From NCBI GenBank assembly GCA_017958225.1, contig JAGDDD010000003.1:8752-72751 (forward strand): a stretch of 64,000 nt of DNA. Reading direction: 5' to 3'. The notes under the pieces were generated by a model, which was not told the origin of the DNA, made no database searches, and saw only the letters and a list, made by a program, of their open reading frames with translations. Made by a program: the position numbers and the translations under genes. How positions within the stretch are numbered: position 1 is the first letter of the stretch; each line of letters starts with the position of its first letter. Source of the stretch: Alphaproteobacteria bacterium. Lineage in GTDB: Bacteria; Pseudomonadota; Alphaproteobacteria; CAAHEQ01; UBA3637. This document shows, one piece after another, positions 1 to 64,000 of this stretch.

Positions 1-202
1 CGTATATTTCCTGATGCACAAACAAAACAACGGCTTCCATAAAAGTTTGAAAGCGCGAAACATTTTGCGACACCTTCATGCGTCGTGTCGCGAACCAGGA
101 CAACAAGGCCAACAGCGCTATGACAATCCATGTGCTGAAAATCGTCATGCTGACAGGCCATGCGCCGATATAAAAGACAATCATGCTATCATAATTTTCC
201 AT
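1..202 (-). CDS. atpB: F-type ATPase F0 subunit a, N-terminal part only (gene runs off the window start)
   Basis: Not in the ORF track because no stop lies in the window. The minus strand from the ATG at 202 reads MENYDSMIVFYIGAWPVSMTIFSTWIVIALLALLSWFATRRMKVSQNVSRFQTFMEAVVLFVHQEI, which resembles a subunit-a N-terminus. It overlaps the upstream small ORF by 14 nt. Its position after atpD-atpC and two small membrane genes fits N-ATPase gene order. Confidence 0.6.
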   Translation of the reverse strand, partial: MENYDSMIVFYIGAWPVSMTIFSTWIVIALLALLSWFATRRMKVSQNVSRFQTFMEAVVLFVHQEIY

Positions 203-449
203 AAGTGCCCCGACTTTCTTTGAACAGCATAAAATTGCGTGTCAGTATAAAGGTAACAAAACCGGCCAGCCCAGCTGGCACACAGATGTGAAACATCACA
301 CCGAAAAACAGGGCAACACACATCAGGCGCATCAGGCAACCTTTCCACAAAGAGCCTTTTTTTTGAATTGTTTGGCGCAAATGCCATAGGTAAATGTGAC
401 AAGCGATAACGCCCAGGACGCAACCTAACAGAATATTAGCGGCGAGCAC
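189..449 (-). CDS. atpR: small hydrophobic membrane protein in the AtpR slot of an N-ATPase-type operon
   Basis: 86-aa ORF with predicted TM helices (ANILLGCVLGVIACHIYLW, CVALFFGVMFHICVPAGLAGFVTFIL). Its start and stop overlap both neighbours. The assignment is by operon position only. Confidence 0.45.
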   Translation of the reverse strand: MLAANILLGCVLGVIACHIYLWHLRQTIQKKGSLWKGCLMRLMCVALFFGVMFHICVPAGLAGFVTFILTRNFMLFKESRGTYGKL

Positions 450-774
450 GGTGCACCTCCTGTTCGCGTATTTTGTTGGGCTTGTCTATACCCTCTTTTT
501 TAAGCCAAATATGCGCATCAATATAGCCAATGACAAAGCCGACAGCCGAACAATTGAGCAGCCAGGAAATCGTCGGATGCGGATAGTGGGCGTCCAACCA
601 AGAGCCCAAGAAAAAGCCGGCCAATAGCGGTAAAATAATATGTCCGCCAAATACACCGATAACACCCATATTTGCAGTAACAAAGGGACGATCTTTTCGA
701 GTGGCTAAAGTTTGGGCTTTACGCACCAAAACCTTTTCATCGTTATGTTCCGTAGGTGAAAAAACGTGTGCCAT
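436..774 (-). CDS. atpQ: AtpZ/AtpI-like small membrane protein (AtpQ slot of an N-ATPase-type operon)
   Basis: 112-aa ORF. The block MGVIGVFGGHIILPLLAGFFLGSWLD resembles the ATPase_gene1/AtpZ family. It starts 1 nt after the atpC stop. Confidence 0.5.
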   Translation of the reverse strand: MAHVFSPTEHNDEKVLVRKAQTLATRKDRPFVTANMGVIGVFGGHIILPLLAGFFLGSWLDAHYPHPTISWLLNCSAVGFVIGYIDAHIWLKKEGIDKPNKIREQEVHRARR

Positions 775-2555
<1,781 letters not shown>

Positions 2556-2576
2556 TCACCCTTCCTTATATAACAA

Positions 2577-2605
2577 GTTATAATGGCGCTTTTCAAAAAG
2601 GTCAA
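2577..2605 (-). promoter_or_regulatory. sigma70-like promoter candidate for the atpD operon
   Basis: The minus strand reads TTGACC, a 17-nt spacer, then TATAAC. This is followed by AAGGAAGGG (SD) and the atpD ATG. Confidence 0.4.
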
Positions 2606-2620
2606 TAGGAAAATATTTCC

Positions 2621-2649
2621 TTGACAAAAAGGGGAAAATATGATACAAT
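2621..2649 (+). promoter_or_regulatory. sigma70-like promoter candidate for the 2681 gene
   Basis: TTGACA (2621-2626), a 17-nt spacer, then TACAAT (2644-2649). GGAGA lies 6 nt before the ATG at 2681. Confidence 0.5.
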
Positions 2650-2680
2650 TTTTACCAGTTTTTGATTTACGGAGAAAGAA

Positions 2681-4069
2681 ATGAAAAACAAGGTTTTAGA
2701 TGCAGCACAAGAACAGAACGCGCCAAAACGGGGAAACCGCAGCTTCGTAGCGTGGATGAGCGCTTTGCTGTTGCTTGGCGGTGGCACTGTCCTGAGTGGT
2801 AAGATAGCCAAACGGTTGCGTGGCGGAAACGATGCAAAAAAAGATCCTATTGAACAGAGCAACTTAAAAAGAACGGCGTCTGATGTGCTGGTCTATCCGC
2901 ATGTTTATCACGAAGTTAATGGCAAATTTTATAACGAGCTCGGGGAGGAGGCGCCTCCCAGCTGGGTAGAGTCTAACCAGACGGTAAATTCTGTTAAGAC
3001 GATTGAGAAAGAGGTCGATAAAGCTGTGGTTGACGCTGCGATGACAGCATCACCGCACCCCGTTGAAGGACTGGAGGGGTTTGCCCTCAATCGTGAAGGG
3101 ACGTCCAATCCTCCCGACCGGATTAATTGGGTTGAGCTGGAAAAGAATCCGGCCCAACTGGCGGATATGTTGCAAAAAATACAAAAGGGTATCTGTCGCG
3201 ATATTTCCGGTGACTTGTTGGCGCATGAAGGCTGTATCAACTACTTTTATGTGTGCAGTCAAGGTGGTTTGACTTATGATAAGGGATGTAACATTGATTC
3301 AACCAACGTTTTCTGCCAAGTGGATTTATGCTATGCCGATGGGAGAAAAGTTCCGCCAGAAGAAATGTTGAAGGTGTACGCAGATTATATGAAAGCCAAG
3401 GACAAGTTGGGTGGCAATTACGACCATAAGCCCGAATATTATAAAGAGGAGTGGAAAGATCTGCCACAACCTGATCCTAATAGCGAAAACAATAAGAAGT
3501 TGGGCGAAGTAGCTAAAACGGTGCATTATGGCGAAATGTGCCTTCTGTTAAAAGGTTGGGGAGTGCCCGCACAACTTTTAGTCCCGGATAACATGATTGT
3601 GAATGATCAATATCGCGGTATCATCATGAGCTTCTTTGATATGATGTATAATATGGGGCGCACGAATTTTACCGATGAAAAGTGGCCTAATTTTACCCTG
3701 TCATTTTTGACGGCTGTAGAGGCCTATGCTGAAGGCGACATGAAGTGTTTTCGAGCGTGCATAAAAAATATGGCCGAAGAAAGCAAGCGTCCGCAAGTGC
3801 AAGATTTGCGCAACGAATTCTGTCGTGCCAGCATTTTGCAATGCTTGGAAGACGGGTTTAATCCTTATTATTTGCAGCAGGTCGATTGGGCTAAATTACA
3901 CAATGTGTGTGAGAAGTTGAAGAAAAATCCCAAGATTAAGGATACGACCAAAGCGGCTATTCGCCATACCACAACATGGACGGGTGAGCACACAGCCGGT
4001 CTGACAAAGACATCTGTGAAGTCCAATGTCGGGCCCGTTAAAATCTTGGGGGAAGAAAACACCCATTAA
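2681..4069 (+). CDS. membrane-anchored Cys-rich hypothetical protein, possibly with a lysozyme-like (GH24-like) domain
   Basis: 462 aa. It has a basic N-terminus plus one TM helix (FVAWMSALLLLGGGTVLSG) and good promoter and SD signals. HEGCINYFYVCSQGGLTYDKGCN and GIIMSFFDMMYNMGRTNF loosely resemble phage-lysozyme motifs (E-G-x5-Y...G-x-x-T...G, and the helix before the C-terminal lobe). Confidence 0.6.
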   Translation: MKNKVLDAAQEQNAPKRGNRSFVAWMSALLLLGGGTVLSGKIAKRLRGGNDAKKDPIEQSNLKRTASDVLVYPHVYHEVNGKFYNELGEEAPPSWVESNQTVNSVKTIEKEVDKAVVDAAMTASPHPVEGLEGFALNREGTSNPPDRINWVELEKNPAQLADMLQKIQKGICRDISGDLLAHEGCINYFYVCSQGGLTYDKGCNIDSTNVFCQVDLCYADGRKVPPEEMLKVYADYMKAKDKLGGNYDHKPEYYKEEWKDLPQPDPNSENNKKLGEVAKTVHYGEMCLLLKGWGVPAQLLVPDNMIVNDQYRGIIMSFFDMMYNMGRTNFTDEKWPNFTLSFLTAVEAYAEGDMKCFRACIKNMAEESKRPQVQDLRNEFCRASILQCLEDGFNPYYLQQVDWAKLHNVCEKLKKNPKIKDTTKAAIRHTTTWTGEHTAGLTKTSVKSNVGPVKILGEENTH

Positions 4070-4086
4070 TTTTCCCTGATAATTTC

Positions 4087-4140
4087 AAATAGGCTCTTGA
4101 CTAGATGCAAAAAAGTGGCTAGTATAAGAGCCTATTTTTT
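4087..4140 (+). terminator. rho-independent terminator after the 2681 gene, with a thrS promoter candidate inside its loop
   Basis: The inverted repeat AAATAGGCTCTT...AAGAGCCTATTT is followed by a T-run of about 8. Inside it lie TTGACT (4097-4102), a 17-nt spacer, then TAGTAT (4120-4125). Confidence 0.55.
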
Positions 4141-4155
4141 TAACATAAGGATATT

Positions 4156-6084
4156 ATGATGATTAATATTAAATTGCCTGATGGCGCTGTCTTGGAAATG
4201 CAATCCGGCGTATGTGCGCTGGATGTGGCTCGTAAAATCAGTGAGCGTTTAGCCGCGGCGACTTTTGCCGCTTTGGTTAATGGAACATTGACGGATGCCA
4301 CAACGCCGATCACACAGGACGCGACCGTGACTTTGGTCACTGCCAAGCAGCCGGAAGGTTTGTCCGTGATGCGTCATAGTATCTCGCATATCATGGCCCA
4401 AGCAGTCCAAGAGCTGTTTCCGAATACGCAAGTGACCATCGGGCCCGTGATTGAAAACGGTTTTTATTATGACTTTGCGAAGGCTGAGCCTTTTGTGCCG
4501 GATGATTTGGCGAAAATTGAGCAGCGTATGCATGAAATTGTGCAACGCAATCTGCCGATTGTGCGTGAAGAGTGGCCGCGTCAAAAAGCTATCGATTACT
4601 TTACGCAAAAAGGCGAAAAATATAAAGTCGAAATCATCAATGATTTGCCTGCCGACGCCGTGATTTCAGTGTATAAGCAAGGCGATTATATCGACTTGTG
4701 TCGTGGTCCGCATTTGCCTTCGACCGGTTTGGCCGGCAAGGCCTTTAAGCTGATGAAAATTGCCGGTGCTTACTGGCGCGGCGATTCCAAAAACGCGATG
4801 TTGCAACGCATCTATGGTGTGGCCTTTGCGGATGAAAAAGATTTGAAAGCGCATTTGACGATGTTGGAAGAAGCCGCCAAACGCGACCATCGCAAAATCG
4901 GTAAAGATATGGACTTGTTCCATTTTGAGCCGGAATATGCGCCGGGTTCTGTGTTTTGGCATGACAAGGGCTATCGCGTGTATCGCAAGTTGATTGAGTA
5001 TATGCGCTTGCGTCAAGAGCAAAACGGGTATTTGGAAGTTTGCACGCCGGCGGTGATGGACAGATGCTTGTGGGAAACCTCGGGCCATTGGGAAAAATAT
5101 GGCGAACATAACTATTCCGGCAAAACCGAAGACGGAAAAGTGTTTTGTATCAAGCCGATGAACTGCCCGGGCGGTCTGTTGATTTACAAGCAGGGTATCA
5201 AATCTTATCGTGATTTGCCTTTGCGTTTAGCCGAGTTTGGTAAGGTGCATCGTTATGAAGCCAGTGGTGCCTTGATGGGCATCATGCGCGTGCGTGAATT
5301 TACACAAGATGATGCGCATATTTTCTGCACACAAGATCAGATGGAAGATGAATGCATCAGCACGTTGAAACTGATTTTGGACATTTATAAGGACTTTGGC
5401 TTTAAGGAGGTCCAAATTAAGTTATCGACTCGTCCCGAAAAGCGTATCGGCTCGGACGAAGTGTGGGATAAATCAGAAAAAGCGTTGGCTAATGCCTTGG
5501 AAAGAAACGGGTATGCCTATACACTCAATGTCGGGGAAGGTGCTTTCTACGGCCCGAAATTGGAGTTGATTTTGAAAGACGCTATCGGGCGTGAGTGGCA
5601 GTGCGGCACGATTCAAATGGATATGAACTTGCCGGAACGTTTTGATATCTCTTATATTGGAGAAGATGGCGAAAAGCATCGTCCGGTAATGTTGCACCGC
5701 GCTTTGTTTGGCTCAATTGAAAGATTCTTGGGTATTTTGTTGGAAGACACCGCCGGTCGTTTGCCGCTGTGGTTGTCGCCGGAGCAAGTCAAGGTGTTGC
5801 CGATTGCGTCCGATGTCAATGACTATGCCCATGAGGTGGCACAGGCTTTGAAAAAAGCCGGCTTGTCCGCCAGCGTTGATGACAGCAACGAAAAAATCAG
5901 TTATAAAATTCGTGAGCATTCTATCGCGAAAATACCTGTGTTGTTGGTTGTCGGTGCCAAAGAAAAAGAAACAAAGTCGGTCGCTGTGCGGCGTATCGGC
6001 GTTGAAAAACAAACAGTTATGCCGTTGGCAGAGTGCGTGAAATCTTTGCAAGAAGAAGCGCAAATGCCATCATCCGTTTTATAA
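4156..6084 (+). CDS. thrS: threonine--tRNA ligase
   Basis: 642 aa with a TGS-like N-terminus, class II motifs (FRVREFTQDDAHIF, GEGAFYGPK) and an anticodon-binding C-terminus. SD spacing (AAGGA at 4147) makes the second ATG at 4159 the more likely start. Confidence 0.97.
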   Translation: MMINIKLPDGAVLEMQSGVCALDVARKISERLAAATFAALVNGTLTDATTPITQDATVTLVTAKQPEGLSVMRHSISHIMAQAVQELFPNTQVTIGPVIENGFYYDFAKAEPFVPDDLAKIEQRMHEIVQRNLPIVREEWPRQKAIDYFTQKGEKYKVEIINDLPADAVISVYKQGDYIDLCRGPHLPSTGLAGKAFKLMKIAGAYWRGDSKNAMLQRIYGVAFADEKDLKAHLTMLEEAAKRDHRKIGKDMDLFHFEPEYAPGSVFWHDKGYRVYRKLIEYMRLRQEQNGYLEVCTPAVMDRCLWETSGHWEKYGEHNYSGKTEDGKVFCIKPMNCPGGLLIYKQGIKSYRDLPLRLAEFGKVHRYEASGALMGIMRVREFTQDDAHIFCTQDQMEDECISTLKLILDIYKDFGFKEVQIKLSTRPEKRIGSDEVWDKSEKALANALERNGYAYTLNVGEGAFYGPKLELILKDAIGREWQCGTIQMDMNLPERFDISYIGEDGEKHRPVMLHRALFGSIERFLGILLEDTAGRLPLWLSPEQVKVLPIASDVNDYAHEVAQALKKAGLSASVDDSNEKISYKIREHSIAKIPVLLVVGAKEKETKSVAVRRIGVEKQTVMPLAECVKSLQEEAQMPSSVL

Positions 6085-6096
6085 TTGGGGGTTATT

Positions 6097-6417
6097 ATGA
6101 AGAAAAAAACAGTAGAAGAGAAAAAAGCGTCAAAAGATAAAAAAGAAACCGTCTCTCAACTGGAAAAGTTGGCGGACAGAATCGAAAGGATGCGTTTGGG
6201 CGATTACATTGCCATGACAACACGTCCTTCTCGGATTATCTGGAGCAACTTTTTGGCCGGCGCATTCCGCGGTATCGGCTTTACCGTTGGTGCGGCCATT
6301 ATTATTGCTATCGTTGTCAAAATCTTGATGGTGCTGATTTCCATGAACATACCTTATTTGAGCGAACAATTGCAGTATGTTGTGGAAATTATTAAATCTG
6401 TGCCGGCGAAGCATTAA
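6097..6417 (+). CDS. DUF5665-like small membrane protein
   Basis: The ORF track starts at a TTG at 6085. The ATG at 6097 (MKKKTVEE) follows GGGGG. RPSRIIWSNFLAGAFRGIGFTVGAAIIIAIVV matches my recollection of the DUF5665 core. Confidence 0.6.
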   Translation: MKKKTVEEKKASKDKKETVSQLEKLADRIERMRLGDYIAMTTRPSRIIWSNFLAGAFRGIGFTVGAAIIIAIVVKILMVLISMNIPYLSEQLQYVVEIIKSVPAKH

Positions 6418-8648
6418 GCCGACAACACTTCTTTGACTTTTTCGGTCAGTTGCGTCAGGCTGAACGGTTTTGCCAGGAACGAGAACAAGGCAGAATTGTC
6501 TTGCCCGTGGCGCGCCATATCTTCGGAATACCCGCTCATCAAAATGACTTTGGCGTGCGGGTATTTTTTCAACGTCTTTTTGGCCAGCGTTTCGCCGTCC
6601 ATTTCCTGCATAATCATATCCGTAATCAGCAAGTCAAAGTCCAGACCCTTTTTAATGGCTTCAAAGGCTTGCAAGCCGTTTTCAAACTCGATGACCTTAA
6701 AGCCTTTGTTTTTCAAGACGCGTGCGCTAAAGGTGCGGACAGCCGGTTCATCATCGACCACAACAATGGTGGCTTTGGTGGGCAACGGTGTCGGATTGTC
6801 CTTCTCCGGAACGGTAGCGTCCGCGGCTTTTGGCTCAAAGCAGGGCAGATAGACGGTAAAGGTCGTGCCTTTGCCCAACTCGCTTTTCACATCGATGTAA
6901 CCATTGGCTTGCGTTACAATACCATAAACGGTGGATAGGCCTAAACCTGTGCCGGAGCCAGCGATACCCTCTTTGGTGGAAAAGAACGGCTCAAAAATGC
7001 GGGGCAGGTCTTTGGGATCAATGCCACAGCCCGTATCCGCTACAGAAATGACGACATATTTGCCGGGGATGAGTGTATCCAGGCCGACACTTCTTTTCTT
7101 TTTGATTTTTTCCACATGCGCCCGAATACGCAACGTGCCACCATCCAACATCGCATCACGCGCATTGACAGCCAAATTCAAGAACACCTGTGTCAATTGG
7201 TTTAGGTCGGTTTTGACCCAGCCCAAATCGGACGAGCACTCGGTCACCAGTTGTATTTTGGTGCCCAGGGTGCGCACGAGCAGGCCGGTGAGGTTGGAAA
7301 AGGCATCACCCATGTTGATAAGCACCGACTTGACTGGTTGCTTGCGGGAAAACGCCAGCAGCTGTTTGACGACGCCCGCTGCACGATTGGCACTGTGTTT
7401 GATTTGCATTAAATCGCTAAACGACGGATCGCCCATGCCATGCTTTTGCAACAGCAGGTCCGCAAAACCGATAATAGCGGTCAGCAGGTTATTAAAGTCG
7501 TGCGCGACGCCGCCGGTAATTTGTCCCATGGCTTGCAGTTTTTGCGCTTGGTTGAGCTGCATTTCCAGGTTTTTGCGCTCGTTGGTTTCTGTCAGATACA
7601 ACACCACAGCCGGCGGGGCTCTGTCTTCGGCCGGCAAAGACGACATCAGCGCCGAAAAGGTCACTTTTTCTTGGTCGGGACGCATGAAAGTCAGTTCGCA
7701 CTCTTCCTGTTTGTGGGCGCGTTCCGTCAATTGCGCCAGCTTCAAGGTCAGCATTTCGGCGGTTTCTGCATCTAACAAAGCAGTTAAAGGTTGCCCTAAC
7801 GGGTCAGAGGTTGCCAGATTTTTAGCAAAAGCCTCGTTACAGTCAAGCAGTGTGCAGTCAATCGCATTGATAATCGCCATGCCCAAGGGAGCGCGTTGCC
7901 ACAAAGGATGTTGCGTAACCGGCATAAAGGGAGACGTGTGTGTGGCTTTAACGACGACACCTTCAAACAGTGTTTGCCCGTCCATTTCTATGGCTGATTG
8001 ATAAATGTGCGCCATAAACGATTGTTTGTTCTTGCCCTTGAAAACAGCCGCGTTATCGCCCGTTTCAAAGATGTTATCCGTGTTTTTCAGATAGTGTTGA
8101 ATCTTTTTTGTCAGCAGTGTCTTGCGCGATTCGCCTAACCATTGGCATAATTTGTCATTGACGTGCTTAAAGTGACCGTCGCTGGCGATAATATAAAAGG
8201 CCACCGGCAGGCTGTCCAGCGAATCTTGGAGCAAAAGTTGTTCTTGATGCACCAACTCGCCGATTTCTTTTTGGGCGGTAATATCCGTTGCCGACAGGAC
8301 CATAGCGCGTTTTAAAGGATACAGAGCGACCGCATATGTGGCCTGCGGTGTCGTGACCACCTGATTCGTTCGGCAGTGCAGTTGATATGCACTTTTAAGT
8401 TTTTCAAGGCTTTCCGGCGTTAAAGTGCCCTCTAAAAAGGCAAAAGGATTCGTTAGTGTTCCAAACAACGATTCTCCCGCCGCATTGCTTAGCAGAATCT
8501 CGTTTTGAAAAGAACGAATCTGTTGCGCGGCCGAAGAGGCGTCCAAAACCTGTTGTAAATACGCTTTATAGCCAAAAATCATAGTGTTTCCTTTTGTCGT
8601 CATTGTATCAGAAAAATACCTGCCTGGCGAGTGTTTTCTTCCGGCCAC
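6414..8648 (-). CDS. hybrid sensor histidine kinase/response regulator with PAS domains (CckA-like)
   Basis: H-box GGVAHDFNNLLTAIIGFADLL. N, G1 and G2 boxes are present (NLAVNARDAM, DTGCGI, GSGTGLGLS). The C-terminal receiver is VVVDDE...LLITDMIMQEMDG...MSGY...LAKPF. No TM helix is apparent. The start is uncertain: ATG 8582 (MIFGY) has the best SD (AAAGGAAAC). Confidence 0.9.
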   Translation of the reverse strand: MAGRKHSPGRYFSDTMTTKGNTMIFGYKAYLQQVLDASSAAQQIRSFQNEILLSNAAGESLFGTLTNPFAFLEGTLTPESLEKLKSAYQLHCRTNQVVTTPQATYAVALYPLKRAMVLSATDITAQKEIGELVHQEQLLLQDSLDSLPVAFYIIASDGHFKHVNDKLCQWLGESRKTLLTKKIQHYLKNTDNIFETGDNAAVFKGKNKQSFMAHIYQSAIEMDGQTLFEGVVVKATHTSPFMPVTQHPLWQRAPLGMAIINAIDCTLLDCNEAFAKNLATSDPLGQPLTALLDAETAEMLTLKLAQLTERAHKQEECELTFMRPDQEKVTFSALMSSLPAEDRAPPAVVLYLTETNERKNLEMQLNQAQKLQAMGQITGGVAHDFNNLLTAIIGFADLLLQKHGMGDPSFSDLMQIKHSANRAAGVVKQLLAFSRKQPVKSVLINMGDAFSNLTGLLVRTLGTKIQLVTECSSDLGWVKTDLNQLTQVFLNLAVNARDAMLDGGTLRIRAHVEKIKKKRSVGLDTLIPGKYVVISVADTGCGIDPKDLPRIFEPFFSTKEGIAGSGTGLGLSTVYGIVTQANGYIDVKSELGKGTTFTVYLPCFEPKAADATVPEKDNPTPLPTKATIVVVDDEPAVRTFSARVLKNKGFKVIEFENGLQAFEAIKKGLDFDLLITDMIMQEMDGETLAKKTLKKYPHAKVILMSGYSEDMARHGQDNSALFSFLAKPFSLTQLTEKVKEVLSA

Positions 8649-8869
8649 TTGCTTTTTGCTGCGTAAATAATATTTTATGCCGATTTGCTCTTGTTTTATG
8701 TGTTCAAGCGCGCATAAATCCTTGCTTTTTTGACTTTCTAAATCTTTTTTTACATAAAAAACAGATATCTATTCAAAATTAATCATTTTTTGAAAACTTT
8801 TTCCGCAAGTGCTTTTTTTAACAAAAAAAGAGAAAAAAAGTGGCGGATTTCCAACATTTTGAAAAAAAA

Positions 8870-8883
8870 TTGCTCATAAGCAA
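8870..8883. promoter_or_regulatory. perfect 5-4-5 palindrome TTGCT-CATA-AGCAA, a candidate CRP/FNR-family operator upstream of nrdD
   Basis: Read directly from the sequence. It has the same architecture as the FNR box TTGAT-N4-ATCAA and is flanked by A-runs. It sits 88 nt upstream of the nrdD ATG. Confidence 0.3.
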
Positions 8884-8892
8884 AAAAACAAG

Positions 8893-8920
8893 TTGACGAC
8901 ATACAAAAAATGATTAGAGT
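8893..8920 (+). promoter_or_regulatory. sigma70-like promoter candidate for nrdD
   Basis: TTGACG (8893-8898), a 16-nt spacer, then TAGAGT (8915-8920). This is a weak -10. An alternative -10, AAAAAT (8906-8911), would put the palindrome near -41.5. Confidence 0.3.
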
Positions 8921-8970
8921 AATGGATACAATTCATAGATATAGTATAAAAAAGACGAGGGAACCACTAA

Positions 8971-11028
8971 ATGTTGATAAAAGAGACTCCAGAACCGACA
9001 ACCGTTCAATTTGTTTTGACACGCGAAGGCGTGCAGATTCCTTTTGATAAGGAAAAGATTGTCAAAGCGATTGATAAAGCGGGCCAGGCGACCGGCGAAT
9101 TCGGGCTGGACGAATCGCGCACCATTGCCGATTCTGTGGTTAAAGTCTTGTCTCATCGCTTTAACGGGCAGCAGATTCCCACCGTCGAACAGATACAAGA
9201 TATAGTGGAGCAGGAGTTGATCTCTGCCAACTATTTCCAGACCGCGCGCGCGTATATCGTTTATCGTGAGAAACGTTCCGTCAATCGTCAGGACCGGCAA
9301 GCCCTGGTGGATGTAACTGCTTCAATCAACGAATACTTGGATCGGTCCGATTGGCGTGTGCGTGCCAATGCGAATCAGGGCTATTCTTTGGGTGGCTTGA
9401 TTTTGAACATTTCCGGCAAGATGATTGCGAACTATTGGCTCAATCATATTTACCCGCGTGAAGTCGGCGAAGCGCACCGCGTAGGCGATTATCATATTCA
9501 CGATTTGGATATGTTGTCCGGTTACTGCGCCGGTTGGTCTTTGAAGACCTTGTTGCGCGAAGGCTTTAACGGTGTGCCGAACAAGACAGAGTCCAAGCCG
9601 CCGCGTCATTTGGTGTCCGCTTTCAGCCAGATGGTCAATTTCTTGGGCACATTGCAAAATGAGTGGGCCGGCGCGCAGGCGTTTTCTTCTGCCGACACCT
9701 ATTTAGCCCCGTTTGTGCGCTTGGAAAAGTTGTCGTTTGACGAGGTCAAACAGGCGATGCAGTCCTTTATCTTTAACTTGAACGTGCCTTCACGTTGGGG
9801 AACGCAAACGCCCTTTACCAACTTGACATTTGACTGGACATGCCCGCCTGATTTGGCTAATGAGCATCCTGTGGTCGCCGGCGCAACGCAGTCCTTTACC
9901 TATGGCGAATTGCAAGACGAAATGGATATGATCAACCGTGCGTTCTTGGAAGTGATGGCCGAAGGCGATGCGAAGGGGCGTCCCTTTACTTTCCCGATCC
10001 CGACTTACAATATTACGCAAACTTTCCCGTGGGATTCCAAGAATATCGACCTGTTGTTTGAAATGACAGCCAAATATGGTTTGCCTTATTTTACCAACTA
10101 TATCAACACAGGCAAGAGCCCGTCGGAAACGCGTTCCATGTGCTGTCGTTTGAGCCTGGATTTGAACCAGTTAAAACGTCGTGGCGGTGGTTTGTTCGGC
10201 TCTGTGGAGCAGACCGGCTCGCTGGGCGTGGTGACCTTGAACTGCGCACGCTTGGGTTATTTGTATAAAGGCGACGAAAAAGCCTTGATGACGCGTTTGG
10301 ATGAGTTATTGAACTTGGCAAAAACGTCTTTGGAAATCAAACGCAAAACAATTCAAAAGCACCTGGACAACGGCTTGTTCCCCTATACGCGGCGTTATTT
10401 GGGCACTTTGCGCAATCACTTTTCAACGATCGGGGTCAATGGTATCAACGAAATGATTCGCAACTTTACCAACGATCAGCACAATATAACGGATAAGGAA
10501 GGGCAGGCGATGGCCTTGCGTTTCTTAGACCACATCCGTGAAAAAATGTTGCAGTTCCAAGAGGAAACGCAAAATATGTATAATTTGGAAGCGACGCCGG
10601 CCGAAGGCACAACTTATCGGTTTGCGCGCGAAGACCAAAAGCGGTATCCGGATATTATTCAGGCCGGCACGCATGAGGCCCCTTATTATACGAATTCAAG
10701 CCAACTGCCTGTGAATTATTCGGACGATCCGTATGAAGTGCTTGAATTGCAGGATCAACTGCAAGCCAAATATACGGGGGGAACGGTTCTGCACTTGTAT
10801 ATGAACGAGCGCATTTCCAGTGCGAAAGTTTGCAAGGAGTTTGTCAGAAAGGTTTTGGAAAACTATCATGTTCCTTACCTTTCTATTACCCCGGTATTTT
10901 CGATTTGTCCTGTCCACGGATATATTGCGGGCGCCTATAAGTTCTGCCCGAAATGCGACGAAGAGAAAATTGCCGAAAAGCAGAAAAAATTAGCACAAAC
11001 CACTAACAATGAAGGAGATAAAAAATGA
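8971..11028 (+). CDS. nrdD: anaerobic ribonucleoside-triphosphate reductase (class III), large chain lacking the glycyl-radical tail
   Basis: 685 aa with an N-terminal ATP-cone (VQFVLTREGVQIPFDKEKIVKAI...YIVYREKR). The catalytic core motifs include SMCCRL and NLEATPAEG. A C-terminal Zn-ribbon-like CPVHG...CPKC is present, but no RxxGY glycyl-radical motif. Confidence 0.93.
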   Translation: MLIKETPEPTTVQFVLTREGVQIPFDKEKIVKAIDKAGQATGEFGLDESRTIADSVVKVLSHRFNGQQIPTVEQIQDIVEQELISANYFQTARAYIVYREKRSVNRQDRQALVDVTASINEYLDRSDWRVRANANQGYSLGGLILNISGKMIANYWLNHIYPREVGEAHRVGDYHIHDLDMLSGYCAGWSLKTLLREGFNGVPNKTESKPPRHLVSAFSQMVNFLGTLQNEWAGAQAFSSADTYLAPFVRLEKLSFDEVKQAMQSFIFNLNVPSRWGTQTPFTNLTFDWTCPPDLANEHPVVAGATQSFTYGELQDEMDMINRAFLEVMAEGDAKGRPFTFPIPTYNITQTFPWDSKNIDLLFEMTAKYGLPYFTNYINTGKSPSETRSMCCRLSLDLNQLKRRGGGLFGSVEQTGSLGVVTLNCARLGYLYKGDEKALMTRLDELLNLAKTSLEIKRKTIQKHLDNGLFPYTRRYLGTLRNHFSTIGVNGINEMIRNFTNDQHNITDKEGQAMALRFLDHIREKMLQFQEETQNMYNLEATPAEGTTYRFAREDQKRYPDIIQAGTHEAPYYTNSSQLPVNYSDDPYEVLELQDQLQAKYTGGTVLHLYMNERISSAKVCKEFVRKVLENYHVPYLSITPVFSICPVHGYIAGAYKFCPKCDEEKIAEKQKKLAQTTNNEGDKK

Positions 11029-11216
11029 ATGCACAAATCGAAGTTTTACTCAGTGACGACGAACGCCAACCGGTTGAATGCTGGACACGCGTGATGGGTT
11101 ATTTCCGTCCCGTTTCTCACTTCAACAAAGGCAAACAAAGCGAATATGCCGAACGCGTGTGGTTCACAGAAGCCAAAGCCATGGCGGCGACATCTTGTGC
11201 ATGTGCGGCTAACTGA
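11025..11216 (+). CDS. stand-alone glycyl-radical domain of class III RNR (63 aa)
   Basis: It contains TRVMGYFRPVSHFNKGKQSEYAERVWF, the canonical NrdD C-terminal glycyl-radical motif. Its ATG overlaps the nrdD TGA (ATGA). AAGGAG (11012-11017) lies 7 nt upstream. Confidence 0.8.
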   Translation: MNAQIEVLLSDDERQPVECWTRVMGYFRPVSHFNKGKQSEYAERVWFTEAKAMAATSCACAAN

Positions 11217-11923
11217 TGAACATCGGCGGTTTTGTCCCTTTTACGACTATAGATTTTCCGGATAAAATCTCAGCCGTCGTTTTTTGCCAGGGGTGCCCTT
11301 TTCGGTGCCCCTTTTGTCACAACCACTCGTTACAGGTGGTGGGTGCGCCGGGCATGGAAAACTGGTCAGATATTTTACAGGTCTTATCAAAACGTCGTAA
11401 CCTGTTGGACGGTGTTGTGTTTAGCGGGGGAGAGCCTTTGTGGCAAGACGATATTTTGGATGCAGTCAAGCAGGTCAAGGATATGGGCTTTGCGGTGGCG
11501 CTTCACACCTCGGGCGTGCGACCGGATGTGTTAAAGACGCTGTTGCCTTTTGTCGATTGGATTGGACTGGATGTCAAAGCGCCTTTGGCCAAATATGCGC
11601 AGGCGTCCGGCACGCAACCGGCCTTTAAGGCGGGCGACAAAATGTGGGAATCGTTGGCGTTGATACAGCAAGCCGGCGTGCCTTTTGAAACGCGCACAAC
11701 CACCGATCCGCGCCTGTTGTCCAAAGAGGATATTTTGCAAATGGCCGAGCAGTTGAAAGAAAAGGGCGTGCAGACCTATGTCCTGCAGGAATATCGCCCG
11801 ATTTCCGATGGCAACGGCGAGCCGAGCAGCGCTCAAATTAGTGCTTTCTATACGGACAAGGCTTTCCTGGATAAATTACAAAATCTTTTCCCGCATTTTA
11901 GTGTGCGTCGTGCGCATGAATGA
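11216..11923 (+). CDS. nrdG: anaerobic ribonucleotide reductase activating protein (radical SAM)
   Basis: 235 aa with the CxxxCxxC cluster GCPFRCPFCHN and the GGEPL motif. It overlaps the upstream stop by 1 nt. Confidence 0.9.
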   Translation: MNIGGFVPFTTIDFPDKISAVVFCQGCPFRCPFCHNHSLQVVGAPGMENWSDILQVLSKRRNLLDGVVFSGGEPLWQDDILDAVKQVKDMGFAVALHTSGVRPDVLKTLLPFVDWIGLDVKAPLAKYAQASGTQPAFKAGDKMWESLALIQQAGVPFETRTTTDPRLLSKEDILQMAEQLKEKGVQTYVLQEYRPISDGNGEPSSAQISAFYTDKAFLDKLQNLFPHFSVRRAHE

Positions 11924-12001
11924 AAAAAGTTGTTGATTTAAACGTGCATGTATGATACAGATTTGTACAGGACAAAACTTAAACAAAAAGGAGAAAAAAC
12001 A

Positions 12002-12454
12002 ATGCTCAAAAAATCACAAATCGGTCGGTCAATGATTGAAATGTTAGGCGTTCTCGCCATTATCGGTGTGCTGTCCGTGGGCGGTTTAGCCGGTTATTCA
12101 CGGGCGATGCGCGCCAACAAAATGAATAATGCTTTGGATTACATGAATCGATGCTACACAGTTGTGCGTAGTATTGGTGATGGTATGTCTGCCTTAGATG
12201 CAAATGGTGCCCCGGCAGCGTCAGCAGGCAGCATTACCTGCTCTACTTTATTGGGCGAAACAGCCCCTCAAGGCAGTAATACGGATGTTTGTAAGCGCAG
12301 AGCTGGAGGCCGAACTGGATGTGAAATAGGTTGGACTTCAGAGGCAGATTTGAATGCGATGGCGAGTAAGGTGGGCATTAGCACCCTACAGGGCTCGTAT
12401 TTTTCGTTTGATTCAAATAATATGCAATGGAGTAACGAACATCTCGGCTTCTAA
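12002..12454 (+). CDS. type IV pilin-like protein (prepilin-type N-terminus)
   Basis: The ATG at 12002 follows AAAGGAG. The N-terminus is MLKKSQIG/RSMIEMLGVLAIIGVLSVGGLAGY: a short basic leader, Gly, Glu at +5, and a helix of about 20 hydrophobic residues. The C-terminal region has 4 Cys. Confidence 0.7.
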   Translation: MLKKSQIGRSMIEMLGVLAIIGVLSVGGLAGYSRAMRANKMNNALDYMNRCYTVVRSIGDGMSALDANGAPAASAGSITCSTLLGETAPQGSNTDVCKRRAGGRTGCEIGWTSEADLNAMASKVGISTLQGSYFSFDSNNMQWSNEHLGF

Positions 12455-12462
12455 TCAACATT

Positions 12463-12488
12463 AAAGCCACCGCAAAGGTGGCTTTTTG
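12463..12488 (+). terminator. rho-independent terminator
   Basis: AAAGCCACC-GCAAA-GGTGGCTTT followed by TTT, 9 nt after the stop codon. Confidence 0.7.
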
Positions 12489-12614
12489 CACGGGCGGTAG
12501 GATTGTAAATTGCGAGGCAATTTATCCTGCGCTGAAGCTTGGACTGCCCTGCGGGCATCCGTTCGTTTCACTCACGAGCGAACATAGGTTTGTTCACCGC
12601 GCCACCATAAACAA

Positions 12615-12650
12615 CAAAAAAATCCGCCCATAAAGGACGGACTTTTTTTA
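12615..12650 (-). terminator. terminator candidate after tRNA-Asn
   Basis: The minus strand reads AAAAAAAGTCCGTCC-TTTAT-GGGCGGATTTTTTT. The stem has one mismatch and a T-run follows. Confidence 0.45.
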
Positions 12651-12651
12651 T

Positions 12652-12726
12652 TGGCTCTGGCGGTAGGATTCGAACCTACGACCGATCGGTTAACAGCCGA
12701 TAGCTCTACCGCTGAGCTACGCCAGA
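12652..12726 (-). tRNA. tRNA-Asn (GTT)
   Basis: The reverse complement folds as a cloverleaf. The acceptor stem is TCTGGCG/CGCCAGA, the anticodon loop is CTGTTAA, the T-arm is GTAGGTTCGAATCCTAC, and CCA is encoded. Confidence 0.93.
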
Positions 12727-12777
12727 ACAGAATATCAACACTTATACACACTTTTTGCGGAAAATGCAAGTGTTTTT

Positions 12778-12852
12778 TGGAGGCCGGTACCGGAATTGAA
12801 CCGATATAAAAGGATTTGCAGTCCTCTGCATAAGCCATTCTGCCAACCGGCC
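12778..12852 (-). tRNA. tRNA-Cys (GCA)
   Basis: On the reverse complement the acceptor stem is GGCCGGT/ACCGGCC, the anticodon stem-loop is GAGGA-CTGCAAA-TCCTT, the T-loop is GGTTCAATTCC, and CCA is encoded. Confidence 0.93.
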
Positions 12853-12969
12853 GCGTAGTTATCTTTTTTACCATTTTTTTTGAAAAGGTCAAGAAAAAAA
12901 TCTTTTTTTGCTAAAAAAGTTTTACTTTTTGCCAAAAATGCCCTATAACAATATTATCGCGAGGAAACA

Positions 12970-14331
12970 ATGTTGATACGAAAAATAATCGCCTATACAG
13001 TGTTAGGCCTGTGGGCCGCCGGAGCCAGTGCTACCACTTTGTTTGATGAGCTGGCTTATACCTATGCGACCAGCCCTATATTAGACGCACAACGCGCTTA
13101 TTTGCGTGCGGCTGATGAACGCGTCGGACAGGCGAAAGCCGGTTGGCGCCCTATGATTTCTGCGGAAGGTAACGCTGCGCACATCGGTCAAAAATACAAA
13201 AATTATCCCAATACGGAAAACTTTGATTATGACAACACCAGTTATGACGCGGGCCTCGTGGTTTCTCAACAGATTTTTTCCGGCTTTCAGACCGTTGCCA
13301 GTGTGAATTATGCCAAGACGGTCGTGTTGGAAGAAAGAGAGAAAATGCAGGCCACGGAACAGGATGTTTTATTGACTGCCGCGGTGGCTTATGCCGATGT
13401 TATCCGCGATCGTGCCTTGCTTGATTTGCAAGTCAATCAAGAGCAAGTGTTGGCGCGGCATTTGAAATCTTATCAAAAACGCTTCAAAGTCGGCGATTTG
13501 ACCCGCACAGATGTGGCGCAGGCCGAAGCGCGTTTGTCAGGGGCGAAAACCGCGCGCACCATAGCGCAAGGTAACCTGGAAAGTTCGATTGCTGTTTATG
13601 AAAATGTGGTCGGTCGCAAGCCGAACGACATTGCTAAAATCGATCACTTGGATGACCTGTTGCCCAAAGATTTTGATGCGGCGGTGCGCTTGATGGAAGA
13701 AAACAACCCGAACTTGAAGGCGGCTCAATATGCCGAACAGGCGGCCAAATATCAAATCACGCGTCAAGAAAGCGACTTGTTGCCCAAAGTGGATGTGTCC
13801 GCCGGTGCCGGTTACCAATGGGGACAGCCTTTGCCGGCCTTGGATGATAAATATGACGGGCAATATTGGCGTGTCGGTGCGCGTTTGTCTGTGCCTTTGT
13901 ATCAGGGCGGTGGCGAATATGCCCGTGTGCGTGAGGCAAAACAATTGGCCAATCAAGCCACTATTTTGTTAGAACAAACAAAACGTCAGTTGTTGCAGGA
14001 TACTACGCAAGCTTGGGAATTGTGGCAATCTTCCAAAGCTTCTATTGTGTCAATGCAGGCGCAAATCAAGGCGGCTAAAATGGCCTTGGACGGCGTGATT
14101 AAAGAGGCTAATGTCGGCTCTAGAACGGTGCTGGATGTGTTGGACGCCGAACAGGAACATCTGAACTATCAGGTCAATCTGGTAATTGCGGAACGTAACG
14201 AAATGGTGGCGGCGATGAGTTTGTTGTCATCGACGGGGCAAATGACGGCGGCCGGCCTAGGCTTGAAAGTGGATGCCTATGATCCGGAAGAATATTACGA
14301 CGATGTGAACGACAAGTGGATTGGATTGTAA
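12970..14331 (+). CDS. tolC: TolC-family outer membrane efflux/type I secretion protein
   Basis: 453 aa with a signal peptide (LGLWAAGASA). It shows the two-repeat OEP architecture and typical blocks (AQRAYLRAADE..., DVAQAEARLSGA, VLDVLDAEQE). Confidence 0.88.
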   Translation: MLIRKIIAYTVLGLWAAGASATTLFDELAYTYATSPILDAQRAYLRAADERVGQAKAGWRPMISAEGNAAHIGQKYKNYPNTENFDYDNTSYDAGLVVSQQIFSGFQTVASVNYAKTVVLEEREKMQATEQDVLLTAAVAYADVIRDRALLDLQVNQEQVLARHLKSYQKRFKVGDLTRTDVAQAEARLSGAKTARTIAQGNLESSIAVYENVVGRKPNDIAKIDHLDDLLPKDFDAAVRLMEENNPNLKAAQYAEQAAKYQITRQESDLLPKVDVSAGAGYQWGQPLPALDDKYDGQYWRVGARLSVPLYQGGGEYARVREAKQLANQATILLEQTKRQLLQDTTQAWELWQSSKASIVSMQAQIKAAKMALDGVIKEANVGSRTVLDVLDAEQEHLNYQVNLVIAERNEMVAAMSLLSSTGQMTAAGLGLKVDAYDPEEYYDDVNDKWIGL

Positions 14332-14332
14332 G

Positions 14333-14818
14333 ATGATTGAGCAGCAACCCTCTATGGATGAAATCTTAGCCTCTATTCGACGCATCTTGTCGCCGGAAGA
14401 AGCAGACGCTCAAGCGGGACAGCAGCCGCCTGTGGTTGAATTGACCGAGGATATGTGCGTTCCTTCCGAAGCGCCGGCCGCCGAAATGGTTGAGCCTGTG
14501 GCAGAAGATGTGGCGCCTGCGATAGCCGAGCCGGAGCCTGCTGTGTTGCCGGATGATGTCACGGCGTTAGATTTGCCCGAGCACATTACCTTTACCGAAG
14601 ATGAGTTCTTCAAACAAGAGCCTGTGGCCGACAAGACCTATGCTGCCCCTGTGGAAGAGCCTCCGTCTTGCGATGTATCGTCGCCGGCGGATTCTGTTTT
14701 GTTGGCGGTGTTGCGACCCTTGTTGCGTGAGTGGCTGGATAAGAATATGCCCCGTTTATTAGAACGTTGTATCCAGCAAGAATTGAAGAAGGAACGCCAT
14801 GGCTCGTCGTCTTTCTGA
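14333..14818 (+). CDS. DUF2497 / PopZ-like protein
   Basis: The N-terminal block is SMDEILASIRRILSPEE. An acidic Pro/Ala/Glu-rich linker follows. The C-terminal block is LLAVLRPLLREWLDKNMPRLLERCIQQELKK. The ATG at 14333 lies 1 nt after the tolC stop. Confidence 0.65.
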   Translation: MIEQQPSMDEILASIRRILSPEEADAQAGQQPPVVELTEDMCVPSEAPAAEMVEPVAEDVAPAIAEPEPAVLPDDVTALDLPEHITFTEDEFFKQEPVADKTYAAPVEEPPSCDVSSPADSVLLAVLRPLLREWLDKNMPRLLERCIQQELKKERHGSSSF

Positions 14819-15800
14819 TTTTGAAAAGCGTTTGTTGCGCAAAGCTGCGGCGGCCAAGAAAACAATCGTTTTGGCCGAAGGAGAATCGATTCGTGTGTTG
14901 AAAGCTGCCGAATATTTGGGCGCGCATCGTATCGTCTCGGTCATTGTGTTGGGCAGTAAAAAAGTTATTCGCGCGTTGGCGAAAAAAAACAAGATTGCTT
15001 TGGACCATATTGCGATTGTGGAGCCCGAAACCGACAAGCGTTTTGCTGACTATGTCCAAACATTATATGACCTGCGCAAAGACAAAGGTTGGACTAAAAA
15101 GCAAGCGACAGACGCGATGAAAGATGTGTCCTATTTCGGCACGATGATGGTGTATAAAAAGGATGCGGATGGTATGGTCTCCGGTGCCGAACACACGACC
15201 GCGCACACTATTCGGCCGGCGTTACAGTTTATCAAGCCGCGTGCGCCTTTTCAGTTCGTGTCCGGCTCGTTTATTTTGAACTTTCAGAAAAAGATTTGGG
15301 TGTTTGCTGATTGTGGCGTGATGCCTCAGCCGACACCGGATCAATTGGCGGATATTGCGCAAATGACAGCACAAACAGCCCAATTGATTGGCTTAAAACC
15401 GCGTGTGGCCTTTTTATCTTATGCGACGGGTTCTTCTGCCGAAGGGCCTTGCGTAGATTTTGTGCGGACAGCGGTGGCGTTGGCTCGGAAGAAATATCCG
15501 CAATTGGTTGTGGACGGGCCGATGCAGTTTGATGCGGCGGTAAATAAGGAAACCGGCGAACGCAAGTTGCCGGACAGCCCTGTTGCTGGTCGTGCCAATG
15601 TATTTGTTTTCCCTGATTTGAACGCGGGCAATTGTTGTTATAAAGCAGTCCAGCAGTCGGCAAAAGATTGTTTGGCCTTGGGCCCCTTGTTGCAGGGATT
15701 GAAAAAACCGGTCAATGATTTATCGCGAGGCGCTACCATACCGGATATTATAGATACCGTCGCCTTTACAGCATTAAGTGCGACACAGATGAAGGAGTAA
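14799..15800 (+). CDS. pta: phosphate acetyltransferase (short form)
   Basis: 333 aa. TIVLAEGESIRVLKAAEYL, VSGAEHTTAHTIRPAL and the C-terminal NDLSRGATIPDI are typical of the PTA_PTB family. It lies directly upstream of ackA. Confidence 0.9.
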   Translation: MARRLSDFEKRLLRKAAAAKKTIVLAEGESIRVLKAAEYLGAHRIVSVIVLGSKKVIRALAKKNKIALDHIAIVEPETDKRFADYVQTLYDLRKDKGWTKKQATDAMKDVSYFGTMMVYKKDADGMVSGAEHTTAHTIRPALQFIKPRAPFQFVSGSFILNFQKKIWVFADCGVMPQPTPDQLADIAQMTAQTAQLIGLKPRVAFLSYATGSSAEGPCVDFVRTAVALARKKYPQLVVDGPMQFDAAVNKETGERKLPDSPVAGRANVFVFPDLNAGNCCYKAVQQSAKDCLALGPLLQGLKKPVNDLSRGATIPDIIDTVAFTALSATQMKE

Positions 15801-15804
15801 TTTT

Positions 15805-17010
15805 ATGAAAATATTGGTTATCAATTGTGGCAGTTCTACCATTAAATATCAGTTGTTTGAAATGGACGGACAAAAGGTGTTGTGCAGCGGTTCTGCCGAA
15901 CGTATCGGTTTGCCGCAGGGCATTTTGACACACAAAAAATATCCGGGCACAGAGGCGCAAACAAAGTCCGTTTTTGATGAGCCGTTTAAAACACACGCCG
16001 ATGCGATGCAGCGTATTGTGCAGTTGATGCTGACAGGCGAAACGGCCGTTATTTCTGATGTGGCCGAAATCAAGGGCGTCGGACATCGTATTGTCCATGG
16101 CGGCTCGTTGTCTTCTACCGTTGAAGCGACCCCCGATGTGATAGAGACGGTCCGCAAATATATTCCCTTTGCGCCGATTCACAATCCGGCCTGTATTATG
16201 GGTATTGAAGTGGCGATGAAGTTTTTCCCGCAAGCCAAGCATGTGTGCGTGTTTGATACCGCCTTTCATCAGACCATGCCGCCGGAAGCGTTTGTCTATC
16301 CTGTGCCTTATGAGTGGTATGAAGAAAAAGGGGTGCGTAAGTATGGTTTCCATGGCACCAATCACAAGTATGTGACGCAACGCGTGGCCGCCTTGATGAA
16401 CAAGCCGGTTTCTGAGTGCAATTTCATCAGTTGCCATATCGGCTCCGGTGCTAGCATGGCCGCCATTAGAAATGGTAAGAGCATAGACACAACCATGGGT
16501 ATGACGCCTTTGGCGGGCCTGATGATGGGCACACGCTGCGGCGATATAGATGTGTCTGTCTTGGGCTTTTTAATGCGCAACACCAACTTGACGGCCGAAG
16601 ATATCGATACCATTTTGAACAAGCAAAGTGGCTTGACCGGTATTTGCGGTAAAAGCGATTTGCGCGATGTCCATGCACAGATCCAGGCGGGTGACGAAAA
16701 AGCGAAGTTGGCCTTGGATATGTTCGTGTATAGAATTAAAAGTTTTATCGGTGCTTACCTGGTCCAGTTAGGGCGTGTGGATGCGCTGATTTTTACCGCC
16801 GGCGTTGGTTTGAACGATTCCATCGTGCGCGCACGCGTGTTGGAAGGGTTAGAGCCTTTCGGCTTTATCTTGGATAAGCAGGCCAATGAAGAACGCGGTT
16901 ATGAACATAAAGTCATTTCTACAGACGCGTCCCCGATTAAAATCTATGTCGTGGAAGCCAATGAAGAATTGGCGATTGCACAAGAAACTCAACAATTACT
17001 TTCAAAATAG
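15805..17010 (+). CDS. ackA: acetate kinase
   Basis: 401 aa. MKILVINCGSSTIKYQLF, GHRIVHGG, FDTAFHQTMP, YGFHGTNHKY and GICGKSDLRD are classic AckA motifs. Confidence 0.96.
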   Translation: MKILVINCGSSTIKYQLFEMDGQKVLCSGSAERIGLPQGILTHKKYPGTEAQTKSVFDEPFKTHADAMQRIVQLMLTGETAVISDVAEIKGVGHRIVHGGSLSSTVEATPDVIETVRKYIPFAPIHNPACIMGIEVAMKFFPQAKHVCVFDTAFHQTMPPEAFVYPVPYEWYEEKGVRKYGFHGTNHKYVTQRVAALMNKPVSECNFISCHIGSGASMAAIRNGKSIDTTMGMTPLAGLMMGTRCGDIDVSVLGFLMRNTNLTAEDIDTILNKQSGLTGICGKSDLRDVHAQIQAGDEKAKLALDMFVYRIKSFIGAYLVQLGRVDALIFTAGVGLNDSIVRARVLEGLEPFGFILDKQANEERGYEHKVISTDASPIKIYVVEANEELAIAQETQQLLSK

Positions 17011-17022
17011 GAGATTATTCAT

Positions 17023-17874
17023 ATGAAACGCTTTATTAGAAATTTCATTTTAATTTTGTTGGCTTTAATCATCATTGCGGTTGTTGCCGTGGTGTTGATG
17101 TTAGACACGTTGATTGTCAAAGGTGTGACGACTTTTGTGCCACCTATTACACAGACATCCGTTGAGTTGGGGGCTGTCCATACGTCCTTGTTAAACGGAA
17201 CGGCGTCTATTCATAATTTCAAATTGGGCAGCCCGAAGGGCTTTCAATCGACCCTGTTTTCTTTGGGCGAAGTTTCGGTGGCTGTAGATTTGAAGTCTTT
17301 GACAACCGATACCATTATTGTCAAAGAAGTTAAAATCTCGGATGTGAGAGCAGCGGTTGAGTTTTCTACACAAGGGACCAACATTGGTGCGTTGTTGAAA
17401 AATCTGGAAGCGGCGACTGCGTCGGCAAATAAAAAGCCGGCTCAGACCACCAAGACAGAGCCTGCCCAAAAAGGCGCGTCCAAAAAAGTTATCATCAAAA
17501 AGATTATTTTTGAGCGCGGCACTTTGACGGTGGCTGCCTATGGTAACGAAATAGATGTGCCTCTGCCCAATGTGACTATGACAGATATCGGTGCCGACAA
17601 GAAGGAGAGCAAGAACGCTGTTCAAATCTTTGCTGAGGTTGTCACGCGTTACAGCAAAGCGGTCTTAAATGTCGCGACAACAGCTGCCACCAACATTGTA
17701 AAAGGCGGTACAGAACTGATTGGCAAAGGCCTGGAACAAGCCCAACAAGGCGTGGCCAAAGGCTTGGGTAAAGCGCAAGAAGGTGTTGCCAAAGGTTTGA
17801 ACAAAGCCCAGCAGGGTGTATCTAAAGGATTGGGTGCCGTGACCGATACGGTCAATTCCCTGTTTTCAAAATAA
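17023..17874 (+). CDS. N-terminally anchored hypothetical protein (AsmA/DUF748-like) with a C-terminal 11-residue repeat tail
   Basis: 283 aa with a strong SD (GGAGA). It has a TM anchor (ILILLALIIIAVVAVVLML) followed by a beta-rich region. The C-terminus holds the repeats KGLEQAQQGVA/KGLGKAQEGVA/KGLNKAQQGVS. Confidence 0.6.
   Translation: MKRFIRNFILILLALIIIAVVAVVLMLDTLIVKGVTTFVPPITQTSVELGAVHTSLLNGTASIHNFKLGSPKGFQSTLFSLGEVSVAVDLKSLTTDTIIVKEVKISDVRAAVEFSTQGTNIGALLKNLEAATASANKKPAQTTKTEPAQKGASKKVIIKKIIFERGTLTVAAYGNEIDVPLPNVTMTDIGADKKESKNAVQIFAEVVTRYSKAVLNVATTAATNIVKGGTELIGKGLEQAQQGVAKGLGKAQEGVAKGLNKAQQGVSKGLGAVTDTVNSLFSK
17724..17836 (+). repeat. three tandem 33-nt coding repeats (11-aa periodicity)
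   Basis: The sequence ggcctggaacaagcccaacaaggcgtggccaaa / ggcttgggtaaagcgcaagaaggtgttgccaaa / ggtttgaacaaagcccagcagggtgtatctaaa was read directly. Confidence 0.6.
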
Positions 17875-17899
17875 ATTATATACATATGCACAATCCTTG

Positions 17900-17946
17900 A
17901 CTTCTCCTTTTGTCCTTTCTACCTTGACAGAAGGAGAAGTTTTTTA
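17900..17946 (+). terminator. rho-independent terminator candidate
   Basis: ACTTCTCCTT, a 21-nt loop, then AAGGAGAAGT followed by TTTTT. The loop contains TTGACA. Confidence 0.55.
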
Positions 17947-17960
17947 TAGGAGAAGTTGCT

Positions 17961-18575
17961 ATGAAAATTGTCATCGGGCAGAAAAATGCAGAGTTGATGC
18001 ACCTGTTAAAACATGCCTGGTTGTCCTTGTATCCCGAGACAGAAATCACGGCCTGTGATACTTGGGATTGCACAGTGCTTGATTTATTGAAAACGCAAAG
18101 CGTGCAGTTTGTGTTTTTAGATCTAGCCTTGTGCGACCTTCATGGTATTGAGCGCATAGAAGAATTGTTAGGGGTTTTGCCCAAAACACACTTGATTGTA
18201 ACAGCCGATCATTTGCCGGCCCGCGTGTTGCGAAAACTATATGCCGGCGGGTTGAGCGGTTTTATTCAGCACAAAGAAATGTATGATGGCTTGCGCGAGA
18301 TTTTAGCGCTGATTGCTGTGCGCGGTCTGTATGTTTCTCCGGCGCTGTTACAGGCGGATGAAAATCTGTCGTTAGCGCGTTGTGAGTTGCTTTCCCGACG
18401 ACAAAAACAGGTGCTGGGTTACTTAAAAGACGGGTTGTCCAACAAGCAAATTGCCGCCAAAATCGGTATCACCGAGCCGACCGTTAAACTGCACATTCAC
18501 GGGCTTTTCCATAAACTGCGCGCCACGAACAGAACGCAGATTATTATTAAAGCGCAACAGTTAGGTATTCTTTGA
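17961..18575 (+). CDS. LuxR/NarL-family response regulator with an atypical receiver domain
   Basis: The C-terminal HTH is [43 protein letters not shown]. The receiver-like N-terminus keeps Asp (FLDLAL), Thr (IVTAD) and Lys (IQHK). It has GQ where the acidic DD pair normally sits (IVIGQKN). Confidence 0.8.
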
Positions 18576-20486
18576 CACTTTCTTTTTGCGTGGCGTCGGC
18601 TTTTTGACAGCTGGCTTTTTGCCGGCTTTGACCGTCGGCACAGATACGCGCGGTGCCAAAGGTTTCGTCAGTTTCTTTTCCGGACGTTTGCCCTGTAACA
18701 ACTGCGTAATATCTTCCCCGTCCAAAGTTTCAAACTCAATCAGGGCTTGCGCCAAAATCTCTAACTCTTGGTGATAAATCGTGAGCACTTGCTTTGTTTG
18801 CGCATAGGCCGCGTCAATGATTTTGCGGATTTCGTTATCCACTTCTGTGGCGGTCTTTTCAGACATTTGCTTGCGGCGCGTGATAGAGTGGCCCAAGAAA
18901 ACTTCGTTTTCCGGCTCTTCATAGGCGACCGTGCCCATTTTTTCGCTCATCCCCCATTCGGTTACCATACGACGTGCAATCGAGGTGGCGACTTGAATAT
19001 CATTAGACGCACCGGTGGAAATGTTGTCTTTGCCAAAAATCAACTCTTCGGCCATACGTCCGCCAAACAAGATGGACAAGCGGGTTTTCAAATAGGTCAA
19101 AGACTGTGAGTATTTATCCTTTTCCGGCAGTTGCATTGTCAAGCCCAAGGCTCGCCCGCGTGGGATAATGGTTACTTTATGTAACGGATCGCTCTCTGGC
19201 AGATGTAAAGAACAAATTGCGTGGCCGGCTTCGTGATAAGCGGTCATTTTCTTTTCTTTTTCATCCATCACGATGGAGCGTCTTTCCGTTCCCATCAGCA
19301 CTTTGTCTTTAGCGTCTTCCAAGTCGGTCATGGTAACTTTGAACTTGTTGCGACGCGCTGCCAGCAAAGCCGCTTCGTTGATTAGGTTGGCTAAATCAGC
19401 ACCAGAAAAACCAGGTGTGCCTCGCGCCAATGTGTGAATATTGACATCCGGTGCTTGCGGCACTTTTTTAATATGCACCGCCAAAATCTCTTCACGTCCT
19501 TTGACATCGGGGTTAGGCACGGTAACTTGACGGTCAAAGCGTCCGGGGCGCAGCAAAGCTGGATCCAAAACGTCCGGTCGGTTGGTCGCAGCCAATAAAA
19601 TAATGCCCGAATTCGTCTCAAAACCATCCATTTCAACCAACAACTGATTGAGTGTTTGTTCGCGCTCGTCGTTACCGCCGCCTAAGCCGGCCCCACGTTG
19701 GCGACCTACCGCGTCGATTTCATCCACGAATAAAATACAAGGCGCGTTTTTCTTGGCTTCCTCAAACATATCACGCACGCGGGAAGCACCAACGCCGACG
19801 AACATTTCTACAAAGTCAGAGCCGGAAATGGTAAAGAAAGGCACATTGGCTTCGCCGGCAATGGCGCGCGCCAACAAAGTTTTACCCGTTCCCGGCGGGC
19901 CGACAAGCAAAACACCTTTGGGGATTTTGCCGCCCAGTCGTTGAAACTTGGCCGGCTCTTTCAAAAACTCAACCACTTCCTGTAATTCTTGTTTTGCCTC
20001 GTCAATACCGGCCACATCCGCAAAAGTAACTTTGCCTTGATTTGTCAATAAACGTGCCCGCGATTTGCCGAAACTGAGCGCTTTTCCACTGCTGTTCATC
20101 ATCTGTCGCATAAAAATAATAAAGATAACCACAAAAAGGATGGTCGGGCCATAGGCGATTAAAAGGTCTTTGAGAGAAACAGATTCCGTGTCGGCCGGAT
20201 AGGCGGTGACCTGGACCTTTTCCTGCACCAAGGTATCCAGCACCGATGTGGTGGGAATATAACTGGAGAAAGTGGAACCATCCGTCAAAGTGCCGGTCAG
20301 CATATGGTCATGTAATTCGGCCGATTGAATCTTTTTGGCATGCGCCAAATCTATGACTTCCGAAAAGCCGCGGACATTGTCCTGGGTGGCTTCTTCCGGC
20401 TTGATAAACAGACTGGAAATCAAGGTGATTCCGACAAAAATCATCAGCCAAACAAATACGGCGGGTATATTTCTAGTTTTCTTCAT
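18561..20486 (-). CDS. ftsH: ATP-dependent zinc metalloprotease FtsH
   Basis: 641 aa. Walker A is [11 protein letters not shown] and Walker B is ILFVDEIDA. The SRH is present, and the zinc motif is HEAGHA. Confidence 0.97.
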
Positions 20487-21699
20487 GTTTTCCTCTTTGC
20501 TTTATCGTGCATTTGATATGGGCTTTTTCTGCATAAAAATCAAGATGTGGCACATACAAAAGTTTATGTTGTTTTGAAAACACGGCCGGCAGGGTTTTTT
20601 TGACAAAGGCGGGCATATTCTTCACTTTTAAGCGATTGCCCAATGGGCCGATGATTACGTCTTGATCTGCTTTGACCGTAAAGTTGTTCCACTCTGTCGG
20701 TTTGTTTTTCAGCACATGTTTTTCGGCTGACATTTTAGCCAATTCGGGCGCAATATACAAGCCTTGTTGATACAGGCCGACCTGACAGCGTCCCAGCGTG
20801 GTATAGCGCGTCAGTTTCGTCAATAGGTTTTCCGCTTGATCTAATCCAATGACCATGCCGCCGATGTCTTCAATGGCACGAATAAGCACGCGCAACTTGA
20901 TTTCCTCTGTCATAGCGTCAAATGCAACTTTGTCAATACACATAAAACCGCCCGGATGTTTATGCGCATGCGCCTTCATAAAAGACGTTGTCAGGCTGTC
21001 CAGGCAATCGCGCACGCGTTGTAACCGTCCGGCCGACAAAGAAATAAAGTGCGGGGTTAGGCCTAACGCAGACAAGGTATCTTGGGCTTGGCGCAAGCGC
21101 ACGCGCTCATATTGTGTATCCCGATTAGACGGATCTTCAATCCAGGCTTGATGAAAAGTATTTTTTAAGGTGGCACATAATTGCTGATGAGAATAAGTCA
21201 GCAGAGGGCGCACCAGGCGAATTTGTCCCAATTGGCTGACAGGGCGCATCGCGCACAGGCCATCGACGCCACTGCCGCGCGCTAATCTCAACAAGAAAGT
21301 TTCGGCTTGATCTTCCAGGTTATGCGCAATAAGCAATGTGCCGATGTTGTGTTGTAAGCACCAATCAGTCAGCGCCTGATAGCGGGCTTGCCGCGCACGT
21401 TCTTCTTTGCGTGTTTTCGTGGGCGTGCCTGAAAAGGTCAGTGTGTGATGTTCTATGCCATATTTGGCTAGCCACTTGCCGACTTGGGCGGCCTCTTTGG
21501 CCGATTCGGGACGCCATTTATGGTCAAAAGTCAAAGCCACGCAGGGAATATGATGTTTTTGTGCCCATGTGTGTGTCAGCAAGGCCAGACATAAACTATC
21601 CGCGCCACCCGATACCGCCATTGCCACAGGCTCCGTGCGGCCACATAATCTATCCAATGTAGCGCAAAGAGCAGCAGGAGAAAGAGGGGTCACGGACAT
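20473..21699 (-). CDS. tilS: tRNA(Ile)-lysidine synthase
   Basis: 408 aa with the PP-loop SGGADS ([14 protein letters not shown]). It has the typical position upstream of ftsH, overlapping it by 14 nt. Confidence 0.9.
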
Positions 21700-22502
21700 G
21701 ATAACGTCTTTGCCTCGTTGGCCGCTTTTTCCAGCAAAGCCTTGTCAGCTTTGGGGTAGGTTGTGGGGAGAGAGGCCAAGGCTGTGCAGGCTTCTTCCTT
21801 GGAGGAGGACTGTTTTAAGGACAGGCCTAATTTTAACAGGCAATCCGGCGCTTTCGTGCTGTCGGCGTATTTTTTAACACAGGCGGCAAAAGCGGCGGTG
21901 GCGTCTTCGTATTTTTGGCGTGCATAGAAAGTTTCGCCCAACCAATATTGCGCATTGCCGGCCAAAGCATCTTGCTCATAAGTGGCCAGGAATTGTTCCA
22001 GTAAAGCTTGCGCCTGTTCATAATTTTTGCTCTGCAGAGCGGTTTGCACTTCATCATACAGGTTTTGAGGCGTTGGCAGCGCTTTGGGTTGCCCTTCATA
22101 CAATTTGCGCAAGTCAGCGATTTGTTGTTCTTGCAGGGCCAGTTTTTTTTCGGTCTCTTCAAAGCGAATTTGAATATCGGCGCGCAAACTGGTGAGTTGC
22201 TCGTTGATTTTTTCAATATCGTGGGTCAAGCCTTCATGCTGTTGCGTCAAGGCCTGCGCTTGTTCTTCGATTTGCGCAATTTTGGTATATAGATGTTCCA
22301 CAGAGCCCGTCACAAAATGTTCTTTGCTCGGCGCGCTGTCATCTGTCGATGTTTGGTAAATCTTGCGCTGCAATAAGGTCAAGTCGCGTTCCAGACGGTC
22401 CAAACGATCCATTAAGGCGCTGGTTTCGGAATCCATAAAAGCGAAACCGGGAAACGCTATACATAGGCCGAGCAAAAGAAAGAATAATCTAATCATAAGC
22501 AC
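21690..22502 (-). CDS. cpoB: Tol-Pal system protein CpoB/YbgF
   Basis: 270 aa with a signal peptide, an N-terminal coiled coil (LMDRLDRLERDLTLLQRKIY) and a C-terminal TPR region (AGNAQYWLGETFYARQKYEDA). It lies downstream of pal. Confidence 0.8.
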   Translation of the reverse strand: MLMIRLFFLLLGLCIAFPGFAFMDSETSALMDRLDRLERDLTLLQRKIYQTSTDDSAPSKEHFVTGSVEHLYTKIAQIEEQAQALTQQHEGLTHDIEKINEQLTSLRADIQIRFEETEKKLALQEQQIADLRKLYEGQPKALPTPQNLYDEVQTALQSKNYEQAQALLEQFLATYEQDALAGNAQYWLGETFYARQKYEDATAAFAACVKKYADSTKAPDCLLKLGLSLKQSSSKEEACTALASLPTTYPKADKALLEKAANEAKTLSCP

Positions 22503-22522
22503 TTGTTCGATAAAACAGAACT

Positions 22523-23017
22523 TTAATAGGCAATCGTAACGCCGCGGCGGTTCTTACTCCATGCCAATTCTGTCGAGCCCAACACTTCCGGACGTTCTTT
22601 ACCGTAAGAGATGATGCGAATCCGTGAAGAGGCAATGCCATTGGCCACGAAGTAGTCGCGAATCGTGGAGGCTCTGCGTTCGCCCAGTGCCAAGTTGTAT
22701 TCGCGTGTGCCACGTTCGTCGCAGTGACCTTCAATGACAATTTTGGCCGCCGGATTGGCCTGGAACCAAGCAATTTGATCGTTGAGCACGGACAGGGCTT
22801 CCGGCTCCAAGAACGCGCTGTTGAGTTGGAAATAAACTATCGGTTGCGTCGTCTTTTTGAATTGTGCGCCCAACTGGGTTTCTTGTAAGTCTGTTATATC
22901 CACATCACGCCATTGAGCATCGGATAACACTTCGGATTCAGACCCGCTGTCTTTGCTGGAGGTTGCGCAGGATGTCAGTAAAGCGGCGCAAAAAAGTAAA
23001 ACTACAGATTTTTTCAT
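22523..23017 (-). CDS. pal: peptidoglycan-associated lipoprotein Pal (OmpA-like)
   Basis: 164 aa with the lipobox LLTSC. The OmpA-C motifs are IVIEGHCDERGTREYNLALGERRA. Confidence 0.92.
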   Translation of the reverse strand: MKKSVVLLFCAALLTSCATSSKDSGSESEVLSDAQWRDVDITDLQETQLGAQFKKTTQPIVYFQLNSAFLEPEALSVLNDQIAWFQANPAAKIVIEGHCDERGTREYNLALGERRASTIRDYFVANGIASSRIRIISYGKERPEVLGSTELAWSKNRRGVTIAY

Positions 23018-23103
23018 AACAGACCCCTTCTTTTTATAAAAGTATAAATAAACCCACTTAAAGTATGCATACGCTTACAGAAAGTGGGTTTTGTTTTGAA
23101 CGA

Positions 23104-23226
23104 TTATTTGTTCTCGGCAGGCAATCTTTCTGCAGCTGTCGAACGTGTCGTTGTTTTCTCTTCTGAGCAGCAGCAAGCTGTCAAGACTGTTCCAACAACC
23201 AACAAGGCAAATAAGAATTTTTTCAT
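23104..23226 (-). CDS. small lipoprotein (40 aa), absent from the ORF track
   Basis: The minus strand reads AAGGAG, 7 nt, then ATG. The translation is MKKFLFALLVVGTVLTACCCSEEKTTTRSTAAERLPAENK, with lipobox LTAC. A hairpin lies downstream at 23051-23090. Confidence 0.5.
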   Translation of the reverse strand: MKKFLFALLVVGTVLTACCCSEEKTTTRSTAAERLPAENK

Positions 23227-23265
23227 AAGTTTCTCCTTTTTAGTTAGTTACAAGATGAGTATAGT

Positions 23266-23802
23266 TTATTTTTCTTCAGAAGGCAAGGATTCTTTTTCAG
23301 ATTCTTCCACGACAGGTGTTTCTGCCGGGGCTTCAATCGTGATTTCCTCTGTTTCGACCTCTTCCACAACGGGCTCTGTTTTAGCAACGACCGTTTCTGT
23401 GACAACTTTGGTAACTTCCGCTGTATCGGTTGTTTCTGTTGTTACAGTTGTGTAAGAAGCTTCGGAGACCACAGCCGCATCTTTTGTCCGGACGTCTACG
23501 ACAGGATATTCATCGGAATCCAACATTTCGCTGGCACCTTCCACACGAGGGATCACCAATGCGCCACCTTCTTGTGTTTCTGTAATATACACAGTTTTTG
23601 GTTGCGAATCGATTTTCGCTTGTGTTTCTTCCACGCAGGCACGATATCCGGCATGTTGATAGGCTGTCTTCATCGGCTGGCAACCTTCAACGGCTTGTTT
23701 ATCTCTGCGCACTGCCAAGATGTCTTTTTCCTGGTCAATCGTGGAATAGCAGGCTGTTACCATAACGGATAAAGCAGTCAATAAAAGTAAATTCTTTTTC
23801 AT
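23266..23802 (-). CDS. lipoprotein with an acidic Thr/Glu/Val-rich C-terminal tail
   Basis: 178 aa. The signal and lipobox are MKKNLLLLTALSVMVTAC. The tail TTVTTETTDTAEVTKVVTETVVAKTEPVVEEVETEE is low complexity. Confidence 0.7.
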   Translation of the reverse strand: MKKNLLLLTALSVMVTACYSTIDQEKDILAVRRDKQAVEGCQPMKTAYQHAGYRACVEETQAKIDSQPKTVYITETQEGGALVIPRVEGASEMLDSDEYPVVDVRTKDAAVVSEASYTTVTTETTDTAEVTKVVTETVVAKTEPVVEEVETEEITIEAPAETPVVEESEKESLPSEEK

Positions 23803-23907
23803 AGAAATGCCCCATTTGTTTAGTTATAACTCATCTCTTTGTGTAGTCTAAAAGACTATTTATTAATTTTTACTTAATTTTTTAAAAATCTTTTGATTTC
23901 TTTTCCT

Positions 23908-25200
23908 TTAATGTAAAGAGCCCGACCAGTTCGGATCAGACGCATTGAGCGGTGTTTTGATGCGTCGTTCGTTGTGGCCTGTCACATTGATGGTGTAAAT
24001 GCCTGTTTCTCCGTCATCCGCATAGGCGGAAGAGGGGGTCTGTCTAAAATACATAATGGCGCGTCCGTTGGGTGCCCAAGAAGGGCCTTCCACCAAAAAG
24101 CCTTTGGCAATCAAGCGCTCGCCCGAACCGTCCGTTCTCATCACGCCGATATAAAAGGTGCCATCCTGGATTTTGGTAAAGGCGATATAATCTCCGCGCG
24201 GCGACCACACCGGTGTGGCATAGTTGCCCTTTTCTCCGAAGCTGATACGTTTGGCGTTTTCTCCGTTGGCGTCCATCACATACAGTTGCTGACGACCCGA
24301 ACGGTCCGAGCTAAACACAATTTTCTTGCCGTCCGGCGAAAAACACGGCGAAGTGTCAATCGCCGAGTGCGTTGTCAGGCGTGTTTGCTGTCCGCTTTCC
24401 AGGTTATACAGATAAATATCCGAATTGCCACGTTTGGCCTGTGTCAAAAGCAAAGACTTGCCGTCGGGCGAAAAACGAGGCGCAAAGGTCATCCCTTCAA
24501 AATCGCCCAACAAGCGCTCTGTTTTGGTGGCCAGATCCATCAAATAAATGCGTGGTTTTCCCTTTTTGTAAGACAGGTAGGCCAGCGAGGTCATGTCCGG
24601 CGATACACGTGGTGTAATGACAACCGAACTGCCGTCTGTCAGATATTGTGCATGCTCTCCGTCCAGATCCATTACAGCCAGGCGTTTGATGCGTTTTTTG
24701 GCCGGTCCGCTTTCGGCCACATAAAAGATACGCGTATCAAAATAGCCCTTTTCGCCGGTAATGGCTTGATAAATCAAATCCGAGATAATATGCGCGCCAT
24801 GACGAATATTGTGCTCGTCCGTCGTCAAAACTTTGGCTGTTTTTTCCTGTTCGGCAAAGATATCCCACATACGGAAAGTGATTTGCCATTTGTCATCTTG
24901 GCGGGTCAGGGTGCCTTGGACCAAGGCTTGCGTTTGTATGGCTTGCCAATTGACAAAGGCCGGCACGGTATCCACGCCGCGTGCTTCCTCTAAAAAGGCG
25001 GTTTCCGGCACAATCTGGAACAGGCCCGAACTTTCCAAATCTTTGGCAATAATGTCGGCAATCGTGTTGTTTTCGCCCGTAAAAGCGGTAATAGCGATGG
25101 GAATCGGGTTGGTTTGCGCGCCTGACACATCAACGGACAAGGCGGCTTGGGCGACACTGGCCCACAATAAACTGATGAAAAGAGCCACGATTTTTTTCAT
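23908..25200 (-). CDS. tolB: Tol-Pal system beta-propeller protein TolB
   Basis: 430 aa with a signal peptide and repeated PxFSPDG/WSP blades (PRFSPDGKSL, PCFSPDGKKI, PVWSPRGDYI, PSWAPNGRAI). Confidence 0.95.
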   Translation of the reverse strand: MKKIVALFISLLWASVAQAALSVDVSGAQTNPIPIAITAFTGENNTIADIIAKDLESSGLFQIVPETAFLEEARGVDTVPAFVNWQAIQTQALVQGTLTRQDDKWQITFRMWDIFAEQEKTAKVLTTDEHNIRHGAHIISDLIYQAITGEKGYFDTRIFYVAESGPAKKRIKRLAVMDLDGEHAQYLTDGSSVVITPRVSPDMTSLAYLSYKKGKPRIYLMDLATKTERLLGDFEGMTFAPRFSPDGKSLLLTQAKRGNSDIYLYNLESGQQTRLTTHSAIDTSPCFSPDGKKIVFSSDRSGRQQLYVMDANGENAKRISFGEKGNYATPVWSPRGDYIAFTKIQDGTFYIGVMRTDGSGERLIAKGFLVEGPSWAPNGRAIMYFRQTPSSAYADDGETGIYTINVTGHNERRIKTPLNASDPNWSGSLH

Positions 25201-26010
25201 CTAAAACACACTTTCAGTTAAAGGGTTAAAGTGTAAAATAATTTCTTTCCACGAAGTGTAATCGTCGGCATGGTTGCGCGCCAATAACCGAAACGGCGAA
25301 TCTTCTCCGCGCTTATCACAAATATAAATAGCGCGCCGAGCGCTGTCGGCCACCGAGCGGAAAATGCGGTTGCTTTGATACAGGTCTTGATCCAGGATAT
25401 CCACATTGGTTACTTGCCCTTGGATGTTCAAGCTGACACGAATTTGAATATGCAGGTTTTCCAGGCCTTCGGCACTGGCATCCACGTTCCACACCTGCCT
25501 CAATTCGGACGAAATCAGGTCAATTTCCGTACAGGTCAAATGCTCGGACAACGAGCGGTCGGCCTGCGTGTTTTCGGTGGCTTTTGGGGCGGTGCTGGGT
25601 GCCTTGGTCGTTCTTTTTTCAATATTATTGAGCAGGCTTTGCAATTGTTTTTGTTGTGCCTGCACATCCGGCGTCGGCTGCGTCGGTTTGGGTTGTACTT
25701 CTGGCTTGGTTTGAACAGGCGCGGCCTGTTTAGGCACAGGTTTCGGCTCGGGCGCCGGTTTAGGTGTCTGTTTTTGCGCAGGCGCTTTCGGGGGCGTTTT
25801 GGGCTGCACTTGTGTGGGCTTTGGCGCCGGTTTTTGCGCTTTGGTCGGCAGGTTTGTCTTGTCCGCCAGTTTCATTTTTTGCAGGTCGATCATGACGGTA
25901 ACCGGTTGCGTTCTAGGCGCCGACGCGCGATAAAAGGACGGCGACAGGCACAGCAAAAGCAACAAAAATATATGCAACAGGACAGAAGATAAACAGGCAG
26001 AGTAGGGCAT
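25201..26010 (-). CDS. tolA: TolA-like protein
   Basis: 269 aa with an N-terminal TM helix and a long Pro/Lys/Gln-rich spacer (KPAPKPTQVQPKTPPKAPAQKQTPKPAPEPKP). A C-terminal globular domain follows. It sits between tolR and tolB. Confidence 0.7.
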   Translation of the reverse strand: MPYSACLSSVLLHIFLLLLLCLSPSFYRASAPRTQPVTVMIDLQKMKLADKTNLPTKAQKPAPKPTQVQPKTPPKAPAQKQTPKPAPEPKPVPKQAAPVQTKPEVQPKPTQPTPDVQAQQKQLQSLLNNIEKRTTKAPSTAPKATENTQADRSLSEHLTCTEIDLISSELRQVWNVDASAEGLENLHIQIRVSLNIQGQVTNVDILDQDLYQSNRIFRSVADSARRAIYICDKRGEDSPFRLLARNHADDYTSWKEIILHFNPLTESVF

Positions 26011-26012
26011 TT

Positions 26013-26447
26013 TTACTTCCTTGTTTTTTTCGTCCGAGAACTGACAACCTCAACATCCGTTTTTAAGCCGACTTGTGTGTAACCCGCTTGGCGTAACAGG
26101 GCCATCACTTCCACCACTGTGCCATAGGCGGCGGTCTTGTCGGCGCTAATCATAATCTGAATCTTTGGGTTTTGCTCAGTAATCGCTTGAATCTTGGGTA
26201 GTAACTGATCCATGGTCAATTTTATCTTGCCGACATAAATCTCGCCTTTGGCATTGATGCTGATATCCAAGGTTTTGTCTTGGCCTTGGATCTGTCGCCC
26301 GTCACCTTTGGGCAAATTCAAAGGAATACCCGTTGTCAATAAAGGTGCCGTAATCATAAAAATCGCCAACAGGGACATCATGACGTCGATTAGGGGCGTC
26401 AGATTGACCTCGGCAGTGATACGACGATGACGGGAACGACCGAGCAT
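26013..26447 (-). CDS. tolR: TolR (ExbD/TolR family)
   Basis: 144 aa. EVNLTPLIDVMMSLLAIFMITAPL is the family signature. Confidence 0.88.
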   Translation of the reverse strand: MLGRSRHRRITAEVNLTPLIDVMMSLLAIFMITAPLLTTGIPLNLPKGDGRQIQGQDKTLDISINAKGEIYVGKIKLTMDQLLPKIQAITEQNPKIQIMISADKTAAYGTVVEVMALLRQAGYTQVGLKTDVEVVSSRTKKTRK

Positions 26448-27142
26448 TACGCCTCCTCATTATTGTCCAGTTGGCGCGAAATAATGGTGGATAACTCTTC
26501 CGAGAAGGTTTCCATTTGGTTGGTAAAGCGGTTGATGTCGTTGGCAAACTTGTTATAAGCAATCAGCGCGGGAATCGCGGTAATCAGACCCACAGCCGTT
26601 GTCAGCAAGGCTTCGGCCACACCCGGCGCCACAGCGGTAATGTTGGTGTTTTGAACCAAAGCAATTGAGTTAAAACTGTCCATGATGCCCCAGACGGTGC
26701 CAAATAAGCCCAACAACGGCGCCACCGATCCGGTCGAGGCTAAGAAAATCATATGTGTTTCCAGGCGATCTACCTCTTTATCAATGGTAATGTGCATCAT
26801 CTTTTCTATGCGTTCGGGCAAGTTGATGCCGCGCGCTTTGGATGTTTGCGGTTCGCGCTTGAGTTCCTTCATGGCGGCGACAAAAATAGCTGCTAACGGA
26901 TTTTTGGGCTTTTTCTCCTGCGCCATATAGATTTCTTCCAGGGAGTCACTGGACCAAAACTGTTTTTCAAACGAGTTGATTTTAAAACGGGTCAGTTTGA
27001 AAGTTTTGACTTTGTTAAAGATGATAGCCCACGACCATACGGACGCGAGTAACAGCCCACACATCAAAAGTTTCATAAAAAAGTCTGCGTGGGTGAACAT
27101 GCCCCACAAAGACATTGTGGCCCGAAGAGTTGTAGGTTCCAT
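26447..27142 (-). CDS. tolQ: TolQ (MotA/TolQ/ExbB family)
   Basis: 231 aa with three TM helices. The conserved block is LASTGSVAPLLGLFGTVWGIM...AVAPGVAEALLTTAVGL. Confidence 0.9.
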   Translation of the reverse strand: MEPTTLRATMSLWGMFTHADFFMKLLMCGLLLASVWSWAIIFNKVKTFKLTRFKINSFEKQFWSSDSLEEIYMAQEKKPKNPLAAIFVAAMKELKREPQTSKARGINLPERIEKMMHITIDKEVDRLETHMIFLASTGSVAPLLGLFGTVWGIMDSFNSIALVQNTNITAVAPGVAEALLTTAVGLITAIPALIAYNKFANDINRFTNQMETFSEELSTIISRQLDNNEEA

Positions 27143-27159
27143 CGTTTCTCTCCCGTTTG

Positions 27160-28188
27160 TTATTTATCTTCAAATAAAGGCATCGCTCGTTGCGGTTTTG
27201 CCAAGCCCAAATGCTCAAAGGCGGCATCGGACAGAACGCGTCCGCGCGGTGTTCTTTGTATCAGGCCCTCTTGTAACAGATAAGGCTCAATCACTTCTTC
27301 CAACGTGTCGCGCTCTTCGGACAGGGCGGCTGCCAAGGTGTCAATACCCACAGGCCCGCCGGCATATTTGCGTCCGATACAATTCAGGTAGCGCCGGTCA
27401 AAAGAATCCAAGCCGGCCTTATCAACTTCCAGTAGGGTGAGAGCTTTGTCGGCGATTTCGGCGTCGATGGCATCTTTAGCAGCGACAATGGCAAAGTCGC
27501 GCACGCGGCGGAGCAAACGTCCGGCCACACGCGGTGTTCCGCGGGATCTTTTCGCAATCTCGGCGGCGCCGTCATCCGTAATGCCGATTTTCAAAATGCG
27601 TGCCGCGCGTTGAACAATTTGTGCCAAATCAGCTACCGTGTAAAAGTTCAAGCGCAAAGGAATACCGAATCTGTCGCGTAGTGGGGTTGTCAAAAGGCCG
27701 GATCGTGTTGTCGCGCCAATTAGGGTAAAGGGCTTGAGGTCAATACGCACAGAGCGCGCCGCCGGCCCTTCGCCGATAATAATGTCCAGTTGAAAATCTT
27801 CCATGGCGGAGTACAAGACTTCTTCCACAGACGGATTGAGGCGGTGTATTTCGTCAATGAACAAAACATCATGTGCTTCCAAATTGGTTAAAATCGCGGC
27901 TAAATCCCCGGCGCGTGCCAACATCGGACCGGATGTCGGACGAAAGCCAACGCCTAATTCTTTGGCCACAATTTGTGCCAGGGTTGTTTTACCCAGCCCG
28001 GGAGGACCATGCAGCAAAATGTGATCCAAAGCCTCGCCCCGTTCTTTGGCGGCTTTGATAAAGACGCGCAGGTTGTCGCAACTTTGTTTTTGCCCGATAA
28101 AATCGTCCAAAGTTTGCGGTCGTATGCCCGCGTATAACTCGTCATCCGTTTCTAATTTTTGAGGGGTAATGAGTCGTTCTTCTTCCAT
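27160..28188 (-). CDS. ruvB: Holliday junction branch migration helicase RuvB
   Basis: 342 aa. [11 protein letters not shown] is present. Walker A is [11 protein letters not shown] and Walker B is [10 protein letters not shown]. The arginine finger region is also present. Confidence 0.97.
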
Positions 28189-28313
28189 AATCTTTCAGTC
28201 CCTATTGCCTGTTGAGTTCAATTGTAGATACTTTTCAAAAAAAAGCAAGCCCAAACTATTTTTTGCTGATATTTTTGCTTGATTTTTATGTAAAACATAA
28301 TAAGATAACAGGT

Positions 28314-29393
28314 ATGCAAACATTTCTGCTGATTGTCATTGTTTTCTTGTTGGCTGTGTTCTGTTTTGTTGTTTGGCAGAACATACATACAAAAGCCTCC
28401 GCAGATGTTTCCGCCCGTCAAGATATGTCTTTGCTGCGTCAGGAAATGACACAAGCGTTGTTGAACTTTAACGATTCTTTGCGTCAATCGTTGGACGGTC
28501 AGTTGGACAAAATGCGCGCGACCGTCAATGAAAAATTACAGGATACGCTGGACAAGCGAATCAGCGCCTCTTTCCTGCAGGTCAGTGAGCGCTTGGAAAA
28601 GGTGCATCAGGGGTTGGGCGAAATGCAAAATCTGGCACTGGGCGTCGGCGATTTGAAGCGCGTGTTGAGTAATGTTAAGACGCGGGGCGTATGGGGCGAA
28701 GTGCAGTTGGGTGCCCTGTTGGAGCAAATGCTCTCGCCGGACCAATACAAAAAAAATGTGAAAATCAAGCCGCAAACAACCGAGGTGGTGGAATATGCGG
28801 TCTGTTTGCCGGACGGGTTGATCCCTATTGACGCCAAGTTTCCTTATGAAGATTATGAGCGCATTTTGACCGCTTCCGAGTCGGGCGATGCTGCAGCGTT
28901 GGCTAAAGCCGGCGCAGATTTGGAGCGTCGTATTCGGGATGAGGCGAAACGTATTCATGATAAATATATCGAAGTGCCGACCACCACAGATTTTGGCGTG
29001 ATGTTCTTGCCGACGGAAAGCCTGTATGCCGAAGTGATGCGCCGTCCCGGCCTGTCCGCCGAAGTGCAGAAAAAATACAAAATTGCGATTACAGGGCCTT
29101 CCACTTTAGGCGCTTTTTTAACCAGTTTGCAAATGGGCTTTCGGACTTTGGCTATTCAAAAGCGTTCCGGTGAGGTGTGGCAAGCGTTGGCCGAAGTGAA
29201 AAACGAGTTTGAAAAATATGCGGCGTGGGTGGATAAATTACAATCGCAGGTGGCGACGGTGTCCAGAACTTTGGATGATGCCACAAAACGCACCAAGGCC
29301 ATCAACCGCAAGTTAAAGGATGTGTCAGAGGAAGTGCCGGCGCTGACGGACTCTTCTTTGCCGGATCAGATTAAAAAGGATTTGTTGTCTTGA
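28314..29393 (+). CDS. rmuC: DNA recombination protein RmuC
   Basis: The ORF track starts at a TTG at 28212. The ATG at 28314 gives [15 protein letters not shown], a TM anchor typical of RmuC. Conserved blocks are [16 protein letters not shown] and [11 protein letters not shown]. Confidence 0.88.
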
Positions 29394-29415
29394 ACACAAA
29401 ATAAAGGGGAGAAAA

Positions 29416-31062
29416 ATGACGAGATATATTTTTATTTTAGGTGGTGTGGTTTCCTCGCTGGGGAAGGGCATTGCCTCTGCCGCTATAGGCTCTTTGCTGC
29501 AAATGCGCGGTTATAAAGTGCGTATGCGCAAAATGGATCCGTATTTGAATATTGACCCGGGCACGATGTCTCCTTACCAGCACGGGGAAGTCTTTGTCAC
29601 CGATGATGGTGCGGAAACCGATTTGGATTTAGGGCATTATGAGCGCTTTGTCGGCGTGTCCTGTCATAAAACGGACAGCGTCTCCGGCGGTAAGATTTAC
29701 TATAATGTGCTGAACAAAGAAAGGCATGGCGATTATTTGGGCGCAACAGTCCAGATGATTCCGCATGTAACGGATGAACTCAAACTCTTTTTGGATTCGG
29801 ATATCACGGATGAAGACTTTGTGTTGTATGAAGTCGGTGGCACAGTGGGCGATATTGAAGGCACTTTATTTTTGGAAGCGATTCGCCAGTATGCCAATGA
29901 AAAAGGACATGACAAGTGCTGTTTCGTGTATCTGACTTTGTTGCCCTATATCGAGACGGCCGGCGAATTGAAAACCAAGCCGACGCAACAGGCAGTCAAG
30001 CGCTTGCTGGAAGCCGGTATTCAAGCCGATATTTTGTTGTGCCGCTCCCGTCAGGCTATCAGTCCGGAAGAAAGGCGCAAACTGGGCCTGTTCTGCAACG
30101 TGGCGCAAGAAGATGTGATTGCCGCGTTGGATGTGAAAAACATTTACGAGATTCCTTTGGCCTATCATAAAGAAGGCCTGGATGTTCAAGTCTTGAAGCA
30201 TTTCAATATGTTGGACACCGCGCCACAACCCGACCTGCAAAAATGGGAAAAAGTGCTGGATGTCATGAATCATTTTGAGCGTGAGGTCGATATCGCCATT
30301 GTGGGTAAATACTGTGGCTTGCCCGATGCTTACAAGTCTTTGCGTGAAGCCTTGGTCCATGGCGGTTTTAAGCACAAAGCCAAAGTCAATATGACCTGGA
30401 TCAACAGTGAAGAATTGGAGTGTATGTCCGATGAGCAAGTGGCGGCAAAACTGTGGCCTTTTGACGCGGTCTTGGTGCCTGGCGGCTTTGGCTCACGCGG
30501 GATAGAGGGCAAGATTAAAGCCATCCATTACGCCCGCACACAGCAAGTGCCTTTCTTTGGTATTTGTTTGGGTATGCAAACCGCGGTAATTGAAATTGCC
30601 CGTCATGTGCTGGGCATTGCCGACGCCAATTCGTCCGAATTTGACAAGCAAGGCACGCACATTATCAATCGTATGACGGTCTGGGAGCAAGACGGTAAAA
30701 AGATGATACGGCCGGAAGACGGTGATTTAGGTGGCACTATGCGCTTGGGCGCGTATCCTTGTGTCTTGAAAGACGGCTCACTGGCTCAAAAAGTCTATGG
30801 GGGCGCCAAAGAGATTGCCGAAAGACATCGGCACCGCTATGAAATGGATATCTCTTACGAAAAAGCCCTGCAAGAAAAAGGTGTGATTATCTCGGGAAAA
30901 TCGCCTGATGGGTTGTTGCCGGAGATTGTGGAAATACCGGAACATCCGTTCTTTATTGCCGGGCAGTTCCATCCGGAGTTTAAGTCAAAACCGTTTGCAC
31001 CTCATCCTTTGTTTGAAGGCTTTATAGAGGCGGCTTTGGGTTATCGGTCGCGACGCGGATAA
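29416..31062 (+). CDS. pyrG: CTP synthase
   Basis: 548 aa. [11 protein letters not shown], the KTKPTQ motif and the GATase triad region (GICLGMQ, HRHRYE) are present. Confidence 0.97.
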
Positions 31063-31946
31063 CGGGTGTTGTCCAAGAATAATTGAATCTGTTGTTGCGC
31101 TACCTGTCGTTCATCAGGTGTCATTTGCTGGGCTAAATCGTTGAGCTCCGGCGCATTTTGCTCCAAGTTGGTTTGGTGCGGAAAAGCAAACTCAACAGAC
31201 AGATATAACCATACATACGCGGTAATCAGCGCCGCACGATCTTCTTGCGAGCGAATCAGATAAATCTCATATAGTTTGCGTTGCGCAATCGGGTCGTCCT
31301 GTTCGGCGGCCTGGGTATACCATTTGATGGCTAAATCTTCGCGCGCTGGTGTGCCTTGCCCTGTATAATACATAAAGCCCAGGGCACGCATAGCCGGCAA
31401 GTTGCCTTGTTGAGCCGATTGGTAATACCAGGCGAGTGCTTTTTTATCATTTTTGGGTAATTTGCCGTTTTGATACAGAGTGCCCAGTTGATATTGACTT
31501 TCGCTGTCGCCCATTTGCGCTGATTTACGCAACCATTCAATTTCCCAAGCTTCATCTGTGGTAACGGGGGCGTCCAGTTTATATACCGGCATCGTTTTCA
31601 GTTTGGCAATTTCTTGTTCGGCTTGTTTATCGCCTTGAGCGGCGGCCTTTTTATACCAATATTCTGCGTGATAGACATCTTGTGCAATCAAAGGGCGACC
31701 GTATTGGTAAATCTTACCCAACGCAAACTGAGCTTCCATATAGCCCTGTTGTGCCGCTTTGGTCAGCCAGGCTACGATATCTCGGTAATCGGCATTGGGT
31801 TGCGCGCGCAGGTATTCTGCCCATTGAAATTGGGCTTGGCTTTGTCCGTCAAGAGCTTGCTGATAAATCTGTTCCGGTGTTGCCGCATGCGCGCAGATGC
31901 TTATCAGGGATAAACAGCCGACAACAAAGACAAGGTTAAATCGCAT
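31041..31946 (-). CDS. secreted Sel1-like repeat (SLR/TPR-like) protein
   Basis: 301 aa with a signal peptide ([10 protein letters not shown]). It has at least 5 Sel1 repeats ([60 protein letters not shown] and others). Its 3' end overlaps the pyrG 3' end by 22 nt, convergently. Confidence 0.85.
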
Positions 31947-31948
31947 GA

Positions 31949-32893
31949 TTACTTTTTGGCTTCTTTTTGTGCCACTTCAAAGAAGAGGTCCACCGTATCT
32001 GCTTTTCCGACATTGCGGATGTCAAAGAAACGCAACAGGGGCACGGCGATGTATAAAGAAGACAAGGTGCCGACCGCTACGCCAAACAACAAGCAGACCG
32101 AAAATCCGCGCAACGTCTGTCCGCCCAACACTAACAAGGCCACCAACACCAACATGGTTGTGATGGATGTCAGCAAGGTTCTGGAAAGGGGTGTGTTTAG
32201 GCTTTTATTCAAAATGTCGTTCAAAGACCATTTGCGGAACAGTTTTAAGTTTTCGCGTACGCGGTCAAAATTGACGACTTTATCGTTGGTGGTATAGCCG
32301 GCCAAAGACAGCAAACCTGCCACCACCGTCATGTTCCAATCCATACCGGTTACCGAAAACAGCCCGACGGTAACAAACAGGTCAAAGGCAACTGTAAGCA
32401 AGCAAATTAAAGAAAATTGCCACTCAAAGCGCACCCAAATATACAGGGCAATCGCCGCCAAGGCCACTAAAGAGGCAATTAAACTTTGTTGGGCCAATTC
32501 GTCACCGATTTTGGGTCCGACGACTTCAACGCGGCGGTATTCCAATTTTTGATCTGCCAAGGCCTGTTTGATTTTTTGAACAGCGACAGCGGCCGATTGT
32601 TCGTTTTGAGAATCGACCAAGACGTGAATCATCATCTCTTTTTTCTCGTTACCTAAGGCCTGCAGGTTGATATCGCTGAAGTCAAGTTTGCTCAAGGTAG
32701 AGCGCACTTGCGCCATATCTATGGTCTGTTCGGGGGCATCTTCCGGCACTGCCACTTCAATTAACACACCGCCCAAAAAGTCAATACCGTAATTGAGGCC
32801 TTTGATAGCCAACGAGGCGCAAGATATCACGCAACACACAATGGCGATAACCAGGGCGTATTTACTTTGAGAAACAAAATCAATAGGTTTCAT
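31949..32893 (-). CDS. secF: protein translocase subunit SecF
   Basis: 314 aa with the SecD/SecF C-terminal 6-TM domain. It lies directly downstream of secD. Confidence 0.93.
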   Translation of the reverse strand: MKPIDFVSQSKYALVIAIVCCVISCASLAIKGLNYGIDFLGGVLIEVAVPEDAPEQTIDMAQVRSTLSKLDFSDINLQALGNEKKEMMIHVLVDSQNEQSAAVAVQKIKQALADQKLEYRRVEVVGPKIGDELAQQSLIASLVALAAIALYIWVRFEWQFSLICLLTVAFDLFVTVGLFSVTGMDWNMTVVAGLLSLAGYTTNDKVVNFDRVRENLKLFRKWSLNDILNKSLNTPLSRTLLTSITTMLVLVALLVLGGQTLRGFSVCLLFGVAVGTLSSLYIAVPLLRFFDIRNVGKADTVDLFFEVAQKEAKK

Positions 32894-32902
32894 ATTCAGC
32901 TC

Positions 32903-34468
32903 CTATATTTTAAGGGTTGTCGGCTTTTTGAAGTGATACCAAATCAAAATCAAGAACTTGGTGACCAACACGGCCGTAAATAAAGATGTCAGCACGCCCA
33001 AACCTAAGGTAACGCTAAACCCGCGGATGGGGCCTGTGCCAAAGAAGAACAAAACAATGGCCGCAATCAAGGTTGTGATTTGTGAATCGACAATCGCCGT
33101 GAAGGAATTGTCAAAGCCGGCATTGATGATTTGCAAGGGCGAACGACCCAATTGCGCTTCCTCTTTCATGCGGGCAAAAATCAGCACGTTGGCATCCACT
33201 GCCATACCAATGGTCAACACGATACCGGCCAAACCCGGCAAGGTTAAAGTTGCGCCTAACAGGCTGAGCACGGCAAACAACAAGAAGATGTTGATGCACA
33301 AGGCGATGTTGGCAAACAGGCCAAAGCGACCATACACCGCCAACATAAAGACGAAGACGGCAATACCGCCGATGATACAGGCAAACGCACCCGCGCGGAT
33401 CGAGTCAGAACCCAAACCGGCACCGACAATGCGTTCTTCAACCACTGTCAAAGGCGCAGGCAAAGCACCCGAGTTGAGCATCAAGGCCAAGTTGCCGGCC
33501 TGTTCAAAGGTAAAGCGCCCTGTGATAATGCCCGAGCCACCCGGAATATGCGAGTTGATGACCGGAGCCGAAATCACTTCGTTATCTAACACAATAGCCA
33601 AGCGACGACCGACATTTTCGCGTGTCGCTTTGGAGAAGTTTTTGGCACCCAAACTTTTGAACTTAAAGCCGACCGCAACACTGCCGTTGCTGTCTTCGGT
33701 AACATTGGCTTTTTCCAGTTGCTCACCGCCGACAATGACAGCACGTTTAATAATAATGGGTGCGGCATCGCCTTTGTCAATCAACACAGAATCCATCGGC
33801 ACTTTTTTACCACGACGCGTGTCGGCAAAAGACACGGTGTCATCTTCCAAGTGGAAGGTCAATTTCGCAGTTTTGCCTAAACGTTCTTTAATGGCTTTTG
33901 GATCTTGAACGCCCGGGATTTGTAATTGAATACGAGAATCGCCCTGTTTTTGGATGGAAGGCTCTGTCGTGCCGTTTTCATCCACACGGCGACGCACAAT
34001 TTCAATTGCTTGAGCAATGGCATCCGACAACATCATCTGCACCGCCTCATCCGTATAGGCAATGGACAGTGTGTCGCCATCTAATGAAACATCCAGGCCG
34101 CTTTCCAACTTTTTGATTTGAGAGATAGCCGAGGACGGATCACCTTTTTTGATTTTGATAACCAACACGCCTTTTTCAATCACGGGGCGTGTGAAGGTCA
34201 TGCGGGCTTCACGCAAAACGGAACGCACGCTGTCAGACAAAGAGTTCAGGCGCTCGGCGACCAAATCTTGCGCTTGAATCTCTAACAACAAACTGGAGCC
34301 GCCCTTCAAGTCCAAGCCCAACGGCATCGGTTGCCACCAAGATTGCATTGACTTGGGAACAGATGTTTTGTAAGTATCTGCGGACATAAAATTAGGGATG
34401 GAAAAAAAGATGGCAATAATCGCAACGACAATAATTGTCCAAGCACGCCATTTGGGATAACCGAACAT
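32903..34468 (-). CDS. secD: protein translocase subunit SecD
   Basis: 521 aa. It has LGLDLKGGSSLLLE, a periplasmic domain and a C-terminal RND-like TM bundle. Confidence 0.95.
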   Translation of the reverse strand: MFGYPKWRAWTIIVVAIIAIFFSIPNFMSADTYKTSVPKSMQSWWQPMPLGLDLKGGSSLLLEIQAQDLVAERLNSLSDSVRSVLREARMTFTRPVIEKGVLVIKIKKGDPSSAISQIKKLESGLDVSLDGDTLSIAYTDEAVQMMLSDAIAQAIEIVRRRVDENGTTEPSIQKQGDSRIQLQIPGVQDPKAIKERLGKTAKLTFHLEDDTVSFADTRRGKKVPMDSVLIDKGDAAPIIIKRAVIVGGEQLEKANVTEDSNGSVAVGFKFKSLGAKNFSKATRENVGRRLAIVLDNEVISAPVINSHIPGGSGIITGRFTFEQAGNLALMLNSGALPAPLTVVEERIVGAGLGSDSIRAGAFACIIGGIAVFVFMLAVYGRFGLFANIALCINIFLLFAVLSLLGATLTLPGLAGIVLTIGMAVDANVLIFARMKEEAQLGRSPLQIINAGFDNSFTAIVDSQITTLIAAIVLFFFGTGPIRGFSVTLGLGVLTSLFTAVLVTKFLILIWYHFKKPTTLKI

Positions 34469-34469
34469 A

Positions 34470-34832
34470 TCAGACTTCCTTTTTCTTTGAGGGTTTATTG
34501 GAGAGTATATCCATTTCGGATAACACTTGTGAGACAGCCGAACGCAAGATGGTGAGTTGCACGCCGGGGGCGACCTCTACACAGATATCACGTTCGTTGA
34601 GAATCTTTGTAATCTTGGCAAACATACCATTGACAATGACCTGTTGCCCGACCTTCAGGCTTTCCAGCATTTGCAATTGCTGACGCACCTTTTTTTGTTG
34701 CGGACGAATAAGAATAAAGTAAAAGATAGCGAACAGAATCACCATCTGTAAAATAATCTTCATGGTGGTATCCGCAGGTGCGGCGGCCATCGTATCCGTA
34801 GCGGTTTGAGCAACAACAGTTAGCATCGTCAA
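34470..34832 (-). CDS. yajC: preprotein translocase subunit YajC
   Basis: 120 aa. The motif ILFAIFYFILIRPQQKK...LKVGQQVIVNGMFAKI is present. It lies upstream of secD. Confidence 0.85.
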   Translation of the reverse strand: MTMLTVVAQTATDTMAAAPADTTMKIILQMVILFAIFYFILIRPQQKKVRQQLQMLESLKVGQQVIVNGMFAKITKILNERDICVEVAPGVQLTILRSAVSQVLSEMDILSNKPSKKKEV

Positions 34833-34908
34833 TTCCTCGATTGTTTTTTATGAAGATTCACTATAAATGTTTTTGTCAAAAATGCAACTGTTTTTTTTAA
34901 GTTTGTTC

Positions 34909-34937
34909 TTGACAACGGGCAACAAGGCTATGATAAT
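34909..34937 (+). promoter_or_regulatory. sigma70-like promoter candidate for the giant pilin-like gene
   Basis: TTGACA (34909-34914), a 17-nt spacer, then GATAAT (34932-34937). AAGAGG lies 7 nt before the ATG at 34958. Confidence 0.45.
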
Positions 34938-34957
34938 GACACACAAGAGGTTTGCGC

Positions 34958-37900
34958 ATGAAAATATTGAAAACACAACTGGGTTCTATGATTTTGGAGC
35001 AACTGGCGATTTTGGCGCTTGCGGGTGTGATGACGGTCGGCGGTGTGTATATTTATTCGGAAGTGTCCGCGCGTTTTCAGGCGGACAGCATTAAATCAGA
35101 GGCGCTGTTGCGTGCGACCAGTATTTTGAGCAGCTCGCGCTTTAGCAAAGCTGATGTGGGCGACACGATTTTAGCCAGTGAGTTCAAGCGCCCCGCCACG
35201 CCGGTCAGTTTTACGCAGAAAAAGCACAGTGAGGCGTTGATTGTGGTGTCCGCTTCGCAAATGCGCAAAAAGGTGTGCGAAAAGTTGCGCGACGCGCCTA
35301 TGGACAAAGATTTGCTTTCTATTTATATCAACTGCCCGAATCAAGAGGTGTCGAACTGTCGGTCTGTGGCGCAAGGCGGCGGCACTTGCCAAGACAACCA
35401 CAATAACACGGTCAGTTTCTTGATCGGCAAACTGAAAGGGCGCACCATCGGGGATCAACCTAATGATCAATGCCCGGACGAAGACAGACCGCTTTGCTAT
35501 ACGGTCGAATCCTACACGTATACGCCCGAAGGTGGCGAACCCATTACTTGCTATCATTATGAAGAAAAGTGCGTTGCTCCGTCGGTGTGCCGGCCGAACA
35601 ATACATGCGGATGCGACGAAGGCTATCGTTGGGATGCGGAGCAAGGATGTGTGGAAAGCGGTTGTTCTGCACCGACACCTTATCACAACGGGTCGGGCTG
35701 CGTGCAGTGTTTAGAGGACGCGGATTGTCCATCGGGGAGCGGACAGGTGTGTCAGTCCAACGGGTTCTGCGCTCCGGGTTGCGCGATGGATTTTAGTGAG
35801 CCCTGTGCGTCATGTTCTAATCCGCAAACACCGTATTTTAACGGGGGCTCCTGTGTCTGTCATGAGGACAGTTGCGGCGTCGGTTATGTATGCTCCGGAG
35901 GACGTTGTGTGGAAAAATGCGATTCTAAGTGTGAGGCGTATTTGAATAGCCATACAGACAGTTGTTGCCAGGGTTATTTTTGCGATACGGGCACCAGCAC
36001 CTCTATGATTGGTAAGTCATCCGAGGCGGGTACATGCAATCCAGTCAGATACAATATCAGCGGTCATTGGGCATGTTCTAAAACCGGGAACATGAACTGG
36101 TATGATGCGCAGGCTTTTTGCAACAAGTTAGATGCGCAGGTGCCGAATGCCGGTTTAGTTCATGACAATTTAGAAGCGGCCAGAACAGCGTGCGGTGATT
36201 TGGCGTCTGTTTGGTTGTCAGAAACCGGCATTTCAGACAAGTTGGGTTGGTATGCCGATTTAGGCGGTGATGCGACTGCGCGCGTGCAAACATTGTCAGC
36301 TTCATCAGCGGCTATGCACGCTTTGTGTTATCGTGAAGCAGAAGATCCTTATGCAGAGTGTTTAGAGGGGGCGCCTTGCGAGGATGGGCGAACCTGTATC
36401 AACGGCTTGTGTAATTGTGCCGTCAATGCGTATTGGGACGGGAACGGTTGTGTTGAGTGTCCTGTGGGCTGGAATCCTATTTATACCAACGGACATTATA
36501 CTTGCGGATGCGCGGATAATACCAAGTGTTGCGGAGTGGGCGAAAAGGTTGTGGTGGATGTCGGCAGCGGAGATACTTCTTGCGAGCCTTGTGCGCTCGG
36601 TTTTGAGCCGGACTCTGCCAAAACAGCGTGCCAGGCGTGTAACGCGAACTTTACACAAACATGTGCGACCTGCACCGATCCGGAAAAACCGTATTGGGAT
36701 GGCAGTCAATGTGTCAAGTCGGTCAATTGCACCGGCGATGATGAGTGCACGGGCAATGAAGTATGTGTTACCGCATCGGGTAAATGCTCATCTTGTTTAA
36801 GCGGAACATGGCGTAACAGCGATTGCGGCGGCAGCCCTTGCACCAGCGGCCAACATTGTGCTTTAACAGGGCTGAATAAGTGGGGTTGGATGACAGGCCT
36901 ATATTGTTCGGGCGAAGGTGCCGGCTCGGGTGGTGGCCGTTCGGTTGATGTCGTGATAGGTTCAAAGCAATACACTTATACTTATTACAATAAAGGACGG
37001 CACTCGTGGTTTGAATCTTATAATATATGTGAGGCGATAGGCGGATCTATACCATCAGCATCTGAAATATCTCAAAACTATCAAGCGATTGCGCAAGCAT
37101 TAGGCACTGTGGCGTATGTATGGTCGGGGGATGCCTTCTTTAATGAAAGCGATCAGATTTGTAAAGCACAAATTGTGTCGTTGAATACCGGAGATACCAG
37201 CACAGCAGGGGCGACCGGCAGTTATTTGACGATTTGTCGTATGGCTAAAGCCCACGAGGAGTGTAAATACAGCGGCGAATATTGCCGGACATCCGGCGAT
37301 TGTTGCACCGGCTCTGTGTGTATGAGCCAACTGTGCGAACCTTGTCCGGCGAATACGTATCGTTCGGATAATCAATGCTTGATGTGCGTTGAAGGATCAA
37401 CCGCATTGGAAGGGTCGGATGAATGCACCTGCGCGGCCGGCTCGGTGTGGGATAAAGGAACGAATACCTGTGCGCAATGCGAGGCCAATACCTATCAATC
37501 CGGGCAGGAATGTTTGCCATGCGAAAACGGCTCAACCGCGGTGGCCGGTTCCACCAAATGCGCCTGTGCCGACGGTTATTATTGGGATGAGGAAGAAAAT
37601 GCTTGTTATCAATGTACCAATGAAAATGCGGCCGATAAATGCACAGGCGTGCGTTGCACAACACAAGAACATTGTGGTGGTGTCGGCAGTAATATGTTCT
37701 GCGACAACGCCAGTAAAAGCAGCAATCGTGTCCGATATGGTTATTGTGCGGCGACGGGAACTTTGGCGGTTCCTTCTTACAGTTCTTCACGCGATCAGAC
37801 GGCCGTTAATAATGGTATCGGCCCCGCGTTGTTAGGCAGTAAGGCGGCTGCTGATGCTATTTTGGGCGGACATTTTGTGGTGTCTGCCGATAAAATGAAA

Positions 37901-39271
37901 ATGGGGTCGGGGACTGCCTGGTGCGAAGCCTTTGGCCTGACGTTGGCAACAAAAGCACAATTAGGCAATCCGACATACGGTTGGGATGTTTATGCCGTGA
38001 ATTGTGAGCAAGACGAACAAGGTAACAATATCGGTTGTCCCATTGTTCATGCCTTGGGCAGTTTGTATAGCTATACCCATGTGATTAATCATCATCCTAA
38101 TAGTAGTTGGCACAGTTGGATGATATTGTATGCCAATGGGCGAATTCGTTACGATTTCAGTGAAACAACAGGTTATTCAACACATGCTTTATGTTATCGC
38201 GAAAGCGGAGATTCAGCTGGGGCAGGCTGTTTGACGCATGCCGATTGCGGCTCGGGCTTGTTCTGTAAGTATCCTACCCCATCAGATAACTGTTCGGAAA
38301 TTCCGGATGTTTCCGGAACCTGCAGCCCGATTGGGTCTCGTGAGGAACATAAAATCCCGGGTTGGGGCACCCTTTACAGAAGTAAAAACACGATGAATTA
38401 TTGGTCGGCCAAAGATTGGTGTGCTGCCCAAGGCGATAGTTTGGCCGATTTGGAAGGCAATCCTATGCAGTGTTATCGTTCCGGATATGGTTATTCTTCG
38501 GGCACATGGTCGGGTTATTGTTGCCGGTCAAGTGCCAGTTGCACAACGGCAGCAGATACACAAAGTCCCATTATGCAGGAAATGCGTCGCGCTTTTTCAT
38601 CTGCCGGTTCAACGGCCTTTTGGTCGGCCAGAAAACTTTCGGCTACCTCTTGTCAGCAATGGATGCCCCGTATGTCAGACGGTTATATGTGCACGACTTA
38701 TGTCCGAACGAACAATTATTACGCCTTATGTATGAAAGAACGAGATAGCACTTGCCAAACGCACAATGATTGTGCCTCGGGTCAGTATTGTCGTTATGAA
38801 ACCCCGGCAGAGGCTTGTTCCAGAACAACACCCAGCGTAGGTCATTGTCGAGATATTGAAGAAAAACTTGTCCGAACCGTGAACGAATTGGGCCGCGTTA
38901 CTCGTGGGTGGGTGGCTATGAATTATTGGTCGGCTAAAGATTGGTGTGAAGCCCAAGGTTTGCGCTTGCTGACGGGAACTGAATTACAATGTCGCGGATA
39001 CAACACGAACGATTTGCTGGATTTAAGCAATCAGGCAACCGGTTATTGCCGAAAGCCAAAAACAACATATGGAACATTGGATCATTTAAGTGTGCCGGCG
39101 CGCGGCCTGTTGACATCGGAAACAGGGTTTGGCGGACTAGGGTCTGACCAATATGTCATGTGGACAAGCACACAGTATGACCTATGTAACAATTACGGTC
39201 TTAATGGTAGCGGACAAATGGTGGCCAAAGAGTTGAGCAGTCCGCAATATCCAACCTGTGTGGCACCATAA
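34958..39271 (+). CDS. giant (1,437 aa) cysteine-rich modular protein with a type IV pilin-like N-terminus and five DUF1566/C-type-lectin-like modules
   Basis: The N-terminus is MKILKTQLG/SMILEQLAILALAGVMTVGG, with Gly, Glu at +5 and a hydrophobic helix. I counted about 117 Cys by hand. There are repeated Cys-rich units (C..PY[FWH][ND]G..CV.C..D..C..G..C, and C.[PQ]C.ANTY.S...C..C..GSTA). Five modules show W-x2-A-x2-[FIW]C...[AT][LI]C[YMR][RMK]. A single uninterrupted ORF has promoter and SD signals. Confidence 0.85.
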   Translation: MKILKTQLGSMILEQLAILALAGVMTVGGVYIYSEVSARFQADSIKSEALLRATSILSSSRFSKADVGDTILASEFKRPATPVSFTQKKHSEALIVVSASQMRKKVCEKLRDAPMDKDLLSIYINCPNQEVSNCRSVAQGGGTCQDNHNNTVSFLIGKLKGRTIGDQPNDQCPDEDRPLCYTVESYTYTPEGGEPITCYHYEEKCVAPSVCRPNNTCGCDEGYRWDAEQGCVESGCSAPTPYHNGSGCVQCLEDADCPSGSGQVCQSNGFCAPGCAMDFSEPCASCSNPQTPYFNGGSCVCHEDSCGVGYVCSGGRCVEKCDSKCEAYLNSHTDSCCQGYFCDTGTSTSMIGKSSEAGTCNPVRYNISGHWACSKTGNMNWYDAQAFCNKLDAQVPNAGLVHDNLEAARTACGDLASVWLSETGISDKLGWYADLGGDATARVQTLSASSAAMHALCYREAEDPYAECLEGAPCEDGRTCINGLCNCAVNAYWDGNGCVECPVGWNPIYTNGHYTCGCADNTKCCGVGEKVVVDVGSGDTSCEPCALGFEPDSAKTACQACNANFTQTCATCTDPEKPYWDGSQCVKSVNCTGDDECTGNEVCVTASGKCSSCLSGTWRNSDCGGSPCTSGQHCALTGLNKWGWMTGLYCSGEGAGSGGGRSVDVVIGSKQYTYTYYNKGRHSWFESYNICEAIGGSIPSASEISQNYQAIAQALGTVAYVWSGDAFFNESDQICKAQIVSLNTGDTSTAGATGSYLTICRMAKAHEECKYSGEYCRTSGDCCTGSVCMSQLCEPCPANTYRSDNQCLMCVEGSTALEGSDECTCAAGSVWDKGTNTCAQCEANTYQSGQECLPCENGSTAVAGSTKCACADGYYWDEEENACYQCTNENAADKCTGVRCTTQEHCGGVGSNMFCDNASKSSNRVRYGYCAATGTLAVPSYSSSRDQTAVNNGIGPALLGSKAAADAILGGHFVVSADKMKMGSGTAWCEAFGLTLATKAQLGNPTYGWDVYAVNCEQDEQGNNIGCPIVHALGSLYSYTHVINHHPNSSWHSWMILYANGRIRYDFSETTGYSTHALCYRESGDSAGAGCLTHADCGSGLFCKYPTPSDNCSEIPDVSGTCSPIGSREEHKIPGWGTLYRSKNTMNYWSAKDWCAAQGDSLADLEGNPMQCYRSGYGYSSGTWSGYCCRSSASCTTAADTQSPIMQEMRRAFSSAGSTAFWSARKLSATSCQQWMPRMSDGYMCTTYVRTNNYYALCMKERDSTCQTHNDCASGQYCRYETPAEACSRTTPSVGHCRDIEEKLVRTVNELGRVTRGWVAMNYWSAKDWCEAQGLRLLTGTELQCRGYNTNDLLDLSNQATGYCRKPKTTYGTLDHLSVPARGLLTSETGFGGLGSDQYVMWTSTQYDLCNNYGLNGSGQMVAKELSSPQYPTCVAP
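38225..39268 (+). repeat. tandem duplication of a module of about 175 codons inside the giant gene
   Basis: Both units follow the pattern C.TH.DC.SG..C.Y.TP...CS......G.C, about 25 aa, then MNYWSAKDWC[AE]AQG. The nt segments 38393-38434 and 38918-38959 match at 38 of 42 positions and lie 525 nt apart. Confidence 0.6.
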
Positions 39272-39280
39272 AAGGAATAA

Positions 39281-40024
39281 ATGATGAAGAAAATACTTTG
39301 TTTGTTGTTGGTTTTGAGTTTGTGTTCGTGTGCGGCTAAGCGTGAAAAAATCGCCGATCAAAGCGCCGAGCAACTTTACAATACCGCCTACAACTATGCC
39401 GAAGAGGGCGATTACAAAAAAGCCGCCACCTATTTTGACGAGGTGGAACGCCAACACCCGTATTCGCCTTGGGCCACGCGCGCGCAGATTATGGAAGCTT
39501 ATACCTATTACGAACATAACCGCTATAGCGACGCGGTCAATACCTTGGATCGCTTTTTGTCGTTGCATCCCGGGCACAAAGATGCCCCCTATGCCCTGTA
39601 TCTGAAAGGGATGTGCTATTATGAGCAAATCTCTGACGTGCAGCGCGATCAAGATATGTCTGCGCAAGCCGAAACCACTTTTCACCGCCTGATTATGCTG
39701 TATCCGGAAACGGACTATGCCAAAGACGCGCTCAACAAGTTGCGCCTGACCCGCAACAATATCGCCGGCAAGGAAATGCAAATCGGGCGCTATTATCAGC
39801 AACGGGGGCGTTACGGTGCGGCACTCAATCGCTTTTCCGATGTCGTGCGTAATTATCAGACCTCTATGCATATTCAAGAGGCGTTGTATCGCTTGACCGA
39901 GTGCTATATCGCGTTGGGTATGTTGCCCGAAGCCAAGCGCGCGGCGGCAGTGTTGGGGCATAACTATCCGTCGTCTGAGTGGTATGCCAAAGCCTATGCG
40001 CTGTGTAAGGCGCACGGAGTATAG
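39281..40024 (+). CDS. bamD: outer membrane protein assembly factor BamD
   Basis: 247 aa with the lipobox LSLCSC. The TPR-like repeats are typical of BamD/YfiO (LYNTAYNYAEEGDYKKAATYFDEV, YALYLKGMCYYEQ). It starts 9 nt after the giant gene. Confidence 0.88.
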   Translation: MMKKILCLLLVLSLCSCAAKREKIADQSAEQLYNTAYNYAEEGDYKKAATYFDEVERQHPYSPWATRAQIMEAYTYYEHNRYSDAVNTLDRFLSLHPGHKDAPYALYLKGMCYYEQISDVQRDQDMSAQAETTFHRLIMLYPETDYAKDALNKLRLTRNNIAGKEMQIGRYYQQRGRYGAALNRFSDVVRNYQTSMHIQEALYRLTECYIALGMLPEAKRAAAVLGHNYPSSEWYAKAYALCKAHGV

Positions 40025-40028
40025 CCGG

Positions 40029-43750
<3,722 letters not shown>

Positions 43751-43797
43751 AAAGATGTTACAATGCGAGAACAGGACTAAATAGGGGCAGTAAATAA

Positions 43798-46545
43798 ATG
43801 GACGAACAACAAAAGAACGAATCTTCCCTGGACGCGCAAAACCGCGATACAAACTTGGGAGCCTTTAGCCAGAGCGGCGCACAAACGAACGCTCCGCGGG
43901 GCTTGTTGTCCGAGGATGACTTGTTGGATAAGCCCAAATCCACCTTGATGGAATTGATCGTTGAAAACGAATCGGGTGGCGAGCAGGCTCAGCCTGTGGA
44001 AATCAAGAAAAGATTTGATGTGGCCGAAGAAATTGCCAAATTGCAGTTGCGTGACAAATATTACGCGTTCTTGGGCTTTTTTGATAATAACCCCTATATC
44101 ATGAACACCATCAACTCCATATGGGCAGTGGGTATGGTTACCATTTGCACCATTGGTATGTTGTTTGCCGTGTTGGCGTTTGTAACCTGGTTTGCTTTTA
44201 CGCCGATTGTGCGCGGTTACCTGTATCGTCAGGGTATTGAGGGCGTGACTTTTACCACGGCCGAACACACCTTGGATCGCATTGTTTTGACCAATGTGCG
44301 TGATCGTAACGACCTGTTTTCCATTAAATCTTTGCGCCTGCAATATGATTTGGCCCGCATTTTAAAGCGTGAAATTACGGTGGCCTCTGTCGAAGGGTTG
44401 GTCATTTCGTTAGATAAAGACAGCGAAAAGACCTTTAACCTACCTGATTTTACACGCTTTTTAACCATGACAAGCATTTTGAATCGTGTGTTGCGTATTC
44501 AAACTTTGGACATCAGCGATTCGCAAATCTTAATCGGTAAAAAGAAAATACCATTACATTTTTCGGGTATTGCCTCTATACAAAAAGCCAACAACTTGGC
44601 GTTTAAGAACGCGTATATCAACGCGCCGAAAGCCTCTTTAGATTCTTCGACAAACGAGTGGCGCTTGTCGCTGACGGATACGGAATTGACGTTCCCGGAA
44701 TATCCGGCGGTCAAAGTGTCCGGCTCTTTGACCTTGCGTTCGCGCAGCAAAACCGAGGCCGAGTTGGAAGCCAATTTCACAACACAAGGCGCACATCCGG
44801 AGAAAAATATTGACTTGGTCATTTCACCGAATCGCAATGGGCGTATAGATATCAAATCTGTGGTGGCCTTTTTGGAACCAGCCTATGAAAAATCGCCGAC
44901 CATTTTGGAAATGACCTTCCAAGATTTAGAGTTTGATCAAAACTTCAGCGCTTTGCGCACCAATCAACCCATCGACATTAAAGTGCGTAACTTCCGCTCT
45001 GACCTGTTTAATGCGGACAGTGTCCAAGGGCAGTTGGTCGGTAACTTGGCTTGTCAGGACAATGCCTGTCAGTATCGGTTGCTCAAGCCCGCAGCGGTCA
45101 CTGTGTTTGCACCGAAAAAGCAAATCGGAGATGTGTTGATTCATGCTACATATCCGGTCAAACTGACCTTGTTGTTGGGCAATGATAACCTGATGGATTT
45201 GACGCCTTCTCACTTGGTCTTTAAAGCGCAGATTAAAAAAGATTCGTTCTCGCTGAACAAATTGTTGCCCGATTCAACATTGATTCCGATTGCGTTAAAG
45301 ACTGATGATATTTATTTAGAGGCGGACGCCAATTTATCTACGCGTGAGGAAACTTTCTTTATTTCTTCGCCTAAAACGAATTATTCGGACAACGCCTTAC
45401 AGATTAAAGACGGTGATATCAATATAGAAACGCGCCAACAGGCAACGACTATGTCCATTGTGTCGCCGCAAGTGCAGTTGTTAAACAATGATTTGCTCAA
45501 AGTGCCTGTGGCGCTGAACATGCAATTTACCTCTTCGTCCTTTAAGGGTGAGTTGGAAACGTTGGATAAGCAAGTGCGCCTGCGCGGTTATGGTAACTTT
45601 GATGTGAAAACCGGCGAGTTTTCGACCTTCCTGGCCAGTAACTTGATTGCGTTTAGCAAGCGGACAAAACAGCCACAAGAATTGTCCTCTGTCTTTGACA
45701 AAACGATTCGTAACCTGGACGGTAAAGTGCAGATTTATGGTAAGATTCACTTCAAGCACTCACGCAACATCAGCGGTCCTTTGAAAATTTTGCTGGACAG
45801 GGTGTCTTTTGATTACGGCGATATCAATGTCCAAAAGATGAGTTCTGTGCTCAATGTCCAATCGTTTGTGCCTTTCAGCACCGATATCGATCAGCGCGTG
45901 TTTATTCAAACTTTGAACGCGACCTTGCCGTTTGAGGGCGTGGATATGATTTTCCACGTCAATTCCAAAAAACAGCAGATGAATATTTCCAAACTGCACG
46001 CGTCTGTGGCGGGTGTGCCGCTGCGTATTTCGCCGATGTGGGTCAATTTCCCGTCAGCGTCGTATCCTTTCACATTTAAGGTGCCCAACCTGGATTTAGA
46101 GACGATAGCGCTCAATGTGCCTGATTTGGCCTTGTCGGGCAAAGGTACTTTGACTTTGTCGTTGGCTGAAGAAGGGCACCGTATTGCCTTGAAAACTTTG
46201 GAGTGGGTGTCGTCAGAGCCGGGTTTATTGTCCTATACACCGCCTGATGCGCAGAAAAAGAATTATAAGTCTTTGAGCAACCTGGCGTTCAGAAAAGCCT
46301 CATTTATGCTGACAGAGTTGGACAACCATACCTTTGATTTCTTGATGTTGGCGCAGACCAAGACGATTAAAACGCCGAACACCACCTTGAAAATCAAGAT
46401 TGCGCCTCCGTTGAGCCGCTTTATTACCATGGGTAAGAAACGGGCTGTTCCGTCAAGCATTGTGGAGCAGCAAGCCGAGTTCCAGTCCGTCGTCCAGAAC
46501 ACAGATGTGTTGGCGTGGGCTTCCGAACGCAAACAAAATCAATAA
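43798..46545 (+). CDS. large N-terminally anchored beta-rich envelope protein (AsmA-like clan, YdbH-like by size and architecture)
   Basis: 915 aa. It has a disordered N-terminus, one TM helix (IWAVGMVTICTIGMLFAVLAFVTWFAF), then about 750 aa of amphipathic beta-strand-like sequence. The family assignment is by architecture only. Confidence 0.55.
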   Translation: MDEQQKNESSLDAQNRDTNLGAFSQSGAQTNAPRGLLSEDDLLDKPKSTLMELIVENESGGEQAQPVEIKKRFDVAEEIAKLQLRDKYYAFLGFFDNNPYIMNTINSIWAVGMVTICTIGMLFAVLAFVTWFAFTPIVRGYLYRQGIEGVTFTTAEHTLDRIVLTNVRDRNDLFSIKSLRLQYDLARILKREITVASVEGLVISLDKDSEKTFNLPDFTRFLTMTSILNRVLRIQTLDISDSQILIGKKKIPLHFSGIASIQKANNLAFKNAYINAPKASLDSSTNEWRLSLTDTELTFPEYPAVKVSGSLTLRSRSKTEAELEANFTTQGAHPEKNIDLVISPNRNGRIDIKSVVAFLEPAYEKSPTILEMTFQDLEFDQNFSALRTNQPIDIKVRNFRSDLFNADSVQGQLVGNLACQDNACQYRLLKPAAVTVFAPKKQIGDVLIHATYPVKLTLLLGNDNLMDLTPSHLVFKAQIKKDSFSLNKLLPDSTLIPIALKTDDIYLEADANLSTREETFFISSPKTNYSDNALQIKDGDINIETRQQATTMSIVSPQVQLLNNDLLKVPVALNMQFTSSSFKGELETLDKQVRLRGYGNFDVKTGEFSTFLASNLIAFSKRTKQPQELSSVFDKTIRNLDGKVQIYGKIHFKHSRNISGPLKILLDRVSFDYGDINVQKMSSVLNVQSFVPFSTDIDQRVFIQTLNATLPFEGVDMIFHVNSKKQQMNISKLHASVAGVPLRISPMWVNFPSASYPFTFKVPNLDLETIALNVPDLALSGKGTLTLSLAEEGHRIALKTLEWVSSEPGLLSYTPPDAQKKNYKSLSNLAFRKASFMLTELDNHTFDFLMLAQTKTIKTPNTTLKIKIAPPLSRFITMGKKRAVPSSIVEQQAEFQSVVQNTDVLAWASERKQNQ

Positions 46546-46554
46546 GAGATTTTT

Positions 46555-46986
46555 TTATTTCTTCCAACGACCCGCAGAATCTTGGGTCCAGAGGAAAGTG
46601 GTATGGCCGGCTTTTTCAGCCTCTTCTTTTAGTTGTTGCGCTTTTGCCTGTGCGCCGGTGCTTTGTATCGGGAAAACATAGGCGATGCGCTCAAACGCTT
46701 CGTCGGTGGGCAGGGTATCGGCCTGGACAAGCACCAAACATTGCGCGTTATTCGGGTTGCCTTCGTGTGCGGTCAGCGCTATCGGCTGTTTGTCCAAGTT
46801 CCCATCTTTATCGGACCCGTGAGGCAAAAAACTGTGGGCAGGCTCGGTCCATAACAACTGATTGATATCTTCTATGCGATCCGTCGGCAACCAAACGACA
46901 GCACGTTGGCCTTCTTGAAAAATCTTTGTCAGCAGGCCGATGAGTGTTTTTTCAATCGAGACGACGCCATAAAAATCACACCGCAT
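46555..46986 (-). CDS. holC: DNA polymerase III chi subunit
   Basis: 143 aa. MRCDFYGV...LLTKIFQEGQRAVVW...LNQLLWT...SFLPHG matches the chi-subunit pattern. Confidence 0.8.
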   Translation of the reverse strand: MRCDFYGVVSIEKTLIGLLTKIFQEGQRAVVWLPTDRIEDINQLLWTEPAHSFLPHGSDKDGNLDKQPIALTAHEGNPNNAQCLVLVQADTLPTDEAFERIAYVFPIQSTGAQAKAQQLKEEAEKAGHTTFLWTQDSAGRWKK

Positions 46987-46992
46987 GACAAC

Positions 46993-47178
46993 CTACCTGA
47001 TAAAGATAATACAACCCAGCACGAACAGAACTAAGCTAAACAGCCCCCATTGGCGCAAGGTTTGCAGATTCGCATCGGAAATGTTGCGGGTGGCAAAGTT
47101 TTGAACTGCCCGTGGAAAGATAAGATAGACCAGGCCCTCTATCAGAAAAAAGCCCAAAATAAAATGTATAATCAGCAC
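46993..47178 (-). CDS. DUF2065-like small membrane protein
   Basis: 61 aa with two TM helices. The LIEGLVYLIFP...LRQWGL pattern matches my recollection of YjeT/DUF2065. Confidence 0.6.
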   Translation of the reverse strand: MLIIHFILGFFLIEGLVYLIFPRAVQNFATRNISDANLQTLRQWGLFSLVLFVLGCIIFIR

Positions 47179-47225
47179 GTTCGTCGTCCTTTCTGTTCTT
47201 TATAATGTGGCCGAAAATTGTCCGC

Positions 47226-47254
47226 TTGTCAATTGTTGTTTTTTCCATTATAAT
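47226..47254 (+). promoter_or_regulatory. near-consensus sigma70 promoter placing the TSS at the ATG of the next gene (leaderless candidate)
   Basis: TTGTCA (47226-47231), a 17-nt spacer, then TATAAT (47249-47254). The ATG at 47261 begins 7 nt after the -10, and no SD lies between them. Confidence 0.5.
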
Positions 47255-47260
47255 GTCCTT

Positions 47261-48130
47261 ATGGTTAAAGAGAGAAAAAATCCAGAACTGTATTGTCCGG
47301 ACGAGTGCCCGCATTTAGAAACGCCCGCGTTGCGTGATGTGGATTCTATTCCTTTCTTTTGCGAAAAGTTTTCTTGCTTTTTAGGCTTTAATCAGGGCGT
47401 TTTGCGCTGTGATGAGTGTTCCGGTTGTCCGCGCTCTATCAAGGAAACCGGGCTGGCTTTAATCGGCGCTATACGCCATCCTAATATTAGTCCTTTGCAT
47501 ACAAAACAAGCCTTTAATTGTATGAGTGAGGCAGATCAAAAGCGTTATGTAGCTTTGTTGTTAAAACATGGGCCGGCGTTGGGCTTGCCCAAAAGTGCGG
47601 TCAAAAAAGGAACGCCGGAGCAATGGGCCAAGACCTTGACGCAAATGCTTTCCGCTCAGGAAGATGTGACAAAACACGCTCCGTCGCCTGAAGCGGCGAT
47701 TGCCTCTTTTTTAGGTGTGGCGCCCGGCTCTTTGCCTGGTCTGATGACGCGCCAGGTGTGCCAACTGTTGCAAAATCTGCTCGGCATTTTGGATCATACC
47801 GAACATTATTGGATGAACGAAGTGTTAAGCAATCGGGACAGTATGACAAAATTCGTCAAACACTTGAAGGAAATGCCCAAAGGTCGCTCCTTTGTTGCCA
47901 GTGTGCGACGTGAGTTGGAAGAAGCCTTTATGAAAGAAATTGAACGGCAAAAAGCCGTAGAACGTGGCCGGATGCTGGGTATGCAAAAGACGAATTTACA
48001 ACGTCAATTGCAGGATGAAAGGCGCGCTCAACAGCAAAACGAGCAACTGTTGCGCGAAGATCAATTGCGTGAACAACGCGAACAAGAAGCTGTCCGTCTG
48101 TTGAACCGTCAACGGATGCACGAACGTTAA
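47261..48130 (+). CDS. hypothetical protein with an N-terminal Cys cluster and a C-terminal Gln/Arg/Glu-rich coiled coil
   Basis: The ORF track starts at a GTG at 47207. The ATG at 47261 gives MVKERKNPELYCPDECPH...FFCEKFSCF...LRCDECSGCP, with 8 Cys in about 55 aa. The C-terminus is QRQLQDERRAQQQNEQLLREDQLREQREQE. I recognise no family. Confidence 0.55.
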   Translation: MVKERKNPELYCPDECPHLETPALRDVDSIPFFCEKFSCFLGFNQGVLRCDECSGCPRSIKETGLALIGAIRHPNISPLHTKQAFNCMSEADQKRYVALLLKHGPALGLPKSAVKKGTPEQWAKTLTQMLSAQEDVTKHAPSPEAAIASFLGVAPGSLPGLMTRQVCQLLQNLLGILDHTEHYWMNEVLSNRDSMTKFVKHLKEMPKGRSFVASVRRELEEAFMKEIERQKAVERGRMLGMQKTNLQRQLQDERRAQQQNEQLLREDQLREQREQEAVRLLNRQRMHER

Positions 48131-48144
48131 AAAGCGTCGGTAAC

Positions 48145-48354
48145 TTATTCTTTGACAGAAATGTTAATGGCGGAAGTTTTTCCGTTTTCGTCTGTTTTTA
48201 ACTCATACTCAACGGTTTGATTTTCCTGCAAGCCGCGCAAGCCGGACGCTTTTAACGCGGAAATATGCACGAATATATCTTTTTCGCCTTCATCCGGTGT
48301 GATGAAGCCGTATCCGTTTTTAAAGTTAAACCATTTTACTTTACCCGTAGCCAT
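48145..48354 (-). CDS. cspA: cold-shock protein (CspA family)
   Basis: 69 aa. The RNP1 motif is KNGYGFI and the RNP2-like motif is DIFVHIS. Confidence 0.93.
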   Translation of the reverse strand: MATGKVKWFNFKNGYGFITPDEGEKDIFVHISALKASGLRGLQENQTVEYELKTDENGKTSAINISVKE

Positions 48355-48407
48355 TGTATTCTCCTAATCAATGTAAATTGGGACTGTGATACCCAATAAC
48401 TTTTATG

Positions 48408-48435
48408 AGTATAATAGCCTTTTTTAAGAAAGCAA
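48408..48435 (-). promoter_or_regulatory. sigma70-like promoter candidate for cspA
   Basis: The minus strand reads TTGCTT, a 16-nt spacer, then TATACT. The 5' UTR of roughly 45-50 nt ends in AGGAGAA. Confidence 0.45.
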
Positions 48436-48447
48436 GCATTATTTACC

Positions 48448-48476
48448 TTGCTTTTAAAAATAAAAGTTTGTATACT
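48448..48476 (+). promoter_or_regulatory. sigma70-like promoter candidate for parC (leaderless candidate)
   Basis: TTGCTT (48448-48453), a 17-nt spacer, then TATACT (48471-48476). The ATG at 48484 begins 8 nt after the -10, with no SD. Confidence 0.45.
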
Positions 48477-48483
48477 GCTTTTT

Positions 48484-50697
48484 ATGGAAACAGAACAGAA
48501 CATCATAGAAGAACATTTGGCTTCCGCTTTAAGCAAGCGTTACCTGGATTACGCCATTTCGACCATTGTCTCCCGTTCTTTGCCGGATGTGCGCGACGGC
48601 TTGAAGCCTGTGCATCGGCGTTTGTTGTGGGCGATGCGGACATTGCACCTGGACCCGAAATCCGGCTTTAAGAAATGTGCACGCGTTGTTGGCGATGTGA
48701 TTGGTAAGTATCACCCGCATGGTGATGTGGCTGTCTATGATGCTATGGTGCGTTTAGCCCAAGATTTTGCGGTGCGCTATCCGTTGGTGGAAGGGCAAGG
48801 TAACTTTGGTAACATTGACGGCGATCGCGCTGCGGCCATGCGTTATACCGAGGCGCGTTTGACCCCGGCCGCGATGGCTTTGATGCAAGGGTTAGATGAC
48901 AATGCGGTTGATTTTGTGCCGACCTATGACGGATCAGATATAGAGCCTGCTTTAATGCCGGCAGCTTTTCCGAATTTGTTGGCCAATGGTGCTTCGGGTA
49001 TTGCTGTGGGTATGGCGACCAATATACCGCCACACAATATCAGTGAAGTGTGCGATGCGCTGATTTACCTGATTTCTCATCCGGACGCTGAGACGGCGCG
49101 TTTGATGGACTTTGTGCATGGGCCTGATTTTCCGACGGGCGGTTTTGTGACCGAAGATCCGGCGACCTTAATTCGCGCCTATGAAACGGGGCGCGGTGCT
49201 TTGCGTATGCGTGCGAAATGGGAAAAAGAGGATTTGGGCCATGGGCAATATCAAATTGTGATTACCGAGATGCCTTATCAGATTTCCAAATCTGATGTCG
49301 TGATGAAAATTGCTAAGTTGCTCAATGATAAAAAACTGCCGCTGTTGGCGGATGTGCGCGATGAATCGACACAGGATGTGCGCTTGGTGTTAGAGCCGAA
49401 ATCTCGCTTGGTAGATGCGCAACTGTTGATGGAGCATATGTTCCAATTGACCGATTTACAGACCACTTTCCACTTGAATATGAACGTGTTGGATGCTGAC
49501 GGAACGACACCGCGCGTTATGGGCTTGAAGGCGGTGTTGCAGGCCTTCCTCAATCATCGTCATGTGGTGTTAAAGCGTTGTTCTGCTTTCCGTTTGGACA
49601 AGATTAAACGTCGTATGGAATTGTTACAGGGCTTCCTGATTGCCTATTTGAACCTGGATAAAGTGATTGAAATCATCCGCAATAATGACGAGCCGAAGCC
49701 TTTGTTGATGGATGAGTTTAAACTGACCGACCTGCAAAGCGAAGCGATTTTGAATATGCGTTTGCGCGCCTTGCGGAAACTGGAAGAAATGCAGATTAAA
49801 GCCGAGTTTGAAGAATTGAACAAGGAACGCATGGATCTGGAACGCTTGCTAAATGATGAGGCTTTGCAGTGGAAAACAATTGCCGAGCAACTGTCGCAGA
49901 CGAAAAAACTGTTCAGTCAGCACACTGATTTGGGGCGCAGAAGAACGCAAATCGTGGCCGCGCCGCAATCTGTCAATGTGCCGACAGAAGCGTTGTTTGA
50001 AAAAGAGCCAATTACCATTATTTTGTCCAAGAAAGGTTGGATCAGATCTTTGAAAGGACATACGGGCGTGGCGGATGTGCGCTTTAAAGATGGCGACGAT
50101 TTGCAATTGGCCTTGCATGCGCAAACAACTGACAAGATTGTGTTGTTCGCCACCGATGGGCGCTTTTACACTATGATGGGTGGCAAAATTGTGGGTGGTC
50201 GCGGCTTTGGCGAGCCTATTCGTTTAACCATAGATTTGCCGGAAGATGAGCATATTGTCGCGATGTTCGCGGCCGAGCCCGAGAAAATGATGTGTGTGGC
50301 GTCTGCTGCCGGTAAGGGCTTCTTGGTGCAACAAAAGCACTTGATGGCGCAAACCAAGACAGGTAAGGTTGTTTTGACATTAGATTCCGGCGACAGTGCG
50401 CGTTTCTGCGTGCCGGCGACAGGGGATACAGTGGCTGTCATCGGGCAAAATCGCAAACTGTTGATGTTCCCGAAGGAAGAGATTCCTCAAATGGTGCGTG
50501 GCCGCGGTGTTCGGTTGCAAAAATACCAGGGTGGCGGTCTGTCAGACATTATGTTCTTTAACAAGGCTGAAGGTTTCGGCTATGCCTTTGGTAACGGCAC
50601 ACGCGTGGAAAATGATATTTCTATGTGGTTAGGTCATCGCGCGGGTGTGGGTAAAATGCCGCCGACGGGCTTTTCAAGAAATAATCGCTTTAAGTAA
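48484..50697 (+). CDS. parC: DNA topoisomerase IV subunit A
   Basis: The ATG at 48484 gives [46 protein letters not shown]. The active-site region is AAMRYTE. At about 737 aa and with no GyrA-box it looks like ParC rather than GyrA. Confidence 0.88.
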
Positions 50698-50718
50698 TTT
50701 TCAAAGGAAGGAACGCAT

Positions 50719-51495
50719 ATGTTGTATCCGTATTTAGGCATTAACTTTTTAGCGTGGATTTATGCCACTTGTTTGTTAATCGGCACGATTGTTTTGTGGG
50801 TCACGGAATATTTTTTCGGCGCCGGCATTATTCCGCCGGAAGTGTGGTTAGCACGTAATGTTTTATATGTGCTGTTTATTCCTTTCTTGCTTTTAACATA
50901 CTTTTCTTTTTCAGTGCGGTTATTGTCGTTCCTGTGTAAGAATCTGTTAGTGTTGGTGTTGGCGTTTGTCGCCTGTCTTGCGTTGCTATTTCATACTGAA
51001 CTTTTGGTGGTCACATCTTTGGCCGCCTATGGCAGTGATACGCTGGCCTTGCAACATTACACGGTGCATCCGTGTGTGTTCGTGATTTTGTGTGCTTTGG
51101 GCGGCGCGGCGGTTTATGCTTTATGTTGGATCGCGTTGCGCATGTCACAAGGGCAAAACAGGCGTCTCAATCGTTGGGTGAAAATAGCACAAGTGCCAGC
51201 CCTGTATGTTATTTATATGTTGTTTGTGCCGGCGTTTTTAGGCCTGTTAAAACCGACTCTGGCGTCGTTATCTCAACAGCAATTTGTGACTTGCTTTGTC
51301 GGTGCGGTGGGCTTGATTGTCAATTTCATTTGGTTTGAAAGAACGCGCGATGTCCAAAGACGGAAAATACTGGGTTGGTTTATGATTTTGTTGTGTGTTG
51401 CTTACGCGATGTGGATTCTCAATCCGTTGCGTTGTGAGTGGGTGGCGCCCTGTTCGGTGTGTCATCAACTCTTGCTCTGCCGGCATATGATTTAA
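50719..51495 (+). CDS. polytopic inner-membrane protein, unknown function
   Basis: 258 aa with about 7 hydrophobic helices. An SD (AAGGAAGGA) lies upstream. I recognise no family. Confidence 0.6.
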   Translation: MLYPYLGINFLAWIYATCLLIGTIVLWVTEYFFGAGIIPPEVWLARNVLYVLFIPFLLLTYFSFSVRLLSFLCKNLLVLVLAFVACLALLFHTELLVVTSLAAYGSDTLALQHYTVHPCVFVILCALGGAAVYALCWIALRMSQGQNRRLNRWVKIAQVPALYVIYMLFVPAFLGLLKPTLASLSQQQFVTCFVGAVGLIVNFIWFERTRDVQRRKILGWFMILLCVAYAMWILNPLRCEWVAPCSVCHQLLLCRHMI

Positions 51496-51598
51496 CGACG
51501 GTATATAGGCTCGTGCGAGAGGGTGTTTATTTTCTCATTGACTTTTTATAGGCAGCCTTTATACTGTTCTTATAACCGCTATATCAAAGGAGGCATTT

Positions 51599-52480
51599 AT
51601 GGCTAAAAAAACTTCTAAAAAAACCGCTAAAAAAACTGTGGAAAAAAAGGTAGCAATTGCCAGTAAGCAGCCCGTTCGTGTGGTCAAGGCTCCGCAAAAG
51701 CCTTTCTTGAGTCGGCTGGTCGCCTTGCTGTTGTTGCTTGTGACCATCGGGTTAGGTTATATCCTGATAAATTACAAAGTTGTTTTGATTGAAAAAGCGC
51801 ACCCGTCGTTGGTCTTTACGGTTGTTGAGCGCCCGGGTTTCCCCGCATTTCCGGCGCATGCGTTTATGAGACGTCAGCCGCCTGTTGTGTTGCCCAAGAT
51901 TGCGAACCAGGTAAAACAACCGCACGATCGGGGTCCGCGTAGAGCACGCCGTCGTGTTGTGGGTGAATTAAATCCGCCGGTCAAGGCTGCCGAGGTTCAA
52001 TCCGTTCAAGAAGCAAAAAAAGATAAGCACTATGCTTGTCGTGCGGCAGCCCCTCGTAAAGCCAAGTTCGTGGCTGAAGAGTATGCACCTTACCAAAAGA
52101 AAGGTGAGGCGATTATTGCCGGTAAAGTGTGCTTGACTTTGGAAGACAACACAGAAAAATGTTTCCCGAACTCACGCGTTATTATCAATCCGGTGACGTC
52201 GTATTCACAAGAGTGGTATACACGCGGTTGGGCTGGCACAGAGTATTTGGAAGAGGCTGATCCGCGCGTGACACCGACCAATCTGATTCAAATCACAGAC
52301 GAAAAAGGCGCGTTTGCCTTTAAGAACTTGCCGGCCGGTGCTTACTATGTCGGTGCTGAGGTTTGTGTGCCCAAGACGAAAGATGCCAAAGAGTGTATCT
52401 ATACACGTTTAGGCGCGCGCGTTAAAATGAAACGTTATGTAACACCGACCTTCAAAAAGGTGTTCAGCGTTCGCCAGTAA
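51599..52480 (+). CDS. membrane-anchored protein with a Lys-rich N-terminus and a C-terminal CarboxypepD_reg-like beta domain
   Basis: 293 aa. The N-terminus is MAKKTSKKTAKKTVEKKV, followed by a TM helix (LVALLLLLVTIGLGYILI). The C-terminus reads ITDEKGAFAFKNLPAGAYYVGAEV, which resembles a carboxypeptidase-regulatory-like fold motif. An SD (AAGGAGG) lies upstream. Confidence 0.6.
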   Translation: MAKKTSKKTAKKTVEKKVAIASKQPVRVVKAPQKPFLSRLVALLLLLVTIGLGYILINYKVVLIEKAHPSLVFTVVERPGFPAFPAHAFMRRQPPVVLPKIANQVKQPHDRGPRRARRRVVGELNPPVKAAEVQSVQEAKKDKHYACRAAAPRKAKFVAEEYAPYQKKGEAIIAGKVCLTLEDNTEKCFPNSRVIINPVTSYSQEWYTRGWAGTEYLEEADPRVTPTNLIQITDEKGAFAFKNLPAGAYYVGAEVCVPKTKDAKECIYTRLGARVKMKRYVTPTFKKVFSVRQ

Positions 52481-52485
52481 GGCTA

Positions 52486-52517
52486 TAAAAAAAAGAGCGG
52501 AAACGCTCTTTTTTTAT
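52486..52517. terminator. bidirectional rho-independent terminator between convergent genes
   Basis: An A-run, then AAAGAGCG-GAAA-CGCTCTTT, then a T-run. Confidence 0.7.
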
Positions 52518-52520
52518 CAC

Positions 52521-53879
52521 TTAAAGGAAAAACTTTTTCAGGTATTCCGGCAGTTGATCGACCGCGATACGTTCCTGTTGCATGGTGTCTCTGTCACGCA
52601 AAGTAACGGTCGCCGGGCTTTGCTCAATACTTTCAAAATCTACCGTGATACAAATAGGCGTGCCGATTTCATCATGCCGGCGGTAAGCCTTACCGACATT
52701 GCCGGAATCTTCCAACATAATGCGGCCAACACCCGTCTTCAGTAAATCATTTTTAATTTGATGCGCCAGAGCCACAATTTGCGGGTTGTTACGTTTTAAA
52801 GGAATCACAGCCGCTTTCACGGGTGCCAAGTGCTTTTTCAATTTTAACACAATGCGTGTTTCCCCGTTGGGCAAGGTCTCTTCGGTATAGGCCTGCATCA
52901 TCAACACGACAAAGGCGCGATCCACACCCATCGCGGTTTCCACGACAAAGGGGATATAAGAGCGCTTTTCTTCAATATCCAGATAACCCAGTTTGGTGGT
53001 TGAATCTGTGTTCTTCATGACTTTGGCTTGAATATCGAACTCTTCCTGATTTTTCGTGTGTGAGCCTAAGTCAAAATCTTGACGATCGTGAATCCCTTCG
53101 ATTTCATCAAAACCCCAGGGGAACTCGTATTCTATGTCGCAAGCCATTTTCGCATAGTGCGCCAGTTTTTCATGCAAGTGGAAGCGCAGTTTTTCGGCGG
53201 GGATACCTTGTGCTTTCCACCACTCCATGCGCACATTTTTCCATGTTTCCCACCATTGTTCGTCTGTGCCCGGCTTGACAAAATATTGCAATTCGGCTTG
53301 TTCAAACTCGCGTTGGCGGAACAAGAAGTTGCGCGGTGTAATTTCATTACGGAAAGATTTGCCGTCTTGCGCAATACCAAAGGGCAATTTGCGCGAAGTG
53401 GAATCTAATACATCCTTGAAATGTGTATAGGTGCCTTGCGCGGTTTCCGGACGCAAATAGGCAAAACTGGTACCGTCATCCACTGGCCCGATCGGTGTTT
53501 TCATCATCAACATAAACGGGCGCGGTTCTGTTAAATCTGTCGAGCCACAATTGGGGCATTTTCCATCCACCAGGTGATCGGCACGCAGACGCGCCTTACA
53601 CTTTTTACAATCTTGTAACAGGTCAAAAAAGCCCGCTTCATGGCCGGAATATTTCCACACCAAGGGATGAGACAAATGGGCGCACTCCAGGCCTTCCACA
53701 TCGTCGCGTTCATACACCATGGCGCGCCACCACGCATTGCGGATGTTCTTTTTCAACTCAATGCCCAAAGGTCCGAAGTCGTAAGTGCCTTTCAAGCCAC
53801 CATAGATTTCAGAGCCTTGAAAAACAAAGCCTCTGCGCTTGCATAAACTGACAATTTGTTCCATAGATGTTGCCGTCAT
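52521..53879 (-). CDS. glyQS: glycine--tRNA ligase, single-chain alpha2 (GlyQS) type
   Basis: 452 aa. CKRRGFVFQGSEIYGG, FRNEITPRNFLFRQREFEQAE (motif 2) and the anticodon-binding C-terminus are present. There is a CxxC...CxxC insertion. Confidence 0.95.
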   Translation of the reverse strand: MTATSMEQIVSLCKRRGFVFQGSEIYGGLKGTYDFGPLGIELKKNIRNAWWRAMVYERDDVEGLECAHLSHPLVWKYSGHEAGFFDLLQDCKKCKARLRADHLVDGKCPNCGSTDLTEPRPFMLMMKTPIGPVDDGTSFAYLRPETAQGTYTHFKDVLDSTSRKLPFGIAQDGKSFRNEITPRNFLFRQREFEQAELQYFVKPGTDEQWWETWKNVRMEWWKAQGIPAEKLRFHLHEKLAHYAKMACDIEYEFPWGFDEIEGIHDRQDFDLGSHTKNQEEFDIQAKVMKNTDSTTKLGYLDIEEKRSYIPFVVETAMGVDRAFVVLMMQAYTEETLPNGETRIVLKLKKHLAPVKAAVIPLKRNNPQIVALAHQIKNDLLKTGVGRIMLEDSGNVGKAYRRHDEIGTPICITVDFESIEQSPATVTLRDRDTMQQERIAVDQLPEYLKKFFL

Positions 53880-53891
53880 TGTCGTATTCCT

Positions 53892-54626
53892 TTATATTGA
53901 AAAACTTTCACCTAAATAACTTTTACGCACTTTTTTATCGGCCACGATTTCATCGGGGGAGCCTTCTTTGATAACGACGCCATCGCTTAAGATATAAGCG
54001 CGGTCAATAATGCCCAATGTTTCGCGCACGTTGTGATCGGTAATCAAAACGCCCAGGCCACGATTTTTCAAGTGCGCCACTAAATCTCTGATTTCGGCCA
54101 CAGCAATCGGGTCAATACCGGCTAAAGGCTCGTCCAGCAAGATAAAAGCAGGATCGGACGCCAAAGCACGCGCAATTTCCAAACGACGTCTTTCGCCGCC
54201 GGACAGTGCTTTTGAAGAACGTGTGCGTAAGTGCGCAATGGAAAACTCACCCAACAGGGCGTCTAAGCGTGCTTCGCGCTCGTCGGCATTTTCTATGGTC
54301 ATTTCCAAAACCGCCATGATGTTTTGTTCAACGGTCAAGCCACGGAAAATAGACGCTTCCTGCGGCAAATAGCCAATGCCCAAGCGCGCCCGCTGATACA
54401 TGGGAAAATTCGTGATATCCACACCATGCAGTGTGATGCTGCCTTTGTCCGGTTTAATCAAACCGGTAACGCAATAAAAGCAAGTGGTCTTGCCGGCCCC
54501 GTTCGGACCTAAAAGGCCGACCGCTTCGCCTTGCTGCACATACAAGGAAATATCCTTTAAGACGACTTTAGACTTATAGGACTTGCCGATTTTGTTGATC
54601 ATAAGACCTTTTTTTGTGTTTGTCAT
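53892..54626 (-). CDS. lptB: LPS export ABC transporter ATP-binding protein LptB
   Basis: 244 aa. Walker A is GPNGAGKTT, the signature is LSGGERRR and Walker B is ILLDEP. It lies downstream of lptC/A. Confidence 0.93.
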   Translation of the reverse strand: MTNTKKGLMINKIGKSYKSKVVLKDISLYVQQGEAVGLLGPNGAGKTTCFYCVTGLIKPDKGSITLHGVDITNFPMYQRARLGIGYLPQEASIFRGLTVEQNIMAVLEMTIENADEREARLDALLGEFSIAHLRTRSSKALSGGERRRLEIARALASDPAFILLDEPLAGIDPIAVAEIRDLVAHLKNRGLGVLITDHNVRETLGIIDRAYILSDGVVIKEGSPDEIVADKKVRKSYLGESFSI

Positions 54627-54628
54627 AT

Positions 54629-55603
54629 CTATTTCCCTTTAAGCAGACTAGGTGTCAATGTTCCTTTAACGCGTTGTTTCGAGTCAGATACAATTTTACT
54701 GATTCCTGTTTTCATATCAACGGAAATCTTTGAGCCGGTCAGGCGACCTTCTTTGCGCTCAATACGCGCATTGCCTTTAACCACGGCGGTATCTTGGCTG
54801 TAAAACGCTTCGTCGCCATAAATGGTATCTGTGGGGGTTTTAATAACCACATGCCCATAGGCTTCTAAATCTTTCATTTCGTATTTGTGCTGGCCTGTTT
54901 GTGTCGTATGCATGACCAGGCGGTCCGCCGTCAGGGTGTTGGTCCCATCATACAGTTGTGCTTTTTCCGTCGCGGTAATAGTGTTGGTGGGCTTGTTCAT
55001 ATGCACGTCTTTTTGCGCTTTTAAGGTCAGCGTTTTCTTTCTTTTGTCGTCGCGAAAGCGCACATTGACTTTGCCATACAAAAAGACATTATCGCCATTG
55101 TCTTGCAGGGCGAAACTGTCCGCTGACAAGGCCAGTTGAGGTCCGGTAACCGTAATGGGTTTGGGGCTGGACGCCGAGCGGGCTTTTTCGTCAATCGTCA
55201 ATTCAGAGACGGTCGCCGTGTGTCCGTTGTCCGATGTAATGGTAATCGGATCGTTCATGCGCAGCACCTTTTCCGCCTGCCACAGCAAAGCCGACGGCGA
55301 TTGTGCCGATAATAAGACGCCGGAATTGAGTTTCATGGTGCTGGTCGGTTTTGCCAACGTAATGATATTGTTTTCTACATCCGTTTCTATGACGTTTTCG
55401 GCAGAGATGGTAAAGGGTTGGTGCTTGGCATCTTCCGATTTAAAAAAGACTTGTTGCATATTGATGGTGGCCTTGTCAGGCACATTGCGTTTGGCTTCGG
55501 ACAGCATCTTATTGACAAAGTCTTTCTGTTGCACAACGTGCGGCCATATCAAAGTTACAGCCAACAAAATACCTGATGCCACCGTCAAAACATACTTGAC
55601 CAT
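54629..55603 (-). CDS. LptC-like protein fused to a C-terminal LptA/OstA-like segment
   Basis: The ORF track starts at 55675, inside kdsD. The ATG at 55603 gives MVKYVLTVASGILLAVTLIW, a TM anchor as in LptC. About 200 aa are LptC-like. About 110 aa then resemble LptA (LTADRLVMHT...LEAYGHVVIKTPTDTIYGDEAFY...VVKGNARIERKEGRLTGSKISVDMKTG). There is no separate lptA between it and lptB. Confidence 0.65.
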   Translation of the reverse strand: MVKYVLTVASGILLAVTLIWPHVVQQKDFVNKMLSEAKRNVPDKATINMQQVFFKSEDAKHQPFTISAENVIETDVENNIITLAKPTSTMKLNSGVLLSAQSPSALLWQAEKVLRMNDPITITSDNGHTATVSELTIDEKARSASSPKPITVTGPQLALSADSFALQDNGDNVFLYGKVNVRFRDDKRKKTLTLKAQKDVHMNKPTNTITATEKAQLYDGTNTLTADRLVMHTTQTGQHKYEMKDLEAYGHVVIKTPTDTIYGDEAFYSQDTAVVKGNARIERKEGRLTGSKISVDMKTGISKIVSDSKQRVKGTLTPSLLKGK

Positions 55604-55650
55604 GGCGATCCGGTGTTGTCTTTTTTGGAAAGAGTGGGATAAAACGCGCA

Positions 55651-56613
55651 CTACGCCACCCCGGCCTGTAAGCATCTATGCAAGTGGAGCAAGCCCAAAG
55701 GATGCCCTTGCTCGTCGATGACAAAGAAGTTGGTAATTTTCTTTTCGTTCATCAGGCGCACCGCTTCTACAGCCAAAATATTGGGGCCAATGGTCTTGGG
55801 ATTGCGTGTCATAATCTCATCCACCGTTGAAGACAGCAGATTGACATTCATGTGGCGGCGCAAGTCTCCGTCGGTAATCAGGCCGATCAGCACATTGTTG
55901 TCATCCACAATACCCACACAGCCCAGACCTTTGCCGGATATTTCCACGACCGCTTCGGTCATGAGAGTGTGCTGTTTGACGACAGGCATATCCTTGCCGG
56001 ACGCCATCAAATCGCTGGCGCGGAGCAACAGAGCACCCAATTTGCCACCCGGGTGACGTTCCCGGTAATCGTCTTTGGAAAAGCCCTTCAAGTCCATCAG
56101 CGCCATCGCCAACGCATCGCCCATGGCTAAACTTAAAGTCGTTGAAGTGGTCGGCGCCATACCGAAAGAACAGGCTTCTTGGAACGGCGGGAAGCACAGC
56201 ACGACATCAGAGGCGCGCGCCAAAGTGCTTTCGCGGTTGCCGACAATACAAATCAAATGCAGGCCAAAACGTTTGGTGTAGGCAATAATATCGGATAATT
56301 CTTTTGATTCGCCTGAATTGGACAAGGCTACGATAATATCGTCCGTTGTGAGCATGCCCAGGTCGCCATGGCTGGCTTCGGCCGGATGCACAAACAAAGC
56401 CGGTGTGCCGACTGATGCCATGGTCGCCGCGATTTTGCGGGCAATATGACCGCTTTTACCCATACCGGTCACAATGACGCGACCTTTGGTATCGTGCAAC
56501 AGGCGCACAGCCTTGACAAACTCGCCATCCAAGGTGTCTGTCAATTTGAGCAGAGCTTCCTGCTCCATGCGTAAAACGTTTTTGCCTATAGCAATAATTT
56601 CTTCATCAGTCAT
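55651..56613 (-). CDS. kdsD: arabinose-5-phosphate isomerase (KpsF/GutQ/KdsD family; SIS plus two CBS domains)
   Basis: 320 aa. The SIS motif is GRVIVTGMGKSGHIARKIAAT, followed by two C-terminal CBS domains. Confidence 0.9.
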   Translation of the reverse strand: MTDEEIIAIGKNVLRMEQEALLKLTDTLDGEFVKAVRLLHDTKGRVIVTGMGKSGHIARKIAATMASVGTPALFVHPAEASHGDLGMLTTDDIIVALSNSGESKELSDIIAYTKRFGLHLICIVGNRESTLARASDVVLCFPPFQEACSFGMAPTTSTTLSLAMGDALAMALMDLKGFSKDDYRERHPGGKLGALLLRASDLMASGKDMPVVKQHTLMTEAVVEISGKGLGCVGIVDDNNVLIGLITDGDLRRHMNVNLLSSTVDEIMTRNPKTIGPNILAVEAVRLMNEKKITNFFVIDEQGHPLGLLHLHRCLQAGVA

Positions 56614-56624
56614 GGTTATTTCCT

Positions 56625-57236
56625 TTAATGTTCAAAGATATCCGGACGGTCAAAGCCCAATAAATCAAGGGCGGCACGTGTCGGCAAAAAGTCAAAACAG
56701 GCTTGTGCCAATTCTGCGCGTTTTTCCCGTTGTAAATATTTGTCTAAAATGACTTTGAGTTTATGGAGATATAACACATCGTTGGCCGCATATTTTTTCT
56801 GTTGCGCGGTCAATTTATCGGCGGCCCAATCGGAACAGGTCTCTTCTTTATCTAACTCGACATTGAGATATAAACTGCACAAGGTTTTCAGACTGTGCGA
56901 ATTGACATTGGTCCTGACCAATTTATGCGCAATTTTTGTGCAATACACAGGCTGACACACAATACCCAACGCCTTTTTAATCATCATGACATCAAAGCGG
57001 GCAAAGTGGAAGATTTTTAAGATTTTCTTGTTGGCTAATACTTTTTTCAGGCGGACGGGTTCGACGCCATCAACGATTTTAACCAGGTAGCAATGCCCCT
57101 TTTCGTCGGCTAACTGCACCAGGCAAAGCCGGTCACGCAACGGGTTAAGGCCCGTCGTTTCTGTATCTACAGCGACAGATTTGGAAAACAAATTATCTTT
57201 GGGCAAATCCCCAACACATAAACGGACAGATGACAT
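56625..57236 (-). CDS. 3'-5' exonuclease, RNase D-like (DEDD family, short form)
   Basis: The ATG at 57236 follows GGAGG. VAVDTETTGLNPLRDRLCLVQLA (ExoI), IFHFARFD (ExoII) and YAANDVLYL (ExoIII, DEDDy) are present. The longer ORF-track start would run through tRNA-Leu. Confidence 0.8.
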   Translation of the reverse strand: MSSVRLCVGDLPKDNLFSKSVAVDTETTGLNPLRDRLCLVQLADEKGHCYLVKIVDGVEPVRLKKVLANKKILKIFHFARFDVMMIKKALGIVCQPVYCTKIAHKLVRTNVNSHSLKTLCSLYLNVELDKEETCSDWAADKLTAQQKKYAANDVLYLHKLKVILDKYLQREKRAELAQACFDFLPTRAALDLLGFDRPDIFEH

Positions 57237-57252
57237 AATTCCTCCCTGAAAA

Positions 57253-57339
57253 TGGTGCCCAGAAGAGGACTCGAACCTCCATGCTCTTGCGAACGCTAGC
57301 ACCTGAAGCTAGTGCGTCTACCAATTCCGCCATCTGGGC
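57253..57339 (-). tRNA. tRNA-Leu (CAG)
   Basis: On the reverse complement the acceptor stem is GCCCAGA/TCTGGGC and the anticodon stem-loop is CTAGC-TTCAGGT-GCTAG. A long variable arm and the T-arm GGAGGTTCGAGTCCTCT are present. CCA is encoded. Confidence 0.93.
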
Positions 57340-57350
57340 AGGTAAGATGT

Positions 57351-57379
57351 TTTATACCGCATTGTGCACAGTAAGTCAA
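57351..57379 (-). promoter_or_regulatory. sigma70-like promoter candidate for tRNA-Leu
   Basis: The minus strand reads TTGACT, a 17-nt spacer, then TATAAA. It ends 11 nt before the mature 5' end. Confidence 0.45.
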
Positions 57380-57394
57380 CCTTTTTTTGTTTTT

Positions 57395-64000: not shown

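What the first reader, a model, noticed from the sequence alone, without database searches (positions are those of the whole stretch)
10890..11216. Class III ribonucleotide reductase split in two: the glycyl-radical domain is a separate 63-aa ORF with its own Shine-Dalgarno sequence
NrdD ends after its Zn-ribbon-like CPVHG...CPKC with a Lys/Glu-rich tail and a TGA at 11026-11028.

The motif that normally closes NrdD (TRVMGYFRPVSHFNKGKQSEYAERVWF, the glycyl-radical loop) is in the next ORF, in the -1 frame. It starts at ATG 11025 (ATGA overlap).

A perfect AAGGAG sits 7 nt upstream (11012-11017), which argues for real translational coupling.

The junction also lies in an A6 run (11020-11025), so a single-base indel would fuse the frames.

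If genuine, the radical-bearing domain is a replaceable subunit. This is conceptually like the GrcA/YfiD spare part for pyruvate formate-lyase, which is an inference.
Basis: partly seen in the sequence, partly recalled or inferred. Interest (0 to 1): 0.6.

Follow-up and report, generated by a model that had tools for sequence, protein, structure and literature searches.

The report
Two-piece anaerobic ribonucleotide reductase (split NrdD)
This gut alphaproteobacterium makes its only ribonucleotide reductase, the oxygen-sensitive class III enzyme, from two genes: a 685-residue body and a separate 63-residue protein that carries the radical glycine. The layout is real, old and common in bacteria, yet I found no paper that describes it.

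Summary
The nrdD core (8971-11028) ends after its zinc ribbon. A 63-codon ORF (11025-11216) holds the glycyl-radical loop TRVMGYFRP. It has AAGGAG 7 nt upstream and an ATGA overlap. nrdG follows with a TGATG overlap.

It is not an indel artefact.
- Contigs from four runs in three studies cross the A6 run unchanged.
- Fifteen related genomes and 63 loci from cultured and uncultured bacteria keep the same two ORFs.
- These loci have their own Shine-Dalgarno sites, spacers from -56 to +298 nt and all three frame offsets in equal numbers.

The break lies in a linker that is already variable in one-piece homologues (11-54 residues; 42 here). The two ORFs together keep about 96% of the family's invariant residues, and no class I or II RNR exists in this family.

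About a quarter of NrdD-bearing Pseudomonadota sampled are split, as are all 28 in one Pseudomonas-type genus. RefSeq names the small ORFs, but no paper I could search describes a split NrdD.

Sister genera carry extra, selected copies away from nrdD, some behind NrdR boxes. The GrcA-like spare-part idea remains untested. Verdict: a genuine two-subunit class III RNR.

The parts
8893..8920 (+). Promoter-like site (TTGACG, 16 nt, TAGAGT) upstream of nrdD
   Evidence: Consensus scan, 9 of 12 positions. This is a pattern match only.
8932..8947 (+). Weak NrdR-box-like site, TTCATAGATATAGTAT
   Evidence: It scores 4.9 against a weight matrix built from strong boxes at the same position in 11 relatives (training scores 16-22). 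The background 95th percentile is 3.7 and the 99th is 14.9. nrdR is present in the genome.
8971..11028 (+). nrdD core subunit, 685 aa. It holds an ATP-cone (residues 14-103), the alpha/beta barrel with the finger-loop MCCRL (residues 390-394, nt 10138-10152) and NLEATPAEG (nt 10582-10608). The CxxH...CxxC zinc ribbon is at nt 10906-10956, followed by a 23-residue tail at nt 10957-11025. There is no glycyl-radical loop.
   Evidence: Pfam NRDD positions 2-531 of 562, E 3.9e-177. NCBIfam NF006126 scores 1097.9 bits. It keeps 203 of the 211 family-invariant columns it covers.
11012..11017 (+). Shine-Dalgarno AAGGAG of the small ORF, 7 nt before its ATG
   Evidence: Read directly. A GGAG-type SD sits a few nt before the ATG in nearly all of 15 related junctions.
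11020..11028 (+). Junction: A6 run (11020-11025), ATG 11025-11027 and TGA 11026-11028 (ATGA overlap)
   Evidence: Read. Contigs of 4 runs cross it unchanged. The same A-rich SD-to-ATG spacer is present in relative L002, where the core has already ended 28 nt upstream.
11025..11216 (+). Small radical subunit, 63 aa. It holds the glycyl-radical loop ERQPVECWTRVMGYFRPV (nt 11061-11114, Gly25 at 11097-11099) and a C-terminal CAC (nt 11196-11204).
   Evidence: Pfam NRDD positions 530-561 of 562, E 1.5e-8. There are 476 small homologues. Fifteen residues are invariant in 27 copies. pN/pS is 0.20 with saturated pS.
11216..11923 (+). nrdG, the radical-SAM activase (235 aa). Its ATG overlaps the small ORF's TGA.
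   Evidence: TIGR02495 NrdG2, E 1.9e-62, plus Pfam Radical_SAM.

Best explanation
The window holds a three-gene operon: nrdD-core, a small radical-subunit gene and nrdG. It encodes a class III (anaerobic) ribonucleotide reductase built from two polypeptides.

The 685-residue core carries the ATP-cone, the catalytic barrel with the thiyl-radical cysteine loop (MCCRL) and the zinc ribbon. The 63-residue protein carries only the buried loop with the radical glycine (Gly25) and the tail that follows it. It is translated from its own SD and ATG, coupled to termination of the core (ATGA).

Inferred steps:
- NrdG uses S-adenosylmethionine to abstract a hydrogen from Gly25 of the small protein.
- The small protein has no fold of its own and inserts its hairpin into the core barrel next to the MCCRL loop.
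- There the glycyl radical generates the thiyl radical that starts nucleotide reduction, as in one-piece NrdD.

The gene was cut in a naturally flexible, variable linker between the zinc ribbon and the radical loop. This cut has arisen or reverted several times in this NrdD subfamily.
For: **Shown**

1. The ORFs, SD, overlap and motifs are as described. The junction is unchanged in contigs of 4 runs.
2. In 15 junctions from genomes related to this one, the core stops at TAA, TAG or TGA and the small ORF starts -4 to +124 nt later, in nearly every case behind a GGAG-type SD.
3. A scan of about 186,000 species genomes found 586 related stretches. The best 80 were 63 core+small(+nrdG) loci and 17 lone copies, with none fused. 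Frame offsets were 23/21/19, so no single recoding event can explain them.
4. These loci include cultured Pseudomonas, Acidithiobacillus, Ectothiorhodospira, Afifella, Devosia, Hydrogenophaga and Roseateles. RefSeq lists their 48-69-aa ORFs as 'anaerobic ribonucleoside-triphosphate reductase'.
5. Core and small ORF keep 203 of 211 and 15 of 17 of the 225 columns that are at least 97% invariant in 64 one-piece homologues, and none is left uncovered. The linker length falls within the one-piece range.
6. The 37-codon core has pN 0.14 against pS 0.71.
7. None of 16 genomes of this family has a class I or II RNR, and 15 of 16 have exactly this NrdD.
8. AlphaFold2 modelled a relative's core and small ORF read through its single in-frame TAA. 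The small part's residues 701-740 scored pLDDT 78-92 as a beta-hairpin around the glycine, and the junction scored 68. The fold matches solved class III RNRs. The window's small ORF alone gave pLDDT 58.5 with the Gly loop below 50.
9. On the tree of cores, the fused/split state changes at least 10 times, at least 6 of them forced by well-supported branches.
10. Prevalence: 9 of 33 NrdD-bearing Pseudomonadota genomes are split, as are 28 of 28 in the genus of L102.
Against: - There is no protein-level or activity evidence for any split NrdD, here or in any paper I could search. No RNA run held this locus.
- The docking in the AlphaFold model is driven by an alignment of natural one-piece homologues and uses a relative, not the window's own pair.
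- One family member (G011, 98% complete) has no RNR of any class, so the argument 'sole RNR, hence functional' is strong but not absolute.
- In this genome alone, the AAA AAA TGA junction could allow some -1 slippage to a fused chain.
- Only assembled contigs, not raw reads, were checked across the A6 run.
Confidence: 0.87

Rival explanations
1. The small protein is an exchangeable, disposable 'radical cartridge' with an adaptive role. After oxygen cleaves it at Gly25, the intact core is reloaded with a fresh or alternative copy. The extra copies in sister genera would then be spares or condition-specific cartridges, working like GrcA does for pyruvate formate-lyase.
For: - 17 of 23 relatives of this family that have a match carry 2-3 copies. 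The extra copies lie away from nrdD and nrdG.
- They are under purifying selection: orphan pN/pS is 0.31. Two orphan/linked pairs show pN 0 with pS 0.15-0.23.
- Several sit next to RNase H at a conserved position.
- Four others have strong NrdR boxes upstream, some in tandem about 31 bp apart (scores 17.8-21.6 against a background 99th percentile of 14.9).
- Reviews state that spare parts are known only for formate lyases and may exist for other glycyl radical enzymes (PMC8683613, PMC13450708).
Against: - This genome has only the one linked copy, so here the small protein is simply the regular subunit.
- In a phylum-wide sample, extra copies were rare: 1 of 9 split genomes and 1 of 24 one-piece genomes.
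- Orphans are closer to their own genome's linked copy than to every other linked copy in only 5 of 10 cases.
That note is an unchecked lead.
- Repeated fission and fusion in a flexible linker fits neutral gene fission equally well.
Confidence: 0.12
2. The active enzyme in this genome is a fused full-length NrdD. It would be made by -1 ribosomal slippage of tRNA-Lys on AAA AAA before the TGA, or by transcriptional slippage on A6, with the upstream AAGGAG acting as a frameshift stimulator as in dnaX.
For: - A -1 shift at GAT AAA AAA TGA would read ...GDKK-MNAQ... and join the two ORFs exactly.
- An SD-like element upstream of a slippery A-run is a known stimulator of -1 frameshifting (established knowledge of dnaX).
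Against: - The arrangement is specific to this species. The closest relative has the same GGAGATAAAAAATG, but its core ORF already ended at a TAA 28 nt upstream.
- Across 63 loci the frame offset is 0, +1 or +2 in equal numbers, and spacers run from -56 to +298 nt.
- Lone copies elsewhere show the small ORF is translated on its own.
- A6 is short for transcriptional slippage.
- T AAA AAA is not a canonical X XXY YYZ site in the zero frame.
Confidence: 0.04
3. The split is an assembly or sequencing indel in the A6 homopolymer, or a strain-specific pseudogenising frameshift of a one-piece nrdD.
For: The junction lies in a homopolymer, and one added or lost base would fuse the frames.
Against: - Contigs of four runs from three studies show A6 with no indel.
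- Near-identical cores of 685-687 aa ending ...GDKK come from other assemblies.
- All relatives are split, with different junctions.
- The small ORF has a start codon, an SD and strong purifying selection.
- This is the only RNR in the genome.
Confidence: 0.01

Closest known systems
One-piece class III ribonucleotide reductase NrdD with activase NrdG. The nearest is subfamily NF006126/PRK08270, which has a double-cysteine finger loop. Solved examples are T. maritima 4COI/4U3E, P. copri 8P23, S. thermophilus 9D3X and phage T4 1H78.
   Same: It has the same ATP-cone, barrel, finger-loop cysteines, zinc ribbon, RVxGY radical loop and adjacent radical-SAM activase. The sequence scores 1097.9 bits to NF006126. 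The model's fold matches these structures with TM 0.64-0.76 normalised to the target.
   Different: The radical loop and C-terminal tail are on a separate 63-residue polypeptide. The cut lies in the variable linker after the zinc ribbon. The zinc ribbon is CxxH...CxxC rather than four cysteines, as in the whole subfamily.
GrcA/YfiD of E. coli and Y06I of phage T4 (autonomous glycyl radical cofactors, 'spare parts' for pyruvate formate-lyase)
   Same: It is a small free-standing protein that consists essentially of a glycyl-radical loop. It is presumably activated by the cognate radical-SAM activase and docks into a large barrel that lacks a working radical loop.
   Different: - GrcA is homologous to the PFL C-terminus (Pfam Gly_radical). 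This ORF matches only NRDD.
- GrcA backs up an enzyme that has its own radical domain, whereas here the core never has one.
- GrcA is unlinked and stress-induced, whereas this ORF is translationally coupled between nrdD and nrdG.
- GrcA's rescue activity is shown biochemically (PMC8683613). Nothing has been shown here.
Split class II ribonucleotide reductase NrdJa/NrdJb of Pseudomonas aeruginosa (Crona et al. 2015, cited in PMC4860495 and PMC9669993)
   Same: It is an RNR catalytic chain encoded as two adjacent genes. The C-terminal functional module is on the second polypeptide, and the enzyme is active as a complex.
   Different: [quoted passage not shown] Here the second piece is a peptide of about 7 kDa that bears the radical cofactor itself. 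PMC9669993 treats split domains as peculiar to class II.

Membership tests
Class III RNR catalytic subunit NrdD (Pfam PF13597; NCBIfam NF006126/TIGR02487) | Barrel core with the conserved finger-loop cysteine(s) and family-invariant residues | tested here: met
   PF13597 matches positions 2-531 of 562 at E 3.9e-177. NF006126 scores 1097.9 bits against a cut-off of 548. MCCRL is present, and 203 of 211 invariant columns are kept.
Class III RNR catalytic subunit NrdD (Pfam PF13597; NCBIfam NF006126/TIGR02487) | C-terminal glycyl-radical loop (RVxGY) on the same polypeptide as the barrel | tested here: not met
   The core ORF ends at profile position 531. Positions 530-561 lie in the next ORF, in another frame. 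Taken together, the two ORFs do carry the feature.
Class III RNR catalytic subunit NrdD (Pfam PF13597; NCBIfam NF006126/TIGR02487) | Zinc ribbon before the radical loop | tested here: met
   CPVH...CPKC lies at residues 646-662. The same CxxH...CxxC columns are invariant or nearly invariant in 64 one-piece homologues. Metal binding itself was not tested.
Class III RNR catalytic subunit NrdD (Pfam PF13597; NCBIfam NF006126/TIGR02487) | Cognate radical-SAM activase NrdG encoded alongside | tested here: met
   TIGR02495 NrdG2 matches at E 1.9e-62, above its cut-off, and the gene overlaps the small ORF's stop codon.
Class III RNR catalytic subunit NrdD (Pfam PF13597; NCBIfam NF006126/TIGR02487) | Glycyl radical formation and NTP reduction | not testable with these tools
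   This needs anaerobic reconstitution, EPR and an activity assay.
[quoted passage not shown] | Small free-standing protein made essentially of a glycyl-radical loop | tested here: met
   It is a 63-aa ORF with its own SD and ATG. There are 476 small homologues.
[quoted passage not shown] | Homology to the PFL-type glycyl radical domain | tested here: not met
   Only NRDD-type models match at E <= 0.01. There was no Gly_radical or GrcA model hit in Pfam or NCBIfam.
[quoted passage not shown] | The partner enzyme has its own radical domain, and the small protein replaces it only after oxygen cleavage | tested here: not met
   The core has no radical loop at all, and this genome has no second copy.
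[quoted passage not shown] | Restores activity to the damaged enzyme | not testable with these tools
   This needs biochemical work.
Programmed -1 frameshift genes (dnaX type) | Slippery site conserved among relatives, with the downstream ORF lacking its own initiation signals | tested here: not met
   Relatives have spacers of -56 to +298 nt, all three frame offsets and their own SD and ATG.

The most novel reading that the evidence does not exclude
Class III RNR exists widely as a two-component enzyme whose glycyl radical sits on a detachable protein of about 7 kDa that can be exchanged on the core. Oxygen would then destroy only the small piece, and the 78-kDa core would be reloaded. The extra, selected copies in this bacterium's sister genera would be spare or condition-specific cartridges. 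Some of these lie behind NrdR operators, some next to RNase H and one in a prophage. This would be the first spare-part system for a glycyl radical enzyme other than pyruvate formate-lyase.
Probability: 0.12. Interest if true: 0.85.

Novelty: new variant of a known kind. Interest (0 to 1): 0.62.

Why it matters
Glycyl radical enzymes are taught as single chains that carry their radical on a C-terminal domain. The only known free-standing radical module is GrcA/YfiD, for pyruvate formate-lyase. A 2021 JBC paper and a 2026 review both leave open whether other glycyl radical enzymes have such parts.

Here the radical loop of the anaerobic ribonucleotide reductase is a separate gene product. It belongs to the only RNR of the organism. 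The same layout occurs in roughly a quarter of NrdD-bearing Pseudomonadota sampled, including cultured and genetically tractable genera.

This offers:
1. A natural system to ask whether the activase works on a free or a docked radical loop.
2. A direct test of whether an oxygen-damaged class III RNR can be repaired by swapping a 7-kDa piece.
3. A practical warning. Automated annotation and RNR phylogenies that take the roughly 680-aa ORF as 'NrdD' miss the cofactor-bearing subunit. Anyone expressing such an nrdD with nrdG alone would get a dead enzyme.

Tried and rejected
- **Indel or pseudogene.** Rejected on contigs of four runs and on the conserved split.
- **-1 recoding as the general mechanism.** Rejected on the uniform frame offsets and the A-rich spacer in relatives whose core ends earlier.
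- **'Inserted linker'.** Rejected, because one-piece homologues have 11-54 residues there.
- **Membership of the GrcA family.** Rejected, with no PFL-type domain hit.
- **RNA evidence.** Only three metatranscriptome runs were offered, and none held the locus.
- **Canonical NrdR box in the window.** A search allowing up to 3 mismatches found only a chance-level hit inside nrdD. A matrix built from relatives' boxes gives a weak site at 8932-8947.
- **Phage records.** There was one weak hit, and PHROGs gave only weak matches to phrog_4132 and to the NrdD family.
- **Literature.** Six full-text searches and six papers read gave no description of a split NrdD. The 1999 J Bacteriol paper on the Alcaligenes eutrophus megaplasmid nrdDG is not held, so older subscription literature is unchecked.
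- **P. aeruginosa.** I could not name P. aeruginosa among the unnamed genus genomes, so whether PAO1 nrdD is split was not established here.
Full report
**1. What is in the sequence**

Three tightly packed ORFs lie on the + strand.
- The first runs 8971..11028 (685 aa).
- The second runs 11025..11216 (63 aa).
- The third runs 11216..11923 (235 aa).

The first matches Pfam NRDD over profile positions 2-531 of 562 (E 3.9e-177) and has an ATP-cone. It scores 1097.9 bits to NCBIfam NF006126, 'ribonucleoside triphosphate reductase'. The second matches only the last 32 positions of the NRDD profile (530-561, E 1.5e-8). The third is NrdG (TIGR02495, E 1.9e-62).

The core ends with the zinc ribbon CPVH...CPKC and a 23-residue tail. 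The small ORF holds ERQPVECWTRVMGYFRPV, with the radical glycine as residue 25.

The small ORF's stop also overlaps the nrdG start (TGATG).

**2. It is not an error**

Assembled contigs from four public gut-metagenome runs in three studies cross 11015-11030 with no insertion or deletion. Only contigs were available, not raw reads.

The split is also conserved.
- In the window's own family of small-genome gut alphaproteobacteria, 23 of 24 other genomes hold the small ORF in a short open frame.
- In 15 junctions I read, the core stops at TAA, TAG or TGA. The small ORF starts -4 to +124 nt later, in nearly every case behind a GGAG-type Shine-Dalgarno.
- The closest relative has the same GGAGATAAAAAATG, but its core ends at a TAA 28 nt upstream.

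So the A-run is just the A-rich SD-to-ATG spacer. The window's ATGA overlap is a derived state in which the core's stop was lost and the former spacer is translated.

**3. How widespread it is**

A pattern scan of one genome per species (about 186,000) found 586 related stretches. The best 80 were 63 core+small(+nrdG) loci and 17 lone small ORFs, with none fused.

The frame offset between core and small ORF is 0, +1 or +2 in 21, 23 and 19 loci, and spacers run from -56 to +298 nt. This excludes any single recoding mechanism.

The loci include cultured Pseudomonas, Acidithiobacillus, Ectothiorhodospira, Afifella, Devosia, Hydrogenophaga, Acidovorax, Ottowia, Roseateles and Pusillimonas. They also include members of Actinomycetota, Acidobacteriota and Verrucomicrobiota. 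RefSeq already lists the 48-69-aa products as 'anaerobic ribonucleoside-triphosphate reductase'.

In an even sample of 301 Pseudomonadota genomes, 33 have NrdD: 24 are one-piece and 9 are split. In the genus of the Pseudomonas locus, all 28 NrdD-bearing genomes of 101 are split.

**4. Where the cut lies**

One-piece homologues of the same subfamily exist. Between the zinc ribbon and the W of WTRVMGY they have a low-complexity linker of 11-54 residues (median 28). The window has 23+19=42. The cut therefore falls in a pre-existing variable tether, and nothing was inserted.

Of 225 columns at least 97% invariant among 64 one-piece homologues, the core covers 211 and keeps 203. The small ORF covers the rest and keeps 15 of 17. 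No invariant column is missing.

On a tree of the core region, the fused/split state needs at least 10 changes, at least 6 of them forced by well-supported branches. One-piece and two-piece forms have therefore interconverted repeatedly.

**5. Evidence that the two-piece enzyme works**

- None of the 16 genomes of this family, including the window's, has a class I or II RNR large subunit. Nine of ten genomes from other families of the class do. Fifteen of the 16 have exactly one NrdD core. The caveat is G011, which is 98% complete and has no RNR at all.
- The 37-codon core of the small ORF has pN 0.14 against a saturated pS of 0.71 among linked copies.
- I read a relative's core and small ORF through its single in-frame TAA (L035) and modelled it with an alignment of natural one-piece homologues. 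AlphaFold2 gave pLDDT 84.2 and pTM 0.81. The small part folded as a beta-hairpin around the glycine at pLDDT 78-92, and the junction was the least confident C-terminal block at 68.
- The model superposes on solved class III RNRs.
- The window's small ORF modelled alone is poorly defined, with pLDDT 58.5, pTM 0.28 and the Gly loop below 50. This fits a peptide that folds only when inserted into the barrel.

These models are predictions and lean on the one-piece alignment.

**6. Regulation**

nrdR is present in the genome. Relatives have near-consensus NrdR boxes 20-40 nt before nrdD. The window has only a weak one at 8932-8947, downstream of a promoter-like site at 8893-8920.

**7. Extra copies in sister genera**

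Of the 23 relatives with a match, 17 carry two or three small ORFs. The extra ones lie away from nrdD and nrdG.
- Several sit directly upstream of RNase H, or one HTH gene away from it.
- One lies in a prophage head module between a Clp-type protease and an M15 peptidase, near a lambda-type portal gene.
- Four have strong NrdR boxes upstream, some in tandem about 31 bp apart.

These copies are under purifying selection, with pN/pS 0.31. Two orphan/linked pairs show pN 0 at pS 0.15-0.23. The window's own genome (85% complete) has only the linked copy, and its rnhA has no such neighbour.

**8. Comparison with what is known**

The enzyme is a class III RNR of the NF006126 subfamily in every tested respect except that the radical loop is on a second polypeptide.

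It works like GrcA/YfiD only in being a free-standing radical loop. It is not a member of that family, because it has no PFL-type domain and the partner has no radical domain of its own.

The nearest precedent for a split RNR is class II NrdJa/NrdJb of P. aeruginosa.

[quoted passage not shown] A 2022 survey of RNR extensions treats split domains as peculiar to class II.

My full-text searches found no description of a split NrdD. Older subscription papers could not be searched.

**9. Earlier notes of this scan**

A word search returned 434 notes on the same kind of split in at least 422 genomes. It also returned a later check that upheld the observation but priced the spare-part reading at 6 in 100.

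I treated these as leads. I re-derived three points independently here: the conservation, the presence in cultured proteobacteria and the NrdR boxes before lone copies. I kept my odds for the exchangeable-cartridge reading low (0.12).

**10. Verdict**

This is a genuine, conserved two-subunit class III ribonucleotide reductase (confidence 0.87). The GrcA-like replacement idea is open and testable.

Noticed in passing
G255:C2:369399-369623 (genome search): This genome has a one-piece NrdD (profile positions 5-562). It also has a separate 103-aa open frame matching NRDD positions 498-562, which cover the zinc ribbon and the radical loop. That is closer to a true GrcA-style spare than the window's case.
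   Followed up: no
Small ORF residues 16-20 (window 11070-11084) and alignment A1/A2: The one conserved cysteine before the radical loop sits at RQPCEVW in most lineages and in all one-piece homologues. In this family's linked copies it sits two residues later, at RQPVECW, and L035 and L037 have both (TPCECW). Its role is unknown. It could be a contact with the CxxH...CxxC zinc site of the core.
   Followed up: partly
Window 11196-11204 and the C-termini of small ORFs in L002-L029: Most nrdD-linked small ORFs of this family end with a CxC motif (CAC, CHC, CKC, CSC, CPC, CEC). Several orphan copies and most one-piece homologues lack it. It might be a redox or metal site on the tail. This was not examined.
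   Followed up: no
P0126 (736 aa, Chlamydiae MAG): This one-piece NrdD has the radical motif duplicated in tandem (...DKDRQECEGWTRVMGYLIPDKDRQECEVWTRVMGYFRPV...). It is either a real duplication or an assembly artefact.
   Followed up: no
G011 (same family, 98% complete): No RNR of class I, II or III and no small radical ORF was found. Either the locus was missed in binning or the organism depends on deoxynucleoside salvage.
   Followed up: no
G005:C29:727-3850: A second, divergent NrdD-like gene lies in two pieces (profile positions 8-212 with two stops, and 222-560). It occurs in a genome that also has the split NrdD and two orphan small ORFs.
   Followed up: no
L027 (G003:C28), small ORF at about 4072-4179 on the - strand: A divergent copy of the small radical ORF (DRQKTQVWTRVMGYMRN) sits inside a prophage-like head module, between a Clp-type prohead protease and an M15 peptidase and near a lambda-family portal gene. 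It weakly matches phrog_4132, a phage family of unknown function.
   Followed up: partly
Window 11948-12454 (+), 12652-12726 and 12778-12852 (-): Directly after nrdG lies a 168-aa ORF with a type IV pilin-like N-terminus (...GRSMIEMLGVLAIIGVLSVGG...). It is followed by tRNA-Asn(GTT) and tRNA-Cys(GCA) on the opposite strand. Similar pilin-like N-termini appear next to orphan copies in L013 and L019.
   Followed up: no
Window 11060-11110, depth in run X4: Contig depth rises from about 10 to 60-104 over the ERQPVECWTRVMGYF codons, with several different loose continuations. Many related copies or organisms in the bovine gut share this 50-nt core.
   Followed up: no

Follow-up and report, generated by a model that had tools for sequence, protein, structure and literature searches.

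Large minor pilins with an adhesive C-terminal part are found in type IVb pili, such as PilV of the R64/TP114 thin pili, TcpB of Vibrio cholerae and CofB of ETEC, and measure roughly 420-520 aa. Modular pilins and tip adhesin pilins are well established (PMC8179133; PMC9045228). The modular type IV pilins of Raynaud et al. (2021; PMC8179133) include PilB (vWA module) and PilC (lectin module) of Streptococcus sanguinis, the dataset contains pilins combined with a C-type lectin (IPR001304, 3 proteins) or with Lcl-C/DUF1566 (IPR011460), and the largest modular pilin of the survey has 860 aa.

In this work, a 64,000-nt stretch of alphaproteobacterial DNA (the window) was analyzed, in which a forward-strand gene at 34958..39271 encodes a protein with the layout of those modular pilins, an N-terminal pilin module and C-terminally grafted adhesion modules. 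It differs from them in size (1,437 aa, and 1,654 aa for a paralogue, against the survey maximum), in its five modules and about 700 aa of disulfide-rich spacers, and in its source, an uncultured, diderm gut alphaproteobacterium. Because its pilin motif and modules are undetected by InterPro-type signatures, the protein would have escaped that survey. The product of the gene is likely to be a giant modular type IV pilin that would be assembled into a type IVb pilus, as a putative multivalent adhesin.

The gene and its flanks

The open reading frame was intact, started with ATG (with a TTG in frame at 34952) and corresponded to the same protein as MBP5160487.1 (ILP11_00315), which is labelled "hypothetical protein" in GenBank. 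The content of Cys, put at about 117 by hand in the initial annotation, was exactly 117 (8.1% of residues). An AAGAGG ribosome-binding site was located at 34945-34950, 7 nt 5' of the ATG, and the gene's own promoter, also proposed earlier, corresponded to a predicted sigma-70-like site, TTGACA-17-GATAAT (34909..34937, forward strand, 11/12, ~20 nt 5' of the start codon), which is a consensus match only. Downstream, the stop at 39271 was separated by the 9 nt previously described from the ATG of bamD (YfiO/TPR, 39281..40024, forward strand), and no terminator-like site was found between the two, the gene and bamD probably being co-transcribed. The surroundings consisted of envelope-biogenesis genes (yajC-secDF, bamD).

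The metagenome-assembled source and a repetitive protein without database domains could point to faulty assembly or to a pseudogene in decay, an explanation that was refuted and retains a negligible probability. The protein was identical or near-identical on contigs of independent assemblies from different samples, the internal DNA repeats of the gene were short ones only, and an intact syntenic orthologue with 63% identity was present in a sister species, in which 116 of the 117 Cys were conserved. The dN/dS against this orthologue was about 0.14 (0.136), and the gene is under purifying selection. Recurrence, synteny, selection and the lack of long repeats together excluded an artefact.

The N-terminal pilin domain

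The class III layout that had been described for the N-terminus, MKILKTQLG/SMILEQLAILALAGVMTVGG, was confirmed. The leader peptide MKILKTQLG (aa 1-9, 34958..34984, forward strand) ended in Gly-1 and was followed by the hydrophobic alpha1-N segment SMILEQLAILALAGVMTVGGVYIY (aa 10-33, 34985..35056, forward strand), delimited by hydropathy and alignments, with Glu+5 at E14 (nt 34997-34999). A prepilin-peptidase cleavage site is predicted after Gly9. The pilin reading turned out stronger than originally claimed, since aa 1-165 (34958..35452, forward strand) were shown by AF2, the family profile and hhalign to be a complete pilin domain, the family being type IVb-like and related to PilS and TcpA. 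The AF2 model contained a 50-residue alpha1 helix at the N-terminus and a 4-stranded sheet, and Cys107 and Cys144 were conserved. Solved type IV pilins were the top 14 PDB matches of a 25-sequence family profile (E 2e-5 to 0.03), and the alignment of TcpA extended through the head, conserved Cys included. The domain was also aligned by hhalign, end to end over 144 columns and with both Cys aligned (99.7% probability, E 4.7e-26), to PilS-like pilins lying in PilO - x - T2SSE - T2SSF - pilin x4 operons, this link to machinery being provided by two related metagenome contigs different from the window genome.

Homologues kept the pilin N-terminus: Gly9 was invariant (family alignments A1, A4 and A7), and G-x4-E followed by a hydrophobic stretch was present in 147 of 151 family members. 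Gly-1, Glu+5 and the hydrophobic helix were kept in the orthologue and in the paralogue of only 25% identity, whose N-terminus scored above the curated cutoff of TIGR02532 (21.3 against 16.3 bits). Counting against the pilin reading, the N-terminus of the window protein itself was below the TIGR02532 and PF07963 thresholds, the +1 residue was unusual (Ser, with Arg in most family members), and Foldseek with the N-domain model returned no pilin and nothing significant.

The sub-threshold N-terminus and the head domain unrecognised by Foldseek would suit an uncleaved signal-anchor, in which case the protein would stay tethered in the inner membrane, or be set free in the periplasm, without ever entering a filament, its pilin ancestry being vestigial; the location among envelope-biogenesis genes and the absence of peptidase and machinery from the scanned ORFs of the window point the same way. 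This explanation is nevertheless unlikely, for the spacing from Gly-1 to Glu+5 was kept although the intervening residues depart from the family consensus, the N-domain was better conserved than any other region (81% identical to the orthologue, dN/dS 0.07), and the entire head domain with both Cys was common to machinery-linked pilins. A long stalk bearing five lectin-fold modules also makes little sense inside a periplasm. Moreover, the bamD neighbourhood is no family feature, as the paralogue, encoded in the same MAG, lies at an unrelated locus.

Cys-rich spacers

The ~1,270 residues after the pilin domain were shown to be disulfide-rich spacer repeats carrying lectin-like modules. The three copies of C..P..PY[FWH][ND]G..CV noted initially were located at aa 236 and 286, as two C..P..PY[HF]NG..CV.C repeats in spacer 1 (aa 171-360, 35468..36037), and at aa 572, as PYWDG in spacer 2 (aa 461-663, 36338..36946), which also contained a 4-Cys knot right before module 2. 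Spacer 3 (aa 763-973, 37244..37876; all on the forward strand) bore TNFR-/ephrin-receptor-like CxxC repeats at about aa 796-886. These residues share the regular CxxC...C spacing of TNFR, ephrin-receptor-like (GCC2_GCC3), furin-like and Myxo_Cys_RPT (TIGR04201) proteins, whereas every match of the giant pilin lay under the curated cutoffs: spacer 1 matched TIGR04201 weakly, and the Pfam matches of spacer 3 to RANK_CRD_2 (E 3.9e-5) and Ephrin_rec_like (E 0.0019) were weak and under the gathering score. The dominant motif C..P..PY[FWH][ND]G..CV.C was instead specific to the giant pilin's family, and occurred many times over in a 1,120-aa member (locus L015). The proposed GCC2_GCC3 membership was not borne out with Pfam models. 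The "eukaryote-like" character given to the Cys repeats amounted to a resemblance only; the Cys motifs recurred within the pilin-like family, and full-length relatives of the protein among 5.8 billion proteins were the orthologue and the paralogue only.

C-type-lectin-like modules

Five modules had been proposed, four of which were strong (module HMM E 1e-20 to 1e-30), while that at aa 974-1082 was weak. The modules, all on the forward strand, were module 1 (aa 361-460, 36038..36337; module HMM E 5e-29, CTLD profile matches in PDB), module 2 (aa 664-762, 36947..37243), a divergent, probable module 3 (aa 974-1082, 37877..38203; domain E ~1e-3, aligning with type B modules in alignment A3), and two type B modules, namely module 4 (aa 1127-1261, 38336..38740), with a Cys-rich insertion, and the C-terminal module 5 (aa 1302-1436, 38861..39265), each preceded by a 4-Cys knot (aa 1091-1122 and aa 1266-1297). 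Because the strong modules are rows of their own profile alignment, these scores locate them and are no independent evidence, the independent matches of the profile being ~35 other family members. Types A and B were homologous (hhalign 89% probability, E 2e-6).

The lectin-like fold suggested initially was borne out by modelling and by PDB sequence-profile searches, in which the modules matched CTLD-fold proteins only. For module 2 (AF2 pLDDT 89.5, pTM 0.81), the top 50 Foldseek matches were all CTLDs, the best being mannose-receptor CRD4 (E 2.3e-5, TM 0.75), and the identity to animal CTLDs was only 9-20%. Four of the modules are clearly compact C-type-lectin-like domains and one is divergent. 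The fold is that of mannose-receptor CRD4, snake-venom CTL-like proteins, LOX-1 and the C-terminal domain of Bdellovibrio Bd2740 (TM 0.61-0.75): a Cys of the C-terminal strand is the partner of the W-x2-A-x3-C start, located in helix alpha1, both being invariant in 13 modules, and a W occupies the WIGL-equivalent strand. In contrast to these CTLDs, the modules measured only ~85-135 aa and were devoid of the long-loop region and of EPN/QPD and WND motifs, and type B modules carried their Cys-rich insertion after alpha1. The lack of these motifs and of the long-loop region means that sugar binding is not indicated, and the glycan binding proposed earlier was thus unsupported. Assignment to DUF1566/Lcl-C or Lectin_C also failed, neither Pfam model being matched even at E <= 10, and the modules matched no other Pfam model.

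Animal CTLDs as the best structural matches, together with the weak TNFR, ephrin-receptor and Dickkopf-like matches, could suggest that the protein is a secreted effector or mimic of eukaryotic origin, a C-type lectin with EGF/TNFR-like repeats that was gained by horizontal transfer and is exported through a type IV secretion system. The window does encode a coupling protein resembling VirD4, along with ankyrin, pentapeptide and Sel1 proteins. This explanation is very improbable in view of the low identity to animal CTLDs, the absence of a eukaryotic homologue among the 5.8 billion proteins, the same Cys motifs and modules on other pilin-like family proteins, and an N-terminus that is a pilin domain. 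In addition, so many Cys (117) suit an oxidising environment outside the cytoplasm and not the reducing host cytosol.

The two distal modules were shown to evolve much faster than the remaining protein, the identity to the orthologue being only 37% for module 4 and 32% for module 5.

A large family of pilin-like proteins

A profile of aa 1-175 retrieved 1,153 representatives, with matches reaching profile positions ~112-165, and many of them were Cys-rich. The giant pilin is the extreme member of this large unannotated family and no one-off. The N-domain was combined with one lectin-like module in ~35 representatives of 300-600 aa, with multi-copy versions of ~315 aa at loci L085 and L096, and a vWA domain was carried by a 1,251-aa member (P0128), so that the family, like the modular pilins of Raynaud et al. 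(2021), also bears vWA or single lectin-fold modules. Uncultured bacteria associated with the gut contained the family in abundance, and those few members that have a named source were alphaproteobacterial. Most of its genes were scattered amid housekeeping genes with no machinery near, which counts against the pilin reading.

Assembly machinery and proposed function

The statement that no pil, gsp or tad machinery lies in the 64 kb held for the scanned ORFs of at least 150 aa, none of which encoded a prepilin peptidase (A24), a secretin or an ATPase, a result counted against the pilin reading; a small prepilin-type gene at 12002..12454 had been missed. In motif scans covering ~1.0 Mb of related DNA, neither an A24 peptidase nor a secretin turned up, and the precomputed Pfam tables of loci L100-L103 contained no pilus machinery.

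Whether the linked machinery builds a pilus or else a T2SS-like pseudopilus or another short type IV filament, in which case the protein would form a stalk anchored at the surface on a short stub in the periplasm, was weighed from the operons of the related contigs. PilO, one ATPase and the platform were seen there and no retraction ATPase, the N-termini of the family matched GspH and PpdB models weakly, and the small pilin of the window is named "type II secretion system protein" by NCBI, all of which would fit a pseudopilus. Against it, the linked pilins passed the Pfam gathering scores of PilS and Bundlin (type IVb pilus), PilO (PF06864) lay 5' of the ATPase in the R64 thin-pilus order (pilO-(P)-Q-R-S), GspC, GspL, GspM and GspD were not seen, and the four tandem major-pilin-like paralogues are unlike a T2SS layout. 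We regard the pseudopilus as doubtful, somewhat more so than the signal-anchor.

The giant modular pilin is probably a pilus-displayed adhesin, its display at the surface or tip and its role in adhesion being what we infer. The alpha1-N helix would insert the protein in the inner membrane, prepilin peptidase would cut after Gly9, and oxidative folding would take place in the periplasm, after which a type IVb pilus machine (PilO, ATPase, platform, secretin) may incorporate it via the pilin domain. Because it is bulky, it would most likely be the initiating minor pilin at the pilus tip, as for PilV, TcpB and CofB. It differs from these in its short, type IVa-like leader (9 aa), in the +1 Ser or Arg of the family and in a gene outside any pilus operon; its tip location is a deduction, and no shufflon was seen. 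The Cys-rich stalk could keep several lectin-fold modules at a distance from the cell, making the protein a multivalent adhesin, the ligand of which may be on the host, mucus or other cells and is not necessarily a sugar. This route would require a disulfide-rich subunit of 1,437 aa to pass an outer-membrane secretin, and nothing this large is known to do so, which counts against it.

The filament shaft may be formed by small pilins such as that at 12002..12454 (forward strand; 150 aa, MLKKSQIG/RSMIEMLGVLAIIGVLSVGG; MBP5160464.1), a member of the giant-pilin family and a candidate major pilin. Its gene was preceded by a strong ribosome-binding site and followed, after the stop, by a hairpin with a T-run, and 3,919 homologues of the protein were found, the N-terminus being invariant across 26 members.

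Integrity and conservation of the giant gene

The giant pilin-like protein was encoded at 34958..39271 on the forward strand, running from an ATG to the stop codon, with an in-frame TTG at 34952. A ribosome-binding site (AAGAGG) was located 7 nt 5' of the ATG on the same strand, and a near-consensus sigma-70-like site (TTGACA-17-GATAAT, 34909-34937, +) was found upstream of the gene, at the place of the putative promoter of its own that had been claimed for it. The 9-nt gap to bamD after the stop at 39271 was confirmed, and no terminator-like site was detected between the stop and bamD. The earlier hand count of Cys was borne out, with 117 Cys (8.1%) in 1,437 aa, and Gly, Ser, Ala, Cys and Thr were the five most frequent residues. 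Beside this locus, the longest recN ORF overlapped bamD by 41 nt (window 39984-40024). The recN calls on sister contigs begin later (554 aa), so the true recN start is probably just 3' of bamD.

The protein was identical to GenBank MBP5160487.1, annotated as 'hypothetical protein ILP11_00315' of an 'Alphaproteobacteria bacterium' MAG. The gene, or the same contig, recurred in independent assemblies with DNA identity of 99.97-99.995%. In a sister species (DNA identity 81-86%), a syntenic orthologue with 63% identity was present between yajC and bamD, and 116 of the 117 Cys were kept in it. The dN/dS between the two genes was approximately 0.14, an approximate ratio since dS was saturated, and the giant gene was shown to be under purifying selection. 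Conservation decreased along the protein, from 81% identity in the N-domain (aa 1-165, dN/dS 0.07) to 37% in module 4 and 32% in module 5. The longest internal DNA repeat of the gene was only 41 nt, which makes misassembly unlikely. The reading of the ORF as an assembly artefact or a pseudogene was therefore rejected, based on the independent assemblies, the syntenic orthologue, the low dN/dS and the short repeats.

The full-length protein was scarcely recognized by databases. No match was found in Pfam at E <= 1 or in the sequence search of the PDB, and the NCBIfam scan gave one Cys-repeat match below threshold. A search of 5.8 billion proteins gave three matches. Besides the query itself, these were the orthologue and one protein of 1,654 aa with 25% identity. 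A single residue distinguished the latter from MBP5161034.1 (ILP11_03195), which makes it a paralogue encoded by the same deposited MAG. It came from the same sample and an unrelated locus adjoining a prophage-like module: in L002, the contig region carrying it (14966-24433), the gene for an S24 peptidase (LexA/CI-like) comes immediately after the paralogue gene, together with a phage head module comprising a head-tail connector and a T7-like capsid, and the module abutting it is a prophage or phage remnant. No further full-length relatives were found in 185,579 GTDB species genomes or JGI metagenomes. A SecD query against GTDB genomes returned only distant matches, in Kiritimatiellales and Verrucomicrobiaceae, so the lineage is poorly represented. 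A literature search on RF32 or alphaproteobacterial pilins found nothing informative.

The N-terminus as a type IV pilin domain

The leader MKILKTQLG was short and positively charged with Gly at -1, as in class III signals. Gly9 was invariant in three family alignments (A1, A4 and A7). E14, which corresponds to Glu+5, was invariant, and the alpha1-N segment was hydrophobic, with the hydropathy peak at aa 7-34. Gly-1, Glu+5 and the hydrophobic helix were kept in the giant protein, the orthologue and the paralogue (3/3). The prepilin models TIGR02532 and PF07963 gave no match with the window protein at E <= 10, the sole match of its N-terminus in the prepilin-model scan being PRK10506 (E 0.18). 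The N-terminus of the paralogue cleared the TIGR02532 cutoff (21.3 vs 16.3 bits).

When aa 1-175 served as the query of an exhaustive HMMER search over 1.84 billion representatives, an N-domain family of 1,153 proteins emerged at E <= 1e-3, including 29 at E <= 1e-10. The matches reached profile positions of about 112-165, far past the helix, and the matched proteins were 32 to 1,654 aa long. The pilin N-terminus was regularly retained by these homologues, since G-x4-E and a hydrophobic stretch were present in 147 of the 151 members examined. The +1 residue was Ser in the window protein and Arg in 138 of the 147 motif-bearing members. Compared to the family consensus G/RSMxE, the intervening residues of the window protein (G/SMILE) were shifted with the Gly-to-Glu spacing kept, which argues for constraint on exactly Gly and Glu.

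The AF2 model of the N-domain contained a helix of 50 residues (aa 8-57) and a four-stranded sheet (pLDDT 68.7, pTM 0.66). Foldseek of this model against the PDB returned nothing significant and no pilin, so that the pilin assignment rests on sequence profiles. When the 25-member N-domain alignment A7 was searched as a profile against the PDB, the best 14 matches were all type IV pilins (E 2e-5 to 0.03), among them PilE, PAK pilin, geopilin, CofA and TcpA, and PpdD, PilS and MshA appeared lower in the list. The type IVb pilin TcpA was aligned through its head domain, onto the conserved '...VC..L' cysteine. In agreement with the pilin reading of the initial annotation, these matches and the invariant Gly-1 and Glu+5 indicated that aa 1-165 represent a whole pilin domain homologous to established pilins. 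In terms of subclass, the giant protein gave no match to Pfam PilS (PF08805) or Bundlin (PF05307). Under the type IVb definition used here (leader of about 15-30 aa, +1 not Phe), its +1 residue was non-Phe (Ser), and its 9-aa leader was type IVa-like, with a family median of 13 including Gly.

Lectin-like modules and Cys-rich spacers

Five lectin-like modules had been proposed in the remainder of the protein. Four of them were clear, namely two short type A modules (aa 361-460 and 664-762) and two longer type B modules with a Cys-rich insertion (aa 1127-1261 and 1302-1436), but the fifth, at aa 974-1082, showed only weak similarity to the others. Type A and type B were homologous (hhalign 89%, E 2e-6). 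The type A profile gave 18 PDB matches, the best at E 0.002 and the search being limited to E 10, and all of them had the CTLD fold, including DEC-205, mannose receptor, Endo180, PLA2R, NKG2D and FGE. Module 2 was modelled by AF2 with 13 paralogous modules as the alignment, giving pLDDT 89.5 and pTM 0.81. The best 50 Foldseek matches of the model were all C-type lectin or lectin-like domains, led by mannose-receptor CRD4 (E 2.3e-5, TM 0.75) and including the C-terminal domain of the bacterial protein Bd2740. The structural check of the proposed lectin-like fold was thereby positive, and modelling showed a predicted CTLD fold for the modules. Over 13 modules, only two columns were invariant, namely the Cys that follows W-x2-A-x3 and the one at the C-terminal end. 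The two residues correspond to the CTLD disulfide between alpha1 and the last strand, which they are predicted to form.

No EPN, QPD or WND motif was found within any module, the sole related tripeptide detected being EPD at aa 550 in a spacer. The modules are too short for the long loop, and the long-loop region was absent. Lectin_C (PF00059) was not matched in the Pfam search of the modules at E <= 10, and the membership in DUF1566/Lcl-C (PF07603) that had been suggested from the motif pattern failed likewise, with no module matching at E <= 10. Membership in either Pfam family was rejected on this basis. The reading as a canonical Ca2+-dependent sugar-binding lectin was also rejected, given the lack of EPN/QPD/WND, the long loop and a PF00059 match. 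A search of 5.8 billion proteins with the module alignment gave no match. Given a CTLD fold and the lack of the long loop, lectin motifs and a Pfam match, the modules constitute a new compact CTLD-fold family. Recent horizontal transfer from a eukaryote and a T4SS effector were both rejected as readings of the giant protein.

The modules were separated by Cys-rich spacers, in which the three reported copies of C..P..PY[FWH][ND]G..CV were verified at aa 236, 286 and 572. The spacer repeat PY[FWH][ND]G..CV.C was specific to this pilin-like family. The spacers also held TNFR- or ephrin-receptor-like CxxC repeats, all under Pfam cutoffs, and a 4-Cys knot preceded most modules. The GCC2/GCC3-like units noted previously did not hold as family members: the GCC2_GCC3 / Ephrin_rec_like match (PF07699) at aa 765-930 (E 0.0019) scored 18.4 bits, lower than the gathering score of 23.1, and membership was rejected. 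Strict-anaerobe markers (NrdDG and Pta-AckA) were observed at 8971-17010 of the window; in addition, with related loci L009-L011 and L015 considered, PFOR was present in the same MAG and a bifurcating-type Fe-hydrogenase in relatives. It is remarkable for an anaerobe of this kind to produce a protein in which as many as 58 disulfides could form.

The small pilin and family architectures

A regular-expression scan of all ORFs revealed a small pilin gene, absent from the initial annotation, at 12002..12454 (+), between nrdG and two tRNA genes. Its 150-aa product, which starts with MLKKSQIG/RSMIEMLGVLAIIGVLSVGG, was identical to MBP5160464.1, annotated as 'type II secretion system protein'. The gene had a strong ribosome-binding site and a hairpin with a T-run (terminator) 3' of the stop. 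A total of 3,919 homologues were found, a family with Arg at +1, with the first 30 residues essentially invariant and the remainder variable, as in major pilins. From these sequence features, the small pilin is a candidate major pilin. At least two further small pilin paralogues were present in tandem in the same MAG. Around this gene, tRNA-Asn(GTT) and tRNA-Cys(GCA) lie just 3' (window 12652-12852, -). A 63-aa ORF with an NrdD (glycyl-radical region) Pfam match is located between nrdD and nrdG (window about 11025-11216, +; equivalent to L006 9024-9215), and may represent either the C-terminus of a split protein or a glycyl-radical peptide of the 'spare part' type.

The N-domain was combined with one homologous lectin-like module in about 35 of 148 representatives (300-600 aa), and versions of about 315 aa occurred three per contig in L085 and L096. 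Of 151 members, 32 were 500 aa or longer, and 38 combined a length of 400 aa or more with a Cys content of 7% or higher. The closest non-orthologous match, P0128, was 1,251 aa long with 11% Cys and a Pfam vWA domain. Another member, of 1,120 aa (L015, 1988-5350, +), contained the pilin N-domain, many '..PTTYWNGSACVCP..' repeats and C-terminal 'C..C.NRFWR' repeats; its 'LVDRSGS' stretch appears vWA-like, and no Pfam model matched any part of this protein. Most family cargo regions likewise had no Pfam match. The giant protein stands at the extreme end of this large family, which lacks annotation and belongs to uncultured gut-associated bacteria, those with a name being alphaproteobacterial.

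Genetic link to pilus machinery

The earlier statement that no pil, gsp or tad machinery lies in the 64 kb held true among the window ORFs >= 150 aa that were scanned, and no A24 peptidase was present among them. Machinery was likewise adjacent to small-pilin homologues in none of eight genomic contexts. With the small-pilin alignment as the query, a metagenome scan gave at least 521 confirmed family loci among the 600 pattern matches listed, and some of the contigs bore the label human gut metagenome. When about 1.0 Mb of related DNA was scanned for the motifs of GspE/PilB (Walker A), A24 (GxGD) and secretins, the scans detected just two ATPases (L037 and L039) and one implausible GxGD match, and neither an A24 peptidase nor a secretin was found by motif in this DNA. 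Precomputed Pfam tables of four related loci (L100-L103) contained no pilus machinery.

Machinery was carried by 2 of the 80 loci fetched, L037 and L039, on contigs of 110 kb and 249 kb. Both showed the order PAP_PilO (PF06864), an unassigned ORF, a T2SSE ATPase (E 8e-70), a T2SSF platform (E 2e-25) and four tandem family pilins. The gene order pilO-P-Q-R-S is that of the type IVb thin-pilus operons of R64 and Salmonella Typhi, to which the order in the two loci corresponds. The pilins of these loci cleared the Pfam gathering scores for PilS and Bundlin. The hhalign comparison of the giant N-domain family with them gave 99.7% probability and E 4.7e-26 over 144 columns, which covers the whole N-domain and brings the conserved C107 and C144 into register. 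At the level of gene order and profile similarity, the family was shown to be genetically tied to an ATPase and a platform, in related contigs rather than in this genome. Directly after the four pilins, a tyrosine recombinase gene (phage-integrase family, N-terminal SAM-like domain) was observed in L039 (7105-8079, -) and L037 (8259-9233, -), which could encode XerC/D or a pilin-variation recombinase like the shufflon Rci.

Discussion

Modular pilins, defined as proteins with an N-terminal pilin module and at least one module that is not pilus-specific, account for the acquisition of new functions by simple type IV filaments. More than 1,200 of them in 264 architectures have been reported, the largest of 860 aa, including three proteins with pilin plus C-type lectin, seven with pilin plus Lcl-C/DUF1566 and two more with a double domain (Raynaud et al. 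2021, PMC8179133). With a pilin domain at aa 1-165 followed by CTLD-fold modules, the giant protein fits this definition, and the earlier pilin-lectin architectures in that dataset mean that its kind was already known. TcpB, CofB and S. sanguinis PilB and PilC (PMC8179133) are proposed as analogues, as is PilV of R64/TP114 (PMC9045228). Novel features are the size (1,437 and 1,654 aa, with five modules), stalks rich in disulfides, a CTLD module that is compact and escapes known signatures, a +1 residue that is Arg or Ser, and the existence of a large unannotated pilin-like family. A 1,437-aa pilin with five lectin-fold modules, and its 1,654-aa paralogue, lie far past the 860 aa of the 2021 survey. 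Since the pilin motif and the modules were missed by standard signatures, a large hidden pool of adhesins is suggested, with 1,153 representatives sharing the pilin domain. The family occurs in anaerobic gut bacteria of humans and animals, an uncultured group about which almost nothing is known, and the family proteins are their most obvious candidates for attachment to mucus, host cells and other microbes. The compact bacterial CTLD module and the pilin-domain profile could become database models.

For the giant protein, the leader would be cleaved after Gly9, and oxidative folding would occur in the periplasm. By way of its pilin domain, the protein would then enter a type IVb-like pilus, whose shaft consists of small family pilins and whose tip is the most likely position for it. 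The distal, fast-evolving modules would mediate multivalent adhesion, and the disulfide-rich stalk may act as a stiff spacer that withstands proteases in the gut.

A wider scheme, which we regard as rather unlikely when all its parts are taken together, is that the genome encodes a repertoire of alternative tip pilins capping a type IVb-like pilus, an undescribed surface system of uncultured gut-associated bacteria. The shaft would consist of small Arg+1 pilins, and the tip genes, scattered over the chromosome, would encode proteins from about 300 to >1,600 aa. The cargo would differ from one tip pilin to the next (lectin-fold modules, single or multiple, vWA, or Cys repeats of a new kind) and would be borne on a disulfide stalk resistant to proteases, the giants acting as fibres of about 50-100 nm in their own right. 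If true, this repertoire would be the gene-level equivalent of the PilV shufflon, switching host or partner specificity.

Elsewhere in the window, a Sel1-repeat protein was encoded next to secF (31041-31946, -), and a VirD4-like type IV secretion coupling protein, followed by pentapeptide-repeat and ankyrin-repeat proteins, at 57395-61435 (-). These VirD4-like, pentapeptide, ankyrin and Sel1 genes are an effector-like, host-association repertoire. A tRNA-Leu(CAG) gene was located just downstream of the VirD4-like gene (57253-57339, -).
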